A stretch of DNA of 62,604 nucleotides, counting the filler, from Dugesia japonica (Eukaryota): NCBI GenBank assembly GCA_001938525.1. It is 6 parts of 6 records of this genome, joined end to end, with 100 filler letters (N's around TTAATTAATTAA, not from the genome) between each part and the next. Parts side by side here need not be neighbours in the genome. Positions count along the whole stretch, not along the records: positions 19,610 to 28,340 come from MQRL01646138.1; 5 more parts are not named here. One strand, written 5' to 3'. The position numbers and the translations under genes were made by a program. Position 1 is the stretch's first letter, and every line of letters begins with the position of its first letter. The notes under the pieces were generated by a model that saw only the letters and a list, made by a program, of their open reading frames with translations, searched no databases and had not been told where the DNA came from. Positions 1 to 62,604 of this stretch are shown one piece after another.

Positions 1-420
1 AAGGGCTTTTTTTATAGATTTATATTCAAATAATTGTCCACATATATTACTAGTTTCACTAATGTCTATAATTCATCACTAGTTAATAATAGTTATTTTG
101 TTCGACGAATATAGACGTTTTAGCACATATTTCACATTTTTGAATTTCATGTTTAATTTTTCTTCTCATATCAAGCCAGAAGTATATTTCTTGAATATAT
201 TTCACTAACATTTTGCTTCATTCATGCAAGAATTTAACTAATTTTGGTAAATTATTTTCTGGTATAGCGATTAGTTTCCTTTTTTAATTATCTTTAATTA
301 TGAAATTCCGAAATAATTTGGATTAATCCACACTTTTACAATATTTTCTTTTCTTTACTTCAGTAATTAGATCATTACCCTAGTCTTGTAACCATCGTGA
401 TTTGCAGAGATCGACATATA
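1..420 (-). mobile_element. Degenerate Ty3/gypsy integrase N-terminal fragment
   Basis: Manual minus-strand translation with frameshifts gives KLIAIPENNLPKLVKFLHE...FWLDMRRK...KICAK, matching the HHCC zinc-binding region of gypsy integrases. Confidence 0.45.
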
Positions 421-579
421 AAATAATCAACTACACCTACAGCTTCTGTAAAAATCAGTAATATATTAAGAGATTATGTCCAAAACTACAATGAAATTTA
501 TTCAATAGGCGAGCACATTTTTGAAGTAACTCCTGGTTTCAAGATAGAGAATATTTGTATGATAATTGATTTTTGAACT

Positions 580-2230
580 AACAAGAGAGATAAAAAATGA
601 ATGCCACAAATTTGGATTCAGATATCAAAAGCCTTTGCAATGACAAAGAGATATATGGTTATCATGCTTTGAATTTCAGGGCTCTAATCGAAAGAGAGGT
701 GATCAAAATTGTAAATATTGGTTAGTTAATGGTTCAATTGATATTATTGATAATTTGAATATAGGTTTATATGCTGATTTGGAAAAAACTTAAGAATTAA
801 AAAAGGTAAAAGATACGGTCACAAAGCTTTAGGGTTTATAAGGCATTCTAAGATACCAATTACGCCAAAGTTCAAGACTTTGATGAACGACTTATCAAAA
901 TATGATTTCTTATTGAAGTATAGGAAAGGGGAAAATCATCACAATGTATAAGGTATTTCGATACTGACGTCCAGTTATTGTTCGACAATGCCAGACTGAA
1001 CATAAAAATGCCAAGTCCAAATCATCTAAGGTAAAATATTTAAATGTTATGAATATTTTCATAAGTGATTCACACAATTAAATAAAGAAGATTTTAAAGA
1101 AGATGAATTATTTAAGGAAATCAAAATTTATTTGATTAGCAAAACTGTTAAGTTATCAGAAACGATAAAAACCTCCCAGTATTTTAAATATTTAAATAAG
1201 TTTTAATTAAAGATGATATACTGTTAATAGAGTAGAATGATAATCAAAAGATTGTGATTCCCAAAAGATGTGTAATTAATTTTGTGAACTAAATTTGTAA
1301 AGACTTATGCCATGTTGGAATAAAAAAACAACAAAATATGTATCTGACTATTTCATCGGGCTGAATATGATTACAGATATTCTTAATGGTATCAGAGAAT
1401 TTCCTTTTTGTATGCACAAAAAGTTAAGTAGTGAAAAGGTTTAGGAAAGATTTGTACCAAGATACGTAGGTAAACCGATGAAAAAAAATCGTGATAAACG
1501 TTGCATATATAGATAACAGTAAATCCTACAAAAATACATGATAATCATAATTGACCAGTTTATCAAGTTATTCAGTCTTAATGCAGACACAAATCAAAAT
1601 TAAAACACGATCAAACGTACATTGTTAAATAACTGGATTTACAAATATGTAAAACCTAAATCCATTGTTTTTGATGGAGGAATAGTATTTGAAAGAAAGG
1701 TTTTACAATAGTTTGCTTCAATATTTCACATTTTGTGGATATTTACATCTTCCCATGACCATAAATTAAATGGTTTAGTAGAACACGCAGTTAAAACTGT
1801 CAGATATATAATAGTAACATCCTCAAAATCTGGAGAAGAATAGAATAGTTAGGATGGAATTCTTTCAAAAGTTGAATTTTTATTCAATTGCACGATATCA
1901 AAGACGATAGAATTCTATTTGATTGAAGTTATTTATGGAAGTAGAATTAATATTCATTCAAAGAAATAATTTAAAAGTACCCATAAAAAAGTTCTGGAAA
2001 AGGTCGATAAACGAATCAAGAAGGAAACTGAGTTGAATGGGAATAACAAAGTATGAGATAAAGGTCTGGTAAAGAAAAATCTGGTAAAACGAAAAAAATG
2101 ATAATATATAAGGGCCTTTTGAAGTTATGAAATTCCTATCAAATCATCAAGTAACATTGCAGAATTCAGAAGTTTCGAAATATAGACTTATAGAATGGTT
2201 GAAAATGTGTTAAAAATTTGAAAGAGATGG
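580..2230 (+). mobile_element. Degenerate Ty3/gypsy pol (RNase H - integrase), pseudogenised
   Basis: Broken frames contain PITPKFKTLMNDLSKYDFLLKYRKGENHHNV (RNase H end), CHVGIKK (IN zinc motif), VFDGG, TSSHDHKLNGLVEHAVKTVR (IN core) and YKGPFEV (GPY/F). A purine-rich tract follows at about 2220. Confidence 0.8.
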
Positions 2231-2539
2231 AATTTTTTAGATACAATTATTAAGTTAAGCGTAATTTAAATAAAAGTTAATTATTAAAATTAAANGAAAA
2301 TTAACATTATATTTATTTACAATATTAGTTCTATATGTGATAATGATAGCAGGTAAGAAATTTTAAGGCAAATAAAATTGAAGATTAAATTATATAAAAA
2401 TATAGCATATATTGAATTGTTAGAAAATTTTAAATTTGATTAGTAATCGATGACTTTTTTAACAAATATAAAAATAAGTATGTTGACCAGATAACTACAA
2501 AATCAGTAACTATTAAAACATTAATTCAAGAATATGATT

Positions 2540-3450
2540 TAACTTTTAAAAAGTAAATGGAATATTGGTATCACTCAATTAAGAAAATATACAATAAAGA
2601 CTGATTGGTCCAATAGTTATTAGTCCAAAGAGATAACTCATGCATCGAGAGAAAAGAATTAAATAATATATTCGAAATGAAAAGGGCCGGAATTGTGAAA
2701 ATGTGAATTGAGGTGGTATATCCCATTCGTGTGTGTATTAAAAAAATTAAGAAGGCATTAGAATATGTTTAGAAGTAAGAACATTGAACGATATAACTGA
2801 GAGACCATGTTTTTCGATTCCTAAGATTGAAGAAAGACTTGATATGCACTGCATTTTATTTCTAATGATTTATGGCAAGTATATTATCAAGTCAAATGTT
2901 AAGAAAAATCTGTTTAAAAATGTTTTTTGACAAACTCTTGTCAATATTTTTTCAACAGAATTCCAATTGGCATGGTAAAGACGTCTGTTACATATTGGGA
3001 CGATAAAACGAAATTTCAATAAAATGAGAGAAAGTTAATATAAAAATTGGAGTCTAATTGACTTCAAATTCACTATAAATAAAACAGTTCAACAAACTAT
3101 TAGAAAATCATCAGCTGATAATTTGATAAAAGAATATTCAAAAAGTGGTTTGATAAATCCAAATTTCCATTAAATTAACAGAAATTTGAAAATAAAATTT
3201 CCAATATTAGAAGAAATGAAATACACCAGAATATACAAGAATAAAATGTTATAGCAAATAAATCCTTTGTAGTTTGACGGAAAGGTTTGTTTAAAATTGA
3301 TTATGGAAATAAAATGGACAGTCAATCTGAAGGCATATTTATTATAAAAGAGAAATTACACGAAATAAGTTACAAATTAAAAGAAATCAAACCATAAAGA
3401 TTATTACAAGAAATACTGAATAGTTTAAAATTATGAAGGAACATGAGACG
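2540..3450 (+). mobile_element. Internally deleted gypsy remnant (RT N-terminus joined to IN C-terminus)
   Basis: WYIPFVCVLKK..GIRICL..RTLNDITERPCFSIPKIEE (RT start), then QFTINKTVQQTIRKSSAD and EGIFIIKEKLHEISYKLK (IN C-terminus). Many stops. Confidence 0.6.
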
Positions 3451-5656
3451 GTATATAATTATTTTAATTAAAATTAAATATACTGTTTATTAAATTAAAT
3501 ACTGTTTAAAGTTTAATAAGTGAAAAATACAAACCTTATAATAATTTATTGTATTCTGATTGGCTGCCTATAATATAATTAAATTAGATTTTTATGCATA
3601 AAAAGCTTACTAAAAGTTTAATAAGTGATTATATTTTAGAAAAAGGTTAGACAATGTAATACACACCAAACACACACATAGATATACACATTTTTATAAT
3701 AGATAAGTTTAAAAACTTATTAAACCTTTATTAAACTTAATTTATTATTATTGTATTTATATTATGAATGTTTGCACGCATGAAAAAAATGAAATTGTAT
3801 GATTAATTGTATGATAAATGAAATGTCAATTTGACAATTGTTGTGCTCAATCCCAATATATACGGATATTCAAGTCATAGGATATACTTTTTAATTCTTC
3901 AAATGATTTGTTTTATTTAACATCTTTAATTTACTTTAGGGTATGTCAGACCAAAAATACTTGATTTTAACCTAAAGAGCATACTGGGCACAAAGCAATT
4001 TATTTCATTTAAATAAAGTAAATAATGCATCTAAACTGTTAAATATAATTCTCATGTATATAATGAACAGTTACTTATGTCATACAATTGCAATACTGAC
4101 TCCAAACGTCGCAAACACAAATGATAGATCACATATATAGATAAAAAATAGAACTTTTCTAAAGCTGTTCACCTAGAGCTCTACCGGTAGGATTTGAATG
4201 ATCTTAAACATTTTTTTATGACTACGATAAAGGGTTTCCTTCTACTTCTTTAGTTGTGGCAATACGATTCCATGGAATTCACGATTATAATTTTGTCATT
4301 AAAATATATCGTGGTTTTAATAGTCAATTACAACTGATTTTAATATATTCATTTAGTTTCTTTTAATTTTAACACACTACTTCAAATAAGAAGGAATTTT
4401 GTAATAATAAATTAGTTATAAATAAGTTCGTCTAAATTTCACTGCCCTGGAATTCAGTAATCCTATTAGTGATTAAGCGCTAATCTTTCTAACTACCAAT
4501 CGTCGTTTTTTGCTTCACCTGAGAGTCAAATATACATATCTTCTACCGTTGTAACTTAAGTAAAAGTCATCGTTTTTGTTATAGTCTGTCATACAGTTCA
4601 TTTTATAAAGGTTCCTTGAATAACATGATAAATTAATCTAACCAATCTTGTTCTTGAAATCTTGTCAAGATCAATTCATATTTCGACTTTATTGACTCCT
4701 CTTACTACGAAAAGAGTTTTTATCTTTTCATGCTTATAATGACACTTATCAATATGACGTTTTAAGTAGTTAAATTATTGAATTCTCCACCAGACTACTA
4801 AGCAATGTCTATGTCGGTTAGTGAAGAAATTGACATTCATATTTATAACCTTGAAGTCATACTGGTCATCTTCTTAGAAGTGTATGTTTTTGGTATGGTA
4901 TCTTTATGCTGTGATAGAAGTTCTCTTATATTGGGGTTTAGAAAACAGCCGCCAACAAGTGTTAACATAAGTTTGAATTAAATGCAACTGGTGATCAACA
5001 TATTATTAATTTAATAAACGTGGAGGTATCAAATAAAATAACGGTTGCAAAAGATTAGTTTTTTAAATTTTAAATTCAAGATTTTAAATTATTTAGTTAA
5101 GGGCGAAGTAAAATTTGTTTTAATTTGCAATGATTAACGAGGTGAATGCCAAATTCAAAATCTTTCTTTATTCATTAACTTAAAATGGTGAATGGTTCTT
5201 AACCTGAATTGTGTTCAATTTTTAATATTTATATCGATCACAGGATTAGAGAAACTTTTCAATGACCACGTTCAATATTTTTTAATATGAAAGATATTCA
5301 CCTTGGTAAGATATGAGACGCTCACTAAACAAAAGGAACTGGAATAAGTCTTGTTAATGGGGTCAAAGGTAAAATGGTTTATTGGTAAAGTAACTTAATT
5401 TTTTTGTCAGTCTAGCTATTCGTTTACATTTTGTAAATATGACAAGATCCATGATAATATGCAACTAAAGACGAAATATTATTCGCTTAGTTCTAATTTT
5501 TGCGAANNNNNNNNNNNNNNNNNNNNNNNNNNNNNNNNNNNNNNNNNNNNNNNNNNTTGTAAATGAACCAATCAGTATGACCATTTAAAGATACCAAATA
5601 CCCCCTGTTTCATAAATGAAGTCTTGCGCGAATCATTATTGTTCTGATTTCCGTTC

Positions 5657-5733
5657 TAACACTTTTATGGCCGCTCACACAACATATATGTGATAGCCGG
5701 TGCATCTTAGCCGATGCGGCCATTAAAGTGTTA
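5657..5733. mobile_element. Tiny piggyBac-type MITE (18-bp TIR)
   Basis: TAACACTTTTATGGCCGC (5657-5674) and GCGGCCATTAAAGTGTTA (5716-5733) are reverse complements with one mismatch. The TTAA flanks are degenerate. Confidence 0.55.
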
Positions 5734-8359
5734 TTGTGTTTGATTTTCTTTAAAAAGTTTACGTTCTCTGGGAATGGGTATATATTTTCTAAGTACTATC
5801 ATTAGATGTATGTGTAAGTATTATATCAGTGTTAAAATAAAGGTAAATCGGATATGAGAATTTTATCATTTTTATGGTATTTATGAGACAAATTATTGTA
5901 AAATCAGAAGACTTGGAAGTAATATCAGTGACACAATAGAATATTTTGGAGTACAGATGATTTGATCATAAGGTATGAAATACTACAATCTTATTAAACA
6001 TCGCTGAATCATTTAGTGAATATCTTTTTAACCTAAGTGAAATTCATTATCACTTAAACTTGTATAAAAAATAAACATCAAACGATCATTCAAATATTAT
6101 TTGATGTATTCTTCGTTGGATTATCTCGTTACTTTACATTTCGTTAGTATCAATTTAACAATGAGTATGAATTTATTATCGGAAAATGGATCTCCAGTTT
6201 TATCAGTATAAATTATACAAATAAGTATAAATGTTTTTTCGAATAAAAATTATTTCGTATAAATGCTTAAATACAAGAACTTGTTATTTTAAAGATTAAC
6301 TATTTGCAATGTAGTTATTCTAATTTTGGGAGTCAGTATACACTTTTAAGTAATATTTTAAGTGTGTATTATATAAGTGTTTCCCAAAATTTTTCTTGTT
6401 TCTTTCATTACTATTAACAATATTTATTTTTCTAATACTTTGCACCTTCGAGGGATGATATATTGCTGATAATAGAATGATAGGGCTGAGTGGTTGATTA
6501 TAGCTTTTTTAAGTTGATGCAATGCTTAATACTGATATTAGGTGAATTCTTATACAATGGATGTTATGAAGTTGCAGCTGTGAGATTTAGCAGATTAATG
6601 GGAAATGTTGAATATTAAGGAAGAGAGTTTTTAGCAGTATTGTGATACTAATTTATGATATTATATAATTATACTAAATTAATAAAATTATATTTTTATC
6701 AGATTAATTTAGACCATTGTCTTTATTAATTTGTGGGCACACAGACTCTTCATAATAAAAATGGGTATTATTAGATAAAATTTATTTAAAATCACAAAAG
6801 GGATATTTAATTTTTTTCTTTCTATTAGATCTGTATTTATCTAAATCTATTAAACTGAAAATTAATTACAATATTATATACTTTAACTTAAAAAAATATA
6901 TAATTTTGTTAAGCTTTGATATTTTAATTTATTTAATAGATACTTTATTTAGCTTATTCGCCTTCCTTATTTATGTTTCATCAAAAGACCTACCAAGGGT
7001 AGATACCACGAGGCCGGCAAGAATTTGAGAGTGCCTCGTGCACCTTTCCAGCTAATTCGAATTGCGGGAGTATGTGGTATTTTTTGTTGATATATTCAAT
7101 TCGCGTGGCCTCAGTTGTGTTATCTCTTGTTTCAGGTTGTTCGTTTCATTTTTACTAGTGAACAGATTCTTCTAAAAATGAATTTCACAAAGAAAAGTTT
7201 TTTATAGGACAAGTATAATTCACAGCACGACATCTATTACGGATCGTTTATGGTGATCACTTCCTTCACCGGTGGTCTTTTCATCAGTTCGCGAAGCTTG
7301 ACTTAAGATACGGACAGTATATTAAAATTTAAAGGTTAAAAATTTGTACAGCCTGAATTCTTAACATTTGGAGTTAAAACCTATGCAAATGGATAGAAAA
7401 TTAAAAACCACATATATTTTCAAAAAGACATAATGTAAAATGCATGTTTCACGAGAAAATCATAAAACAAAGAACAAAGGAATTTTAAAAATCTTTTAAA
7501 AATAGAGTTTTGTTACTTTTGGTTATCCAAGTTGTATTCAATTTTAAAGAATTGCAATGAGATGACAAGCATTACTGTCTAGTCAAAACTTTAATCCAAG
7601 GTATCATTGACAAATTTTTAAAGATTTAATTGTTAAGAAACATTAATTTATCGAGTCAAAATCTGTACTATTCAATAGAGAATTAAAACTTATTTATATT
7701 GTCTAACAAGAAATGCTATGTTAATGGGAAAAAATAAAAAAGAAAATGTTTAGAATAAGTATATTTGAGACTAAAGGATAAAGACATCCAGACTTCCTGT
7801 CAAGTTAAAGATTGCATTCATTATACCTATAATTTCATTTAATCCTTTGATTCCATCTTCAAAAAGGTGTTAGTCAGAATGACATTTCGATTTGATAATA
7901 TATATAAGTGTTTGTATCATATTATTTCTTAAATTAAACATTNNNNNNNNNNNNNNNNNNNNNNNNNNNNNATTTCTTTTATTGTTTTTTGAATAATTGT
8001 TCAATTAAGGATTTTAGTAAAATTATTTCTCTTGTATTCTACCTTGATATTGTTAATAACTGGTGACTTATATAAAGATCACTGATTTGTACCTTTACTT
8101 AATCCATAAAATTTTGTAAATTAGTATCATTGGAAAACATATTTTCCTTTTCTTCATTGATTAATGCTTGCAACACTATATCTACTTATTCCATTTCATC
8201 AACAAATTGAAATTCGCTCCAATTTTCTTCAAGTATTTGAGGCTTTGTTTTATCCATTTCTTTATTAATATTCACAATCTTTAGTTCATCCTTGATTAAA
8301 TATTTCAATTTCTAATATGGACTTTAATATTTTCTTCTTATTAACTATGTGGTCTGAAT

Positions 8360-8971
8360 CAGTGAAGTATATCCGCACAGTCGCAGGAGGCTAGCGATTT
8401 GGACCTCGCAAGTCAGGGGGCCCAAAACTACACTAGAAAATTAATTACATAGGACTTAACAAATATTACCATTATATTAGGATTTGAACATGTCTTAAGG
8501 ATTTCCAAGGGCCTACATATGCAAGAATTAATTTGAGAGATAATTTTATAATTTGCTCGTAAAAATCGTCCGAAGTGCAAACAATGAACAATCTCGCCAA
8601 TTTTTTTAACATTAACAATATGTAATGCAACAGGAGACCGATCATTCTCCGTTCTTAAACGCATCTAAAAAATTATCTAAGGAATAGTCTTGGTCAAGAG
8701 CCTTTGCAAAATTTATCAATGACATTTCGCAAAATATTCATTCTGAAGACATGAAGACAAGAAACAAATTAAACAAAATTAACTATTGTGTTACTATTAC
8801 TTTAATTATTATAATATGTAATCGTTTATTAGTCTACATTATTGTTTTTTGTGTTTGTAACATATTTGTATTATATCCTATGTATTCAATATTTTATAAA
8901 TAAAAAATATTGTTTCTTTCCAATCGTGACCAATTCCACAATAACCTTTCAGTATTGCGTATACGCCACTA
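8360..8971 (+). mobile_element. Non-autonomous hAT deletion derivative retaining the dimerisation domain
   Basis: Left end CAGTGAAGTATA, right end TATACGCCACTA, subterminal GGGGGCCCAAAA. The internal + frame reads LTLTICNATGDRSFSVLKRI/KNYLRNSLGQE (hAT C-terminal dimerisation motif, about 8605-8710). Confidence 0.7.
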
Positions 8972-9124
8972 ATCCGAGGGTAGATACAGACTAAGTTTTG
9001 TACATTGCGAGAAAATTTTACTAGTAAAATATGATTTTACTTATAAAATTAAAATAAAATTCGTTAAAAAAGTTTTGGTTTACATTAAAAAACTTTTTAA
9101 ATGTGTAAATACTTAATCTATTTT

Positions 9125-9960
9125 TCAAATATTTTGATCATTCATTACAATTGTGGTCTTTGTCTTCTCTACATGTATAATCTCTTCCATTTTTCTCAAT
9201 TGAAATAACGTGACCTTCATTACTTTTGTGTAATTATTTGTATTGTTCAAATAATATCTTTGTTTTCCATTTCCGAATTCTTTTCTGACATATTCACTTT
9301 TATTATGATAACTAAACTGACTGTTCATATTTATGTAACAGTTCTCTGGGTGGTGTCCTTTCTTGTTGCATCTTGAGCAACTAACTTTGGTACAGTCTCT
9401 TAAGTGTTGTTCAGATCCACAAGCTTAGCACTTTTTTGGTTTCTTGGCAATTTCTTCTTACATGAGCTATTTTGTTACAGGTCAAACACGTGATTTCGCG
9501 TTTTTCGTTGTTTCTGTGCTGTTGTATTACTTCATTACAACTCTTGTTGAAATTTCTTTGTTTTGGACTTCTGTGAACTGCATTTCTGTAGTTATGAACT
9601 ACATTTATTTCTTCAGTTTTTTCTTCGTCTTTTATGTCTTCCAAGTTTTTTATTTCTTTAAATATATCTTCTACTTTTTCTATTTGTCCTGATTTTATCT
9701 CTTATCTTCGTGTCATTGCAACTATTGATTATTAGCTCCATTGTTAAGTCATCTTTGTTTCATTTATGAGCCATTAAATTTTCTACCAATCCTTCAATCT
9801 TCTTCTTATAGATATTTATCTCCATTCCTTCGATAATTTAGAGCTTCCTTCATATATTTAATCATTGTTGATCGTCTAAAGAAAGCCTTTCTGAATCTTT
9901 CTTCAAATCCCAATGCTTCGTCTCTATTTTCATAGATTTCCCGTAAATCTTTAACTATGA
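9125..9960 (-). mobile_element. Gypsy gag fragment, same family as the 34-38.8 kb element
   Basis: Nucleotide homology to about 37440-38270 (shared TTCCATTTATGAGCCATTAA-like and GAAAGCCTTTCTGAAT blocks). CCHC knuckle CLTCNKIAHVRRNC. Confidence 0.85.
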
Positions 9961-10099
9961 AAAACAAGTAATATTAGAAATTCGGATTTAATTTTGATTT
10001 CATTAAAGTAAAATATTTTAAATATATCGATTTTCATTTTAAAAATATATATATANNNNNNNNNNNNNNNNNNNNNNNNNNNNNNNNNNNNNNNNNNNN

Positions 10100-10111
10100 T
10101 TAATTAATTAA
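10100..10111. other. Artificial contig linker TTAATTAATTAA between N runs
   Basis: Six-frame-stop 12-mer followed by exactly 44 N. The same construct recurs five times in the window. Confidence 0.95.
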
Positions 10112-11009
10112 NNNNNNNNNNNNNNNNNNNNNNNNNNNNNNNNNNNNNNNNNNNNTAAAATTAGTATTTGTTTAAATATTTGAGATTTAGACTAATTCAC
10201 ATACATACATGCATACAAAAGTAGGAAATTATTATAATAGATTTATTTTACCACGAACATATTGTACGATAATTTAAAATTTATTAGTAATAATTAATTT
10301 AAAATTTTCCTCATAGTAAACTAGGAAAAAATAAAACTAATAATTTATATTTCAAAAATGTGAATTCGAAAATCTGAATTTAATAACCTTAATTNACAAA
10401 GAATTGTTTATTTAATATATTAATCTGTTTGAGCACAATTACTTGAATATTGATCTGTCTGATGATGTCATCGATATCTAATATGCAAAATATATAAAGA
10501 AAGTTAGTTTTCTACAAAACTATTTTGAAATATTTACATTATTTACTTCAATTTAACAATACAATTTTACTATTATGTTCTTTGTGATTTCATCTACTTA
10601 ATACTAGATGTAAAACATGAATCGTTTACTAACCAAAACAATTTTTATGATGCTTACAAATAACATTGTATTTTAAATGTCATTGATTTATTTCTTGCTT
10701 AAATGAATTTCAGTTGGTATCTCAAAGGTTCTATATTTTTTGAGTCACCGGGATCCCATGTTGTGAATAATTTTCAAAAAAAAACACACGTGTAATGATT
10801 CTAAGATTAATTTACCAAAAATTTCCTCATGTGTTGTTTTGAGTTGACAAGATAGTAATTTCAGTTTTCACAAATATTGTTGTTTGCTTTGAAGGACTTT
10901 TGTCATTGTTATGATTTTTTCCGTCTGACATTTAATAACTACTAATTTTAATTTATTTTAGAGTTAAACTGTGCGTAACTTTGGTAACAGATTTTAGTCT
11001 AGGATTAAT

Positions 11010-11084
11010 TTAACACGTTTACTGCCGACTACGAGTTAACTCACATGTCCAAGTTTTTTTTGCGCTGGACAGCGAACGTGTTAA
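11010..11084. mobile_element. piggyBac-type MITE (67 bp) with TTAA TSD
   Basis: TTAA|CACGTTTACTGCC ... GGACAGCGAACGTG|TTAA: imperfect TIR and perfect TTAA duplication (11010-11013, 11081-11084). Confidence 0.75.
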
Positions 11085-11279
11085 ATAAATGCAAAAATAA
11101 ACATTGTCGACATATTTTACCTTTTCATTACCTCCATGATATGAAACCTGCATTATTTTCTTGTCAATTCAATATAACAATATCATTTATAACGATAAAT
11201 AGTTTAACAATTTAATTTGTTCAAGAGATTATAATTTATTCTACAGCTTATAAATATAACGAATCTATTAAAATGTAAT

Positions 11280-11555
11280 AGTATATAATAATAATAATAA
11301 TAACAATACTAATAATAATAATATTAATAATAATATTAACAATAATAATAATAATCATAATAAAAATAATATTTACAATAATAATATTATTAATAATATT
11401 AATAATAATATTAACAATAATAATAATCATAATAAAAATAATATTTATAATAATAATATTATTAATAGTAATAATAAAAATAAAAATATTAATAATAATA
11501 TTAATATTTATAATAATAATATTATTATTATTAATAATAATAATAATAATATCAT
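11280..11555. repeat. Degenerate (AAT)n microsatellite with higher-order duplication
   Basis: Runs of ATA/AAT with the repeated block ATAATATTAACAATAATAATAATCATAATAAAAATAATATTT. Explains the poly-I/N ORF 11248-11649. Confidence 0.9.
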
Positions 11556-12376
11556 TCTTCTGAAATTCATTATCTTGATTCATTTTTAAAAATAAATTTA
11601 TTAAATTATACATTAAATTATATTTAGATTCGCATATAGAAAGAACCATAGAATATTATTGATGAAATACAAACTCATTTTTAACAAAATACATTTCCGT
11701 AATATCATTCATTTGAATAAAATTCTATCATTTTCCAGCAAATGACAAACAGTGAATCTATACATTAGAATATTCAAAATCTTGGTAACCTAATAGAAAT
11801 TTGCTTTGTCATAGTGAAATACGATGCAATAAATTAAGCGGATATTTAAACAATAATAATATAAAACATTAAATAAACTCAAAATCATTTTAGTAGATAT
11901 AAATCAATAAAAATTATTCATCGCTTTTTGTCTTTTTTTCAAAGTTTTATCGACATCGCTCTACAAGAGGAACTATTGAATTCTAATAATTTTCACAAAC
12001 GAATTTCATTGCGTAAATTATAAACTAACATAAAGCGAAAGTATACCGTTTTGATCATATTAAAATAGATCAAAATAGTTTATTCATTTGAAAATAAAAC
12101 TATAAAAAAATCAATATAACACCCTTATTGAAAATTAATTTTCGATAAAATTTATTTGAATAAAAAATGTGCATAAACGTTCAATAAAATACCGGTTATA
12201 AATTATATGAAATAGTAAAAAAAATGATAACAGATTTCTAGTAAAAGAAATAGAAGAAATTGAAATAAAAATTACATCGTTTATTAAATCAGGTGCTTTA
12301 TTCATTATGGAATTAATTTTTTCCATATTTAATAAGTTAAGCACTGATAAAGAGACAAAAAAGAAATTAAACATAC

Positions 12377-12595
12377 TTTAAAACCTCTACCACGCATAAT
12401 CACCACCAACCTCACCATCAACATCACAAAGATTGATTTATTTTCCTTCATAAAATATTTATCGAAAAGAAGAAAATCCCATATTGACTGATTTCTATGA
12501 TTATCAACAAACTCATTGATCAAAGACAAAATGCCATATATGAAAGCTTGATTTAATTCGGTAATTATCCCAGTCTCAGTCACAAATTGATAGAA
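12377..12595 (-). CDS. Candidate internal coding exon of an unidentified host gene
   Basis: Acceptor TTTTTAG| at 12596 and donor |GTATGT at 12376 enclose 73 open codons, phase 0-0 (FYQFVTETGIITELNQAFIYG...VIMRGRGFK). No recognisable domain. Confidence 0.35.
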
Positions 12596-15050
12596 CTAAA
12601 AATCAATTAAGCTAATAAGCCATGACAATTGTCTTATATAATCGAGATGAAAAAGGATAATAATCTCTGTGTAGTTTATACAACTCAATCATTTTTAGAT
12701 TGATTTAGTTGACAAATTTCTACTGCAATTATTTTTATTGATTTTTTTAATCGATGCCAAAATTGTCCGTCTTCCTGGAGAAACGTAAAAATATGATATA
12801 TTCTTTCTACATAAATATTATTTTTTTNNNNNNNNNNNNNNNTAAAAAAATTGTTTATTTTTTAAAAGATATTTACTTAATTTTTTAATTATCTGATAAT
12901 ATTAATGATATTCTCCAGAAAAAAAATAATTTTGAATATAAATACTCAATAATTATAAACACTCTTAATGATTAACAAGAAGCCATCTATGGCAACTGCT
13001 GACTGAATAACAAAACAACAACACATGAAGTTACATGATTTCTCTAAAGACTAACCTAAAGAAATCAATGAGATATGAGTATACATTAGTGATATATATT
13101 CAGGTGTTGGGAACATGAATTTAATGCAACAGCAGCTACGGTAGCAAAATATCAGAAATGAGAATAACAGTGTTTAGAATTGATGAAGTCAAACAATGCT
13201 GCAGTGAGTACATCATTGCATTGTCAAATGATGGCGAAACTATCACCTGTTTTCACTACATTGAAAACATCCGTATCGACAAGAGAGAGAAAAGAAAACA
13301 CATCGTTCATTGCAATAGGCGTGTAACGTTGCGTGACATACAAACATGCTGGGTTGACAAAAAGACCATATGTCAACCATATGTCGAGCTCACAAAATAC
13401 TATACCACAGAGAGTAGTTACGCAAGCAAAGAACACTATATTTTTTTCATCGAATCCCAGCTTCACTATACCGCTTTATTCAGAATAAATAAGACGACAG
13501 AAACAAGCATGTTGGATATGTCGTTTTTTTCATAAATATTGTCAATGCGTTTATAGTCATCGATGTGGAAAAAACGTCAGAAATTTGTATCAGTTAACAT
13601 TTCCTGCAGTATTTCGTGATGTTGTCGTCATTGTGAAGAAGATGAGGGAGCATTTATAAGAGGAGTTTCAATTATCTGTAGGTTGTAATTGCCTAGGATA
13701 AAGGATATTCTCCACCTGCATCCCCATCAACTACAGTCGTACACAAAGCAGCCACAGACATACACACTTGCTCACATTTTTTGCTAAAAAAATATTTCAA
13801 CACAACAAGCAATCAGTCATTGGAGAAAATATACGATTTAAATATTTGTCTTCGACATTTCAATGTAGTTGAGTGGACGGACTTTCAACGGGATTTCTGA
13901 ACAATTTTTGATGACATATTTGAACATTTTTATCTTCTCTTATTTCTGTTTTTGCCTTTCAGACGATTGTTTTACTACAAGTCTGGCGTGTAAATATAAA
14001 TATAAATAAATGATGATAAATAAATGTCATTTTTTTAATAAGAGATCTCAAACCCACAAACAGAAAAACGAAAAATCTTAATAAATCTTCTAATTAAATT
14101 AATTTAAAATTTATTTTTAAATGATAAAAACAAATTTAGTATTTCATAAGTAATTTATAAAATTTCATTAATTTTTACTAATTGCAATTAATCTCTATAA
14201 ATAAAATTTAATTTTATTTAATTTCAAATAAATATTTCAAAGAAAATAATAAAACAAAAATAAATAGAAATTCAAAAATTAATAATAATTCATTTTTCAA
14301 TCATAAATATTTTCTAAATTCCCATTTTTTATTTTATTAAAATTTTTATTATTAAAATTAATTCAGATAAATTTATAGATATTTATTTAAAATTTTTTTT
14401 TAATGTAAAAACAAACAATAAGTTAGATTAAGGTTTTCGATCACATATTTCTTGTATTGTAGAAAATAAACAAATCCTAATTTTCTCCATAAGGGCTAAC
14501 AGAAAAATTTAATTGTTTAACTGGAATAGGTGTAATTTAGATTATTAAAATTTAATTTTTTATCAATTTAATTATAAAAATTACTATTACAAATAAATTA
14601 TTGAAACCTCTTATTTGAAAGAGTTTAAAATAAAATAAGAAAAAAATTATTATTAAAAGTATCGTGTGAGAAAAAATAATATGATAAAATTAATAGATAT
14701 AATAAAAAAAACGTTCTAATTAATGATAAAACATAAAATAATTTATCAGTTGAAATTTCACAATGAAAAATATTTGAGTAGATTTTATAGAATTATAAAT
14801 ATTTGTATTTCAAATCTGACAAATTTTAACAAACTAATTCTCAATGCCTAAAAGGCATTTTCGATAACGAAAAATTTCATTTTGTGTTACTGTATGAACA
14901 TAAATATTACATAACCAGTGTCAGATGTTTAAATGTATTTGTTTAGTAAATTGAAAAAAATTTTAATGATAGAATTCCAATTGAAAATTAAAACTCGATT
15001 TGATATGAATAGAATAAAAAAAAATTTTTTTTAACTAAAATTTATCTTAC

Positions 15051-15659
15051 CGATTCATTATGTAAACTGTTGTGTGAATCTTTTGAATTAGTTTCTCCAA
15101 GATTTCGAATACCATGTCGAACATAATGCAATTGCAACTGATGAAATGATTGCTGGTAACAATTGCAGAAAATACATTTGTATTGCTTATCTGTCAGGCT
15201 GTGTTCTATCATATCTGAATTTGTCCGAGAACAAGGTCTTGTATCAGGAGATTGTTGCATTTGTGACAAATCTGACACAAATCCATTTGATTTTTGGCTT
15301 TTTGAATAAAGTTTGCCGGAAAAATAGATGCTAATAAAAGCAATATTGCCATACATATCATTTGAATCGGGAGAAACTGATTTTGTAATAGATAAATTTT
15401 CTTGTAAATTTGTTGGATTGCTAGAGTCATTTGAAGGATGCTTGTTGTGAATAAGAGTAATATGTTCATGCATAAAATGACGACAAGAAGCGACTTTGTG
15501 ACAAATAGCACAACGGTAAATTATATAATCGATCATTTTATCTGGATGAACTTCATCGAAATGTTCTTCAATATTATTTAAAAGATAACTGTGAAATGTA
15601 CATAATGGACAATGTAAAACAAGCACATCAGTTGGCATTAATTGTGGTAATAAACCCAT
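15051..15659 (-). CDS. C2H2 zinc-finger protein, first coding exon (3 fingers)
   Basis: Fingers CPLC-x12-H-x4-H, CAIC-x12-H-x4-H and CIFC-x12-H-x3-H. Acceptor TTCAG| lies just upstream of the ATG (15666), with an upstream UTR donor GTGAGT at 15752 and a downstream donor |GTAAGA at 15050. Confidence 0.85.
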
Positions 15660-15749
15660 TTCAATCTGAATGTAGAAAAGTTAATAAATTAACTCATATT
15701 TATTATAGAAATAAAATTGATACAAATATGTATAATAAAATCAGTAACT

Positions 15750-17880
15750 CACATGTTCAAATGGAATATAATAAAACAAAGCGATAATTAAAGAATGAAA
15801 TTACAAAATAAGCACGGAAATAAATCACAGAACCATGAATGGAACAGTGTCCAGTAATAGCAATGTAATCAGATGAAATGTTGCTCCTGTAAACAATGCA
15901 TTCAACGCTACCGATAGATTGACAGAGTGACAGTAATTTATATTTGAAATTTCTGGCTATTTTGCTTGCGCGAAGTGTATAAGTGTGTTAATGTATTTAC
16001 TAGCATGTGTTTGTATGTGCGCGAAAGCCCAGCAATAAGATTTTTTTTCTAGGCTAGGTTGGGTGTGATAATGTATTTTTCCTATTTCAAATAGTCTGAT
16101 GATATCAATGCGCATAGAACTAGATTAAGTTGACATGCCAGTCATCGTAGAGCAGATGGCTTTTTACACATCGAGTATCATTTCTGAGGTTGGTCAAATC
16201 ATTTGACACAGGTATCATATTCAATAATGTAATACTAATAATGATAATAATAATAATAAATATGCTTTAGAAATTTAATTAATTACAAACATGAATTTAT
16301 TAAAATAAATTAACAAAATTAACTAGATCCTTTGTACAAATAAATTAATTGTTGAATTTTAAAAATAATTAATAATAAAAAAATAAATCTTACATTTTAG
16401 TATTCCAATTAAGAATGTGCTGTAAATAATATTGCAAAAGAATTAATTTTTGAAAGGCGAATTTTTGAGAGAAAATAAAAATTTTTAATACACAATGGTT
16501 TTCTATAAAATTATGTGAAAAGTAATCTCATAGGAAAATTAAGTCCCGAATCAAAATCTCGTCCTGTTGTTTATTTGAATACTGCTTGTGATGAGAGATT
16601 GACACGATGACAGTTATTTATATTTCAAATGTCTTACCTAAGACTGCATACACAAGTTTGTTGTCTGACTATCACCGCTTCAAATCAACGACTTGCATGC
16701 GAACGCTACAACATGTCATGTTAACACACATACAGATGCGACCAGAGAAATCAACTTGCAAACACATGCTAAGCACACAAACTCAGCACACTGTATTATC
16801 ATTGAGAATATTTTATTTAGTTCATACCTCTTTATTTCTCATCTCCCCAAGAAACAAATTATTAATGACTTGATCGAAGACATTACAGGACAATATGGAC
16901 TCACATGTAGCTGAAATGCTGACTGTATCTATATACAAAATTTCAAATGCAATGAACGTTTATCATTTAAAAAATTATCAGCACAGTGAATGTAAATGAG
17001 GTTGACTGAGTATTACTCGTCTTTCCACTTGTCAACATAAAAAATACAATATTTTTATTTATTCGAGCAACCAATCAGGGTCATCAGAACTTTACAATTT
17101 ATTTAAATTTTTTATAAGCGAATTGAGCTTACTGATTTTGATATAAAATACTAATGAAAATGTTGAAAAATAAATATAAAAAGGAATTTTTGTGAAAAAT
17201 TTTTTATTAAAAAAATTTTGTTTTCGTTACAATATGATATTTTGGCTTTATATATTTATAAAAATCATTTCTAGAGAAATTATTAGTTAATTAATTTTTA
17301 CTTATACTAAATACAAATGTGAAAATTTAAAAATAATTCATAAAATTATTTATAAAAATAAAATTATCTTACTTGAATTTTGGATTAAATAAACAGTAGG
17401 AAAATGAGAAAATTATTGCTAACAATAAGAATAAAATCCAGTTTGATTAGAATTGAAAATGAAAACGCCGGTCTGATTTGCTTGACAGACTACTCGAAAA
17501 CTAAGATAATGACACGATGAATATTGTGACAGTCGACCTGATAATAGACTGCAATTCTGCATGCATAGTTAGTGTAGATTGTATGCAATGCCACTGTCAT
17601 ATCAGACTGATATCAAGTGTCGCGTGTGTTTATGTGTATTTGTGTTCGGGTTATGTCATACACACAAGCTTTGACTACTGAATTGTGGATAATCTTTTAT
17701 TGTGATAAGGCAGAACATGTGGGTCCGGTAACAAATTCAATGACTAAGTGCGTGTATCTTTATGTTGTCAATTCGCTGTCATTCTATTTTTTGTTTCTCT
17801 ATACGCAATGATTGACAGTTTTACTAGAAACACATATGAAAGAGCTAATGGTTTCAGTTTTTACTGTCTATTTGGCTTTA
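15750..17880. promoter_or_regulatory. Putative promoter/enhancer region of the zinc-finger gene with clustered TALE (TGACAG) sites
   Basis: GC-enriched non-coding islands. TGATTGACAG at 17809-17818, AGATTGACAG at 15916-15925 followed by GAGTGACAG, further TGACA/TGTCA motifs, and a CCAAT box (AACCAATCAG) at about 17069. Confidence 0.4.
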
Positions 17881-19442
17881 AGTTTACACAAGCTTGTATT
17901 TATTTTTTATTAATCTGTTAAAAAATTATAAACTTGGCAAAATTTTATAAATTTTTAATAAATAGAAAATTTAAGTAAAGCTAAATTTCAATGAAAAAAC
18001 TAATTTTTTTAAATAATAAATAATCAATATTAGACAGTTTTCATGATTAAATGTCGAACTGCTTGATGTAAGGTGTTCTGATTTGAATAAGTTGAAAATT
18101 TTTGTTGATCTAGTAATACAATAAAATTAAATATTAAAACTTATTGAATACAATAGTTTTTTATTCTTGATTTTATGACTTTCAATTATAAATGAAATTT
18201 CTGATTTTAAAAATAATACAAAAATTATTACTTTTATTCAGGTTTGAAATTAAATAAATCTTTAATTTGTATTTTATATTAAAAGAGGATTGAAATTTTT
18301 CTAAGTTTTTTTATAGTGGATTAAATATTTTTATTAAACTTTTTTCAACAAATTTATTTTTAAAATTTGATTTTATATCAAATATTTTCTTTTTTGTATT
18401 AAGGATTTCAAATTTTCATTTATCTTATCATTATGATGTTAATTTATTTTTGATTAATTATTTTAAACTCAAACATTAAACGTTTAAATTTTTGTGAAGA
18501 AATGTTTGTAATACTTTTTACAATTACAAATGAAAATAGTCGAGTTTTGGTTTTTCATTTTATTTAAAACACTTTCAAATTATATATTTTTTTTGAAACT
18601 TTATTGATTTCTAATATTTACTTAAGGCTGTCGAATAATTTTTTTACAGGACATTTCACACTATCGTTTCAAACATTGTACCTGCTAACAGATTAGAATA
18701 TGTGCTCGTCACTATTTAATTTCAAAGCCTAAGTTTTTATTTAATTTTTATTTTCACCGTTAAATTGTTTCATAATTATTTTAAAAAAAAACTTTTTGCG
18801 TTGTTCTACTTTACTTTACACCAGAGGTAGGAAGCATGCTGCCTTTTAAAAGTTTCGCGTTGTTTTCCTATGTCAGTTATATTACGACTAGGTGGTTTAT
18901 AAGTGGCAAACCTCCTCGTGATCAAAGAAAGGGCGTAGAAAAACAAACATTTGAAGAATTTTTTGTGAATTCAATTTTATTTATGCATCATTATATTTTA
19001 ACAAAAGAAAAGATACATATTTACTGTCGATGTGACATGAAAATGAGGTCTGTTCGAAAGGCTCCCAACAACCACCCCCCTTTTAGTCAACTCATTTTAT
19101 CTTATTCGTTTGTTTACTTAGGACTTCCTCAAGAGATCTTATTTTGCTCAACATCAGTGCCTTCCGTCTGTTCTCTCTCTCTTCTTGTTGTTCAAAGAAC
19201 CTTGTGTTCGCTTTAATTTTTCAAAAAATAACTCACCTTATTTGGCACATCAAACACTTCAAGAAGTTGCCTGATCATGTTTACTATGCATGTCTTTTAA
19301 CATTATTTTAAAATTATAAAATTTTGAGTAACAGGCACAAACCAACCTATACGCCTGGATTTATAATATATTAATGATTTTAATTAAAATATTTTTTATT
19401 ATCATCATTAAAGTTTATCATTTTTGTATACTTTTGTTTAAA

Positions 19443-19509
<67 letters not shown>
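19443..19509. repeat. (AAT)n microsatellite at contig end
   Basis: Perfect AAT repeats running into the N gap. Confidence 0.95.
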
Positions 19510-19553
19510 NNNNNNNNNNNNNNNNNNNNNNNNNNNNNNNNNNNNNNNNNNNN

Positions 19554-19565
19554 TTAATTAATTAA
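19554..19565. other. Artificial contig linker
   Basis: N44-TTAATTAATTAA-N44. Confidence 0.95.
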
Positions 19566-20279
19566 NNNNNNNNNNNNNNNNNNNNNNNNNNNNNNNNNNN
19601 NNNNNNNNNTGATTGATTTTCTGGTTTGAATTATTTGCTTCTACATGTATATGCCTGTATATGTATGCTTATGTGTATATGTGTGTATGTTCAGATCTCA
19701 ACAAATGTAGAGACTGCTCATACCATGTAAAATATAAATACCCCCCCATCTCATACATAAATATAAAGTCTTTTCAAAAGAACTTTCATTAAAAATTTTC
19801 CCCTCCAAAAAATAGTTTTTTTAATTTTCTACCGCCAAAAAATAAACTTTTGAATTTCATGCAAAAAAATTTTCAAAAATATCAAGACTTCCCTCTTCCA
19901 ACATCGAAAAATATTTTAAAAAAACCCTTCCCTGTTCAAAAATATTCAAAAAAAAAACTCAAAAAATACATCAAATACAGAAAAATACCATTACTTTCTA
20001 ATAATTCATCAATTTAAGCAAAATACAGCATTTTTACTCAAAATAAAGATTTCAAAACATTATGACGTCATAACCACCCGGTAGAAAAATTTCAAATAAA
20101 TCTTTAAAAATCTGATAATTAATTCTCTTTCCACCCATATCACTCTCCCCCTCCCGAATTTATTTTAAAACACTTATACTACTTACAAATATCAACTAAT
20201 CAAATTAAAGCCCTTAAAATAAAAAATCAAAGCACATTCGACATACAAAATATTCTNCATCACATTACCTTTCCATTAC

Positions 20280-22223
20280 CTCAACAAGTTCTGAGGAGCA
20301 TTTTAAAGATTTGGAAATGGTTTTTAAACGTTTGAAATTAGCTAATCTAAAAATTAAATCATAAAGGTATGAATAGGTCAAAGAATCTGTGGTGTACGTT
20401 GGACATGTTATATCAACGAATGGTATCAAGCCGAATCCAGATAATGTAATAAAAGTGCAGAAATTCCCTATACCTAAAAATGTAAAGCATATCAGACAGT
20501 TTCTGGGATTAGCCGAATACTATAGAAGATTCATTCGAAATTTTGTACAAATAGCAGAGCCGTTGGATAAGTTACTTAGATTTGAAAAAAAATAAATGGA
20601 GTCAAGAACAGCAAATATTATAGAATTAATTGATATCAGAACCTATACTTATACATCCATTTATTCTTATGACAGACGCCAGTAATTATGATATAGGAGC
20701 AGTATTGGGATAAAAAGTTGATTGATAAAAAGATCATGTTATTACATATGCTAGTCGTCAAGCATCGAAAAGGAAGCACTAGCTATCGTTTTTGCAGTAT
20801 AAACTTGTATATATTATCCAATTGGTAAAAAGATCTATCCATATACAGATCATAGTCCCTTACTCATGACTCACCGGAATACAGCAAGTAGATTAATGCG
20901 GTGGGTGTTAAGTCTGCAAGAATTCGACATCGAAATTAGATACAGAAAAGGAAAGGCAAGTATCAAAGAATTAGTCAACTAATAAAGAATAAACAAAAAT
21001 ATTTTGTGCTAGACGGAATTTTACAATGCATTGTGGGTGTAAATGTAGTAACCGTAATACCAGAACATTTGAAAGATGCAATCATGTTGTAATATCACGA
21101 TGGAACCTTGGGAGATCATCTATCAGCCCGTAAAACTGTCGAGAATTAAAATTAAATATTTTTGAGAGACTATGGAACAAGATATTAAAGAATGGTGCAG
21201 AACATGCAATACATGCTTGACTAGGACAAATATGGGTACCAAAATCAAAGTACCTCTTAAACCCATGCCTGTACCATCAGCACCCATGGAAATGACTGGG
21301 ATATTATTGGGTCACTGCCAGAAACAGTAAATGGGAATAAATATATACTTGTATTTTGCGACTATTTAACTAAATGGCCAAAAGTTTTTGCGTTGCCAGA
21401 TCAAAGGGTAGAGACCATAGCACTAGTATTCGTTGAAAATATTATATTTCGATAAGGTACACCTCAAAAACTATTGACGGATCATGGAACAAATTTTACA
21501 AGTGATTTATTTAAAGCACTCACAGAAATATTTAATATCTTGAAACTAACAACGTCACTATATCATCCGCAAACAGATGGATTAGTTCAACAATTCAATG
21601 ATCCATTAATTAACATGTTGGCGTTTTATACGAATTGCAAACAGAAAGATTGGGATCTGTTCATAAATTCATGCTTATATGCGTATAGAAATAGCGTACA
21701 TGTTGGCACAGGTGAAACAACTTTTTGCTTAATGTACTTAAGGAGAAATAATATGCCAATAGATTTGGAATTTCAACCACCAACGGCTCAATATATGAAA
21801 TTACCTGACTATAAAACAGTGATGGTAGAGCGCATGCAAATAGCCTGGAAACAGGCTGAGCTGAACATCAAGCATCAACAAGAAAATTATAAAAGCCAAT
21901 ATGATAAAAATACTAAAAATCATGGAATTAAGATTGGGGATCTAGTTTACGTAAATAAACCTGAACCAAAGAAGGGTCAATACCTAAATTAAAGAGACCA
22001 TTTAAAGTACCCTGTGAAGTATGTGGAACAACTGATACAAATTTACAGCTAAAACCAATTTAAAAACCAATTATTGTGTATGCAAATAGATGTAAAAAGG
22101 TCATGGAAGTGGATACCCAGTATTATCTATTGCGATCAAAACAAATAGCTAAAATGGACGGGACAATAAATTTCACAATTAATACGAACGTACAATCGAA
22201 AAATGCATTATTATCCACGTAAT
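20280..22223 (+). mobile_element. Ty3/gypsy pol remnant (RT end, RNase H, integrase)
   Basis: YVGHVISTNGIKPNPD...RQFLGLAEYYRRFI (RT thumb), MTDASNYDIGAVLG (RNase H), HDGTLGDHLS...WCRTCNTC (HHCC), TDHGTNFTS...YHPQTDGLVQQFN (IN core). Frameshifts and stops present. Confidence 0.92.
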
Positions 22224-22892
22224 GGGATGCATAGCTAATGTATTTGGTCAGAATACTAGCGTGGGAGACACTGTTACTAAATTAAAAATTATGGACCGGA
22301 TGACAATTTTCTCAAGATACAGTGTAATAGCATGGTATTTCAAAAGTAGTTCTGATGAAATGTGCCTTATTCGTAATTTAAATGCATCATCAAGTAAAGT
22401 GTACGAGTTGAATTTTAGAATTAACAAAATAATCATTCGAAATTTAAAAATTAACAGAGAATATGCGCTTAAAATTCATTATTTTGTCATTGAATATGAT
22501 GGTAAAAATGGTACTAGTAAAATAAAAATGAAAGTTTGGGAGACACGAATATGGACAGAGAAAATTAAAAACAGAATTGAAATTAAACCGCTTGAGAATG
22601 AAATTCATATTTATTGGAAATCAAATTACTATTGAAATTTTTAACTTAACTGATTTTAGATACCCTGAATTACCATAAAAGACTTATACACTATGAAAAT
22701 TCATAATCAAATATGGAGTATTGTATGAATGTGATGTACTTGGAGAGGTACATCGATAATAATTTTACAGTTACATCTAGAAAGTGGATTGAGATTGATC
22801 CCCAAAAATCCTGTTCAACTGACAGGGCGGTCTTGGTCGCCTGATTTGGCTTTATGGTGTGTGTTGTTTGGGTATTTCAACGTCGAGGATAA
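22201..22892 (+). pseudogene. Extra ORF in env position of the gypsy element: signal-peptide-like + FN3-like domain(s) + C-terminal TM (type I membrane glycoprotein), disrupted
   Basis: Hydrophobic KCIIIHVMGCIANVFG|Q. FN3-like pattern VIAW...IIIRNLKINREYALKIHY, and a second repeat start IEIKPLENEIHIYW. Sequons NTS, NAS, NGT, NLT and NFT. C-terminal AVLVA*FGFMVCVVWVF-QRRG-stop (22890-22892). Confidence 0.6.
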
Positions 22893-23274
22893 AACATAAC
22901 AATCAATCCATATGATATTTTAGGTTATTGTCAAGCTAACTGTCCACCTTAACAAAATTTTAATCGAAACAATTCTTTTTCAAAAAAAACTAAATAAATA
23001 ATAATAATAAATTAATAATTCTTAAAAATAAAATCATAAATGATCTTATTATACCTACTCGCTTGTATATCGATTATGTTACGTCTCTCTATTTTTTATC
23101 ACCGCCGACAGCTTCAGTTTATTTAAAATATTAGCTATCGCGGAAATTTATTATTAATTAATCCAAGTTCTAAGTTAAAATTATTTTTAAAACACAAAAA
23201 AGAAGAAAATTTGATATTATTAATTATTATTATTACTATATATATATTTTTAAAATATTTATTATTAATCGTAA

Positions 23275-23275
23275 T

Positions 23276-23318
<43 letters not shown>
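23275..23318. repeat. (TTA)n microsatellite
   Basis: Tandem TTA repeats adjacent to an N gap. Confidence 0.9.
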
Positions 23319-26105
23319 NNNNNNNNNNNNNNNNNNNNNNNNNNNNNNNNNNNNNNNNNNNNNNNNNNNNNNNNNNNNNNNNNNNNNNNNAGTGTTATTT
23401 ATTATTATTATTTATTTATAATATTTTTTATAATATTAGACTTTTTGTTGACATTTTGTTTTGTGTTATTGTTATAATTGGTTTGTTAGTACGATGGTTG
23501 CTATTGGTATTATTACTCGGTTAATGTAATAAATAGTTTCGATTAGGTAATGTCGAAACTAAAATGTGTGGACATATGCTGGACTCCTGCTGTTCTACCA
23601 GACAATTCCGCTGCATCTCTAACACTTGTATCAAATTCTCCTTTATTACAAATTGCTACTTGGCAATCCTCAATTCGGCTTTCAAATCCTGTATTATAAG
23701 ACTTTGATTCGCATTGCCTGCACTTCTCCCCACTCTATGTAAAAGTATTCGTCCTCATCTATGTATATACCATCTTCTTCGTATCCTGTTTTAATATTCT
23801 GGACATGTCAATTAAATTATTATTCACTTTTATTTTATTCGTTATGCTGTATTTACAAAATAACCAACCAATATGAAGGAAGTAATTGTGTGAGTTCAAT
23901 AATTTAAACTCCCCCAACCTTAGTAAAAATTAAACAAAAAAAAGTTCGAAATGGGTATTAATGCTGGATATTTCTACTCAACAAAAAATTTTATAGTTCG
24001 TATTTAAAACTATCGTCAATAAAATGTGAATGGANNNNNNNNNNNNNNNNNNNNNNNNNNNNNNNNNNNNNNNNNNNNNNNNNNNNNNNNNNNNNNNNNN
24101 NNNNNNNNNNNNNNNNNNNNNNNNNNNNNNNNNNNNNNNNNNNNNNNNNNNNNNNNNNNNNNNNNNNNNNNNNNNNNNNNNNNNNNNNNNNNNNNNNNNT
24201 TAGTAACCTTAAGAGCAAGAAATTAATTAAATAGATAGCTGCCTCACTGAGATTCAGAGCTTCTAATAATTAGAAAAGTTTGAAAAGAATTACAATCAGA
24301 TCAGTATTTATACTGATTTTACATACACATGCATGTACAACATTATTTCATAATCCTTCATAAATTTTTATAAAAATTAAAATAAATATTTATACTATTT
24401 GAAAAAAATCGAATTATTCTTCATGAAACTTACAAAATAACATAAATATTTTAAAATTAATTTCTTACAAATTTCTACTTTTGTATATTGTAAATTGTCA
24501 AATATCATAAACATTAAATATTCGATGAAATAAATAACAGAACTAAAATAAATTATCAAAATTAAAATCATTGATTTTGTACTTTGTGCATAAAAGTAAG
24601 ACAATTCAAATAACGATTATATCAAATGTTCGATTCAAAATAATGTCTGAATAAATGAATAATTTATCCATTGTTGCTAATTTTGAATTTAAGCACGCTT
24701 TGCTGACTGAAGGTTGAGGGAGCATTGGCTGAATTTGTGTTTTTTATGCTTGTGTGTGTGTCTAATTGATCTCAACATTAACAGCTAATTTCTTAAACAC
24801 AATTGATTAATCTTTATTGGAAAATCCTCGTCACAGATAAATATTGTCACACGTTATGCTTCTTTTCTATTTATGTAATTTAATCAAAATAATTATTTCA
24901 ATCATTAGTTCATTTTTACGATAGCTGTTGATCGAATCAATTCTGGCATCTCTATGAGTAGATTTCGTCTTCCTGTCATCAATATTTCTACCACAAATNT
25001 TATTTCATCTATTAATTGAAACTGATCGACAAATAGAATACGCCAAACAATATTTTCAGTCGTAAATGATGCAAAAAATTAGGGTGAAATTTTCCGAGCG
25101 TCCCTTGAAACTAAAATCCCTTTTTTCCATACGTGAATCCTGCTACCTTTATGTATTTGACCATCATGATCTTCTACACGGCTTACATGCACGTTTATAT
25201 TTCTCTCTCTATCGTTAAAATAGTGATATAGTTGTCAGAGAGTACCGCTTCTGAGATGAATCAGTCACTTACATCGTAGATGCCATTTATTAATTACATT
25301 AGTCTCGTAAAACCCTAAATAATCACTGTTGAAATTTTTGTGTCACGCCAATGATTATTATTGAAGTCGCGGAAATTAGTATGATACCCGATGGTTATCA
25401 TTCTTGACATTAGAATATTCTATTTTATTATCTGTATATTATAGAGAAATTTCCATTGTTAGCAAATGACTCAGTTGGTGATTATTTCATGAATGAGTGG
25501 TATAAACAGAGATAATTGGAATATGAATAATCAATGTTAACTTCAAATCTGTTGAATTTTTGTTCATTGTTCTCTTTGGCGAAGACTACGAGCACCTATA
25601 CCTCTTGAACCTGTTATGATTGATCAGGATACCCCGTTCCATCTTTAAATGTTGTAAATAAAATAAATATTTTAAAATTGAAACCCATGTTCAATTTGAA
25701 TCTTTCTAATTAATCTGTTTTATTGCTAATTTATCAGTTACCAAGATCCTTAAAGAAATGTAACCGATTATTGAGAGGTTTGCGCTTAGAGCCTTCACCA
25801 TAAGCAACAAGAGAATATGCTAATAAGGCATATACAACGAAATAAAATTGATGCGGTAAATATCATCCTTAGTATAATTATTATTAATATTATCATTATC
25901 ATGGAGATTATTATCGTTATAATAATTAAAATTGTNCGCAGTGTTTGACAAATCAGTAGGATATCAATGATGACACTGCCGCCTTTAATATAGCAGATGA
26001 AAATCCGTCCAATTCGTAACTGTAGAATTTTCAATATTAAATAATAAATATATATGTAATGCAATAGAAAATTTTCATTAGTTTTACTGAGATTATTACT
26101 AATCT

Positions 26106-26390
26106 TTAAGTTTTTATTTCAATGGAGTTTTTTTGGCCTTTTTTTAAACACGGAATTTTATCAGTAGACATGCCAACCGACATATTATTGTCGCTTGATG
26201 ATTTGTCTGCTGACATGTATTGAGATGATGAATTTGCAAATGATAGTTCATTAGAGCAAATTGCAATCTCAATAACATGCCTCAGTGAATTAATTAAGAT
26301 GAAAAGTTCTCCTAAAACCAAGCCAAGTTGAGAAAATATACATTCTAGGCTACTTCTCATAATCATGTTAAAAGATTCAGAATGACTTTC
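26106..26390 (-). CDS. Candidate orphan coding exon (amphipathic helix + Ser-rich tail)
   Basis: 98-codon open frame in a GC-enriched island, with a possible AG acceptor near 26387. No clear domain. Confidence 0.3.
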   Translation of the reverse strand, partial: ESHSESFNMIMRSSLECIFSQLGLVLGELFILINSLRHVIEIAICSNELSFANSSSQYMSADKSSSDNNMSVGMSTDKIPCLKKGQKNSIEIKT

Positions 26391-27041
26391 AGATAACAAC
26401 AATTTTTAATTATTAATATTTATACACATATAATCAATTTAAATGCTAATATAATTTTCTTGTTATCCTTTTAATTTTTTAAATAATATTTATTACTTCT
26501 AAAACATTATTTCGCATTCCCAACATATTAAATTCCCAATAAACTTTAACCAAGAATGATATTTAGGAAAGTAAATTTCTTCTCAAATTATCTTATTCCA
26601 AATAATTATTTACATGCGCTAATTTTAATTGATTTATAAGTATAAAACCATTATAAATTATTATCATAATGCTTTAGCACTCGCAAATCTAATGGATTTT
26701 CTAATGATATTTCTAATATGATGTGACGTAATATGATCTGCGCGTAATAATACAAAATTAGTGAATGGAGAAAAAATTAAAAAACAAAATTATATTATAA
26801 TCGAATATGTTTTTATTATATTTTCTAAAGAATTATATAAAAAAGCTAAGACCTTTCATACATATTTCTGTATCAATTGTAACCTAAAATCTATTATTGT
26901 TATTTAATAGTTTAATTAAATTATTTAATTAGTTTAATAAAAGTTGAAAATAAGATATAATAAACTTTTACAATACTAGTTTGTCAATTAAATTTCTAAA
27001 ATGGTAAAGAAACTTAAAATGATTAAATTAATTATTATTAT

Positions 27042-28145
27042 TTTTGGGATTCCACCTGAGTTGAGTGAATAAAAATATGACTGGGGAAAAGACAGCCCTT
27101 AGTGGACCCTTTCAAGAATTTACCTAAAGTCCCTATTTAGGTTTTCGGTGTAGAGCGGTTGATCTCCAACGCGTATTTGATGTACTCACTCGTACACCTT
27201 TATATTCGAGTTCAATATTTTCCCCACTATTTCAATGCAGTAATCATAAGACAATTTTAACAAAAACCGGTACTAGAAGTTTATTTTACATTTAATTACA
27301 TATAATTCAACTCCTCAGGGTCCAGCCACTGGGCGGGCTCATTATTCGTAAAATCGAATGCGGCCTCATCGTCATCGCTATTCCACCTGGTACCACTTTC
27401 TAACTCTAACCGGGTGGATAGGTCGGTGATGTACCTATTCAAGAAGTCGATTTTGTTTAACATAATTTCATTAGTGCAGTTTGCCAGCGCGTCTTGTTTC
27501 TTTATTATGTCTAATTACTTGATCAAACGGTTTCTTTGGGCCAGGTAGTGCAGCAGAGCACGCTCGTTTCGTTTGGCAAAGTGTCGTTCGAGCAAAAGCT
27601 CGTCTAAGGCTATTAGGAAGGCAAATCCTGGGCACTTAATAGAATAAATTGATTGAAAATTGAACTACTTCACTAGTTAGTTATTTAATATAAAAATTAA
27701 TCCGACTAAAATTATGGAATAAGCACTGAACAGAGTTAATTTTAATTCATTTCAACAACTACATAGTCATAATTAACTGACAGTTCTAAAATCGAGGAGT
27801 TTGAGTGGCCTTGGTCACCATCAACGACTCTAAGGGAATATGCTTATGCAATTTCCAACAAATCGTTCACCAGTTTATTTTCACGGTCATGGAGGGACCA
27901 GATAACATCGGCGAAGGATTCAATTTGTTGATTCTGAGCATGTGAAGCTTCAGCTTCCTGACAATAGATTAAGATTTTACTTTTATACCACTTCACTTTG
28001 CTATTAGCGGCGGTGGTGTCGGCCTTCCATTTTCGTTGGTAGTACTCAGTCGGTCGAGGTCCCATGACATTTCCCTATCTTCACTATCCTCTCGGATCTT
28101 TTTGGTAGGGGTGACAGAGCGGTTCAAAGATGAATGCACTAAATA
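27042..28145 (-). mobile_element. Repeat cassette copy 1: two orphan ORF/exons plus LTR-like terminal segment
   Basis: Reverse-complement homolog of 40940-42050. Shared peptides ADTTxAN.KVK...EAEASH...SLHDRENKLV and NER.LL.YL.Q.N.LIK.LDII...NSDDDEA.F.F.N.EP.QWLDP..LNYM*. Shared non-coding end GGG(A/G)TTCCACCTGAGTTG. Confidence 0.8.
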
Positions 28146-28384
28146 GTATAATGTTTAATTAAATTAGTGACTACGATGATGGCATAGCCAAAAAAAATCT
28201 CTCATACGTTATTTAATAATTCGAGATTTTTAAGCTAAACGAACCCAAAAAATAATTATATAAATATTTCCTATGAACAAAACTATGGATAGAATAAACT
28301 ACCTAAGTCAGATAAAACAATCTCTTTTACTCGATTACAANNNNNNNNNNNNNNNNNNNNNNNNNNNNNNNNNNNNNNNNNNNN

Positions 28385-28396
28385 TTAATTAATTAA
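28385..28396. other. Artificial contig linker
   Basis: N44-TTAATTAATTAA-N44. Confidence 0.95.
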
Positions 28397-28549
28397 NNNN
28401 NNNNNNNNNNNNNNNNNNNNNNNNNNNNNNNNNNNNNNNNTATATAATTATTATCATTATATATTATCTCAAGAAGAATACATTTTTCAATAGTAATCCC
28501 TTAGACACTAAATGGGTAGTTTTTTATTCTGATTCAAATGGTATCAAAA

Positions 28550-28730
28550 TATTATCATTATATATATATATATATATAATCATTATTTATAACTACTATC
28601 ATTATATATAACTATTATAATTATATATAACTATTATAATTATATATAACTATTATCATTAGATACAGCTATTATTATTATATATATTATTATATTATAT
28701 ACTTATATAATTATTATTATTATATATAAC
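28550..28730. repeat. AT minisatellite (TATATATAACTATTATCAT)-type, degenerate
   Basis: Same ~19-bp unit as 29449-29975. Confidence 0.8.
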
Positions 28731-29448
28731 TGTAATGCTATCGTTTTTTACAAAAATGTTTTTTTTACGAAATGCATGCATATACACACATACATACATG
28801 CATGTATGTATGTATATCCTATAATATAAGAAATTATAAATAATAAATGCGTCAATAAGAAGTATTGACAAGAAAATTAAAAAATTGAAATTAAATTTAA
28901 AAAATGAAATGTTTTTCTTGACAACCGCCAATTTGGCTTTAAAAAGATATAAAAGATTAAAAAAATACAAACTTAAATGGAAAATTAAAGATAAACAGAT
29001 TCTCGGCAACCGCCAAATGTACAGAACACTTGGAATTAAAATTCATATCAAATTTTAAATTAAATTTCCCCAAATCTAGATTTAGAANNNNNNNNNCTGA
29101 AAACTAAAGGAACTCTACAAATCCAAATTCAACTTTCGTTAATCCAAAATAAAAACGGTAAATTTTAATAATTTTTCTGATTAATAAAATTGTTAATTAT
29201 TTAAATAGTTTATTATTTTTTCATATTATTTCATGTTATTTTTATTCTTAATTTTACTGTATAAATATTCACTATTAATTGTACGACTATTTATAAAGCA
29301 TTCACCCCGGATGTCCCAACATTGAGACAGGAGACTCTTAAACAAATAAGATTCAAAAATTTCCTCTAGCAATTAAATACAAAATAAATTGAAAATTATA
29401 GAAAAGTAAAATGCCCCAACCGCTTATTGTGCACTAATTAACTTAATA

Positions 29449-29975
29449 ATAACTATTATCATTATATATAACTATTATCATAATATAACTATTATACTTA
29501 TATATAACTATTATCATTATATTTAACTATTATCATTATATATAACTATTATCATTATATATAACTATTATCATTATATATAACTATTATCATTATATAA
29601 ATATTATCATTATATATAACTATTATAATTATATATAAATAATATCATTATATATAACTATTATAATTATATATAACTATTATAATTATATATAACTATT
29701 ATCATTATATAACTATTAATATTATATATAACTATTATAATTATTTAACTATTATCATTATATATAACTATTATCATTATATATAACTATTATNNNNNNN
29801 NNNNNNNNNNNNNNNNNNNNNNNNNNNNNNNNNNNNNNNNNNNNNNNNNNNNNNNNNNNNNNNNNNNNNNNNNNNNNNNNNNNNNNNNNNNNNNNNNNNN
29901 NNNNNNNNNNNNNNNNNNNNNNNNNNNNNNNNNNNNNNNNNNNNNNNNNNNNNNNNNNNNNNNNTATCATTATAT
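29449..29975. repeat. ~19-bp minisatellite (TATATATAACTATTATCAT)n
   Basis: More than 15 tandem copies interrupted by an N gap. Confidence 0.95.
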
Positions 29976-30479
29976 ATTATCTCGAATTTATTATTGCATT
30001 ATCTTACTGTAGAATGAGTTTTTTGTACTGGAATTTTTCGGCACAAATCGAAGTTTGGCTCTATGTTGATCTATGTTTTTTGTAACTCACAGTTATAAAT
30101 TATGCGGTTTATAAATATTTTAAGTCAGCTTTGTCTAACTTATCTTAATCCGCAGGCAATTTGTTCTTTAGCAAATATTTCGAGGCAAAAATGACCTTGC
30201 CGCTACTAATCAGGGTTTTTTTCGTGTGCATTTACTCATCACACAGATCCTCTATAGTCTGTTGGACTCGATCGAATTAAGTGAAGTTTAGCAGCGTGTT
30301 AATACTGATAAAGTGTTTTGCTCTATGTTTAAGATAATAATAACTCTTGAAAATGAGTGGAATAAAGAGATGTTTCGATACAAGTAAATAACCAATATGA
30401 ATTTTTTTGTTAGTGCCTGTGAGATTTGGTAAAAGAAATACATAATAATTAGAATTAAGATAGTTATTTCATGTAAAAT

Positions 30480-30516
30480 GTACGATAACTCGCGGATCGC
30501 CAGTTGAGCAGCACTG
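30480..30516. mobile_element. hAT/Charlie-like terminal sequence
   Basis: The reverse complement reads CAGTGCTGCTCAACTGGCGATCCGCGAG, a typical Charlie-type end. The partner end was not located. Confidence 0.35.
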
Positions 30517-30922
30517 TTCCAAGAATCTCGCGACCCTCATGTTGAATTTCTGCAGGTCTTATTCATTACAGGTTCTTGAATACTGGTGAAATAATTGTAT
30601 TTGATGATAACCCTACAGTTTGGGCGGGTGCCGCATAAACATGAAATGCCGCTCTCAACATGAGTTTTCGCAATAAATCAATTTTATTTTCCAAATAATT
30701 TCATAATTTCTTTATCAATATTGAATATTTGATAATAAAGTTTATTATTTTACTATTTCAGTAATCGTTTTTAGTTTTATTCATTCATTTATTACGTAAT
30801 TACTAATAACTTGTTTAATTATTTTGTTAAATTTATCATTTAATTTAATTTCTAATATAAAATTACCGAAATTTGTGTTTATCTGATTAATTATGAATAA
30901 TGAAGAGAGATGAATAATTTAC

Positions 30923-31586
30923 CTAAAATCTTTGTATCTTCAGTCGGTTGAGTGATAGTGGAATTAAAACATTGTGATTGTCTTGCTATTTGGAAATGAT
31001 TATTGAGTTGATTAAATAGATTATTTTCAGGTTTTTTTATTACTTTATTGTTAATTTCCGATTCACTATTTTGCTGATTAGATTGGTAAAATGGAGATTC
31101 GGTCAGTTTACTGGATTGAAAAGCATTGTCTATTGTTCTTTTAGTTTGTTTTTTTTCTTCAGTTAAAAGTCGTGCTAGTGAGAATTGATTATTTCTTCGA
31201 GATAATTGGTTTTCGAAATGTTGATTACTTAATGAATCATGTGTTGAGTATTTGTCATCGGAATTAGAATTATTATTTGAAACTAAATTATCGAGTTTCT
31301 CAAATTGGAATGACATATTTATATCGGTAGGATCGGGATTACTAGATATGATTTTATGATAACTATTATATGGCGGAGGAGGTGGTGGAGGTAGTGAATC
31401 TTTAGATATTGCATTTAAAGATGATTTATTAATGACATCGTATTTAGAATCAAAATATATCCCTGAATCAACTGTAGTATTGTCAGTTTCTGAAGACGAC
31501 AGAGATAAACTATCATAATGAGTTACAATATCATCGATACACGTTTGATGACAGTTTTTCAGAGAATAATCCTTTGTAGAACTCAT
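30923..31586 (-). CDS. Coding exon of an unidentified host protein (disordered, S/N/Q-rich, PPPPPPPY motif)
   Basis: 245-codon open frame in AT-rich DNA, likely ATG at 31586 (MSSTKDY), donor G|GTAAAT at 30922. Motifs DSGIYFDS and PPPY. Confidence 0.7.
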
Positions 31587-33727
31587 TGAAAACTTACAAA
31601 ACAATTCTAAAATATTAATTAACTTCAAATATTATTTTATAGTTTTCAAATTTTATTGAAGGAAGCAAAAATATCAATTATTTATCACAAGAATAATAAT
31701 ATTTTAAAATGGCATAAATTTGAATAAAAAATCAAAATTAAACAGTGTAATTGATATAAATAAACAATTATATAAAATAATGTCAGTTTGTATTTTTAAC
31801 TTTTATATAAAATATATTTTCGGTAATAATAAAAAGATTAATAACAAAAAGTTTAAAGTAGTTCACATATAAAATTTATGTTAAAACTCTGATAATTTGA
31901 ATGGCTTTATTATCATTCTTTAATAATAAGTCATAGTTTGTATAATACTTTAAAGTTCTTTGGTGATAGTTATAAAAGTAAAATTATGAAATAATANNNN
32001 NNNNNNNNNNNNNNNNNNNNNNNNNNNNNNNNNNNNNNNNNNNNNNNNNNNNNNNNNNNNNNNNNNNNNNNNNNNNNNNNNNNNNNNNNNNNNNNNNNNN
32101 NNNNNNNNNNNNNNNNNNNNNNNNNNNNNNNNNNNTGTTAGATAATAATAAATGGACACATACCAAATCCAGTGTAATCAATTATAGAAAAGTTAATTAA
32201 ATTAGTTAAATTGGTTATTCAATATTGTAAAATTAGCTAACGCAAAAACTTTGACTAATTCAGAAATACATTAAAATATCATTTTATTCATTCATTCGCG
32301 AAGCATATCGTCAGAGAGCGTCTCGCGCATAAGTTTTAAGAATTTATCTTTAAATAAAGTTGATGTATTAGTTTCTAATTTCACCTAGGAAAAAATAAAC
32401 AAAATAGTTTTCCAAAATCCATTTAAAGTAGTTTAATTTTTGAAAATTTAACTATTCTAAATGGTTGTTTTTTCGAAAATTTTTAAATGTTTCNNNNNNN
32501 NNNNNNNNNNNNNNNNNNNNNNNNNNNNNNNNNNNNNNNNNNNNNNNNNNNNNNNNNNNNNNNNNNNNNNNNNNNNNNNNNNNATTAAGTTAGGTTTTTC
32601 AATTCTACATATTTTCCAAATAAAACACTTTTTTATTTGAAATGTTACTCTTATTGGGAATACTGTTTTTCTCGTGAATTATATTTTGCATGAAAATAGT
32701 TCCTTTACTAAATTAAATTATTTATATTTTTAAATGAAAAAAAATTTCCAATAAATGAATTATTTTCTTTTCTTCTTTCTTAATTAATTTATCGTTTGGA
32801 TGTTAAGTGTTTGTTTCTAACAAAATATATTTTGAATAAATCTTTTTGGTCTCATATTTTTGAAAATAAACAATTTTATTTCTTCTCACCTTTATTACAT
32901 ATTTCTTTTATTATTTATTTAACGCCTTCTCATATTGCTGGATTTTAAAATTATTTATTTTGTCTTATCTGTTGCTTAACAATCAAAATTCTTTATTCTA
33001 TGTTGTTTTTTTCTCTATTTATTTCCGCTCTACTTCCTTTAGTTTTTATCAATAACAATTCAAATCAAGTTGTTTATCTATATTTGTATTCGTACTTATT
33101 TCTTTAACGCTGGTTTAACCAACCCCTGTCCCATTGCTATTGATTATTATCTTTTACTCTGGGCATTCTTTTACCAGTTCCTTAATACCTAGTCTTCTTT
33201 TTGAAAATATTTTGGACTTCTATACTCTTGAGTTTTTTTTTAAGTAAAAAAATGTTTTCTTTTAATTTCTGAATTATTTGTCATTCTTTTCATTTTTTTC
33301 CTGCATAGGTGTGACTAAAAAAATATCCCTAATACAATTTTATATTTAATATTTCCAGTTAATTAATTCATTACATATTTGTAATGCAAAAGTATATTAT
33401 AAAGTCGAAAGAGAATAGATGCAATAAACATAACTAGAAAATAACTTCTTTTCAAATCTTTTCAAAAGTATGAGATCATAATTTGAATCAACAGAAGTTA
33501 ACAACTATATTAAATCTTTTGCTAACACCTCAAATATATAAGGATGAATCTAGAAAATTAAAAGTGTAGATTTCTAGTAATAATATAGATACCGAAAGAA
33601 ATAGTTCTGTTGGGCTAGAACACTATGAAATATTATCGGAATATAACTATTATCGGAATTGTTAATGAAATGAATATTATTATTAATTGGTATTAATACT
33701 ATCAATGAACGAGAATATTAAAGAATT

Positions 33728-33966
33728 CTATGACCAGCGTTTCCTTGAAGATAATATGGAGATCAAAATGTTTTTTGTTAGTGTCTTCGATGTATAATAT
33801 AATATTCGTTCCTTGCCATCTTGTACTTGAGAAAGTACAGCACCAATTGCGTTGTGAGAAACATATGTATCCAAGATATATTTTCCATCCTTTGTTGGTA
33901 AAGCTAGTATTAGTGATTCTGTCAACCTTTTACGTAGCTTGTAAAAATATTCTTTATTTTCATCTG
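33728..33966 (-). mobile_element. Gypsy RT-connection/RNase H fragment
   Basis: TDENKEYFYKLRKRLTESLILALPTKDGKYILDTYVSHNAIGAVLSQVQDGKER. Confidence 0.85.
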
Positions 33967-34225
33967 TCTGAGAAATTTTTCAATACAATAATTTAAAAAT
34001 ATCGATTTTTTAATTTTATGAAATATTCTACTTTACATAAAAATTTCATAAAATATTTTACAAATATCGTTTTTTAACTTTATGAAATATTCTACTTAAC
34101 ATACTAATTTCATAAAATAAATTAAAAATATCTATTTAGTTTTATGAAATATTTTATTAATATTATAAATATTTAAAATTTAAGAAAGATTTCTTAGATA
34201 TTTAAATCTATGAATGATTCTTACA
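33967..34225 (-). repeat. 3' LTR (truncated) of the gypsy element
   Basis: Direct repeat of about 38543-38763 (GAAATTTTTCAAT...AAGAAAGATTTCT-AGATATTTAAATCTATGAATGATT-TTACA). Begins TGTAA on the minus strand. Confidence 0.8.
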
Positions 34226-37200
34226 TAAAGAGAGATATACAGGTCCATACGAGGTGATAAAACAGATTCATGATAGACGATACCTGCTAAAAAGTTCAGA
34301 AGGCAAGATGATTGAAAGAAATGTGGAAAAGAATAAAAAATATTTTAAAATATTTATGAATCGGTCTTATCACCTCGTACGGACCTGTATATCTTTNTTT
34401 GTCTTTTGATCTGTTTTCTACCTTGATTACCACATCGTCTTCAACTTGAAAATGTCTCTTTGTTGGTGTCAACTCTCCGGGTTTTTTATTCTTTTCTCCA
34501 TTATTGAACTATCTTTCTCTATGTATTTTCTTACCGAATATCACTTCTGCTGGACTTATCCCTAAAGACTTCTGGCTTCTTGCATTTAGTGTATATTCAA
34601 TTTTTGGTATTAACTCTGCCCAATTTTATTCTTTTTATCTTTTAATGTTGCATTGATGTAATCTCTGATCATTCTTAATTGCCGCTCTACTATTCCATTT
34701 GTATTATGATGANATGGACTTGAAAAGCAAATTATTATATTCATTGAATCTGTCATCTCTTTGAAGGCTTTCGATTCGAAGGTCTTCCCACAATCTAAAT
34801 GTATCTCTTTTAGGGCACCAAATCTCAGTATACATTTCTCCATAATCGTTTTCGTTATTGATTCCTCATCTTGTTTATCTAGGGCTGTTAAGTATATGTA
34901 AATGCTAAATTTATCTATAATGGCACATATATATCTTTTTATTCCTATGGTTTCTTGGAAAGGCCCACAGATATCAATATAAATACTCTCAAATGGTTCA
35001 TTAGCCTTTAATTTTATAGTTTCCTCCTTTGTTCTATTTGTTGTCACTTTTTTCATTTGACACACTGCACATTCTTTAATTACTTTTGACACAGTGTCCC
35101 TTAAATCTTCCATATCATATTCATTTTTTAAAAATTTATGAATTTTTCCGTGCCTGCATGCATCAATAAATTATCCATTTCTTTTACCATTTGAATTTTC
35201 TTTTCTGCCGGGATCCATATTTTGCCGTCTTTTGTTTTTATTATATCTTCTATTAATCGAAACTTTTTAGATGTTTCATTTTTCATATCATTCTTTATCT
35301 GTTCAATTTCTTCTACGTTACTTTGCCATTTATATTTATCTGAGCCTGATATACCATTAATTGTTCTTGTCTCTATTTTTCCTTCCATTGGATTCTCATC
35401 ATTTGTTAAGCATTGTACACACTCATCACAATTCATTCTCGACAGCACATCTACATTTGTGTGTTTCGCACCTTGTCTTAATTCCAATACCATATCTAGG
35501 TTACTAAGAAAAATCATCCAAGTCTGAAATTGCGAAGTAATTGGCTTGTTTGTCTTTTTCTCACAAAAAATCTTTTCCCATACAAATAATGTTTAAAATG
35601 GTTACCAAAATAGTAAATGGCCAATAATTCCTTTCTTGTTATACAATATTCTTTTTCATGAGCTGGCATTGCATGTGACTCATATGCAATGACTTGTTCT
35701 AAATCCTTTTCATCTATTTATGATAAAACTGCTTTAATTGCATCAAAACTCGCATCTTTATCTAGTACAAACATCTTTTTGATATCTGGAAAGCTCAATA
35801 TTGTTGCTTTTATTAATGCATCTTTCATCTCATTAAAAGCTTTATCATAAATATAATTTTCACGTAGCTCTTCCAAGTTTCTAGCTTTCTTTGAGTAATT
35901 ATTGGTAAATCGTCCATTTTAATTGCATATTCCCAAGAAGCTTCTTAAGTTCTTCACACATTTAGGTCTTCCGAATTTTTTTATCGCTTTAATTTTTGTG
36001 GGATCAGTTCGGACTTCTTTTTTGAATTCGCTCTTAATAAATGACATTTTTGCGGATTAATTCTCAATCCTGATTCTTGAATTCTTTTAAAAACTTGGTC
36101 TAAAATTCTATAGTAATGCTCTATATTTTCTGAAAATACAAATTTATCATTCATGTATTGTTCCTTTAAAATTTTCTAATACTTTTGTCATTAATTCTTG
36201 AAACGTTCCAGTTGCTGCAGTTATACCAAAAGGCATTCTTGTGAAACAAAACTGTCCATTTTTAGTAGAAAATGCTGTTTTTTCTTGTGAATTTTTATGT
36301 AACGGAACTCCATATCTTTAGTACCCAAATCAATAGTACTAAAATATCTTGATGACTAGTATTTCCTCTACATTGGGCATCAAAAATCCCTGTCTTTCTG
36401 TGATTGCATTCAGTTTTCTAAAATCTAGACATAATCTAACGACATTTCTTTCTTTTTCCAAACACATATTAACGGAGTATTNCATTGCGAATTACACTTT
36501 CTAATAATGCCATTGTCAAACAAATTCTTGATAGCTTCATCGATCTTATTCGCTAAATGCATTGGTTGTCTCCATGGTTTCGTATTTATTGGTTTTCTAT
36601 TTTTAATTATTTGATGTTCTACCATTGTTGTTTTGCCGATATCCCAGTTGTCTGCCATGAATATTCCTTTATAAATCATTATAACTTTCTCTAAATTATC
36701 GTATGGCTTGTTAATCAATATTTTTATTANTCTCTGTACTCTCTCTTCATCCGTTGTACTGCGTCCATACTTTGCTTCTNTATTACAAAGATACATTTCA
36801 TTGTCCTTACATTTAGTCTTTCTCAGCAGTTGGAATCAAACTGTTTCTGTAATTCTATTCCTCATATTAGATCTGTATGTATCTGTTTCGCCACAATGAA
36901 TTTAATGGTTTTGCTTTTATTCTCGAATTCCACTTCTACTTTTATCGTACCTACTATTTCAAGCAGACTATTATTGGCACATCTTAAATTCTATTTGCTT
37001 TTTAATTTATTAACTTTTCCCAATCTTTCCAAAATTCTCAAACTCATCACATTAACTCTTGCTCCAATGTCTAACAAGCAATCAACTTTTACGACTTGTA
37101 TTTCAACCGTTATACTTGGTATACCTTGCGTCTTGTCATAACTTATTTCTTGTCGCTTTATCTCTTCTATCGTCAGAATTCCACTTTCATCTTCTTTATT

Positions 37201-38466
37201 TAAATCATTGATCATCTTTGGTTGGCCTCTAATCCATTCTTTCTTTACAAACTTGTAAACCTTTTCTTTTAAATCATTGTACTCATCTACTCATTTATCT
37301 TTGTTTCTTTTATTTATATCATTATTTATACTAATTTTCCTATAATTAAAAATACTTCAATTTTTTGGTATACTTAATTCAACGCTCCGACAATATTGAC
37401 TTCGGTTAGATCTTAGTCATTTGGGTATTCGTCTTTATAAATATTTGATCCTTCATTACACTCGTGAACTTTGTCTTCTCTACATACACAATCTTTTCCA
37501 TTTTTGCTCAATTAAATTAACGTGACTTCCATTTCTTCTTGTGTAGTTATTCGTTGTGTTCGAATAATATTTTTGGTTGTCATTTCCGAGTACCTTTCTG
37601 GTCTGTTCACTTTTATTTTCATAACTAAACTGTCTGTTCATATTTGTGTAACAGTCCTCTGTGTGGTGACCTTTATTGTTACATCTTGAACAACAAACCT
37701 TGGTACAGTCTCTTCTTAAGTGTTGTTCAGATCCACAAGCATAACACATTTTTTCTTTCTTGACAAATTCTGCTTACATAACCTATTTTGTTACAGGTTT
37801 AACATGTTATTTTCGTCTTTCGTTGTTTCTGTTCTGTTGCATTCCTACATTTGGACTCTTATTGAAATTTGTTTGTTCTGGACTTCGGAGAACTACATCT
37901 CTGTAGTTAAGATTCACATTTATTTCTTTAGTTTTTACTTCGTTTTTTATGTCTTACCACTCTTTTACTGCTTTAATACATCGTCTACTTTTTCTATTTT
38001 TCCTGATTTAATTTTATGTTTAATCTTTCTGTCGTTGCAACTATTCATTATTAACTCTTTTGTTAAGTCCTCTTTGTTCCATTTATGAGCCATTAACTTT
38101 TCTACCAATCCATCAACCTTCTTCTTATAGATATTTATATGCTCTCCATTCTTTCAATAATTTAAAGCTTCCTTCATATCTTTAATAATTGTTGATGGTT
38201 TATAGAAAGCCTTTCTGAATTTTTCTTCTAATCCCAATGATTCATAGATTTCACACAGTTCTTCATCTATGACAGCAACTATAAACAAACTCATCTGGCC
38301 TTTCTTTTTTCTGGTTATATCAAAATATTTCGTTGTCTTCAAAATAAATTTTTCGACATAATCGCCCGATTTGAAAATTCCAGGGTTCATGGCTTCTTTT
38401 AGCAAATCCATTGATGCGTTGGTTGCCATATTAGTTAAATTCAAAACCTCACAACTCTCCAGAAAT

Positions 38467-38763
38467 TGTATTTATTATTACACGTGTTTTTGATTAAAAT
38501 AAAAATAATGTCAAGAATAATTCATAGTATTCAAACAAATAATCTAAGAAATTTTTCAATAAAATAAATTAAAAATATCGATTTTTCATTTTATGAAATA
38601 TTCTTCTTTACATAAAAATTTCATAAAATATTTTACAAATATCGATTTAATTTTATGAAATATTTCATTTTACATATGTTTTAAAAATAAATTTTAATAT
38701 TATAAATATATAAAAATTAAAGAAAGATTTCTCAGATATTTAAATCTATGAATGATTTTTACA
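38467..38763 (-). repeat. 5' LTR of the gypsy element
   Basis: TGTAA...TACA termini on the minus strand, followed by a TGG-containing PBS-like TTCTGGAGAGTTGTGAGG and gag. Homologous to 33967-34225. Confidence 0.75.
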
Positions 38764-38879
38764 AGTTTCATCACACAAATCTATCTGGATCTTTCTGATG
38801 TTTTTTGGTGTGGAAATTTCTGTTGGTGTGGAGTTGGTGTCTAATGATATCTTCCATAAATTTTTATTTTCATGACTGA

Positions 38880-39845
38880 GCCAATCCAATGTCCCATTTA
38901 TCCGCCACAAAAACATCCTCGTTATTCTGAAAAATTGCAGTCAATCTATGATATTTGTTAATTTCTAGAATCTCCATGGCATGTCCCAATCGTTCACTTG
39001 TCTGTATTTGTCTTCCAAATTTTGCCTCGATATTGCAAATAAATTTTTTCGATGATTATTGATGTCTACCCTGCACTTTGTTTGCAGATGGTTCCCAAAG
39101 ACATTCTGAAATTCCACTTCACCAATTAAATCTGGTATTAATTTCTCTACTATTATAAATCTTCTTCCTTGCACACCTCTGAAACTATAACTTCGATACG
39201 TATCTTTACAACCGTCTCCAATGAGCGGTTATTTGCGCTATGCAATCGTTCCTCGTTTTTCTCTAACATTGTTTCTTCGAGTCTATTAAATCCTTTCATG
39301 CTCATCACATTTATTCATCTTCCTGTATCTTACAAACAATCAAAATGTTCACCCTTGATCATCACTGAAATGCTAGTTCTTCCTTGCATTTTGTCATTCG
39401 AAATTTCTGCATTCTGTTTCTCTTCAATTATTCCTATCACTTCTGCTTTGTTAACTTTTGCATCATTGAAACATTTTCTTTTTAGGAATCTTTAAACCTT
39501 TTCTCCCACTTCACCCGTTTCATCTCATTTCTCGGCCTCTTGAGGATATTCAAACGGTATCTTGTTTAATGAATGGCTCCGACCAACTCCTTTCCTGATG
39601 GAGCCCTGCTCTTTGGGTATTCTCTTCTTGGATCAACATTTTCTATTATGCTCTCAGAAAGTCTATCTTCATTTACATCATCAAATTCTTCTCGAATGGC
39701 ATAAATTGGTTGTGGCATTAATTTTGTTTGTTGTCCGCTTTTAAATTTGTATCTTCTCTCTTCTAGTCTCGGTTTATGAATGTTCGAATAATATTCTTCG
39801 GCTCTGTGACCTGGTCTTTTACATACACCGCATGCAATTACTCAT
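38880..39845 (-). mobile_element. Second gypsy gag-protease remnant (different subfamily)
   Basis: Knuckle CGVCKRPGHRAEEY, protease-like ECFDCL*DTG/NVMSMK, FIIVEKLIPDLIG, and KWDIG at the RT boundary. Confidence 0.7.
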
Positions 39846-40755
39846 TTACTTCCAAAACTATTAATTATATAAAAATGTTAAAATTCAAGTTTGTTAAATA
39901 CAAATTTCACTTGTTAAATACATTAAAATGAAATCGATGTGACGTTAAATTTTAACTAAATATGTCGTTAAACAGAAAATTTTGCAGAAATTAATTAAGA
40001 AAATTAAATAAAATCAACCCTCAAAGACAAAATATAATATTTTATTGATTTGATACAAATGCAAATCATAACAATAAAGTAAAAAATTTCAAGGCTCGTT
40101 CTCAAATTTTGACATACATAACATTGATGGTTAAATAATAAAATAGAAACTAAATATAAATCAGCAAGCAATTACATATACATTGTTTACAAATTTTACA
40201 GCAAATAATCATGGAAAAATAATAAACTCCACCATGGATTGTTTTGATTTCAATAACAAATGAAANNNNNNNNNNNNNNNNNNNNNNNNNNNNNTTTCTC
40301 CATATCCGATTACAAACTATCTTGGACCAAAAGATATTAAAAGACTGGTTAAATATATTATTTACATACAAGATCAGTTTCTTAAACATACATAATATGA
40401 AACAAATAATTAATTATCCAAGTGATAAAATTTGAATTAAAATCAGGCTTATTTTAATAACGTTAATCAGAAAGTAATTATGCAAGCACAATACAACGCT
40501 AGGTTTCAATGGGTGAAAATCTGAAAAAATTTTAAATCTAATTTAAAATATTATAATGAAGATTATCATAAAAATCTATAATTAGGAATTCTCGGAATTA
40601 TCTAACAATGCTTTCTTTGAAAGCTTCTGATCTTGATTATTAGAGGCAGCACCTAGATTAAAATACAATTATACATGAATAACAACGAATTTCAATTAGT
40701 AATATAAATAANNNNNNNNNNNNNNNNNNNNNNNNNNNNNNNNNNNNNNNNNNNN

Positions 40756-40767
40756 TTAATTAATTAA
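40756..40767. other. Artificial contig linker
   Basis: N44-TTAATTAATTAA-N44. Confidence 0.95.
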
Positions 40768-40939
40768 NNNNNNNNNNNNNNNNNNNNNNNNNNNNNNNNN
40801 NNNNNNNNNNNGTGTATTGAGCCTTAAAACGATTTTAATCTTTGATTTTCGTTCTCTTGCACTTCTGAGTTAGCTTGTTTACTATTGATTTTGTCGTATT
40901 ATAAACTTTTCTGTCATAAAATTAATTTAAAATTAAATT

Positions 40940-42050
40940 TTAGTGCACTCATAACTCAACCGTACAGTTGCTCCAACCAAAAAGGTTTTGGAAAATAATG
41001 AGGACCTCGAGATGTCTTTGGCTAGAGTATAGGCTAGCGAAGCGTAGATGTGAGGCCGACACAACTAATGCCAATGCGAAAGTTAAGCGGTATAGGAATC
41101 AATGTCAGAAGTATCGATTAGAAGCAGAGGCCTCACATTCGCAGGAGCGCTTCTTGAAAGTGCAATTAGAATCATTTGCTGTTATTATCCGGTCCCTCCA
41201 TGACCGTGAAAATAAACTGGTCGCCAATATTTTGGAGCTGTCGGAAACAAGTCGTTGGACCCTTTAATGGTTGATAAGTCCACACAGACTTCAAGCCTAT
41301 AACTGCTCGTCTCATTTCGTTGTAAATAAATGTTATATTTGAGTAAACTGGTTTGTGTTTATCTAATGAAGTTCCTTTCAACATATCTATTGTTTATCTT
41401 TACATCAATCAATTAGTTTAATTTTTAATTAGATGTTTCTTTTCAGTGCCTAGAATTCGTCTCCGCACTAGTCTTAAACAGTGTCATCGCTTAATCCAGA
41501 AGTTTCTCTTGGAAATAAAGAGAAAAAACGAACGTGTCCTGCTCCGATACCTTATCCAGAAAAATATATTAATTAAAAAATTAGATATCATAATCAAAAA
41601 ACAAGGGGAGTTGGCGGAGCGAACCAAAAAGATGTTGGAGAATAAGATTAATTTCTTGAATGATCGATTTGTCCAGACAATTAGAGCTAGGTTCATGGAC
41701 TAGGTGTAATAGTGACGATGATGAAGCCGTCTTCAATTTTATGAATGGTGAGCCTACCCAGTGGTTGGACCCTGCAGCATTAAACTATATGTAAATAAAT
41801 GAAAAAATAAAACTTTCTTGTATTTTTTTAATAGATCTTGTTTTTATTTACTGAATCAAAATAACGGTGGAATTATTGAACCCAAATAAAAAGATGAGCA
41901 ACTCCAAATAAGAGTTGGGAGTCAACCGCTTCACGTCGAAAACCTAATAAGGGGCATCCTAATAAGGTAAATTCTTGGACGGGTCACCTGAGAGCTGATT
42001 TTCCCCCCAGCCAATTTTCCTCTACAACCAACTCAGGTGGAACCCCAACA
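40940..42050 (+). mobile_element. Repeat cassette copy 2: two orphan ORF/exons ending at an LTR-like terminus (...CCCCAACA)
   Basis: ORFs 40968-41267 and 41446-41703 (continuing to LNYM* at about 41794) are homologous to 27042-28145. Each is preceded by a TTTAG|TG or TTCAG|TG acceptor, and AATAAA follows the second ORF. Confidence 0.8.
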
Positions 42051-42861
42051 CTATATTGAAATTTTTAAAATGAAAATATTATTTCTTATTTTGAATTTAT
42101 AGTTATGTATAATTTATTATGTATTTATAATTTTATTTTGTGTTACGTTATTATTTCTTATTTGTAAATAATAACATAAAATAGAAAATATATTTTTGAA
42201 ATTTTAAAATTGTTTATTATTATAAGGAAAAATTCCCTGTATAAATTTAAATAATTTTAAAATAAAAAATGCGCGCGAAATTTAAAATATTGAAAAATCA
42301 AAAAATTTCAAAAAAATTTGAACTAGGCACACAAAAAATACTAGCAAAAATTATGTAAATGCACATAAAATTTGCTCGTCGCTTTTTAAATTACAAATTT
42401 ATAGGCCACTTTTTTGCACACGAGGGGAGGTGCCCCAGTACGCTACTATTCCTCTACTTAATATTAAGAATCAGCAAACCATTTTAATAATGTAATACGA
42501 TTTAATTAGATATAAGATGTAGTTCAGAAATAGTATATCTACAAAATTATCCAATTATATAGAAAGATGACTTTGGCTGCCGTTTTGATAAATAAAACGT
42601 GGAGTTCAACATTATCTAAACAACTTAGGAATAATAAAATCAATGAAAATCATTGCATTGTGTAATAATTTTAGTTGTAAAAAATAACTTATTTAACGAA
42701 TAAACTTATATCAGTTTCTTGTAATAAAATTCGAAAAACTCAATGAATTTCAAATGTAAGAAAAAGTTAATTTAAAAAATAAAATGAGATTAATTACTAA
42801 TTATTAAAGATACTAATAAAACACTTTATTAATTATTAAAATATCATTGATTTCACTACTT

Positions 42862-42930
42862 TCACTTTTTGTAATACTTTTTGTCTTGATTTTCTAAATG
42901 ATTATTCTTGTTATTATAAGGTGAGAGTAC
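42862..42930 (-). CDS. Candidate terminal coding exon of an unidentified host gene
   Basis: Acceptor TTTTTCTCAG| at 42931, then VLSPYNNKNNHLENQDKKYYKK*, with AATAAA about 35 nt downstream. Phase 0 matches the donor at about 44124. Confidence 0.4.
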   Translation of the reverse strand, partial: VLSPYNNKNNHLENQDKKYYKK

Positions 42931-43330
42931 CTGAGAAAAATACATTAATTAATTTATAAAATAAAAAACATTATTTTCACAACTTTAATATTAATATTTT
43001 ATAATTTTCAAAGAAAATCACATTTCAAAGCATTTAAGAGTTATATGATCAAACCAAGCAACTTACATTTGAAAACCCGTGAACAATAGCTGAAATTGTT
43101 TTAAAAATTGAACATTTATGTACTATGATAATTTGAATATCGAAATTTTTTGAATATTTCTGAACCACGTGCTTACTCAACTTTTAAATTCGATATGTTA
43201 ATAAATTTATTTAAACAGTTAATTTGATAATTTAGGCTAACATTGAAAAAGTATTAAATTAAAATTCGTTAAACATCGAATATTAAAAATTATAAAAATA
43301 AATATTAATACAGTAACAATTGATCTATAA

Positions 43331-43499
43331 AATAACTGAATAAACAATTTTATTTAACATAAAATGTTTTTTAAAAGTAAAAGATCAAAACCGTTGTTCT
43401 TTTTTTAATATTTGAGCTATGTCTTCTTCAGGAAGAACAATTTTTATCTTTTGCTTTTAAAAACATTTTATGTTAAATAAAATTGTTTATTCAGTTATT
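43331..43499. repeat. Fold-back inverted repeat (MITE-like hairpin, ~65-bp arms)
   Basis: AATAACTGAATAAACAATTTTATTTAACATAAAATGTTTT... is the reverse complement of ...AAAACATTTTATGTTAAATAAAATTGTTTATTCAGTTATT. Confidence 0.85.
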
Positions 43500-44124
43500 A
43501 TTATCAATATTATTATATCGACAACAAGCCATATACTAACAGTTGAGAGATATCTGCAGTACTTTTTCTGGAAAAATTGGAAAAATAATTTTTGTTTAAT
43601 TAAAAATATTAAATTCTTTTGACCAATATCTTATCAAATGTATGATATATAAATGTATGATATACAAATGTATAATAAACACCTCTCAATTACATAATCG
43701 TGATAAATGATTCTTAAATGTATTAAAAATCGTTCCTAAAAGTACGATATTTATATGCAAAGTTGTTAAAAATGAGATATAAAATGATTTTCAAAGTGAC
43801 AATAATTCTAAAAGTTATTTATAAATTTCTTATGTGAATGTTTTAATAACAAATGTTGATAACAAAACGTTTGTTCTTCGAAATTTTTATTATTTTTAAC
43901 TCATAAATGAAAATTGATATTTAGCAATTATTTGATACATTATTTAATAGATTCAATTTTACTTTTTCTTCACTATCACAAGATATTTAATATCATTATT
44001 AATGTTACTAGATTCTTAAGAAATAAGGTCAAGACATAATATTTAAATTTATATATAATATTTAAAAGTATAATATGTTTATTTAATCAAAATTTTAGTA
44101 GTCAAGTAATGTAAACACGCATAC

Positions 44125-44282
44125 CGTTTCATTATTATGTCTTTGTATACTAATATTCAGAGCAGAATTGGAACTAGGAGTATGTGATCCTGTTGGATTT
44201 CCTGCTTGAATGGTAATAGCTGGATTTTTAGAAAAATTAGATCTCGAAATGGATTGACTTTCATTGATAAAAACAGGCTTAA
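44125..44282 (-). CDS. Candidate internal coding exon (S/T/N-rich), 5' part in N gap
   Basis: Open frame KPVFINESQSISRSNFSKNPAITIQAGNPTGSHTPSSNSALNISIQRHNNET ends at a |GTATGC donor in phase 0. A further candidate exon lies at about 44517-44580. Confidence 0.45.
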
Positions 44283-45184
44283 NNNNNNNNNNNNNNNNNN
44301 NNNNNNNNNNNNNNNNNNNNNNNNNNNNNNNNAATAAAAAACCATGATTTCCTTATGTGTAATTCGAATTTAGTTCTTAAAATTTAAAATAATTTTAGTT
44401 AGAAATAGCAATAGAAATAAGTAAATGTAATGTATATTATATTTAATGACATAAGAATATCTTATAAATAATTTATAAGTATAAGTAGTGAGATAGTAGA
44501 CCATTGCACCAACTACCTTGTTAGTTGGATTTGGAAAACTCGTCGTATCACCAATATCAAAATTCNAATTCATTACAACACTTTATTAAAATCAAAACTT
44601 TAACCAACATTATTTGTTAATCAAACAAATTAAAATACCGTGTTTTAATTGGTGATCTTTTTTCTAAAATTAAAAATTGAAATTTTTATTTNNNNNNNNN
44701 NNNNNNNNNNNNNNNNNNNNNNNNNNNNNNNNNNNNNNNNNNNNNNNNNNNNNNNNNNNNNNNNNNNNNNNNNNNNNNNNNNNNNNNNNNNNNNNNNNNN
44801 NNNNNNNNNNNNNNNNNNNNNNNNNNNNNNNNNNNNNNNNNNNNNNNNNNNNNNNNNNNNNNNNNNNNNNNNNNNNNNNNNNNNNNNNNNNNNNNNNNNN
44901 NNNNNNNNNNNNNNNNNNNNNNNNNNNNNNNNNNNNNNNNNNNNNNNNNNNNNNNNNNNNNNNNNNNNNNNNNNNNNNNNNNNNNNNNNNNNNNNNNNNN
45001 NNNNNNNNNNNNNNNNNNNNNNNNNNNNNNNNNNNNNNNNNNNNNNNNNNNNNNNNNNNNNNNNNNNNNNNNNNNNNNNNNNNNNNNNNNNNNNNNNNNN
45101 NNNNNNNNNNNNNNNNNNNNNNNNNNNNNNNNNNNNNNNNNNNNNNNNNNNNNNNNNNNNNNNNNNNNNNNNNNNNNNNNNNNN

Positions 45185-48100
45185 AAAGATATTCAAATAA
45201 TACAATCAATTCAAATCCTCAACGATCAAATTTTAAGGAACCAATAAAATGTTATACGTATGGAGTTCAGGAATATGTGGCAAAGTATTGCACTAAATCA
45301 GTAGTTAATGTAGCTATTTTGCCCACAACCAAAGTTCCGGATAAATACATATTCAATGGTAAAAAAATTGTAATTGTATTGTTAAAATGTTTCGAGATAC
45401 AGGTGCATAAACAACTATGATTCATCCTCGATATCTTCGAAATTCGGATCTAACTAGTGAAACTGTGAGTATTTATTTGGCTAATGGAAAAATTGATGAA
45501 GCGCCTATTGCAAATGTTGAACTGGAAATTGGAGGAGTATCGGTGAGTACTAGAGCAATTTTAATTGAAAGCAAGCACGATAGTCTACTAGGTAATGAGA
45601 TCGACCATATTTGTGAAATAATAACTAGATCAAAGTCGATAAAAGCTAATGAGGAAGAAAAGCGTAGTAAACTGGAAGAGAAACTTAATAAACCTAGGAA
45701 TTTATCGATTGATGATATTCCTCTTGAAACTGTTGACAAATACCCTTCAGATTGTGAAATTATTAAAGATATATTCAATTATAACGATTATAAACCAATT
45801 TGACCTGTTTGATAAATTTAATGGTACAATCATATAGATTCTAACTCTGAAAAATGGTTCACCAATAGTTGGTATCGTAACAAGAGGAGCTCTGTTAACA
45901 GCTAGCTTTCTGTCAGCTTTTTGGCATTGGTAGCAACCTTTTCACCATTGTTTAATATAGAGATTTTTGAAACATTAGAACATGAAAATTATTTTTTAGA
46001 AAATGGAATTTTGATGTTTAAAAATTCTAAAACGTCTGAAAAACTAGTTGTTGTTCCTCAAAGGTATCGAAGAAAAATTCTTGAATTATCTCAAGATGTA
46101 CCTACCGCAGGTCATCTAGGAGTAAATAAAACTCGAAAGAGAATTGAAAAGTTCTTCAATTGNCCAGGAATAGCAAACAATATTAAACAATGGTGTAAAG
46201 GTTGCTACCAATGCTAATAATGTAACAGAAAGCTAGCTGTTAACAGACCTTCTCTTGTTACGACATCAACTATTTGTGAACCATTTTTCAGAGTTGGAAT
46301 CGATATGATTGGACCATTAAATCTATCAGACAGATAAAACAGGTTTATAATCGTTATAATTGGTCATGCAACTAGATATCCAGAAGCTATACCAGTTCCA
46401 AATATGTAGGCACTAACAGTGGCTAGAGAAATGTCTCATTATTTCTGTAAGGTAGGTATACCAACTGAGATTCTTACTGATCAAGGAACAAACTTTTGAA
46501 GCTCAATAATGATGCAATTATATAATTTTCTTGGCATTAAACACATCAGAACTTTCCCATATCACCATCAGGCTAACGGCATATGTACTCTAAAGGCAAT
46601 GCTAAGGCGATTATCAGCGGATACCGATGGTAAAGATTGGGATAAATTCTTGCCATATTTATGCTGTGTATCTTTCCTCAATGCATGAAAATTTGGGATT
46701 TAGTCATTTTGAACTATTGTTTGGCCGTGATGTTCAAGGCACTTTATCGTTGGCTTACAGAGATTTTGGGTAAAGAGGAGGCTGAATCAGACATTTGTGC
46801 ATTTGTGTTAAACTTAAAAGATAAATTAATGCAAGTTACACAAATAAAGTTACAGCAAGAAAACTTTAAAAAATCAAAAAAGAAGAAATGNNNNNNNNNN
46901 NNNNNNNNNNNNNNNNNNNNNNNNNNNNNNNNNNNCAATTTGTTCCAGGCGATGAAGTTTTAGTTTTATTACCTACATCTGCTAATAAAATTATGTCAGG
47001 GTGGCAGGGTCCCTATAAAATTTTAGAACAAATTGGAGACTTTATTATTACAATTATTATGAGAATAATTGTTGGACTTAACCATTGATCGAATTTGAGA
47101 TATCATTAAAATAAAGAGAAAGCTTCGATCAAAATAAAATGTATTTTTAAAGAAATTCAAATTTTCGACACGTCTTCTTTAGGAATGATGACTTCTTGAT
47201 AGATTCAATTAGATGATAGATCTTTGCTACAAAATTCTTTTATTTTATCAAAGTTTTATTGGTTTATCTAAATTATATATTTTTTATAAAATAAATAAAA
47301 AATTCCTGAAGTAAAGTGTCGAAAATTTGAATTTCTACAAAAATACATTTTATTTTGATCGAAGCTTTCTCTTTATTTTAATTCAATTGGAGACGTTAAC
47401 TATAAAGTTGACATAGGACGAACAAAGAAAAGATATAGAGCATTGCACGTTAATCTTCTGAGCCCATGGATAAATCAGCAAGAAATAATCGTACAATCAG
47501 CTCTCGAATCTGAATACCCGATTGCAAATTGGAATACCATCCAAATCAATTACCAGATGAATTATTTTAAACGTGTAAAAAACTGGTAGAACTCTACCAA
47601 GACGTTTTTTCGTCGAAACCAGGGTTGAAAGGGTCAATGGAATTCAGCATTCAATTAACTGATAATAACCCAATAACCCTCGAGCCTTATGTAGTGGCAG
47701 ATGTGCTTCGAGATACCATAAAGAATGAAATCGCGATATTATTTAAGGAAGATATAATTGAAAAATCCTCAAGTCCGTATCCCAGTCCTACCTTATTCGT
47801 TCCAAAAAAATGGAAGACTAAGATTAGTACAGGATCATCGGTAAATTAATGAAAAGACACTTTCTGACTGTTATCCGATGCCAGAGATTGAGAAAATTAT
47901 CGATTCATTAGGAAATTCAAAATATATTAGTACAATTGATCTAACGAAGGGATATTATCAGGTGCCATTAAAACTTCAGGACAGATCTGAAAGTGCATTT
48001 ATTACTCCTTTTGGTTTTTATCAGTTTAAAATAATGTCAATTAGATTTAAAAATGCCCCAGTAACTTATCAAAGAATGATGCATAGTCTACTAAAAAATC

Positions 48101-48798
48101 TTCCTAATATTGCTGCTTTGTTAGATGATATTATAGTTTGTTCACATACGAACCAACAGAATATTGAAACTTTGGAAAATGTACTAAAAGCATTATTGGC
48201 AACCGGTCTTACAGGTAATCCTATAAAGAGTAAGCTTATGATGTTTAAAACCGAGTTTCTAGGTAAGATGATCGGGAATGGAGAGGTTTCCCCAATAACA
48301 GACAAAATTTCAATAATACAATACCTCCCCCGCCCTAAATCGAAGAAAGATGTTCACCAGTTTATGGGAATGCTGAATTTTTTTAGGGCTCATATCAATA
48401 ATTTAGCTCTCATTGCTTGGTCATTAACAGATCTCCTGAACAAGAAGACGTGTGACAAAATAAAGTAGAATTCAGAATGTGAGGAGAGCTTTAAAAAATT
48501 ACAAGAGATGCTGACGACAGTACACATGTTGAGAATGACAGACCATGCTAAAATATTTTATGTTCAGATAGATGCTTCGGACAAGGCAGTGAAAGCCGTT
48601 CTATCTAAAAAACTCGATGATAATGGACACTCTATTGCTTTTCGATCAAAGAAGTTAACTGAGTTACAGCAGAGATGGTCAACGATAGAAAAAGAACTAT
48701 ACGCTATTGTTTACGCTGTTGAGCAATTTCATTATTACTTATATGGTCGCTATATTTATATAGTCACCTATTTCAAGTACACTACAAAAAGGGAATAG
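45185..48798 (+). mobile_element. Degenerate Gmr1-like Ty3/gypsy element (gag-PR-IN-RT-RH order)
   Basis: Knuckle KCYTYGVQEYVAKYC; protease RDTGA (about 45394); IN AGHLGVNKT...WCKGCYQC, GIDMIGP, TDQGTNF, PYHHQANG, WQGPY (45960-47030); gypsy RT IDLTKGYYQV, TPFGFYQF, LLDDII (47625-48468); RNase H IDASDKAV...WSTIEKELYAI. Confidence 0.9.
47041..47384. mobile_element. 344-bp insertion with 10-bp TSD containing a ~65-bp-TIR MITE
   Basis: TSD AATTGGAGAC at 47031-47040 and 47385-47394. TIR TTAAAATAAAGAGAAAGCTTCGATCAAAATAAAATGTATTTT at 47106 and its reverse complement ending at 47381. Removal restores EQIGD|VNYKVDI. Confidence 0.85.
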
Positions 48799-48809
48799 AT
48801 AATCAAAAC

Positions 48810-49037
48810 CAGGCGGGCACCCAGGGTGGCTCACGGGCTTGAGCCCCAAACCCATAAAAATTTGCGCTCCACAATGGACGAGAATCGATTAAATGGGTTG
48901 GCTTTGTCAATCTTCCTATCCAAAATGAATATAAAATATTTTAATCATGTATTATTAAAAAAAAATAATTAAATTTAACTCGACTTTTATTATTATTGTT
49001 GTTTTCTCCCAAAGCGAAAAACCTTGGTGCACGCCTG
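48810..49037 (+). mobile_element. hAT MITE with 8-bp TSD
   Basis: TIR CAGGCG(G/T)GCACC(C/A)AGG and perfect TSD ATCAAAAC (48802-48809, 49038-49045). Internal remnant LRSTMDENRLNGLAL of the hAT dimerisation domain. Confidence 0.92.
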
Positions 49038-49629
49038 ATCAAAACAGTGATTTTCTAAGCCATCTTATCAGATCGATCACTTAATGATCTTGTTTTACTA
49101 AAATTTTATTGTAAGAAGATATGATTTTTGTCTGTCAAATAAAATATGCAATTGAATATTTTTTTAAATACTTACTAACTGCTTTTTAGTACCAAAAATT
49201 TTAAGTACCTAATATTTTGATATACCTAATTTTAAACAACCGAAAAAACCGGTTAACCGCGATTTTTTAAAAGTCCGGTTTTTCAGAAACACTAGGGGAA
49301 ATTCACTTAAATACTTAAAAATTTTGACTAATTTAAAAAAAATATCCACTGATTTTCTGTGGAAAAAAAATAAAATAAAAATAAAATCATTAATTTCGCT
49401 TAATTCCCAATCAACGAAACAAAAGATGATGTTATCGGCACACACAGACGAAATTTGCGAAGATATTGGTCCACACATTTCGAAGTCTTCTAGTGTTTAG
49501 GTGTCGCCATGAAATGGTTCGCGAACCAAGAGGAATGTGACTCGAAACAGCTTAATTGTCTTTTTTTCGAGATTTTGCAATTGAAAAAAGAATTTCTTAA
49601 CCGTTAACGTCATTCTACCGGTTGTGTTG

Positions 49630-51690
49630 ATGGCCGATTTGAAAGGGTGTGCAAGGGTGCGACCGAACTTAGCCCCGCACTTAAGAAAGTTTATATAATA
49701 TTATTAAATACAAGAAAAAAATTTAATATATATACACTATATATTAAAATTTGATTAAATTCAAACAATTTCTTTTAAAGTTTTTAAATGCTTTTTTAAA
49801 CCTAAAAATGTATACATTATTATTTTTGTTAATTTAAATTGGAACAATTTAGTGGCTCCCTAATTGTGGAAATTCAAATTCAAAATTTTTTTAAAGAAAA
49901 TTCAAATGTATAGTTGCAGTTGGCTTAGTTGCAGTTGCCTTTGTNNNNNNNNNNNNNNNNNNNNNNNNNNNNNNNNNNNNNNNNNNNNNNNNNNNNNNNN
50001 NNNNNNNNNNNNNNNNNNNNNNNNNNNNNNNNNNNNNNNNNNNNNNNNNNNNNNNNNNNNNNNNNNNNNNNNNNNNNNNNNNNNNNNNNNNNNNNNNNNN
50101 NNNNNNNNNNNNNNNNNNNNNNNNNNNNNNNNNNNNNNNNNNNNNNNNTTATTGGTAAATAGGTAAATATATACTCAGTAATTTAGTATAAATAGCAGAT
50201 TTGTCTATATTTATATATTGTATACATTTAAGTTGGCAAAATGGGAAGAGATCGAGATCGATGAAGAAAATATTTAAGTGGAAGCGAAAAACTTAAGAAC
50301 AAATTAAAGCGTGAATTACTGGAGAAAAAAAAGTAACAGTATGCTAAAATATGTCGTCAAAGTGTCTAATACTGCATTCGCTCACAGTAGTAATGTAGAA
50401 GTAGAAGCTCACAGTTGCAATATGGAAGTTGAAGATACAGATACTGATGGTACTGGTGACAAACTTGAAGAAAATAACAATGAGGCAATATTATTTTTGA
50501 AAGTGATCCACAAGAAGAAAACCCTGTAATGATTTTGAATCAAAAAAATCCGATATTGAAACCGCAGATGAAATTAATCTTTGAGATTTTGCAGACCCTG
50601 GTACATGGCCAAGTAAAATATCGAAACATATGAAAATTGCTTTAATTCGGCATAGTATAAATAAATCAAATAAATAATTTCCATTTTCCGATAAACAAAA
50701 ATAAAAGATCTTTTTCTATAAAATATTACAATAGAAAANNNNNNNNNNNNNNNNNNNNNNNNNNNNNNNNNNNNNNNNNNNNNNNNNNNNNNAACAAAGT
50801 ATGGTGTTTTCCATGAAAACTGTTTATGGATACCGAAACTGATGTATCATTATACAATAATGATTTTAATGATTGGATTAATTTGAGTCAAAGGCTTAAA
50901 GCGCATGAGCGATCAGTATATCATATAAAATCTATGCAGACTTGGCTTCAAACAGAACACAATCTAAACATTGGTAATACAAAAGATCAAGAACATGAAC
51001 GGATAATTGGTATTGAAACACTTCGTTGGAAAAAGGTTTTTGAACGTATAATCGGAGCAATTTTATATTTATCTGAACATAATTTAGCTTTCCGAGGAAG
51101 TAGTGATACGCTTTATTCACCGCACAATGGAAACTTTTTAGGTTTATTAGAACAGATTGCTCGATTTGATCCGGTTTCAAAAAAATTATCTTACTCGTAC
51201 TACCATTCAAAATGGCAAGAAAGAAAGTAGAAACTGTTATTTGTCTCATTTAATTCATAATGAATTAATTAATTCTTTGGGAAATAAAGTTGAAAACAAA
51301 ATAATAGAATTGATATAGAACTGCAAGTATTATTCTATATTACTTGATCGCAGTAAGTCATCAGGAGCAACTATTAGTTGTCTTACGCTATGTTGATATA
51401 AAAGAAAGGGAAGTAAAAATTCTGGAATATTTTATAGCATTTGTAAGAGTGTACGACACCACGGAAAAGGGCTTATCTGAGACAATGAATTGTGTTTTAA
51501 ATACCACAGGTCTAAAGCTATCTGACTGTCGAGGCCAAGGATAGGACAACGGGGCCAATATGAAAGGAGTTTATAAAGGAGTGCTGGCATATTTTTCACG
51601 TGAAAATTTAAAAGCTTTTTACATTCCATGTGGTTGCCATAATCTGAATTTATTCTTAGGAGATATCGCAAAATTTTCAGTCATAGCATT
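49630..51690 (+). mobile_element. Degenerate hAT transposon (ZMYM1/DUF4371-type transposase), truncated by contig end
   Basis: Left-end-like GGCCGATTTGAAAGGGTGTGCAAGGGTGCGACCG..GCCCCGCAC. Transposase motifs DPGTWP, FNDWINL...HERSVYH, LAFRGSSD...NGNFLGLLE, SHQEQLLVVLRYV, CRGQG*DNGANMKG and IPCGCHNLNL. Confidence 0.9.
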
Positions 51691-51810
51691 TAATTATATA
51701 TATATATATATATAAAATAAGAAAACGCAATTTCTTTAAAAAACATCTATTTTTAATACATGTTTCNNNNNNNNNNNNNNNNNNNNNNNNNNNNNNNNNN
51801 NNNNNNNNNN

Positions 51811-51822
51811 TTAATTAATTAA
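51811..51822. other. Artificial contig linker
   Basis: N44-TTAATTAATTAA-N44. Confidence 0.95.
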
Positions 51823-51943
51823 NNNNNNNNNNNNNNNNNNNNNNNNNNNNNNNNNNNNNNNNNNNNTGATTATATAATTTCAATTGTGCAATCTCAATAA
51901 AAAATTTCAATAAAATAATTTTAAGAGCGATGTTGAATCATCA

Positions 51944-51983
<40 letters not shown>

Positions 51984-52390
51984 TTTATTATTATTACTCT
52001 TATAATTTATTATTAACTTATTATTATTGGTATCAATTTTTAAATATGGATTTTGACAATCATTGATATTGAAAAAATATAAGCATAATTTAAATTAAAA
52101 AAATTAATAGTAATATTCAAAATGTGAGCTAGATATTCTAAAAAATTTATTTAATTTCAATTTGTATTTTGGAAATAAAATTGCTTTTTGTTTTCACTGA
52201 TAAATTAGTTGATTAACATTAAAAAGTTCAGTGATTTGAATTCTAGCGGATTTATTATTCCATCGCTTTAGTAGATTTATTAAATTCTAAATTGTTTCAA
52301 TTTATTTGAAATAAATTGAGACATGAATTTATTTGGTAATATTATTTTTTTAAAAATAAATTAAGTAATAATTTAATGAATCATCTAACA

Positions 52391-52544
52391 CAGCGGTCTG
52401 CAAACTACGGCCCGCGAGGCCTACGAGGCCCTCTCATTCAGCCCGTGTAGACATTTTTATCTACGGAAAATGTGTGTAGTCAGCTCCCAAACCGTTGATA
52501 TATAATTAATGTGGCCATCGGGCAGAAAAGTTTTGATATCCCTG
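52391..52544. mobile_element. hAT-Charlie-type MITE with 8-bp TSD
   Basis: CAGCGGTCTGCAAACTACGGCCCGCG...AAAGTTTTGATATCCCTG, with perfect TSD ATCTAACA at 52383-52390 and 52545-52552. Confidence 0.9.
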
Positions 52545-52825
52545 ATCTAACACACTTAAAAATCATTATAAATACTACATCTAATTAAAATCAATTCAGC
52601 TGGAAATAATAAAAAGTGGGAATTTCGACAATTTTTACACCTTGAATTGGTAGAATAAATTCAATAAATTTATGTTTAGAAAATTATATTGACATTATTA
52701 ATAATTTCTTTTATTGAATTCATTAGATATTGAAAATTATACTTTGTTATTGTTAATCTTTCGGTTTTTTATTAGTTTTTAATTTTTAATTTTATTTCTT
52801 TTATCTATATTATTATTACTCTTTA

Positions 52826-54560
52826 CGAGGTGGCAGTGGTAACTACCGATTCAATCACCTAACGGTTGCTGTTCAAGATATATTGAAAAGGCGAAGACAT
52901 TGACAAATTTATCAAGAAGTGTGTAATAATTTATGCGAAAAGTATGCACCAGTAGCAGAATAGGCTAGTTTTCTGTTTACTGGATAAAGATGTCTTAGAG
53001 GATAAAGCTAAACTAGCAAAGAAGGCCAACGATTTTTAGACACGACGCTAATTAGCATTACAAAACACAATTGCAGAGAATATTCAGAATTTAAATAGGT
53101 TTTAAATGTAAAAATATTGAAGTGCATTTTTATAAAAAGACAATTGAGAATATAGTAGGCAGAAAATAAAATTTTGAACTTTACAAAGAAATATTACTTA
53201 TTAAAATGCTAGTATTTATTGCAGATAATAAGAAAGGGAGGAAAAAGTAATATTTCAAAAATTGGATATTTTAGAAGAAATTGAAAATTTCTTGGTTTTG
53301 TTGGATCGGCTTAATAAAAAAATATAGAAAGTCAACGTGGTACACTTTCATGCCAGAGTTGTCGGTGAAAATCATCCCAGCTAAGATAATATGAATGGGG
53401 ATACACAAACATACAAAAGTATTTTTATAAGGCATTTTTATAAAAAGACAATTGAGAATATAGTAGGCAGAAAATAAAATTTTGAACTTTACAAAGAAAT
53501 ATTACNNNNNNNNNNNNNNNNNNNNNNNNNNNNNNNNNNNNNNNNNNNNNNNNNNGAAAAAGTAATATTTCAAAAATTGGATATTTTAGAAGAAATTGAA
53601 AATTTCTTGGTTTTGTTGGATCGGCTTAATAAAAAAATATAGAAAGTCAACGTGGTACACTTTCATGCCAGAGTTGTCGGTGAAAATCATCCCAGCTAAG
53701 ATAATATGAATGGGGATACACAAACATACAAAAGTATAGGAATAAGATGTTGAAAGTTGAATATGTCACAATATAGACCACATGTAATTGCCTAGCGATA
53801 GTAATGATAGTTTGTTGATCATGTCATAAGAAGGAACATTTCAGTAGAGAATACCATGAGAGACGACAAATGAGATATTTTGGATGAATGAAAGCAGGAA
53901 GTATTTGTATATTGTGTTGAGTAATAAAATGTTAGATACTAATTGTAGTTATTGGATAGAAAGTGATATGGAAATGTAGGATTGAGACAAATAAGAAATA
54001 GGATTTGAACTAAGGATGAACAGAGAAATTGATACAATCAATTTAATATTATATAAGAGAAAGAGTAAGTGGAAACATATACCAAAGAAATAGTGAATTA
54101 TCTCCCAAACAAATGAGCTCTTTCAGTAGAGATATTAATTAAAGTCATCGAAAATAAACAGTCTTCCTCAGAGGCCGGGTAGTGGGAAAATTTAAGAAAA
54201 GTATAAAAGATATTATACATATATATATTAAAGAGAGAGTTTTTACTAGTACAGGGATAACTCAATGAATCGAAATGAAGAATGATAAGCAGGAAGTAAC
54301 TGACTCAGTACTGAGATATATAAATTAATATTAATTGGATACAGGTGTCCAAGTTAATTTTAAAAATATAAGTTGTCTGAAGAAATTGAGAGACGCATTT
54401 AAAGGATGAGAAACTTTGGTATTCAAATGAAAGTATTTTATAAACCCTAAATAAAGTACGATTACTGGTACATTTGAAGAATAAAAATAGAAAAGTTAGT
54501 TTTATAGCATTATGAGAAGGTTTTCCGGAGCTAAAAGAAGACATAAACCTTCAAGCAATT
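52826..54560 (+). mobile_element. Highly degenerate gypsy PBS-gag-protease remnant
   Basis: PBS-like GGTGGCAGTGGT (tRNA-Leu type) at about 52829, gag start KGEDIDKFIKKC, knuckle C*SCHKKEHFSREY (about 53812) and protease-like DTGVQVN (about 54338). Confidence 0.6.
53124..53737. repeat. ~305-bp near-identical tandem duplication spanning an N gap
   Basis: 53124-53422 is repeated at 53432-53737 (GCATTTTATAAAAAGACAATTGAG...CATACAAAAGTAT). Confidence 0.9.
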
Positions 54561-55869
54561 TATTAATTTTAGATAGCAAGAAGAAACAAAAGAAAAAATA
54601 AAGAATTATAAATAATGTAAATGTATGATTTGGCAGACAGGTTTATAGAAAAAAGCTCCTCGAGTAATATTTACATTAGTTGTTCAGGCTACATACTATG
54701 AAATGTTTGTAGGTTCATAGTTTTAATTGCTCCGGGGTTCAAATTATAAGATGTTCGCAGGAAACAATAAAATTAGATGTTCCCCGGACTCATTAATGAT
54801 TATTGCTCATGACATGAGATATTCCCTAACTGAAACTATTAGATGCTCTGACATAAGATAATTTCTGATTCATTAATATTAACTGCTCACCAAATAAAAC
54901 CGTTGCTCTCTCGAGGAAATGGTTACTATTGCATGGAATGTCATTGTTAATTTTTATATTTTTAAGTAAAAGTATTATCAATAATATCATTAAAAATTAT
55001 CTTCATACATTGATTTAATAAAAGTTTGGTTTTCATTCTATACCATTACATTACCTCTTCTTACATCTATAGTCTAATAGAATGGTCTGTCATCATCCAG
55101 GCGAGTCCATTCATAATTAAACTTATCGAATAGTTTGTGTAAATTTAACTAAGCTAAGTTTGATTAAAGAATGTGCATCTATAGAATGGGCAGCAATGCT
55201 TTCAACCGTTCATATTTCGTCTCAAATAAAAACCACCACAACTGTTTTATCTAATCTTTATGTAATTAAAATGAAAACTGGTAGTCATTCTCACCAGCAT
55301 TTGATCCAGCATACAGATCCAAGAAATTATCAAGAACTCAAAATCAACTGTTAGCAATTCAATGGATGATATTAAATAAATCTTTAAATTAAATCATTTC
55401 AGAAGATCATTACTTATAATAATTAAAGAAAAGTATTACTAAACAATCATTAAGTTAAATCATTAAAAGAATATTAACTGTTAAAAAAAATATTAATAAA
55501 GCAATAAGTATAAATAAATCCTTACTTATTGTCAAAGTTCATAATAATGCTCATAATCCTTATGAGGAAATAATTATTAATTAATAATTTCAGCCAATAA
55601 GAATTGAGATAACTAAATATNNNNNNNNNNNNNNNNNNNNNNNNNNNNNNNNNNNNNNNNNNNNNNNNNNTAAAATAAAAAATCTCTAACAATATGAATT
55701 CTGATTTTCAAAATGAATCAACAATTGAAGATTTACCTAACAATCTTAAAGCTTTATTAGTGAGCAATGTTACTAATAAAAGTAAATATCATTAATTCAT
55801 TGGGTATGATTACATATAAGATTTTCATTTTCGTATTGAAGAAATTAGTAAAAATACTTTGTATTCATA

Positions 55870-56583
55870 CTGTGAAAGAGATAGTAAAAAGAAAATGGAA
55901 ATATCACCAGATGAACTCTGTTAAAAAATTGATGACTTGTGCTTTCAAACTAAGCTTTAGAAAATCTGTTAAAATCGGAAATGACTTCATTGGTGTCCAG
56001 CTAATAAAGATGTTATTTGTTTGGATCGTCCGAGTTATATTGGACAATCTGTAATAGATTTCTCTAATCTCAAGATGCAGCAGCTTTAGTATATTGAATT
56101 ACAGAAATATCGTTAGGAGGAGAGTTCCTCTAAATGTATTGTTGTCGGGTACACAGACAGCTATTTTCTAGAAGTGTAATACTATTAGGTTACAGAAATT
56201 GTTAGATTTGATGGTACAAAATAAGTTTTTGGATACTGCTAATTATTGTTCATACAACCAACATTTTAATAATACTTTAATTTGGTTGTAGGGAAATTTA
56301 AAAATGAGTGCAAAGGTATAAGATATAAGGGATGGGTTGTTCTGAGATCAAAATATTACATACATTTTAGGAAACAAACAACTATGAGAAATAAGAGTAC
56401 TGACATAATCTATAAATCGTACCTTGATTCTTATAATAATAATCAAAAGGTTTCAATTAAACAATTTAGGATTTGAAGTAAAGACCATCAATTATGTAGC
56501 ATTAATGGTTTTAATGTAGCTTTGATACAGACGATAAGCGTGTATGGGTGGATAAAAATATAAGTCTACCATATGGACATTAA
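55870..56583 (+). mobile_element. Polinton/Maverick protein-primed DNA polymerase B C-terminal remnant
   Basis: PSYIGQSVIDFSNLKM (cf. PIYVGFSILDLSKLLM), YTDSYF (degenerate DTDS), VVGKFKNECKG...VVLRSKYY and DDKRVWVDKNISLPYGH*. Confidence 0.85.
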
Positions 56584-57589
56584 AGTATTTCAAATCGTAA
56601 TGAATACGTTTATCCAGTCATTGTAAAGGTAATAATTTTTTATTTGTTAATTGAAAGTAATTAAATTTTATTATTTAAAAATTCAACTCACAAGTTCCAG
56701 ACAGCTAAAACAGATGAAAAGAAATCAAGATTTAATTTTAATAAATATTAGTTTGAAAGATGTTTTGTTAGTTACTGTTTTTATTAGTTAATGTTAATAT
56801 CCCTAATGGAGAATTGTAATGTTATTTTCATTTAATTTGTTGTGTATAAGTATTATTATTTTATTGTTTATGACCACTCAGCGAGCCACTAAATGTGAAT
56901 ATTAATATTCCTTAGAGAAATTGCAATGCTATTTTTAATTTAATTTGTTGTGTACATGTAAAAACTTTTTTAACCATTATATTTTTAATCATAGTAAGAT
57001 CTTGCTTCAAATGATATGTACCATGATAAAAGCTAGGGAAATTTAAAATATGAGTGTGTGTATGTATCGAACTAAACTCTAAATTCCTCAAATAAAGTCT
57101 TTAAAACATTTTCAACTAGATTTTTTGACTAAAATAGTTATAAATTGCAAAAAACTCTAAAAAAATAATTATTATAAAATGTAAATTAAAAAACTGTGAA
57201 ATGAATTCAAAATTTAAGTTTTCAAATCGAATAATAATGATAAATAATAATAATGTTTGAATTTCTTAAGAGTGCAGAGAATTATTTGTAAGAGATTAAC
57301 ACAAATCATTAGGATATCGAAAAATGACAGCTCATATAAGAGAAAACTATTATAAAAATTTATTAGTATTCCAGTATATGACAACTTTGAATTCATTCAT
57401 ATTGATTTTTATGGTCCTCTAAAATAAACTTTATATGCAAAACAATTTATTTTAGCTATAATTAATAAATTCAGTAGATTTATATCTTTTAATTCAGTTT
57501 CACATCAAGACGAACCAACCACTGTTAAAATAATAAAAATAATTGGATTTTAAAATATGGTTCNNNNNNNNNNNNNNNNNNNNNNNNTG

Positions 57590-58166
57590 GAAAATAATTT
57601 GAATGAAATCTATTCCAACAATTTGCTAATGAATTTAGTTGTGAAATCCAATACTCAAGTCCATATTATCATAGTTGAAAAGATAATTTAGAACAATATA
57701 ATTCATATTAGTTTACAGGGAAAGAAAATGCAAGACTGAGCAGAAATTTTATCACAAATAGAATGCAGGTTGAACATTTCCATTCAGAGAACGATGAATG
57801 TATTACCAACTTAAATAACCTTTGGTAAACACTTACACAAAGAATGGATTGTTAACAATGATCAAAACAATTTAAATGAAAGAAATCTTAAGCGTTAAAA
57901 AGTTATAAAAAATTTCAATAACTTTAAAAATTCCAAAGTTTAGAAAACAATTAATATAAATAAAATATAAATACAATTAAAAAATTTAATATTACTGACG
58001 AAGTTTTAATTAAAAGAGAAAGCCCTCATACAAATGAAAACAGATATCAACGACCAGCAATACTTATAGAGAAAATATATGAAAGAAGTTTTAAATTAGA
58101 ACTAATTAATGGTAAGAAAAAATAAGAAGAAATATTGAATAGCTATATCACTTTATAAAGAGGGAT
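57590..58166 (+). mobile_element. Gypsy integrase C-terminal remnant with PPT, antisense within the presumed intron downstream of the iGluR exon
   Basis: SSPYYH, RYQRPAILIEKIYERSFKLELING...RRNIE, then the AAAGAGGGA purine tract. Confidence 0.65.
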
Positions 58167-58770
58167 TCTGAGATATGAATAATATTTCTTTTTTGACCTT
58201 TGTATATTTGAAAGAGTGATACGTATTTAATAATAGGTGAATGTATGATTGAATGTATGAGTGTATGTATAGTTTAAAGTGTTCAAACATTATTACATAA
58301 CTGATTCCTCAAAAGCTATAAATATATTTGTTATAGTGTCGTTGTTGATATAATAACTATATTTCATGCTTAATTCGATTTTTAAGTCTAACAATTATTA
58401 TTTTTATTCATTTAAAATAAAAGTTTCGATCAGAATTTTGAAAAANNNNNNNNNNNNNNNNNNNNNNNNNNNNNNNNNNNNNNNNNNNNNNNNNNNNNNN
58501 AATTTTGATGGAAGCTTCTATTTGAAATAAATTCTGAAAAACGATCAATCGTTATGTCCAATAATTATTCTCACAATAATTGCAATTGTAAAATTATTAT
58601 TATTATTTTGTGATATTGAACTAAATTTCATTTTAAATTGTGGTAAAGGATTTCATTGAAAACTNNNNNNNNNNNNNNNNNNNNNNNNNNNNNNNNNNNN
58701 NNNNNNNNNNNNNNNNNNNNNNNNNNNNNNNNNNNNNNNNNNNNNNNNNNNNATTAATTATTTCACTCAC

Positions 58771-60369
58771 TTTATAATAATAACATATATCGTTTTGCTG
58801 AATTCCAGCAATGAAAACCGTGAGATTTGCAGTATACATAGCCACGATCACTATACATGCGCACGCCCAAAAGTTTTTTAATACTTTAACTGGCCAAGAT
58901 TTTGGTGCTTTCGTATGGATCGTATGTCCAAATAACATTGCCCAAACAGAGGTCAACGCACTAGCAAGTGAATAATTGATATTTCTTTGCCGACCCCATG
59001 GATTCAATCCAAATGGACTATGCCATTCATAAAGAGCCATCGCAACAGCGCAAACAGTTGCAATAACACAAATCATAATCCAAACTAGAAATGTAAATGG
59101 TCGAAAGGCTGCTCCCAATAATTGTTGGTGACTATTTAAATCAGCCATTACTGCATATTCAAGAAAACTGAACGGTTCGGTTATATCCAAAAACGGGTTT
59201 TGTATAAAGTCGATATTCATACTAAATATCAACACTTGAATACTTGTGTTTGTTATCATTTCACTGGCTGTTTTAATAGAATTAATCGGTACGATTTCTG
59301 TGTAAACGTAGAAAAAATCGATATCCAAATGTTTGCCAATTGTTTCCAACAAATGAATCATTAATCCCGAACAAGAATGACTGTGATTATGGTTGAGTTC
59401 TTGACAAACAACCTGATGCATCATTGGTTTGAATGTTTCTGCGTCGGTATCCGATTGATTATTTATCCACAAAAGCGATTCGTGATATTCGATTAAAACT
59501 CGGATTTTTTTCCTTAAATATTGTCTGTCCTCCATTTCCGGTAAATTATCACAAAGACTTAGAGGATGTATAAATCGTTCTGAATTACCCATTGTCCATG
59601 TTCTGCATTTCGTTAAATATCCACTTTCCAATTGATTACTCATATTTTCATTTGGTTTTATAATACTTTTCGTTAATTTATAAATCGACACTGAACCGTG
59701 TTTTGTGCTGCCATCATTGTAAAATGAATTCAATAAAAACGATTTAATTAACATTTTTTTCGTTAGATTAAAACAATTTGTTGCAATTTGACTTTTTGCA
59801 GCCGAATTAAAAATATTTATTATTAAATGAATCTTTAAATAGAATTGTGAATGTTTTGATAAAATCAATTTATTTGGATAATCCCGTTTAATTATTTGAA
59901 TCCCAACAGCAGAATTCTTTGAAAGCTTTAATAGCTGTTGAGGAAACTTTATTTTCGAATTAATAATATCAGTGAAAAGCAGAGTGGTAAATGGATTGAT
60001 AACGTATTGCATAGTTTCATCATGAAATTCTGAAGCTATTTTGATGATTCTAACAGAAACATTTAGATCACATAATACTATAATTAGAGGCACAGAAAAT
60101 TCTTGAGATTTTTTCAGTTGATTACTAATCTGCATTGAGCTCATTGATCCTGAAATAGAAAGTGTAAAAAAGATGGCATTGGCGGTGATTTTTTCCGATA
60201 TCAAAGACTTGAGATTGTAATATAATTCGGAAGCAACAAATGACTCTTTATCAATAAAAATTCCGATTCCATATTTTTGAAAATGTTTTAAATTTATTTC
60301 TAAATTATTGGCTATAGCTGTTGAATACAGGCGGATACCGGCATCCAACTGGAAGACATTGTTTTCTAT
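58771..60369 (-). CDS. Ionotropic glutamate receptor, NMDA GluN3 (NR3)-like subunit; one ~1.6-kb exon (part of ATD, S1, M1-M3)
   Basis: LYEWHSPFGLNPWGRQR...SALTSVWAMLFGHTIHTKAPKSWP...NFWA...MYTANLTVF corresponds to GluN3A YEWKSPFGLTPKGRNR...[23 protein letters not shown]...TYTANLAAV, with Gly at the M2 N-site. Donor |GTGAGT at 58770 and a likely acceptor at 60370. S2 and M4 were not found in the window. Confidence 0.9.
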
Positions 60370-62604
60370 CTTAACAATAAAGATTTAAATTTCAAAATTT
60401 TAATTAATTAATTTAATTACAATTATTATTTATTAAATTATTGTTGAACGATAAGAAATTCAATGTTAGTTAGTTAACTATTTTTTTTAGTTATTCATAT
60501 AATTTTGGAGGTAATTATAATACTAAAAGTAAAATTCAGAAAATATTTAGATGTTTAGTACATTTTATTAAGCAAATTCCAAGTCTAAACAATTTAAGAA
60601 TTACTGGGAGAGTGTGTTATATGAGATGTTAATGATTAGATGTCGTAATCCAAGCATTAATGTACAGGCAGCTCATTCGACTAAATTAATTAAAAAAATT
60701 TTAATTTTTTGGATATAAAGTATATTTTCAATTTTTGAAATCTTAATTTATTTTCCAAATAACAATAAAGTTTTATTTTAAATGACGTTACTTATTTTTT
60801 AATAATCATNNNNNNNNNNNNNNNNNNNNNNNNNNNNNNNNNNNNNNNNNNNNNNNNNNNNNNNNNNNNNNNNNNNNNNNNNNNNNNNNNNNNNNNNNNN
60901 NNNNNNNNNNNNNNNNNNNNNNNNNNNNNNNNNNNNNNAATTGATAATTTAATCCAATAGAAAGCGATTATAATGATTATGTTTAAAATAAAAAAGGTTT
61001 TAAATTAATTATACTGATCATTTCACCACGTAACCTATATAAACCCGTGGATCCAAGCCAACTATCTATTCATTGGTAGCAACACCACAGACACAGCATT
61101 TTGTTAAAGTCACGAATAGACGGTACCACGAGGATGAACTGTGTGCTATTATATGAGACATCCTCTTATACCCTGTAACTATTTCTTACAATTCTTACAG
61201 TAGCACAGTGCCATGTTCAGTGTAGTGAGGAGCAAAGTTTTTTTCAAATGTCACCATCTCAGTAAATTTTTTTTATTATTTTTTTATTTTACGCTCTGGT
61301 GTATCAGTCGTTCAGAATGTAAAAAGAGATATTAGCGAGACATGGATGATTAAATCAATTGATTCCAAATAAATGTGTACACCTGTCTTTTAGGTCTTAT
61401 TAAATACCTTTAAACAATTTTATTTGTTTAATAGATTGCATACATTTAATATATCAAATATAATTTGTGTTTGTCACTTTTTTCCAAAGTACAGCGAATA
61501 CTGTTTCTATGGCATCATATTTTATTTTTAATGACATCAGATAAATGTTTTATACACCTTTATAAAACTGAAATTACTTTTTGATGAAGATTTATTTTGA
61601 ATTTATCAAAACCCAGTACAAAAATTAGTTTGATGATTGTGTTGGAAGAAATTCATTAAAATTTAAATAAAACTTTTAAATGGGTTTTTTTCATAGTCTG
61701 AGTAGTAATTGTTTTATTAAATTGTTTTAATGGTTTTAAATTAATATATTTTAAAAAAGCTTCAGGTATTAATTATTATTAATGAAACAGATAAACAATC
61801 TATTGAAAGAAGATTGATAAAAGAGATTTCAAAATTAATTATTTGTATAAAACTATTAATTATTTATTTATATATTTTATTTTATTTTATTTGGATACTT
61901 TGGAAATCAGTTTTATTCTTCGATTTTATTTTAATTTGATAAATACACAAATGATCCATTAAATTAAATTTAATTCAAATATAGTTTCAAAGTTTATTTA
62001 TATAAACCACAGACGAATTTAATTAAAATTAATTTGAAATAATCAAACAAACCGATTTTAATTTAAATGTCACAATTAAAAAAAAATTAAAAACCGTTAA
62101 ATTAAAGATGAAATTTACAATAGATTAATTGAAAAATCATTAAAAAAAAATTAATAAAAAATTATTCTTAAACTATAACACGCCACAAAAAAATGCCATT
62201 GAAACTCAATCATGAAGAAAATTACGAGTTTTTATTAGAAGTCACGAAATTAAAATGAAAAAAAAATAAATGCTATATTTTCCTCTGATAAATATTGATT
62301 TGGTTTTTATTAGATTAATTAAAACAAAATAAAAACAAATCGTTTATTTTAAATGCAAATTTTTTTTTTATTTGATTAGTAGTGGATATTTACGTTACTG
62401 GTGATATTTATTTATTTTAGATATTTAATAATATTGAAAAAAAAGAAAGAAATTTATTATCAATTAATTTATGTGAAAAGTATAAATATTGTTTTTGATG
62501 AAAACTGTCAAAAATTTGAAAAATTTGGAATATTAAAAAACCAATTTGATCTTTATATTTTGAAAATTATTATTAGGTAAACCAAGAAAGTTCTTTGGAT
62601 TATT

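Follow-up and report, generated by a model that had tools for sequence, protein, structure and literature searches.

A predicted FN3-type membrane glycoprotein joined to Pol in a Ty3/gypsy lineage, with a decayed copy in Dugesia japonica

A decayed element and the reading frame behind its integrase

The window (the whole stretch of DNA analysed, 62,604 nucleotides with filler, in six parts from Dugesia japonica assembly GCA_001938525.1) carries at 20275-22892 on the + strand the decayed pol of a Ty3/gypsy element, after which come a signal sequence, two beta-sandwich repeats and a segment that resembles a transmembrane (TM) helix. The element, from 20275, lies between N gaps at 19510-19609 and 23319-23390, and its pol retains the end of the reverse transcriptase (RT), RNase H (RH) and the integrase (IN) with its C-terminal domain, crossed by many stops and several frame changes. 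The surroundings are an AT-rich draft assembly with N gaps and eukaryote-type genes, for example a ligand-gated ion channel ORF. The features are listed here with identities to two related Pol proteins (P0002 and P0050) and to the contig that encodes P0002 (L001).

20275..20961 (+): 3' part of RT and RNase H of a Ty3/gypsy pol (tblastn with P0002/L001, 55% identity)
20958..21977 (+): integrase zinc-binding and core region, decayed (64% to P0002 over 359 columns)
21968..22198 (+): integrase C-terminal domain and short linker, in the pol frame throughout (59% to P0002 724-811)
22199..22248 (+): internal signal sequence with a frame change at about 22219 (co-linear with the unbroken basic-hydrophobic-small-residue stretch of P0002)
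22290..22557 (+): predicted fibronectin type III (FN3)-type repeat 1, open frame (47% to P0002; 26% to P0050)
22570..22796 (+): predicted FN3-type repeat 2, broken by frame changes at about 22617-22655 and a stop at 22704 (tblastn with L001)
22827..22877 (+): TM-like segment, read in the same frame as repeat 2 and interrupted by a stop at 22842 (KD 2.6, 17-mer without a charged residue)
22878..22952 (+): post-TM basic residues QRRG, stop at 22890 and second stop at 22950 (reading frame, GC)

The first of these segments is truncated at its 5' end, contains stops and frame changes, and has an internal deletion of about 54 codons before the integrase; Pfam finds RT_RNaseH in the window pol at E 3.9e-5. 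The integrase C-terminal domain ends in an R/Y-Y-x-L-R-S motif (YYLLRSKQ, 22121-22144). Domain order supports the Ty3/gypsy assignment, with RT-RH-IN in the window and protease (PR) upstream of RT in L001 and in the related protein P0051. No long direct repeats were found by LTR search in window 19600-24030 or in L001, the window copy being 5'-truncated between assembly gaps and L001 spanning PR to tail only. Gag and LTRs were seen in no member, among sequences that start at PR or later (the window copy begins within RT, and the relatives' contigs stop short of the region upstream of PR). An AT-rich pair at 33967-34225 and 38543-38763 was inspected as candidate LTRs of another element and not accepted, and no second copy of the FN3 region was found elsewhere in the window. 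The window copy of the element is dead; as the sequence-only reading of this locus had said, it is decayed, with stops and frame changes throughout pol and repeat 2.

That reading had placed a hydrophobic leader and a beta-rich ORF directly after the integrase C-terminus, and both are present there, the open frame running from 22183 to 22635 (150 aa) with a tryptophan in AWYF and an L-x5-Y motif, LKINREY. It had also put the leader one base out of frame with the integrase. A frame change does exist, but alignment to L001 places it inside the signal sequence, at about 22219, up to which the pol frame stays open for some 25 codons beyond YYLLRSKQ, and the leader start that had been proposed (KCIIIH) is off-frame relative to L001. 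We read this frameshift as decay because the relatives run from integrase into signal sequence in one frame, which also rules out a programmed frameshift after the integrase.

The second repeat proposed for this locus is likewise present, in another frame than had been supposed, the ITIKDL proposed as part of it being off-frame; comparison with L001 recovered it at 33% identity over 22620-22796, with a local score of 96 vs a maximum of 56 among 1000 shuffles. Five N-x-S/T sequons had been counted, and all five fall in segments that match a relative, at 22252 (just upstream of repeat 1), 22381 and 22507 (inside repeat 1), 22643 and 22761. Homology between the window and L001 stops at 22796, beyond which the window has a 10-residue linker and the TM-like segment in place of the third repeat and stalk found in L001. 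The hydrophobic 17-mer and the QRRG-stop, earlier taken for a C-terminal TM helix and the end of the protein, are there in the sequence, but the 17-mer contains the internal stop and is not alignable to the TM of L001 (249 of 1000 shuffles scored as high). Among the window's 3626 30-codon blocks (the element's own blocks included), 5 contain such a 17-mer with basic residues, and base composition makes the region look coding-like (GC 47% in 22800-22892 vs 23% in 22893-23000). The stop at 22890 is a possible end of the natural protein; the frame continues past it for 19 codons to 22950, including a YxxL-type motif, and GC is 32% in 22893-22949 vs 18% in 22953-23100.

Relatives and the fusion to Pol

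Searches with the window ORF (22183-22635) returned no Pfam match, no near-length homologue among six candidates (because the relatives are Pol-fused and long) and no confirmed stretch among 27 in a GTDB scan, while the ESM Atlas gave an fn3 cluster at 0.89, a lead only. One match in a 50%-representative search, a 2249-aa repeat protein that looks bacterial (P0001), was rejected as a chance hit on a short word, YSV-x-x-WYF. Searching longer proteins with the integrase yielded 47 matches among 159 candidates, including P0002, which is 79% identical to the window in the integrase (21456-21977) and continues as a single ORF from RT-RH-IN directly into a homologue of window 22219-22700 (45% and 34% identity). 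A second search, with P0002 590-977 as the probe, gave 230 matches, with P0049-P0055 among the best 120 of 230.

Nine of the 164 integrase-matching proteins, P0002 among them, reach at least 54% identity to the P0002 probe. Together with the window they form a clade, which a quick tree of 71 rows supports at SH-aLRT 100 and in which the window groups with P0002 at 96 and with P0049/P0050 at 98. FastTree on 156 rows (11 rows with short matches left out) put the window inside a 10-row group at 95 and the clade apart from seven named lepidopteran Pols, in a tree built without a curated errantivirus reference. A tail of more than 150 aa with a TM helix is carried by six of the nine clade proteins vs 3 of 155 other Pols, and the three exceptions are chromodomain Pols that carry an env-like protein of another kind, at least two of them with an R-S-R-R site. 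The motif at the end of the integrase, [RK]Y-x-[LF]R, is shared by seven of the nine clade proteins.

A GTDB scan returned L001 (JBOFCV010000293.1) and a further member, L002 (JAYSWT010000083.1), both filed in bacterial metagenome-assembled genomes; we infer that they are mis-binned eukaryotic contigs. L001 is 69% identical to the window at the DNA level over window 20958-22637, across the integrase-ectodomain junction, and the ORF is therefore not a neighbouring host gene beside which the element had inserted.

The path from integrase through signal sequence into related repeats is in one frame in seven relatives (P0002/L001, P0003, P0049, P0050, P0051, P0053 and L002), so copies linked to a gypsy integrase are plainly there, and six of the seven have a TM helix, the L002 contig ending before that point. 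The FN3-type protein is normally fused to Pol; what the sequence-only reading had raised as a possibility is what the relatives show. In L001 a single frame, interrupted by two stops, encodes PR-RT-RH-IN-signal-three repeats-S/T stalk-TM-tail and goes past one of the stops into the third repeat, stalk and TM, and L002 is open from the RNase H end and integrase via signal sequence and one repeat to the contig end (0 stops in 630 codons). Repeats number three in L001, P0049, P0050 and P0003 and two in P0051 and P0053, with boundaries drawn by eye. Hydropathy scans and sequon counts give the relatives a type I membrane layout (signal sequence, sequons, single TM, short tail, with cleavage judged by eye); their ectodomains are 250-400 aa long (about 300) with 2-9 sequons and 2-11 cysteines. 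Signal-like stretches comparable to that of P0002, again judged by eye, are found in P0049, P0050, P0051, P0053, P0003 and P0055.

FN3 is not universal in the clade. P0055 has a signal, a different, small Cys-rich ectodomain and a TM, P0052 and P0054 are without a TM tail, and P0003 and P0052 carry extra aspartic-protease domains after the integrase. The slot after the integrase thus looks modular, holding two or three repeats, a Cys-rich domain or extra proteases. The window copy is best explained as a decayed member of a lineage of Ty3/gypsy elements whose Pol polyprotein extends past the integrase into a type I membrane glycoprotein with a signal, two or three FN3 domains, usually an S/T-rich stalk, a TM and a short tail.

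Fold, constraint and motifs of the ectodomain

Residues 541-820 of P0050 were folded with AlphaFold from a six-row alignment that included the window ORF; a single-sequence model of the window ORF was uninformative (pLDDT 35). The P0050 ectodomain model has a mean pLDDT of 66 (61-87 per 10-residue block over residues 1-160, with repeat 3 weak) and is built of tandem seven-strand sandwiches of about 90 aa each. Foldseek against the PDB gave 351 matches at E <=0.001 (best E 1.4e-7). Every row listed is a protein that contains FN3 (fibronectin, Tie2, CD45, neogenin, insulin receptor); identities are 7-17%, and TM-scores over the whole model are low, at 0.20-0.28. A VIA search gave Z 8.0 for CD148 FN3 1-2 (rmsd 7.8, 165 aligned) and Z 7.8 for fibronectin ED-B (rmsd 3.3, 83 aligned), where a Z of about 8 is middling and near what common beta-sandwiches reach; its rows are mostly FN3, with IFNAR1 among the top, and a Bacteroides glycan-binding domain ties at Z 8.0 (rmsd 2.7, 79 aligned). 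Named BFVD matches are mostly phage tail or FN3 proteins. Repeats 1 and 2 of P0050 have the FN3 fold in the predicted structure.

Typical of FN3 domains are an aromatic residue in strand B and, ahead of strand F, an L-x5-Y motif. The leucine of this motif is invariant in two alignments of the repeats, and the motif is visible in most of the 14 repeats. The window ORF matches P0050 at 26% identity (E 3e-9, pairwise), and an HMM of the relatives' 14 repeats, with the window left out, finds window 22300-22557 at 39.1 bits (iE 1.6e-13), the next best six-frame match in the window scoring -1.4 bits; with the closest relative left out as well, the window repeat still scores 18.2 bits (5.8e-7). The FN3 signature that had been proposed for the locus, with its tryptophan and tyrosine corner, holds up in this comparison, and by homology to the relatives the window repeats are probably FN3 domains. 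The same may apply, more weakly, to the group of P0003, P0051, P0053 and L002. The link between repeat groups P0002/P0049/P0050 and P0003/P0051/P0053 is modest, with iE 5.5e-6 and 0.0012 in one direction and 0.05-0.14 in the other, and the P0003 ectodomain had no usable match in the ESM Atlas. Pfam fn3 (PF00041) matches the L001 ectodomain at E 0.0034, with 18 bits vs a gathering cut-off of 25. PDB sequence searches found no cellular donor gene, the best match being CD45 at E 0.16-0.47. A match to GhpA at E 5e-11, whose 5898-aa chain has 0 passing stretches, was rejected as a donor because we take it to be a repeat-sum artefact.

Between the window and L001, pN/pS is 0.14 in the integrase, 0.46 in repeat 1 (bootstrap 0.36-0.60) and 0.39 at the end of repeat 2 (0.26-0.56), for synonymous sites near saturation. 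The ectodomain values show that it is constrained as protein, under purifying selection. The ectodomain changes much faster than the integrase (integrase/ectodomain identity of 87/38, 70/26, 68/33 and 79/47% in four pairs). No RGD was found in the six relatives' ectodomains. Four of the six complete TM tails end in T-x-V ([ST]-x-V) vs 1 of 155 other Pols (Fisher p 3e-6), a pattern noticed after the fact and counting two sisters, P0049 and P0050, among the four; it is absent from the window's tail. We take this tail end to be a class I PDZ-binding pattern.

Possible roles and comparison with known systems

The reading that we prefer, and to which we give an even chance, is that the protein serves as a non-fusogenic adhesion or attachment protein that aids cell-to-cell transfer by bringing particle-bearing membrane to a neighbouring cell. 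The sequence-only reading had suggested that the protein could mediate cell-to-cell spread or particle targeting. We favour the attachment role because the protein combines a glycosylated rod of FN3 domains with sorting motifs and a sequence that changes fast. Pol would be translated in the cytosol, and the internal signal sequence would direct the downstream chain into the ER, where signal peptidase would free the ectodomain and the TM would stop transfer, so that the glycoprotein would be made 1:1 with Pol; these steps, and the protease step below, follow what is generally known of membrane polyproteins. The integrase would stay membrane-tethered until protease cuts the linker after the R-Y-x-L-R-S motif, and the extra aspartic-protease domains of P0003 and P0052 would lie at this proposed cleavage point. 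The glycoprotein would then reach the cell surface, sorted by Tyr motifs and the C-terminal T-x-V PDZ-type motif, and its FN3 rod would bind a host surface or matrix partner so that the particle-bearing membrane meets the neighbouring cell. Cell-to-cell or vesicle-mediated transfer may be helped in this way, by attachment without fusion, with entry through host uptake or junctions.

A rather unlikely alternative is that the protein takes no part in particle transfer and acts on the host cell surface as a receptor decoy or signalling mimic, binding a ligand or receptor in the manner of cytokine receptors, RPTPs or DCC, or recruiting PDZ or SH2 partners by its tail, and thereby dampening defence or favouring element-bearing cells. 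Viral FN3 decoy receptors are known, and this would fit the structural matches to IFNAR1, CD45, CD148, Tie2 and neogenin, the several tyrosines in the tails of P0003, P0051, P0053 and P0055, the four tails that end in T-x-V, and a fast divergence consistent with host conflict. However, the matches are generic FN3 at 8-17% identity, the type I cytokine receptor motif WSxWS is absent from all six ectodomains, and the tails differ widely in length and content, those of P0049 and P0050 having only about 20 residues.

We consider it improbable that the protein is an anchor or sorting device, tethering Pol and assembling particles to the ER, plasma membrane or extracellular vesicles in the producer cell, with FN3 as a spacer without a specific ligand. 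The obligate in-frame fusion would hold the integrase at the membrane until cleavage, and the ectodomain content is exchangeable (two or three repeats, or the Cys-rich domain of P0055), but a bare TM would be enough for this purpose, whereas purifying selection has preserved glycosylated ectodomains of several domains in lineages whose integrase regions are about 58-68% identical. A true envelope fusogen of a new structural class is very improbable: env position, type I topology and glycosylation would suit one, but no furin-type R-x-K/R-R site is present in any of the six relatives' ectodomains, the hydropathy scan, at its thresholds, showed no further hydrophobic segment separating signal from TM, the 50 listed BFVD rows and the listed PDB rows contain no fusion glycoprotein, and tandem FN3 rods are not known to act as fusogens. 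Finally, the idea that an ordinary gypsy element merely landed next to a host gene of other origin or a chance ORF, as the out-of-frame window copy and its lack of a Pfam match might have suggested, is refuted for practical purposes by the DNA-level co-linearity with L001 over the junction and the seven in-frame relatives.

A metazoan survey of Ty3/gypsy elements that carry env (errantiviruses; Chary and Hayashi, 2026) describes, in its accessible text, envelopes that are all F-type or HSV/gB-type, its flatworm elements being gB-type with the order gag-env-pol (PMC13524379). An FN3 protein could be missed by that survey because, as its text has it, the baits were F and gB envelopes, and 'fibronectin' has 0 occurrences in the main text (PMC13524379). 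The elements studied here resemble errantiviruses, so far as that text describes them, in having a gypsy Pol followed by a type I membrane glycoprotein, and differ from the errantivirus env in that the protein is FN3, without a furin site, and in frame with Pol (PMC13524379). Neither the fold nor the size of class I/III fusogens was found, the P0050 model showing FN3-like tandem sandwiches and the ectodomains having about 300 aa, and the FN3 protein is outside the F- and gB-type fusogen families.

Burro/GYPSM1, the giant planarian gypsy, likewise combines a membrane glycoprotein and accessory domains within one polyprotein, but in the accessible account its in-frame env is fusion-glycoprotein-like and lies between gag and pol, whereas the FN3 protein here comes after the integrase; 'fibronectin' has 0 occurrences in that account (PMC6431247). 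The FAST-like sORF2 of MDG1 is, in the text available, also a membrane protein by which an LTR retrotransposon is proposed to spread from cell to cell independently of an envelope; it is encoded by a short separate ORF with fusogen hallmarks, unlike the Pol-fused, glycosylated FN3 ectodomain of 250-400 aa described here (PMC11952523). Lineage-specific membrane or accessory ORFs after pol are a further likeness, as described in the parts available for Oikopleura Tor Env, which is furin-cleaved with a putative fusion motif in a separate ORF (PMC4402516), and for the bdelloid ORF3 proteins, which are separate ORFs of F-type, small TM, GDSL or DEDDy kind (PMC5408684). The word 'fibronectin' is absent from the accessible accounts of membrane or accessory ORFs in PMC11952523, PMC5408684, PMC6338049 and PMC4402516, and no FN3-bearing LTR retrotransposon was found in the openly accessible article texts covered.

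Among cellular proteins, receptors and adhesion molecules with FN3 domains (fibronectin, CD148, CD45, Tie2, neogenin/DCC, IFNAR1) share with those of the clade tandem FN3, type I topology, sequons and a Tyr or PDZ-type tail, but the identity is 8-17% and the protein here is encoded within a retroelement polyprotein. Somewhat short of an even chance, we think, is the broader proposal that an invertebrate lineage has a third structural class of Ty3/gypsy surface protein beside the F- and gB-types, in which a captured cellular adhesion-receptor module (FN3 rod, PDZ-type tail) at the end of the Pol polyprotein would serve passage at cell contacts without a fusogen of its own.

The FN3 env-position protein in Ty3/gypsy is real and clade-wide, and apparently undescribed, and natural intact ORFs exist in P0049, P0050, P0051, P0053 and P0003. 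The protein points towards attachment, or manipulation of the host cell, as a distinct step on the way from retrotransposon to retrovirus, suggests that such elements have a further means of engaging host cells, and indicates that fusogen-baited surveys can overlook a class of surface proteins. The envelopes of LTR retroelements in invertebrates are regarded as virus-derived fusogens (F-type or gB-type in the accessible text of PMC13524379), and this clade keeps a selected, Pol-fused, cellular-type FN3 receptor instead.

Variation after the integrase in the clade and beyond

Among the relatives grouped with the main element by integrase (the clade), extra domains resembling aspartic proteases (D-S-G) follow the integrase in P0003 (one domain) and P0052 (two, with a C2H2-like finger sitting between them).

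Extra aspartic-protease-like domains (protein positions)
596-692, P0003
about 605-700 and 889-983, P0052

In a third clade protein, P0055 (about 1060-1349), the ectodomain is small and Cys-rich and takes the place of FN3-type repeats; a signal sequence, a TM segment and a long tail containing Tyr are also present. Three chromodomain-bearing Pols from outside the clade (P0073, P0083 and P0094) form a group unrelated to the FN3 clade; each continues in frame into a long env-like protein that has a signal sequence. An R-S-R-R site was seen in P0073 and P0083, and none of the three gave a Pfam env match. Two gypsy-type retroelement contigs, L001 (JBOFCV010000293.1, 1-4655, the contig of the stored Pol protein P0002) and L002 (JAYSWT010000083.1, 1-1891, a further clade member), are placed in bacterial metagenome-assembled genomes, probably as eukaryotic contamination.

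Other coding frames, repeats and gaps in the window

Non-gypsy coding frames
58633-60384, minus strand, ORF of 583 uninterrupted codons, matching a ligand-gated ion channel domain in Pfam (Lig_chan, E 4.5e-14)
15042-15680, minus strand, 212-codon frame with C2H2-like zinc fingers (weak Pfam matches)
50817-51230, plus strand, 137-codon frame

The first of these is presumably an NMDA-type glutamate receptor subunit, by its looks, and the zinc-finger frame is probably a host exon. The 137-codon frame had no Pfam match; we take it to resemble a hAT-family transposase fragment. Two GC-richer stretches (27044-27569 and 41526-42048), 67% identical in inverted orientation, are a repeat, and the five gaps (at 10056, 19510, 28341, 40712 and 51767), each consisting of 44 N, a 12-base all-frame-stop linker and 44 N, are an assembly artefact.

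Further LTR-element remnants

Additional LTR-element features
33770-36835, minus strand, third decayed gypsy pol (RT-RH-IN)
1532-1813 and 2757-2843, both plus strand, small remains of integrase and RT from another LTR element
45411-48777, plus strand, second decayed gypsy-type element
45411-45800, plus strand, its protease
45954-46685, plus strand, its integrase
47577-48777, plus strand, its RT-RNase H

No FN3-type repeat was detected in the third pol. Flanking it is a repeated pair rich in AT (33967-34225 and 38543-38763, 78%), which, considered as its LTRs, is without clear LTR appearance. The stretches 9127-9919 and 37439-38243 share 84% identity. The second element contains an inverted repeat (45776-45958 and 46180-46362, 89%), and its integrase precedes the RT, an order that we take to resemble the Gmr1 arrangement.
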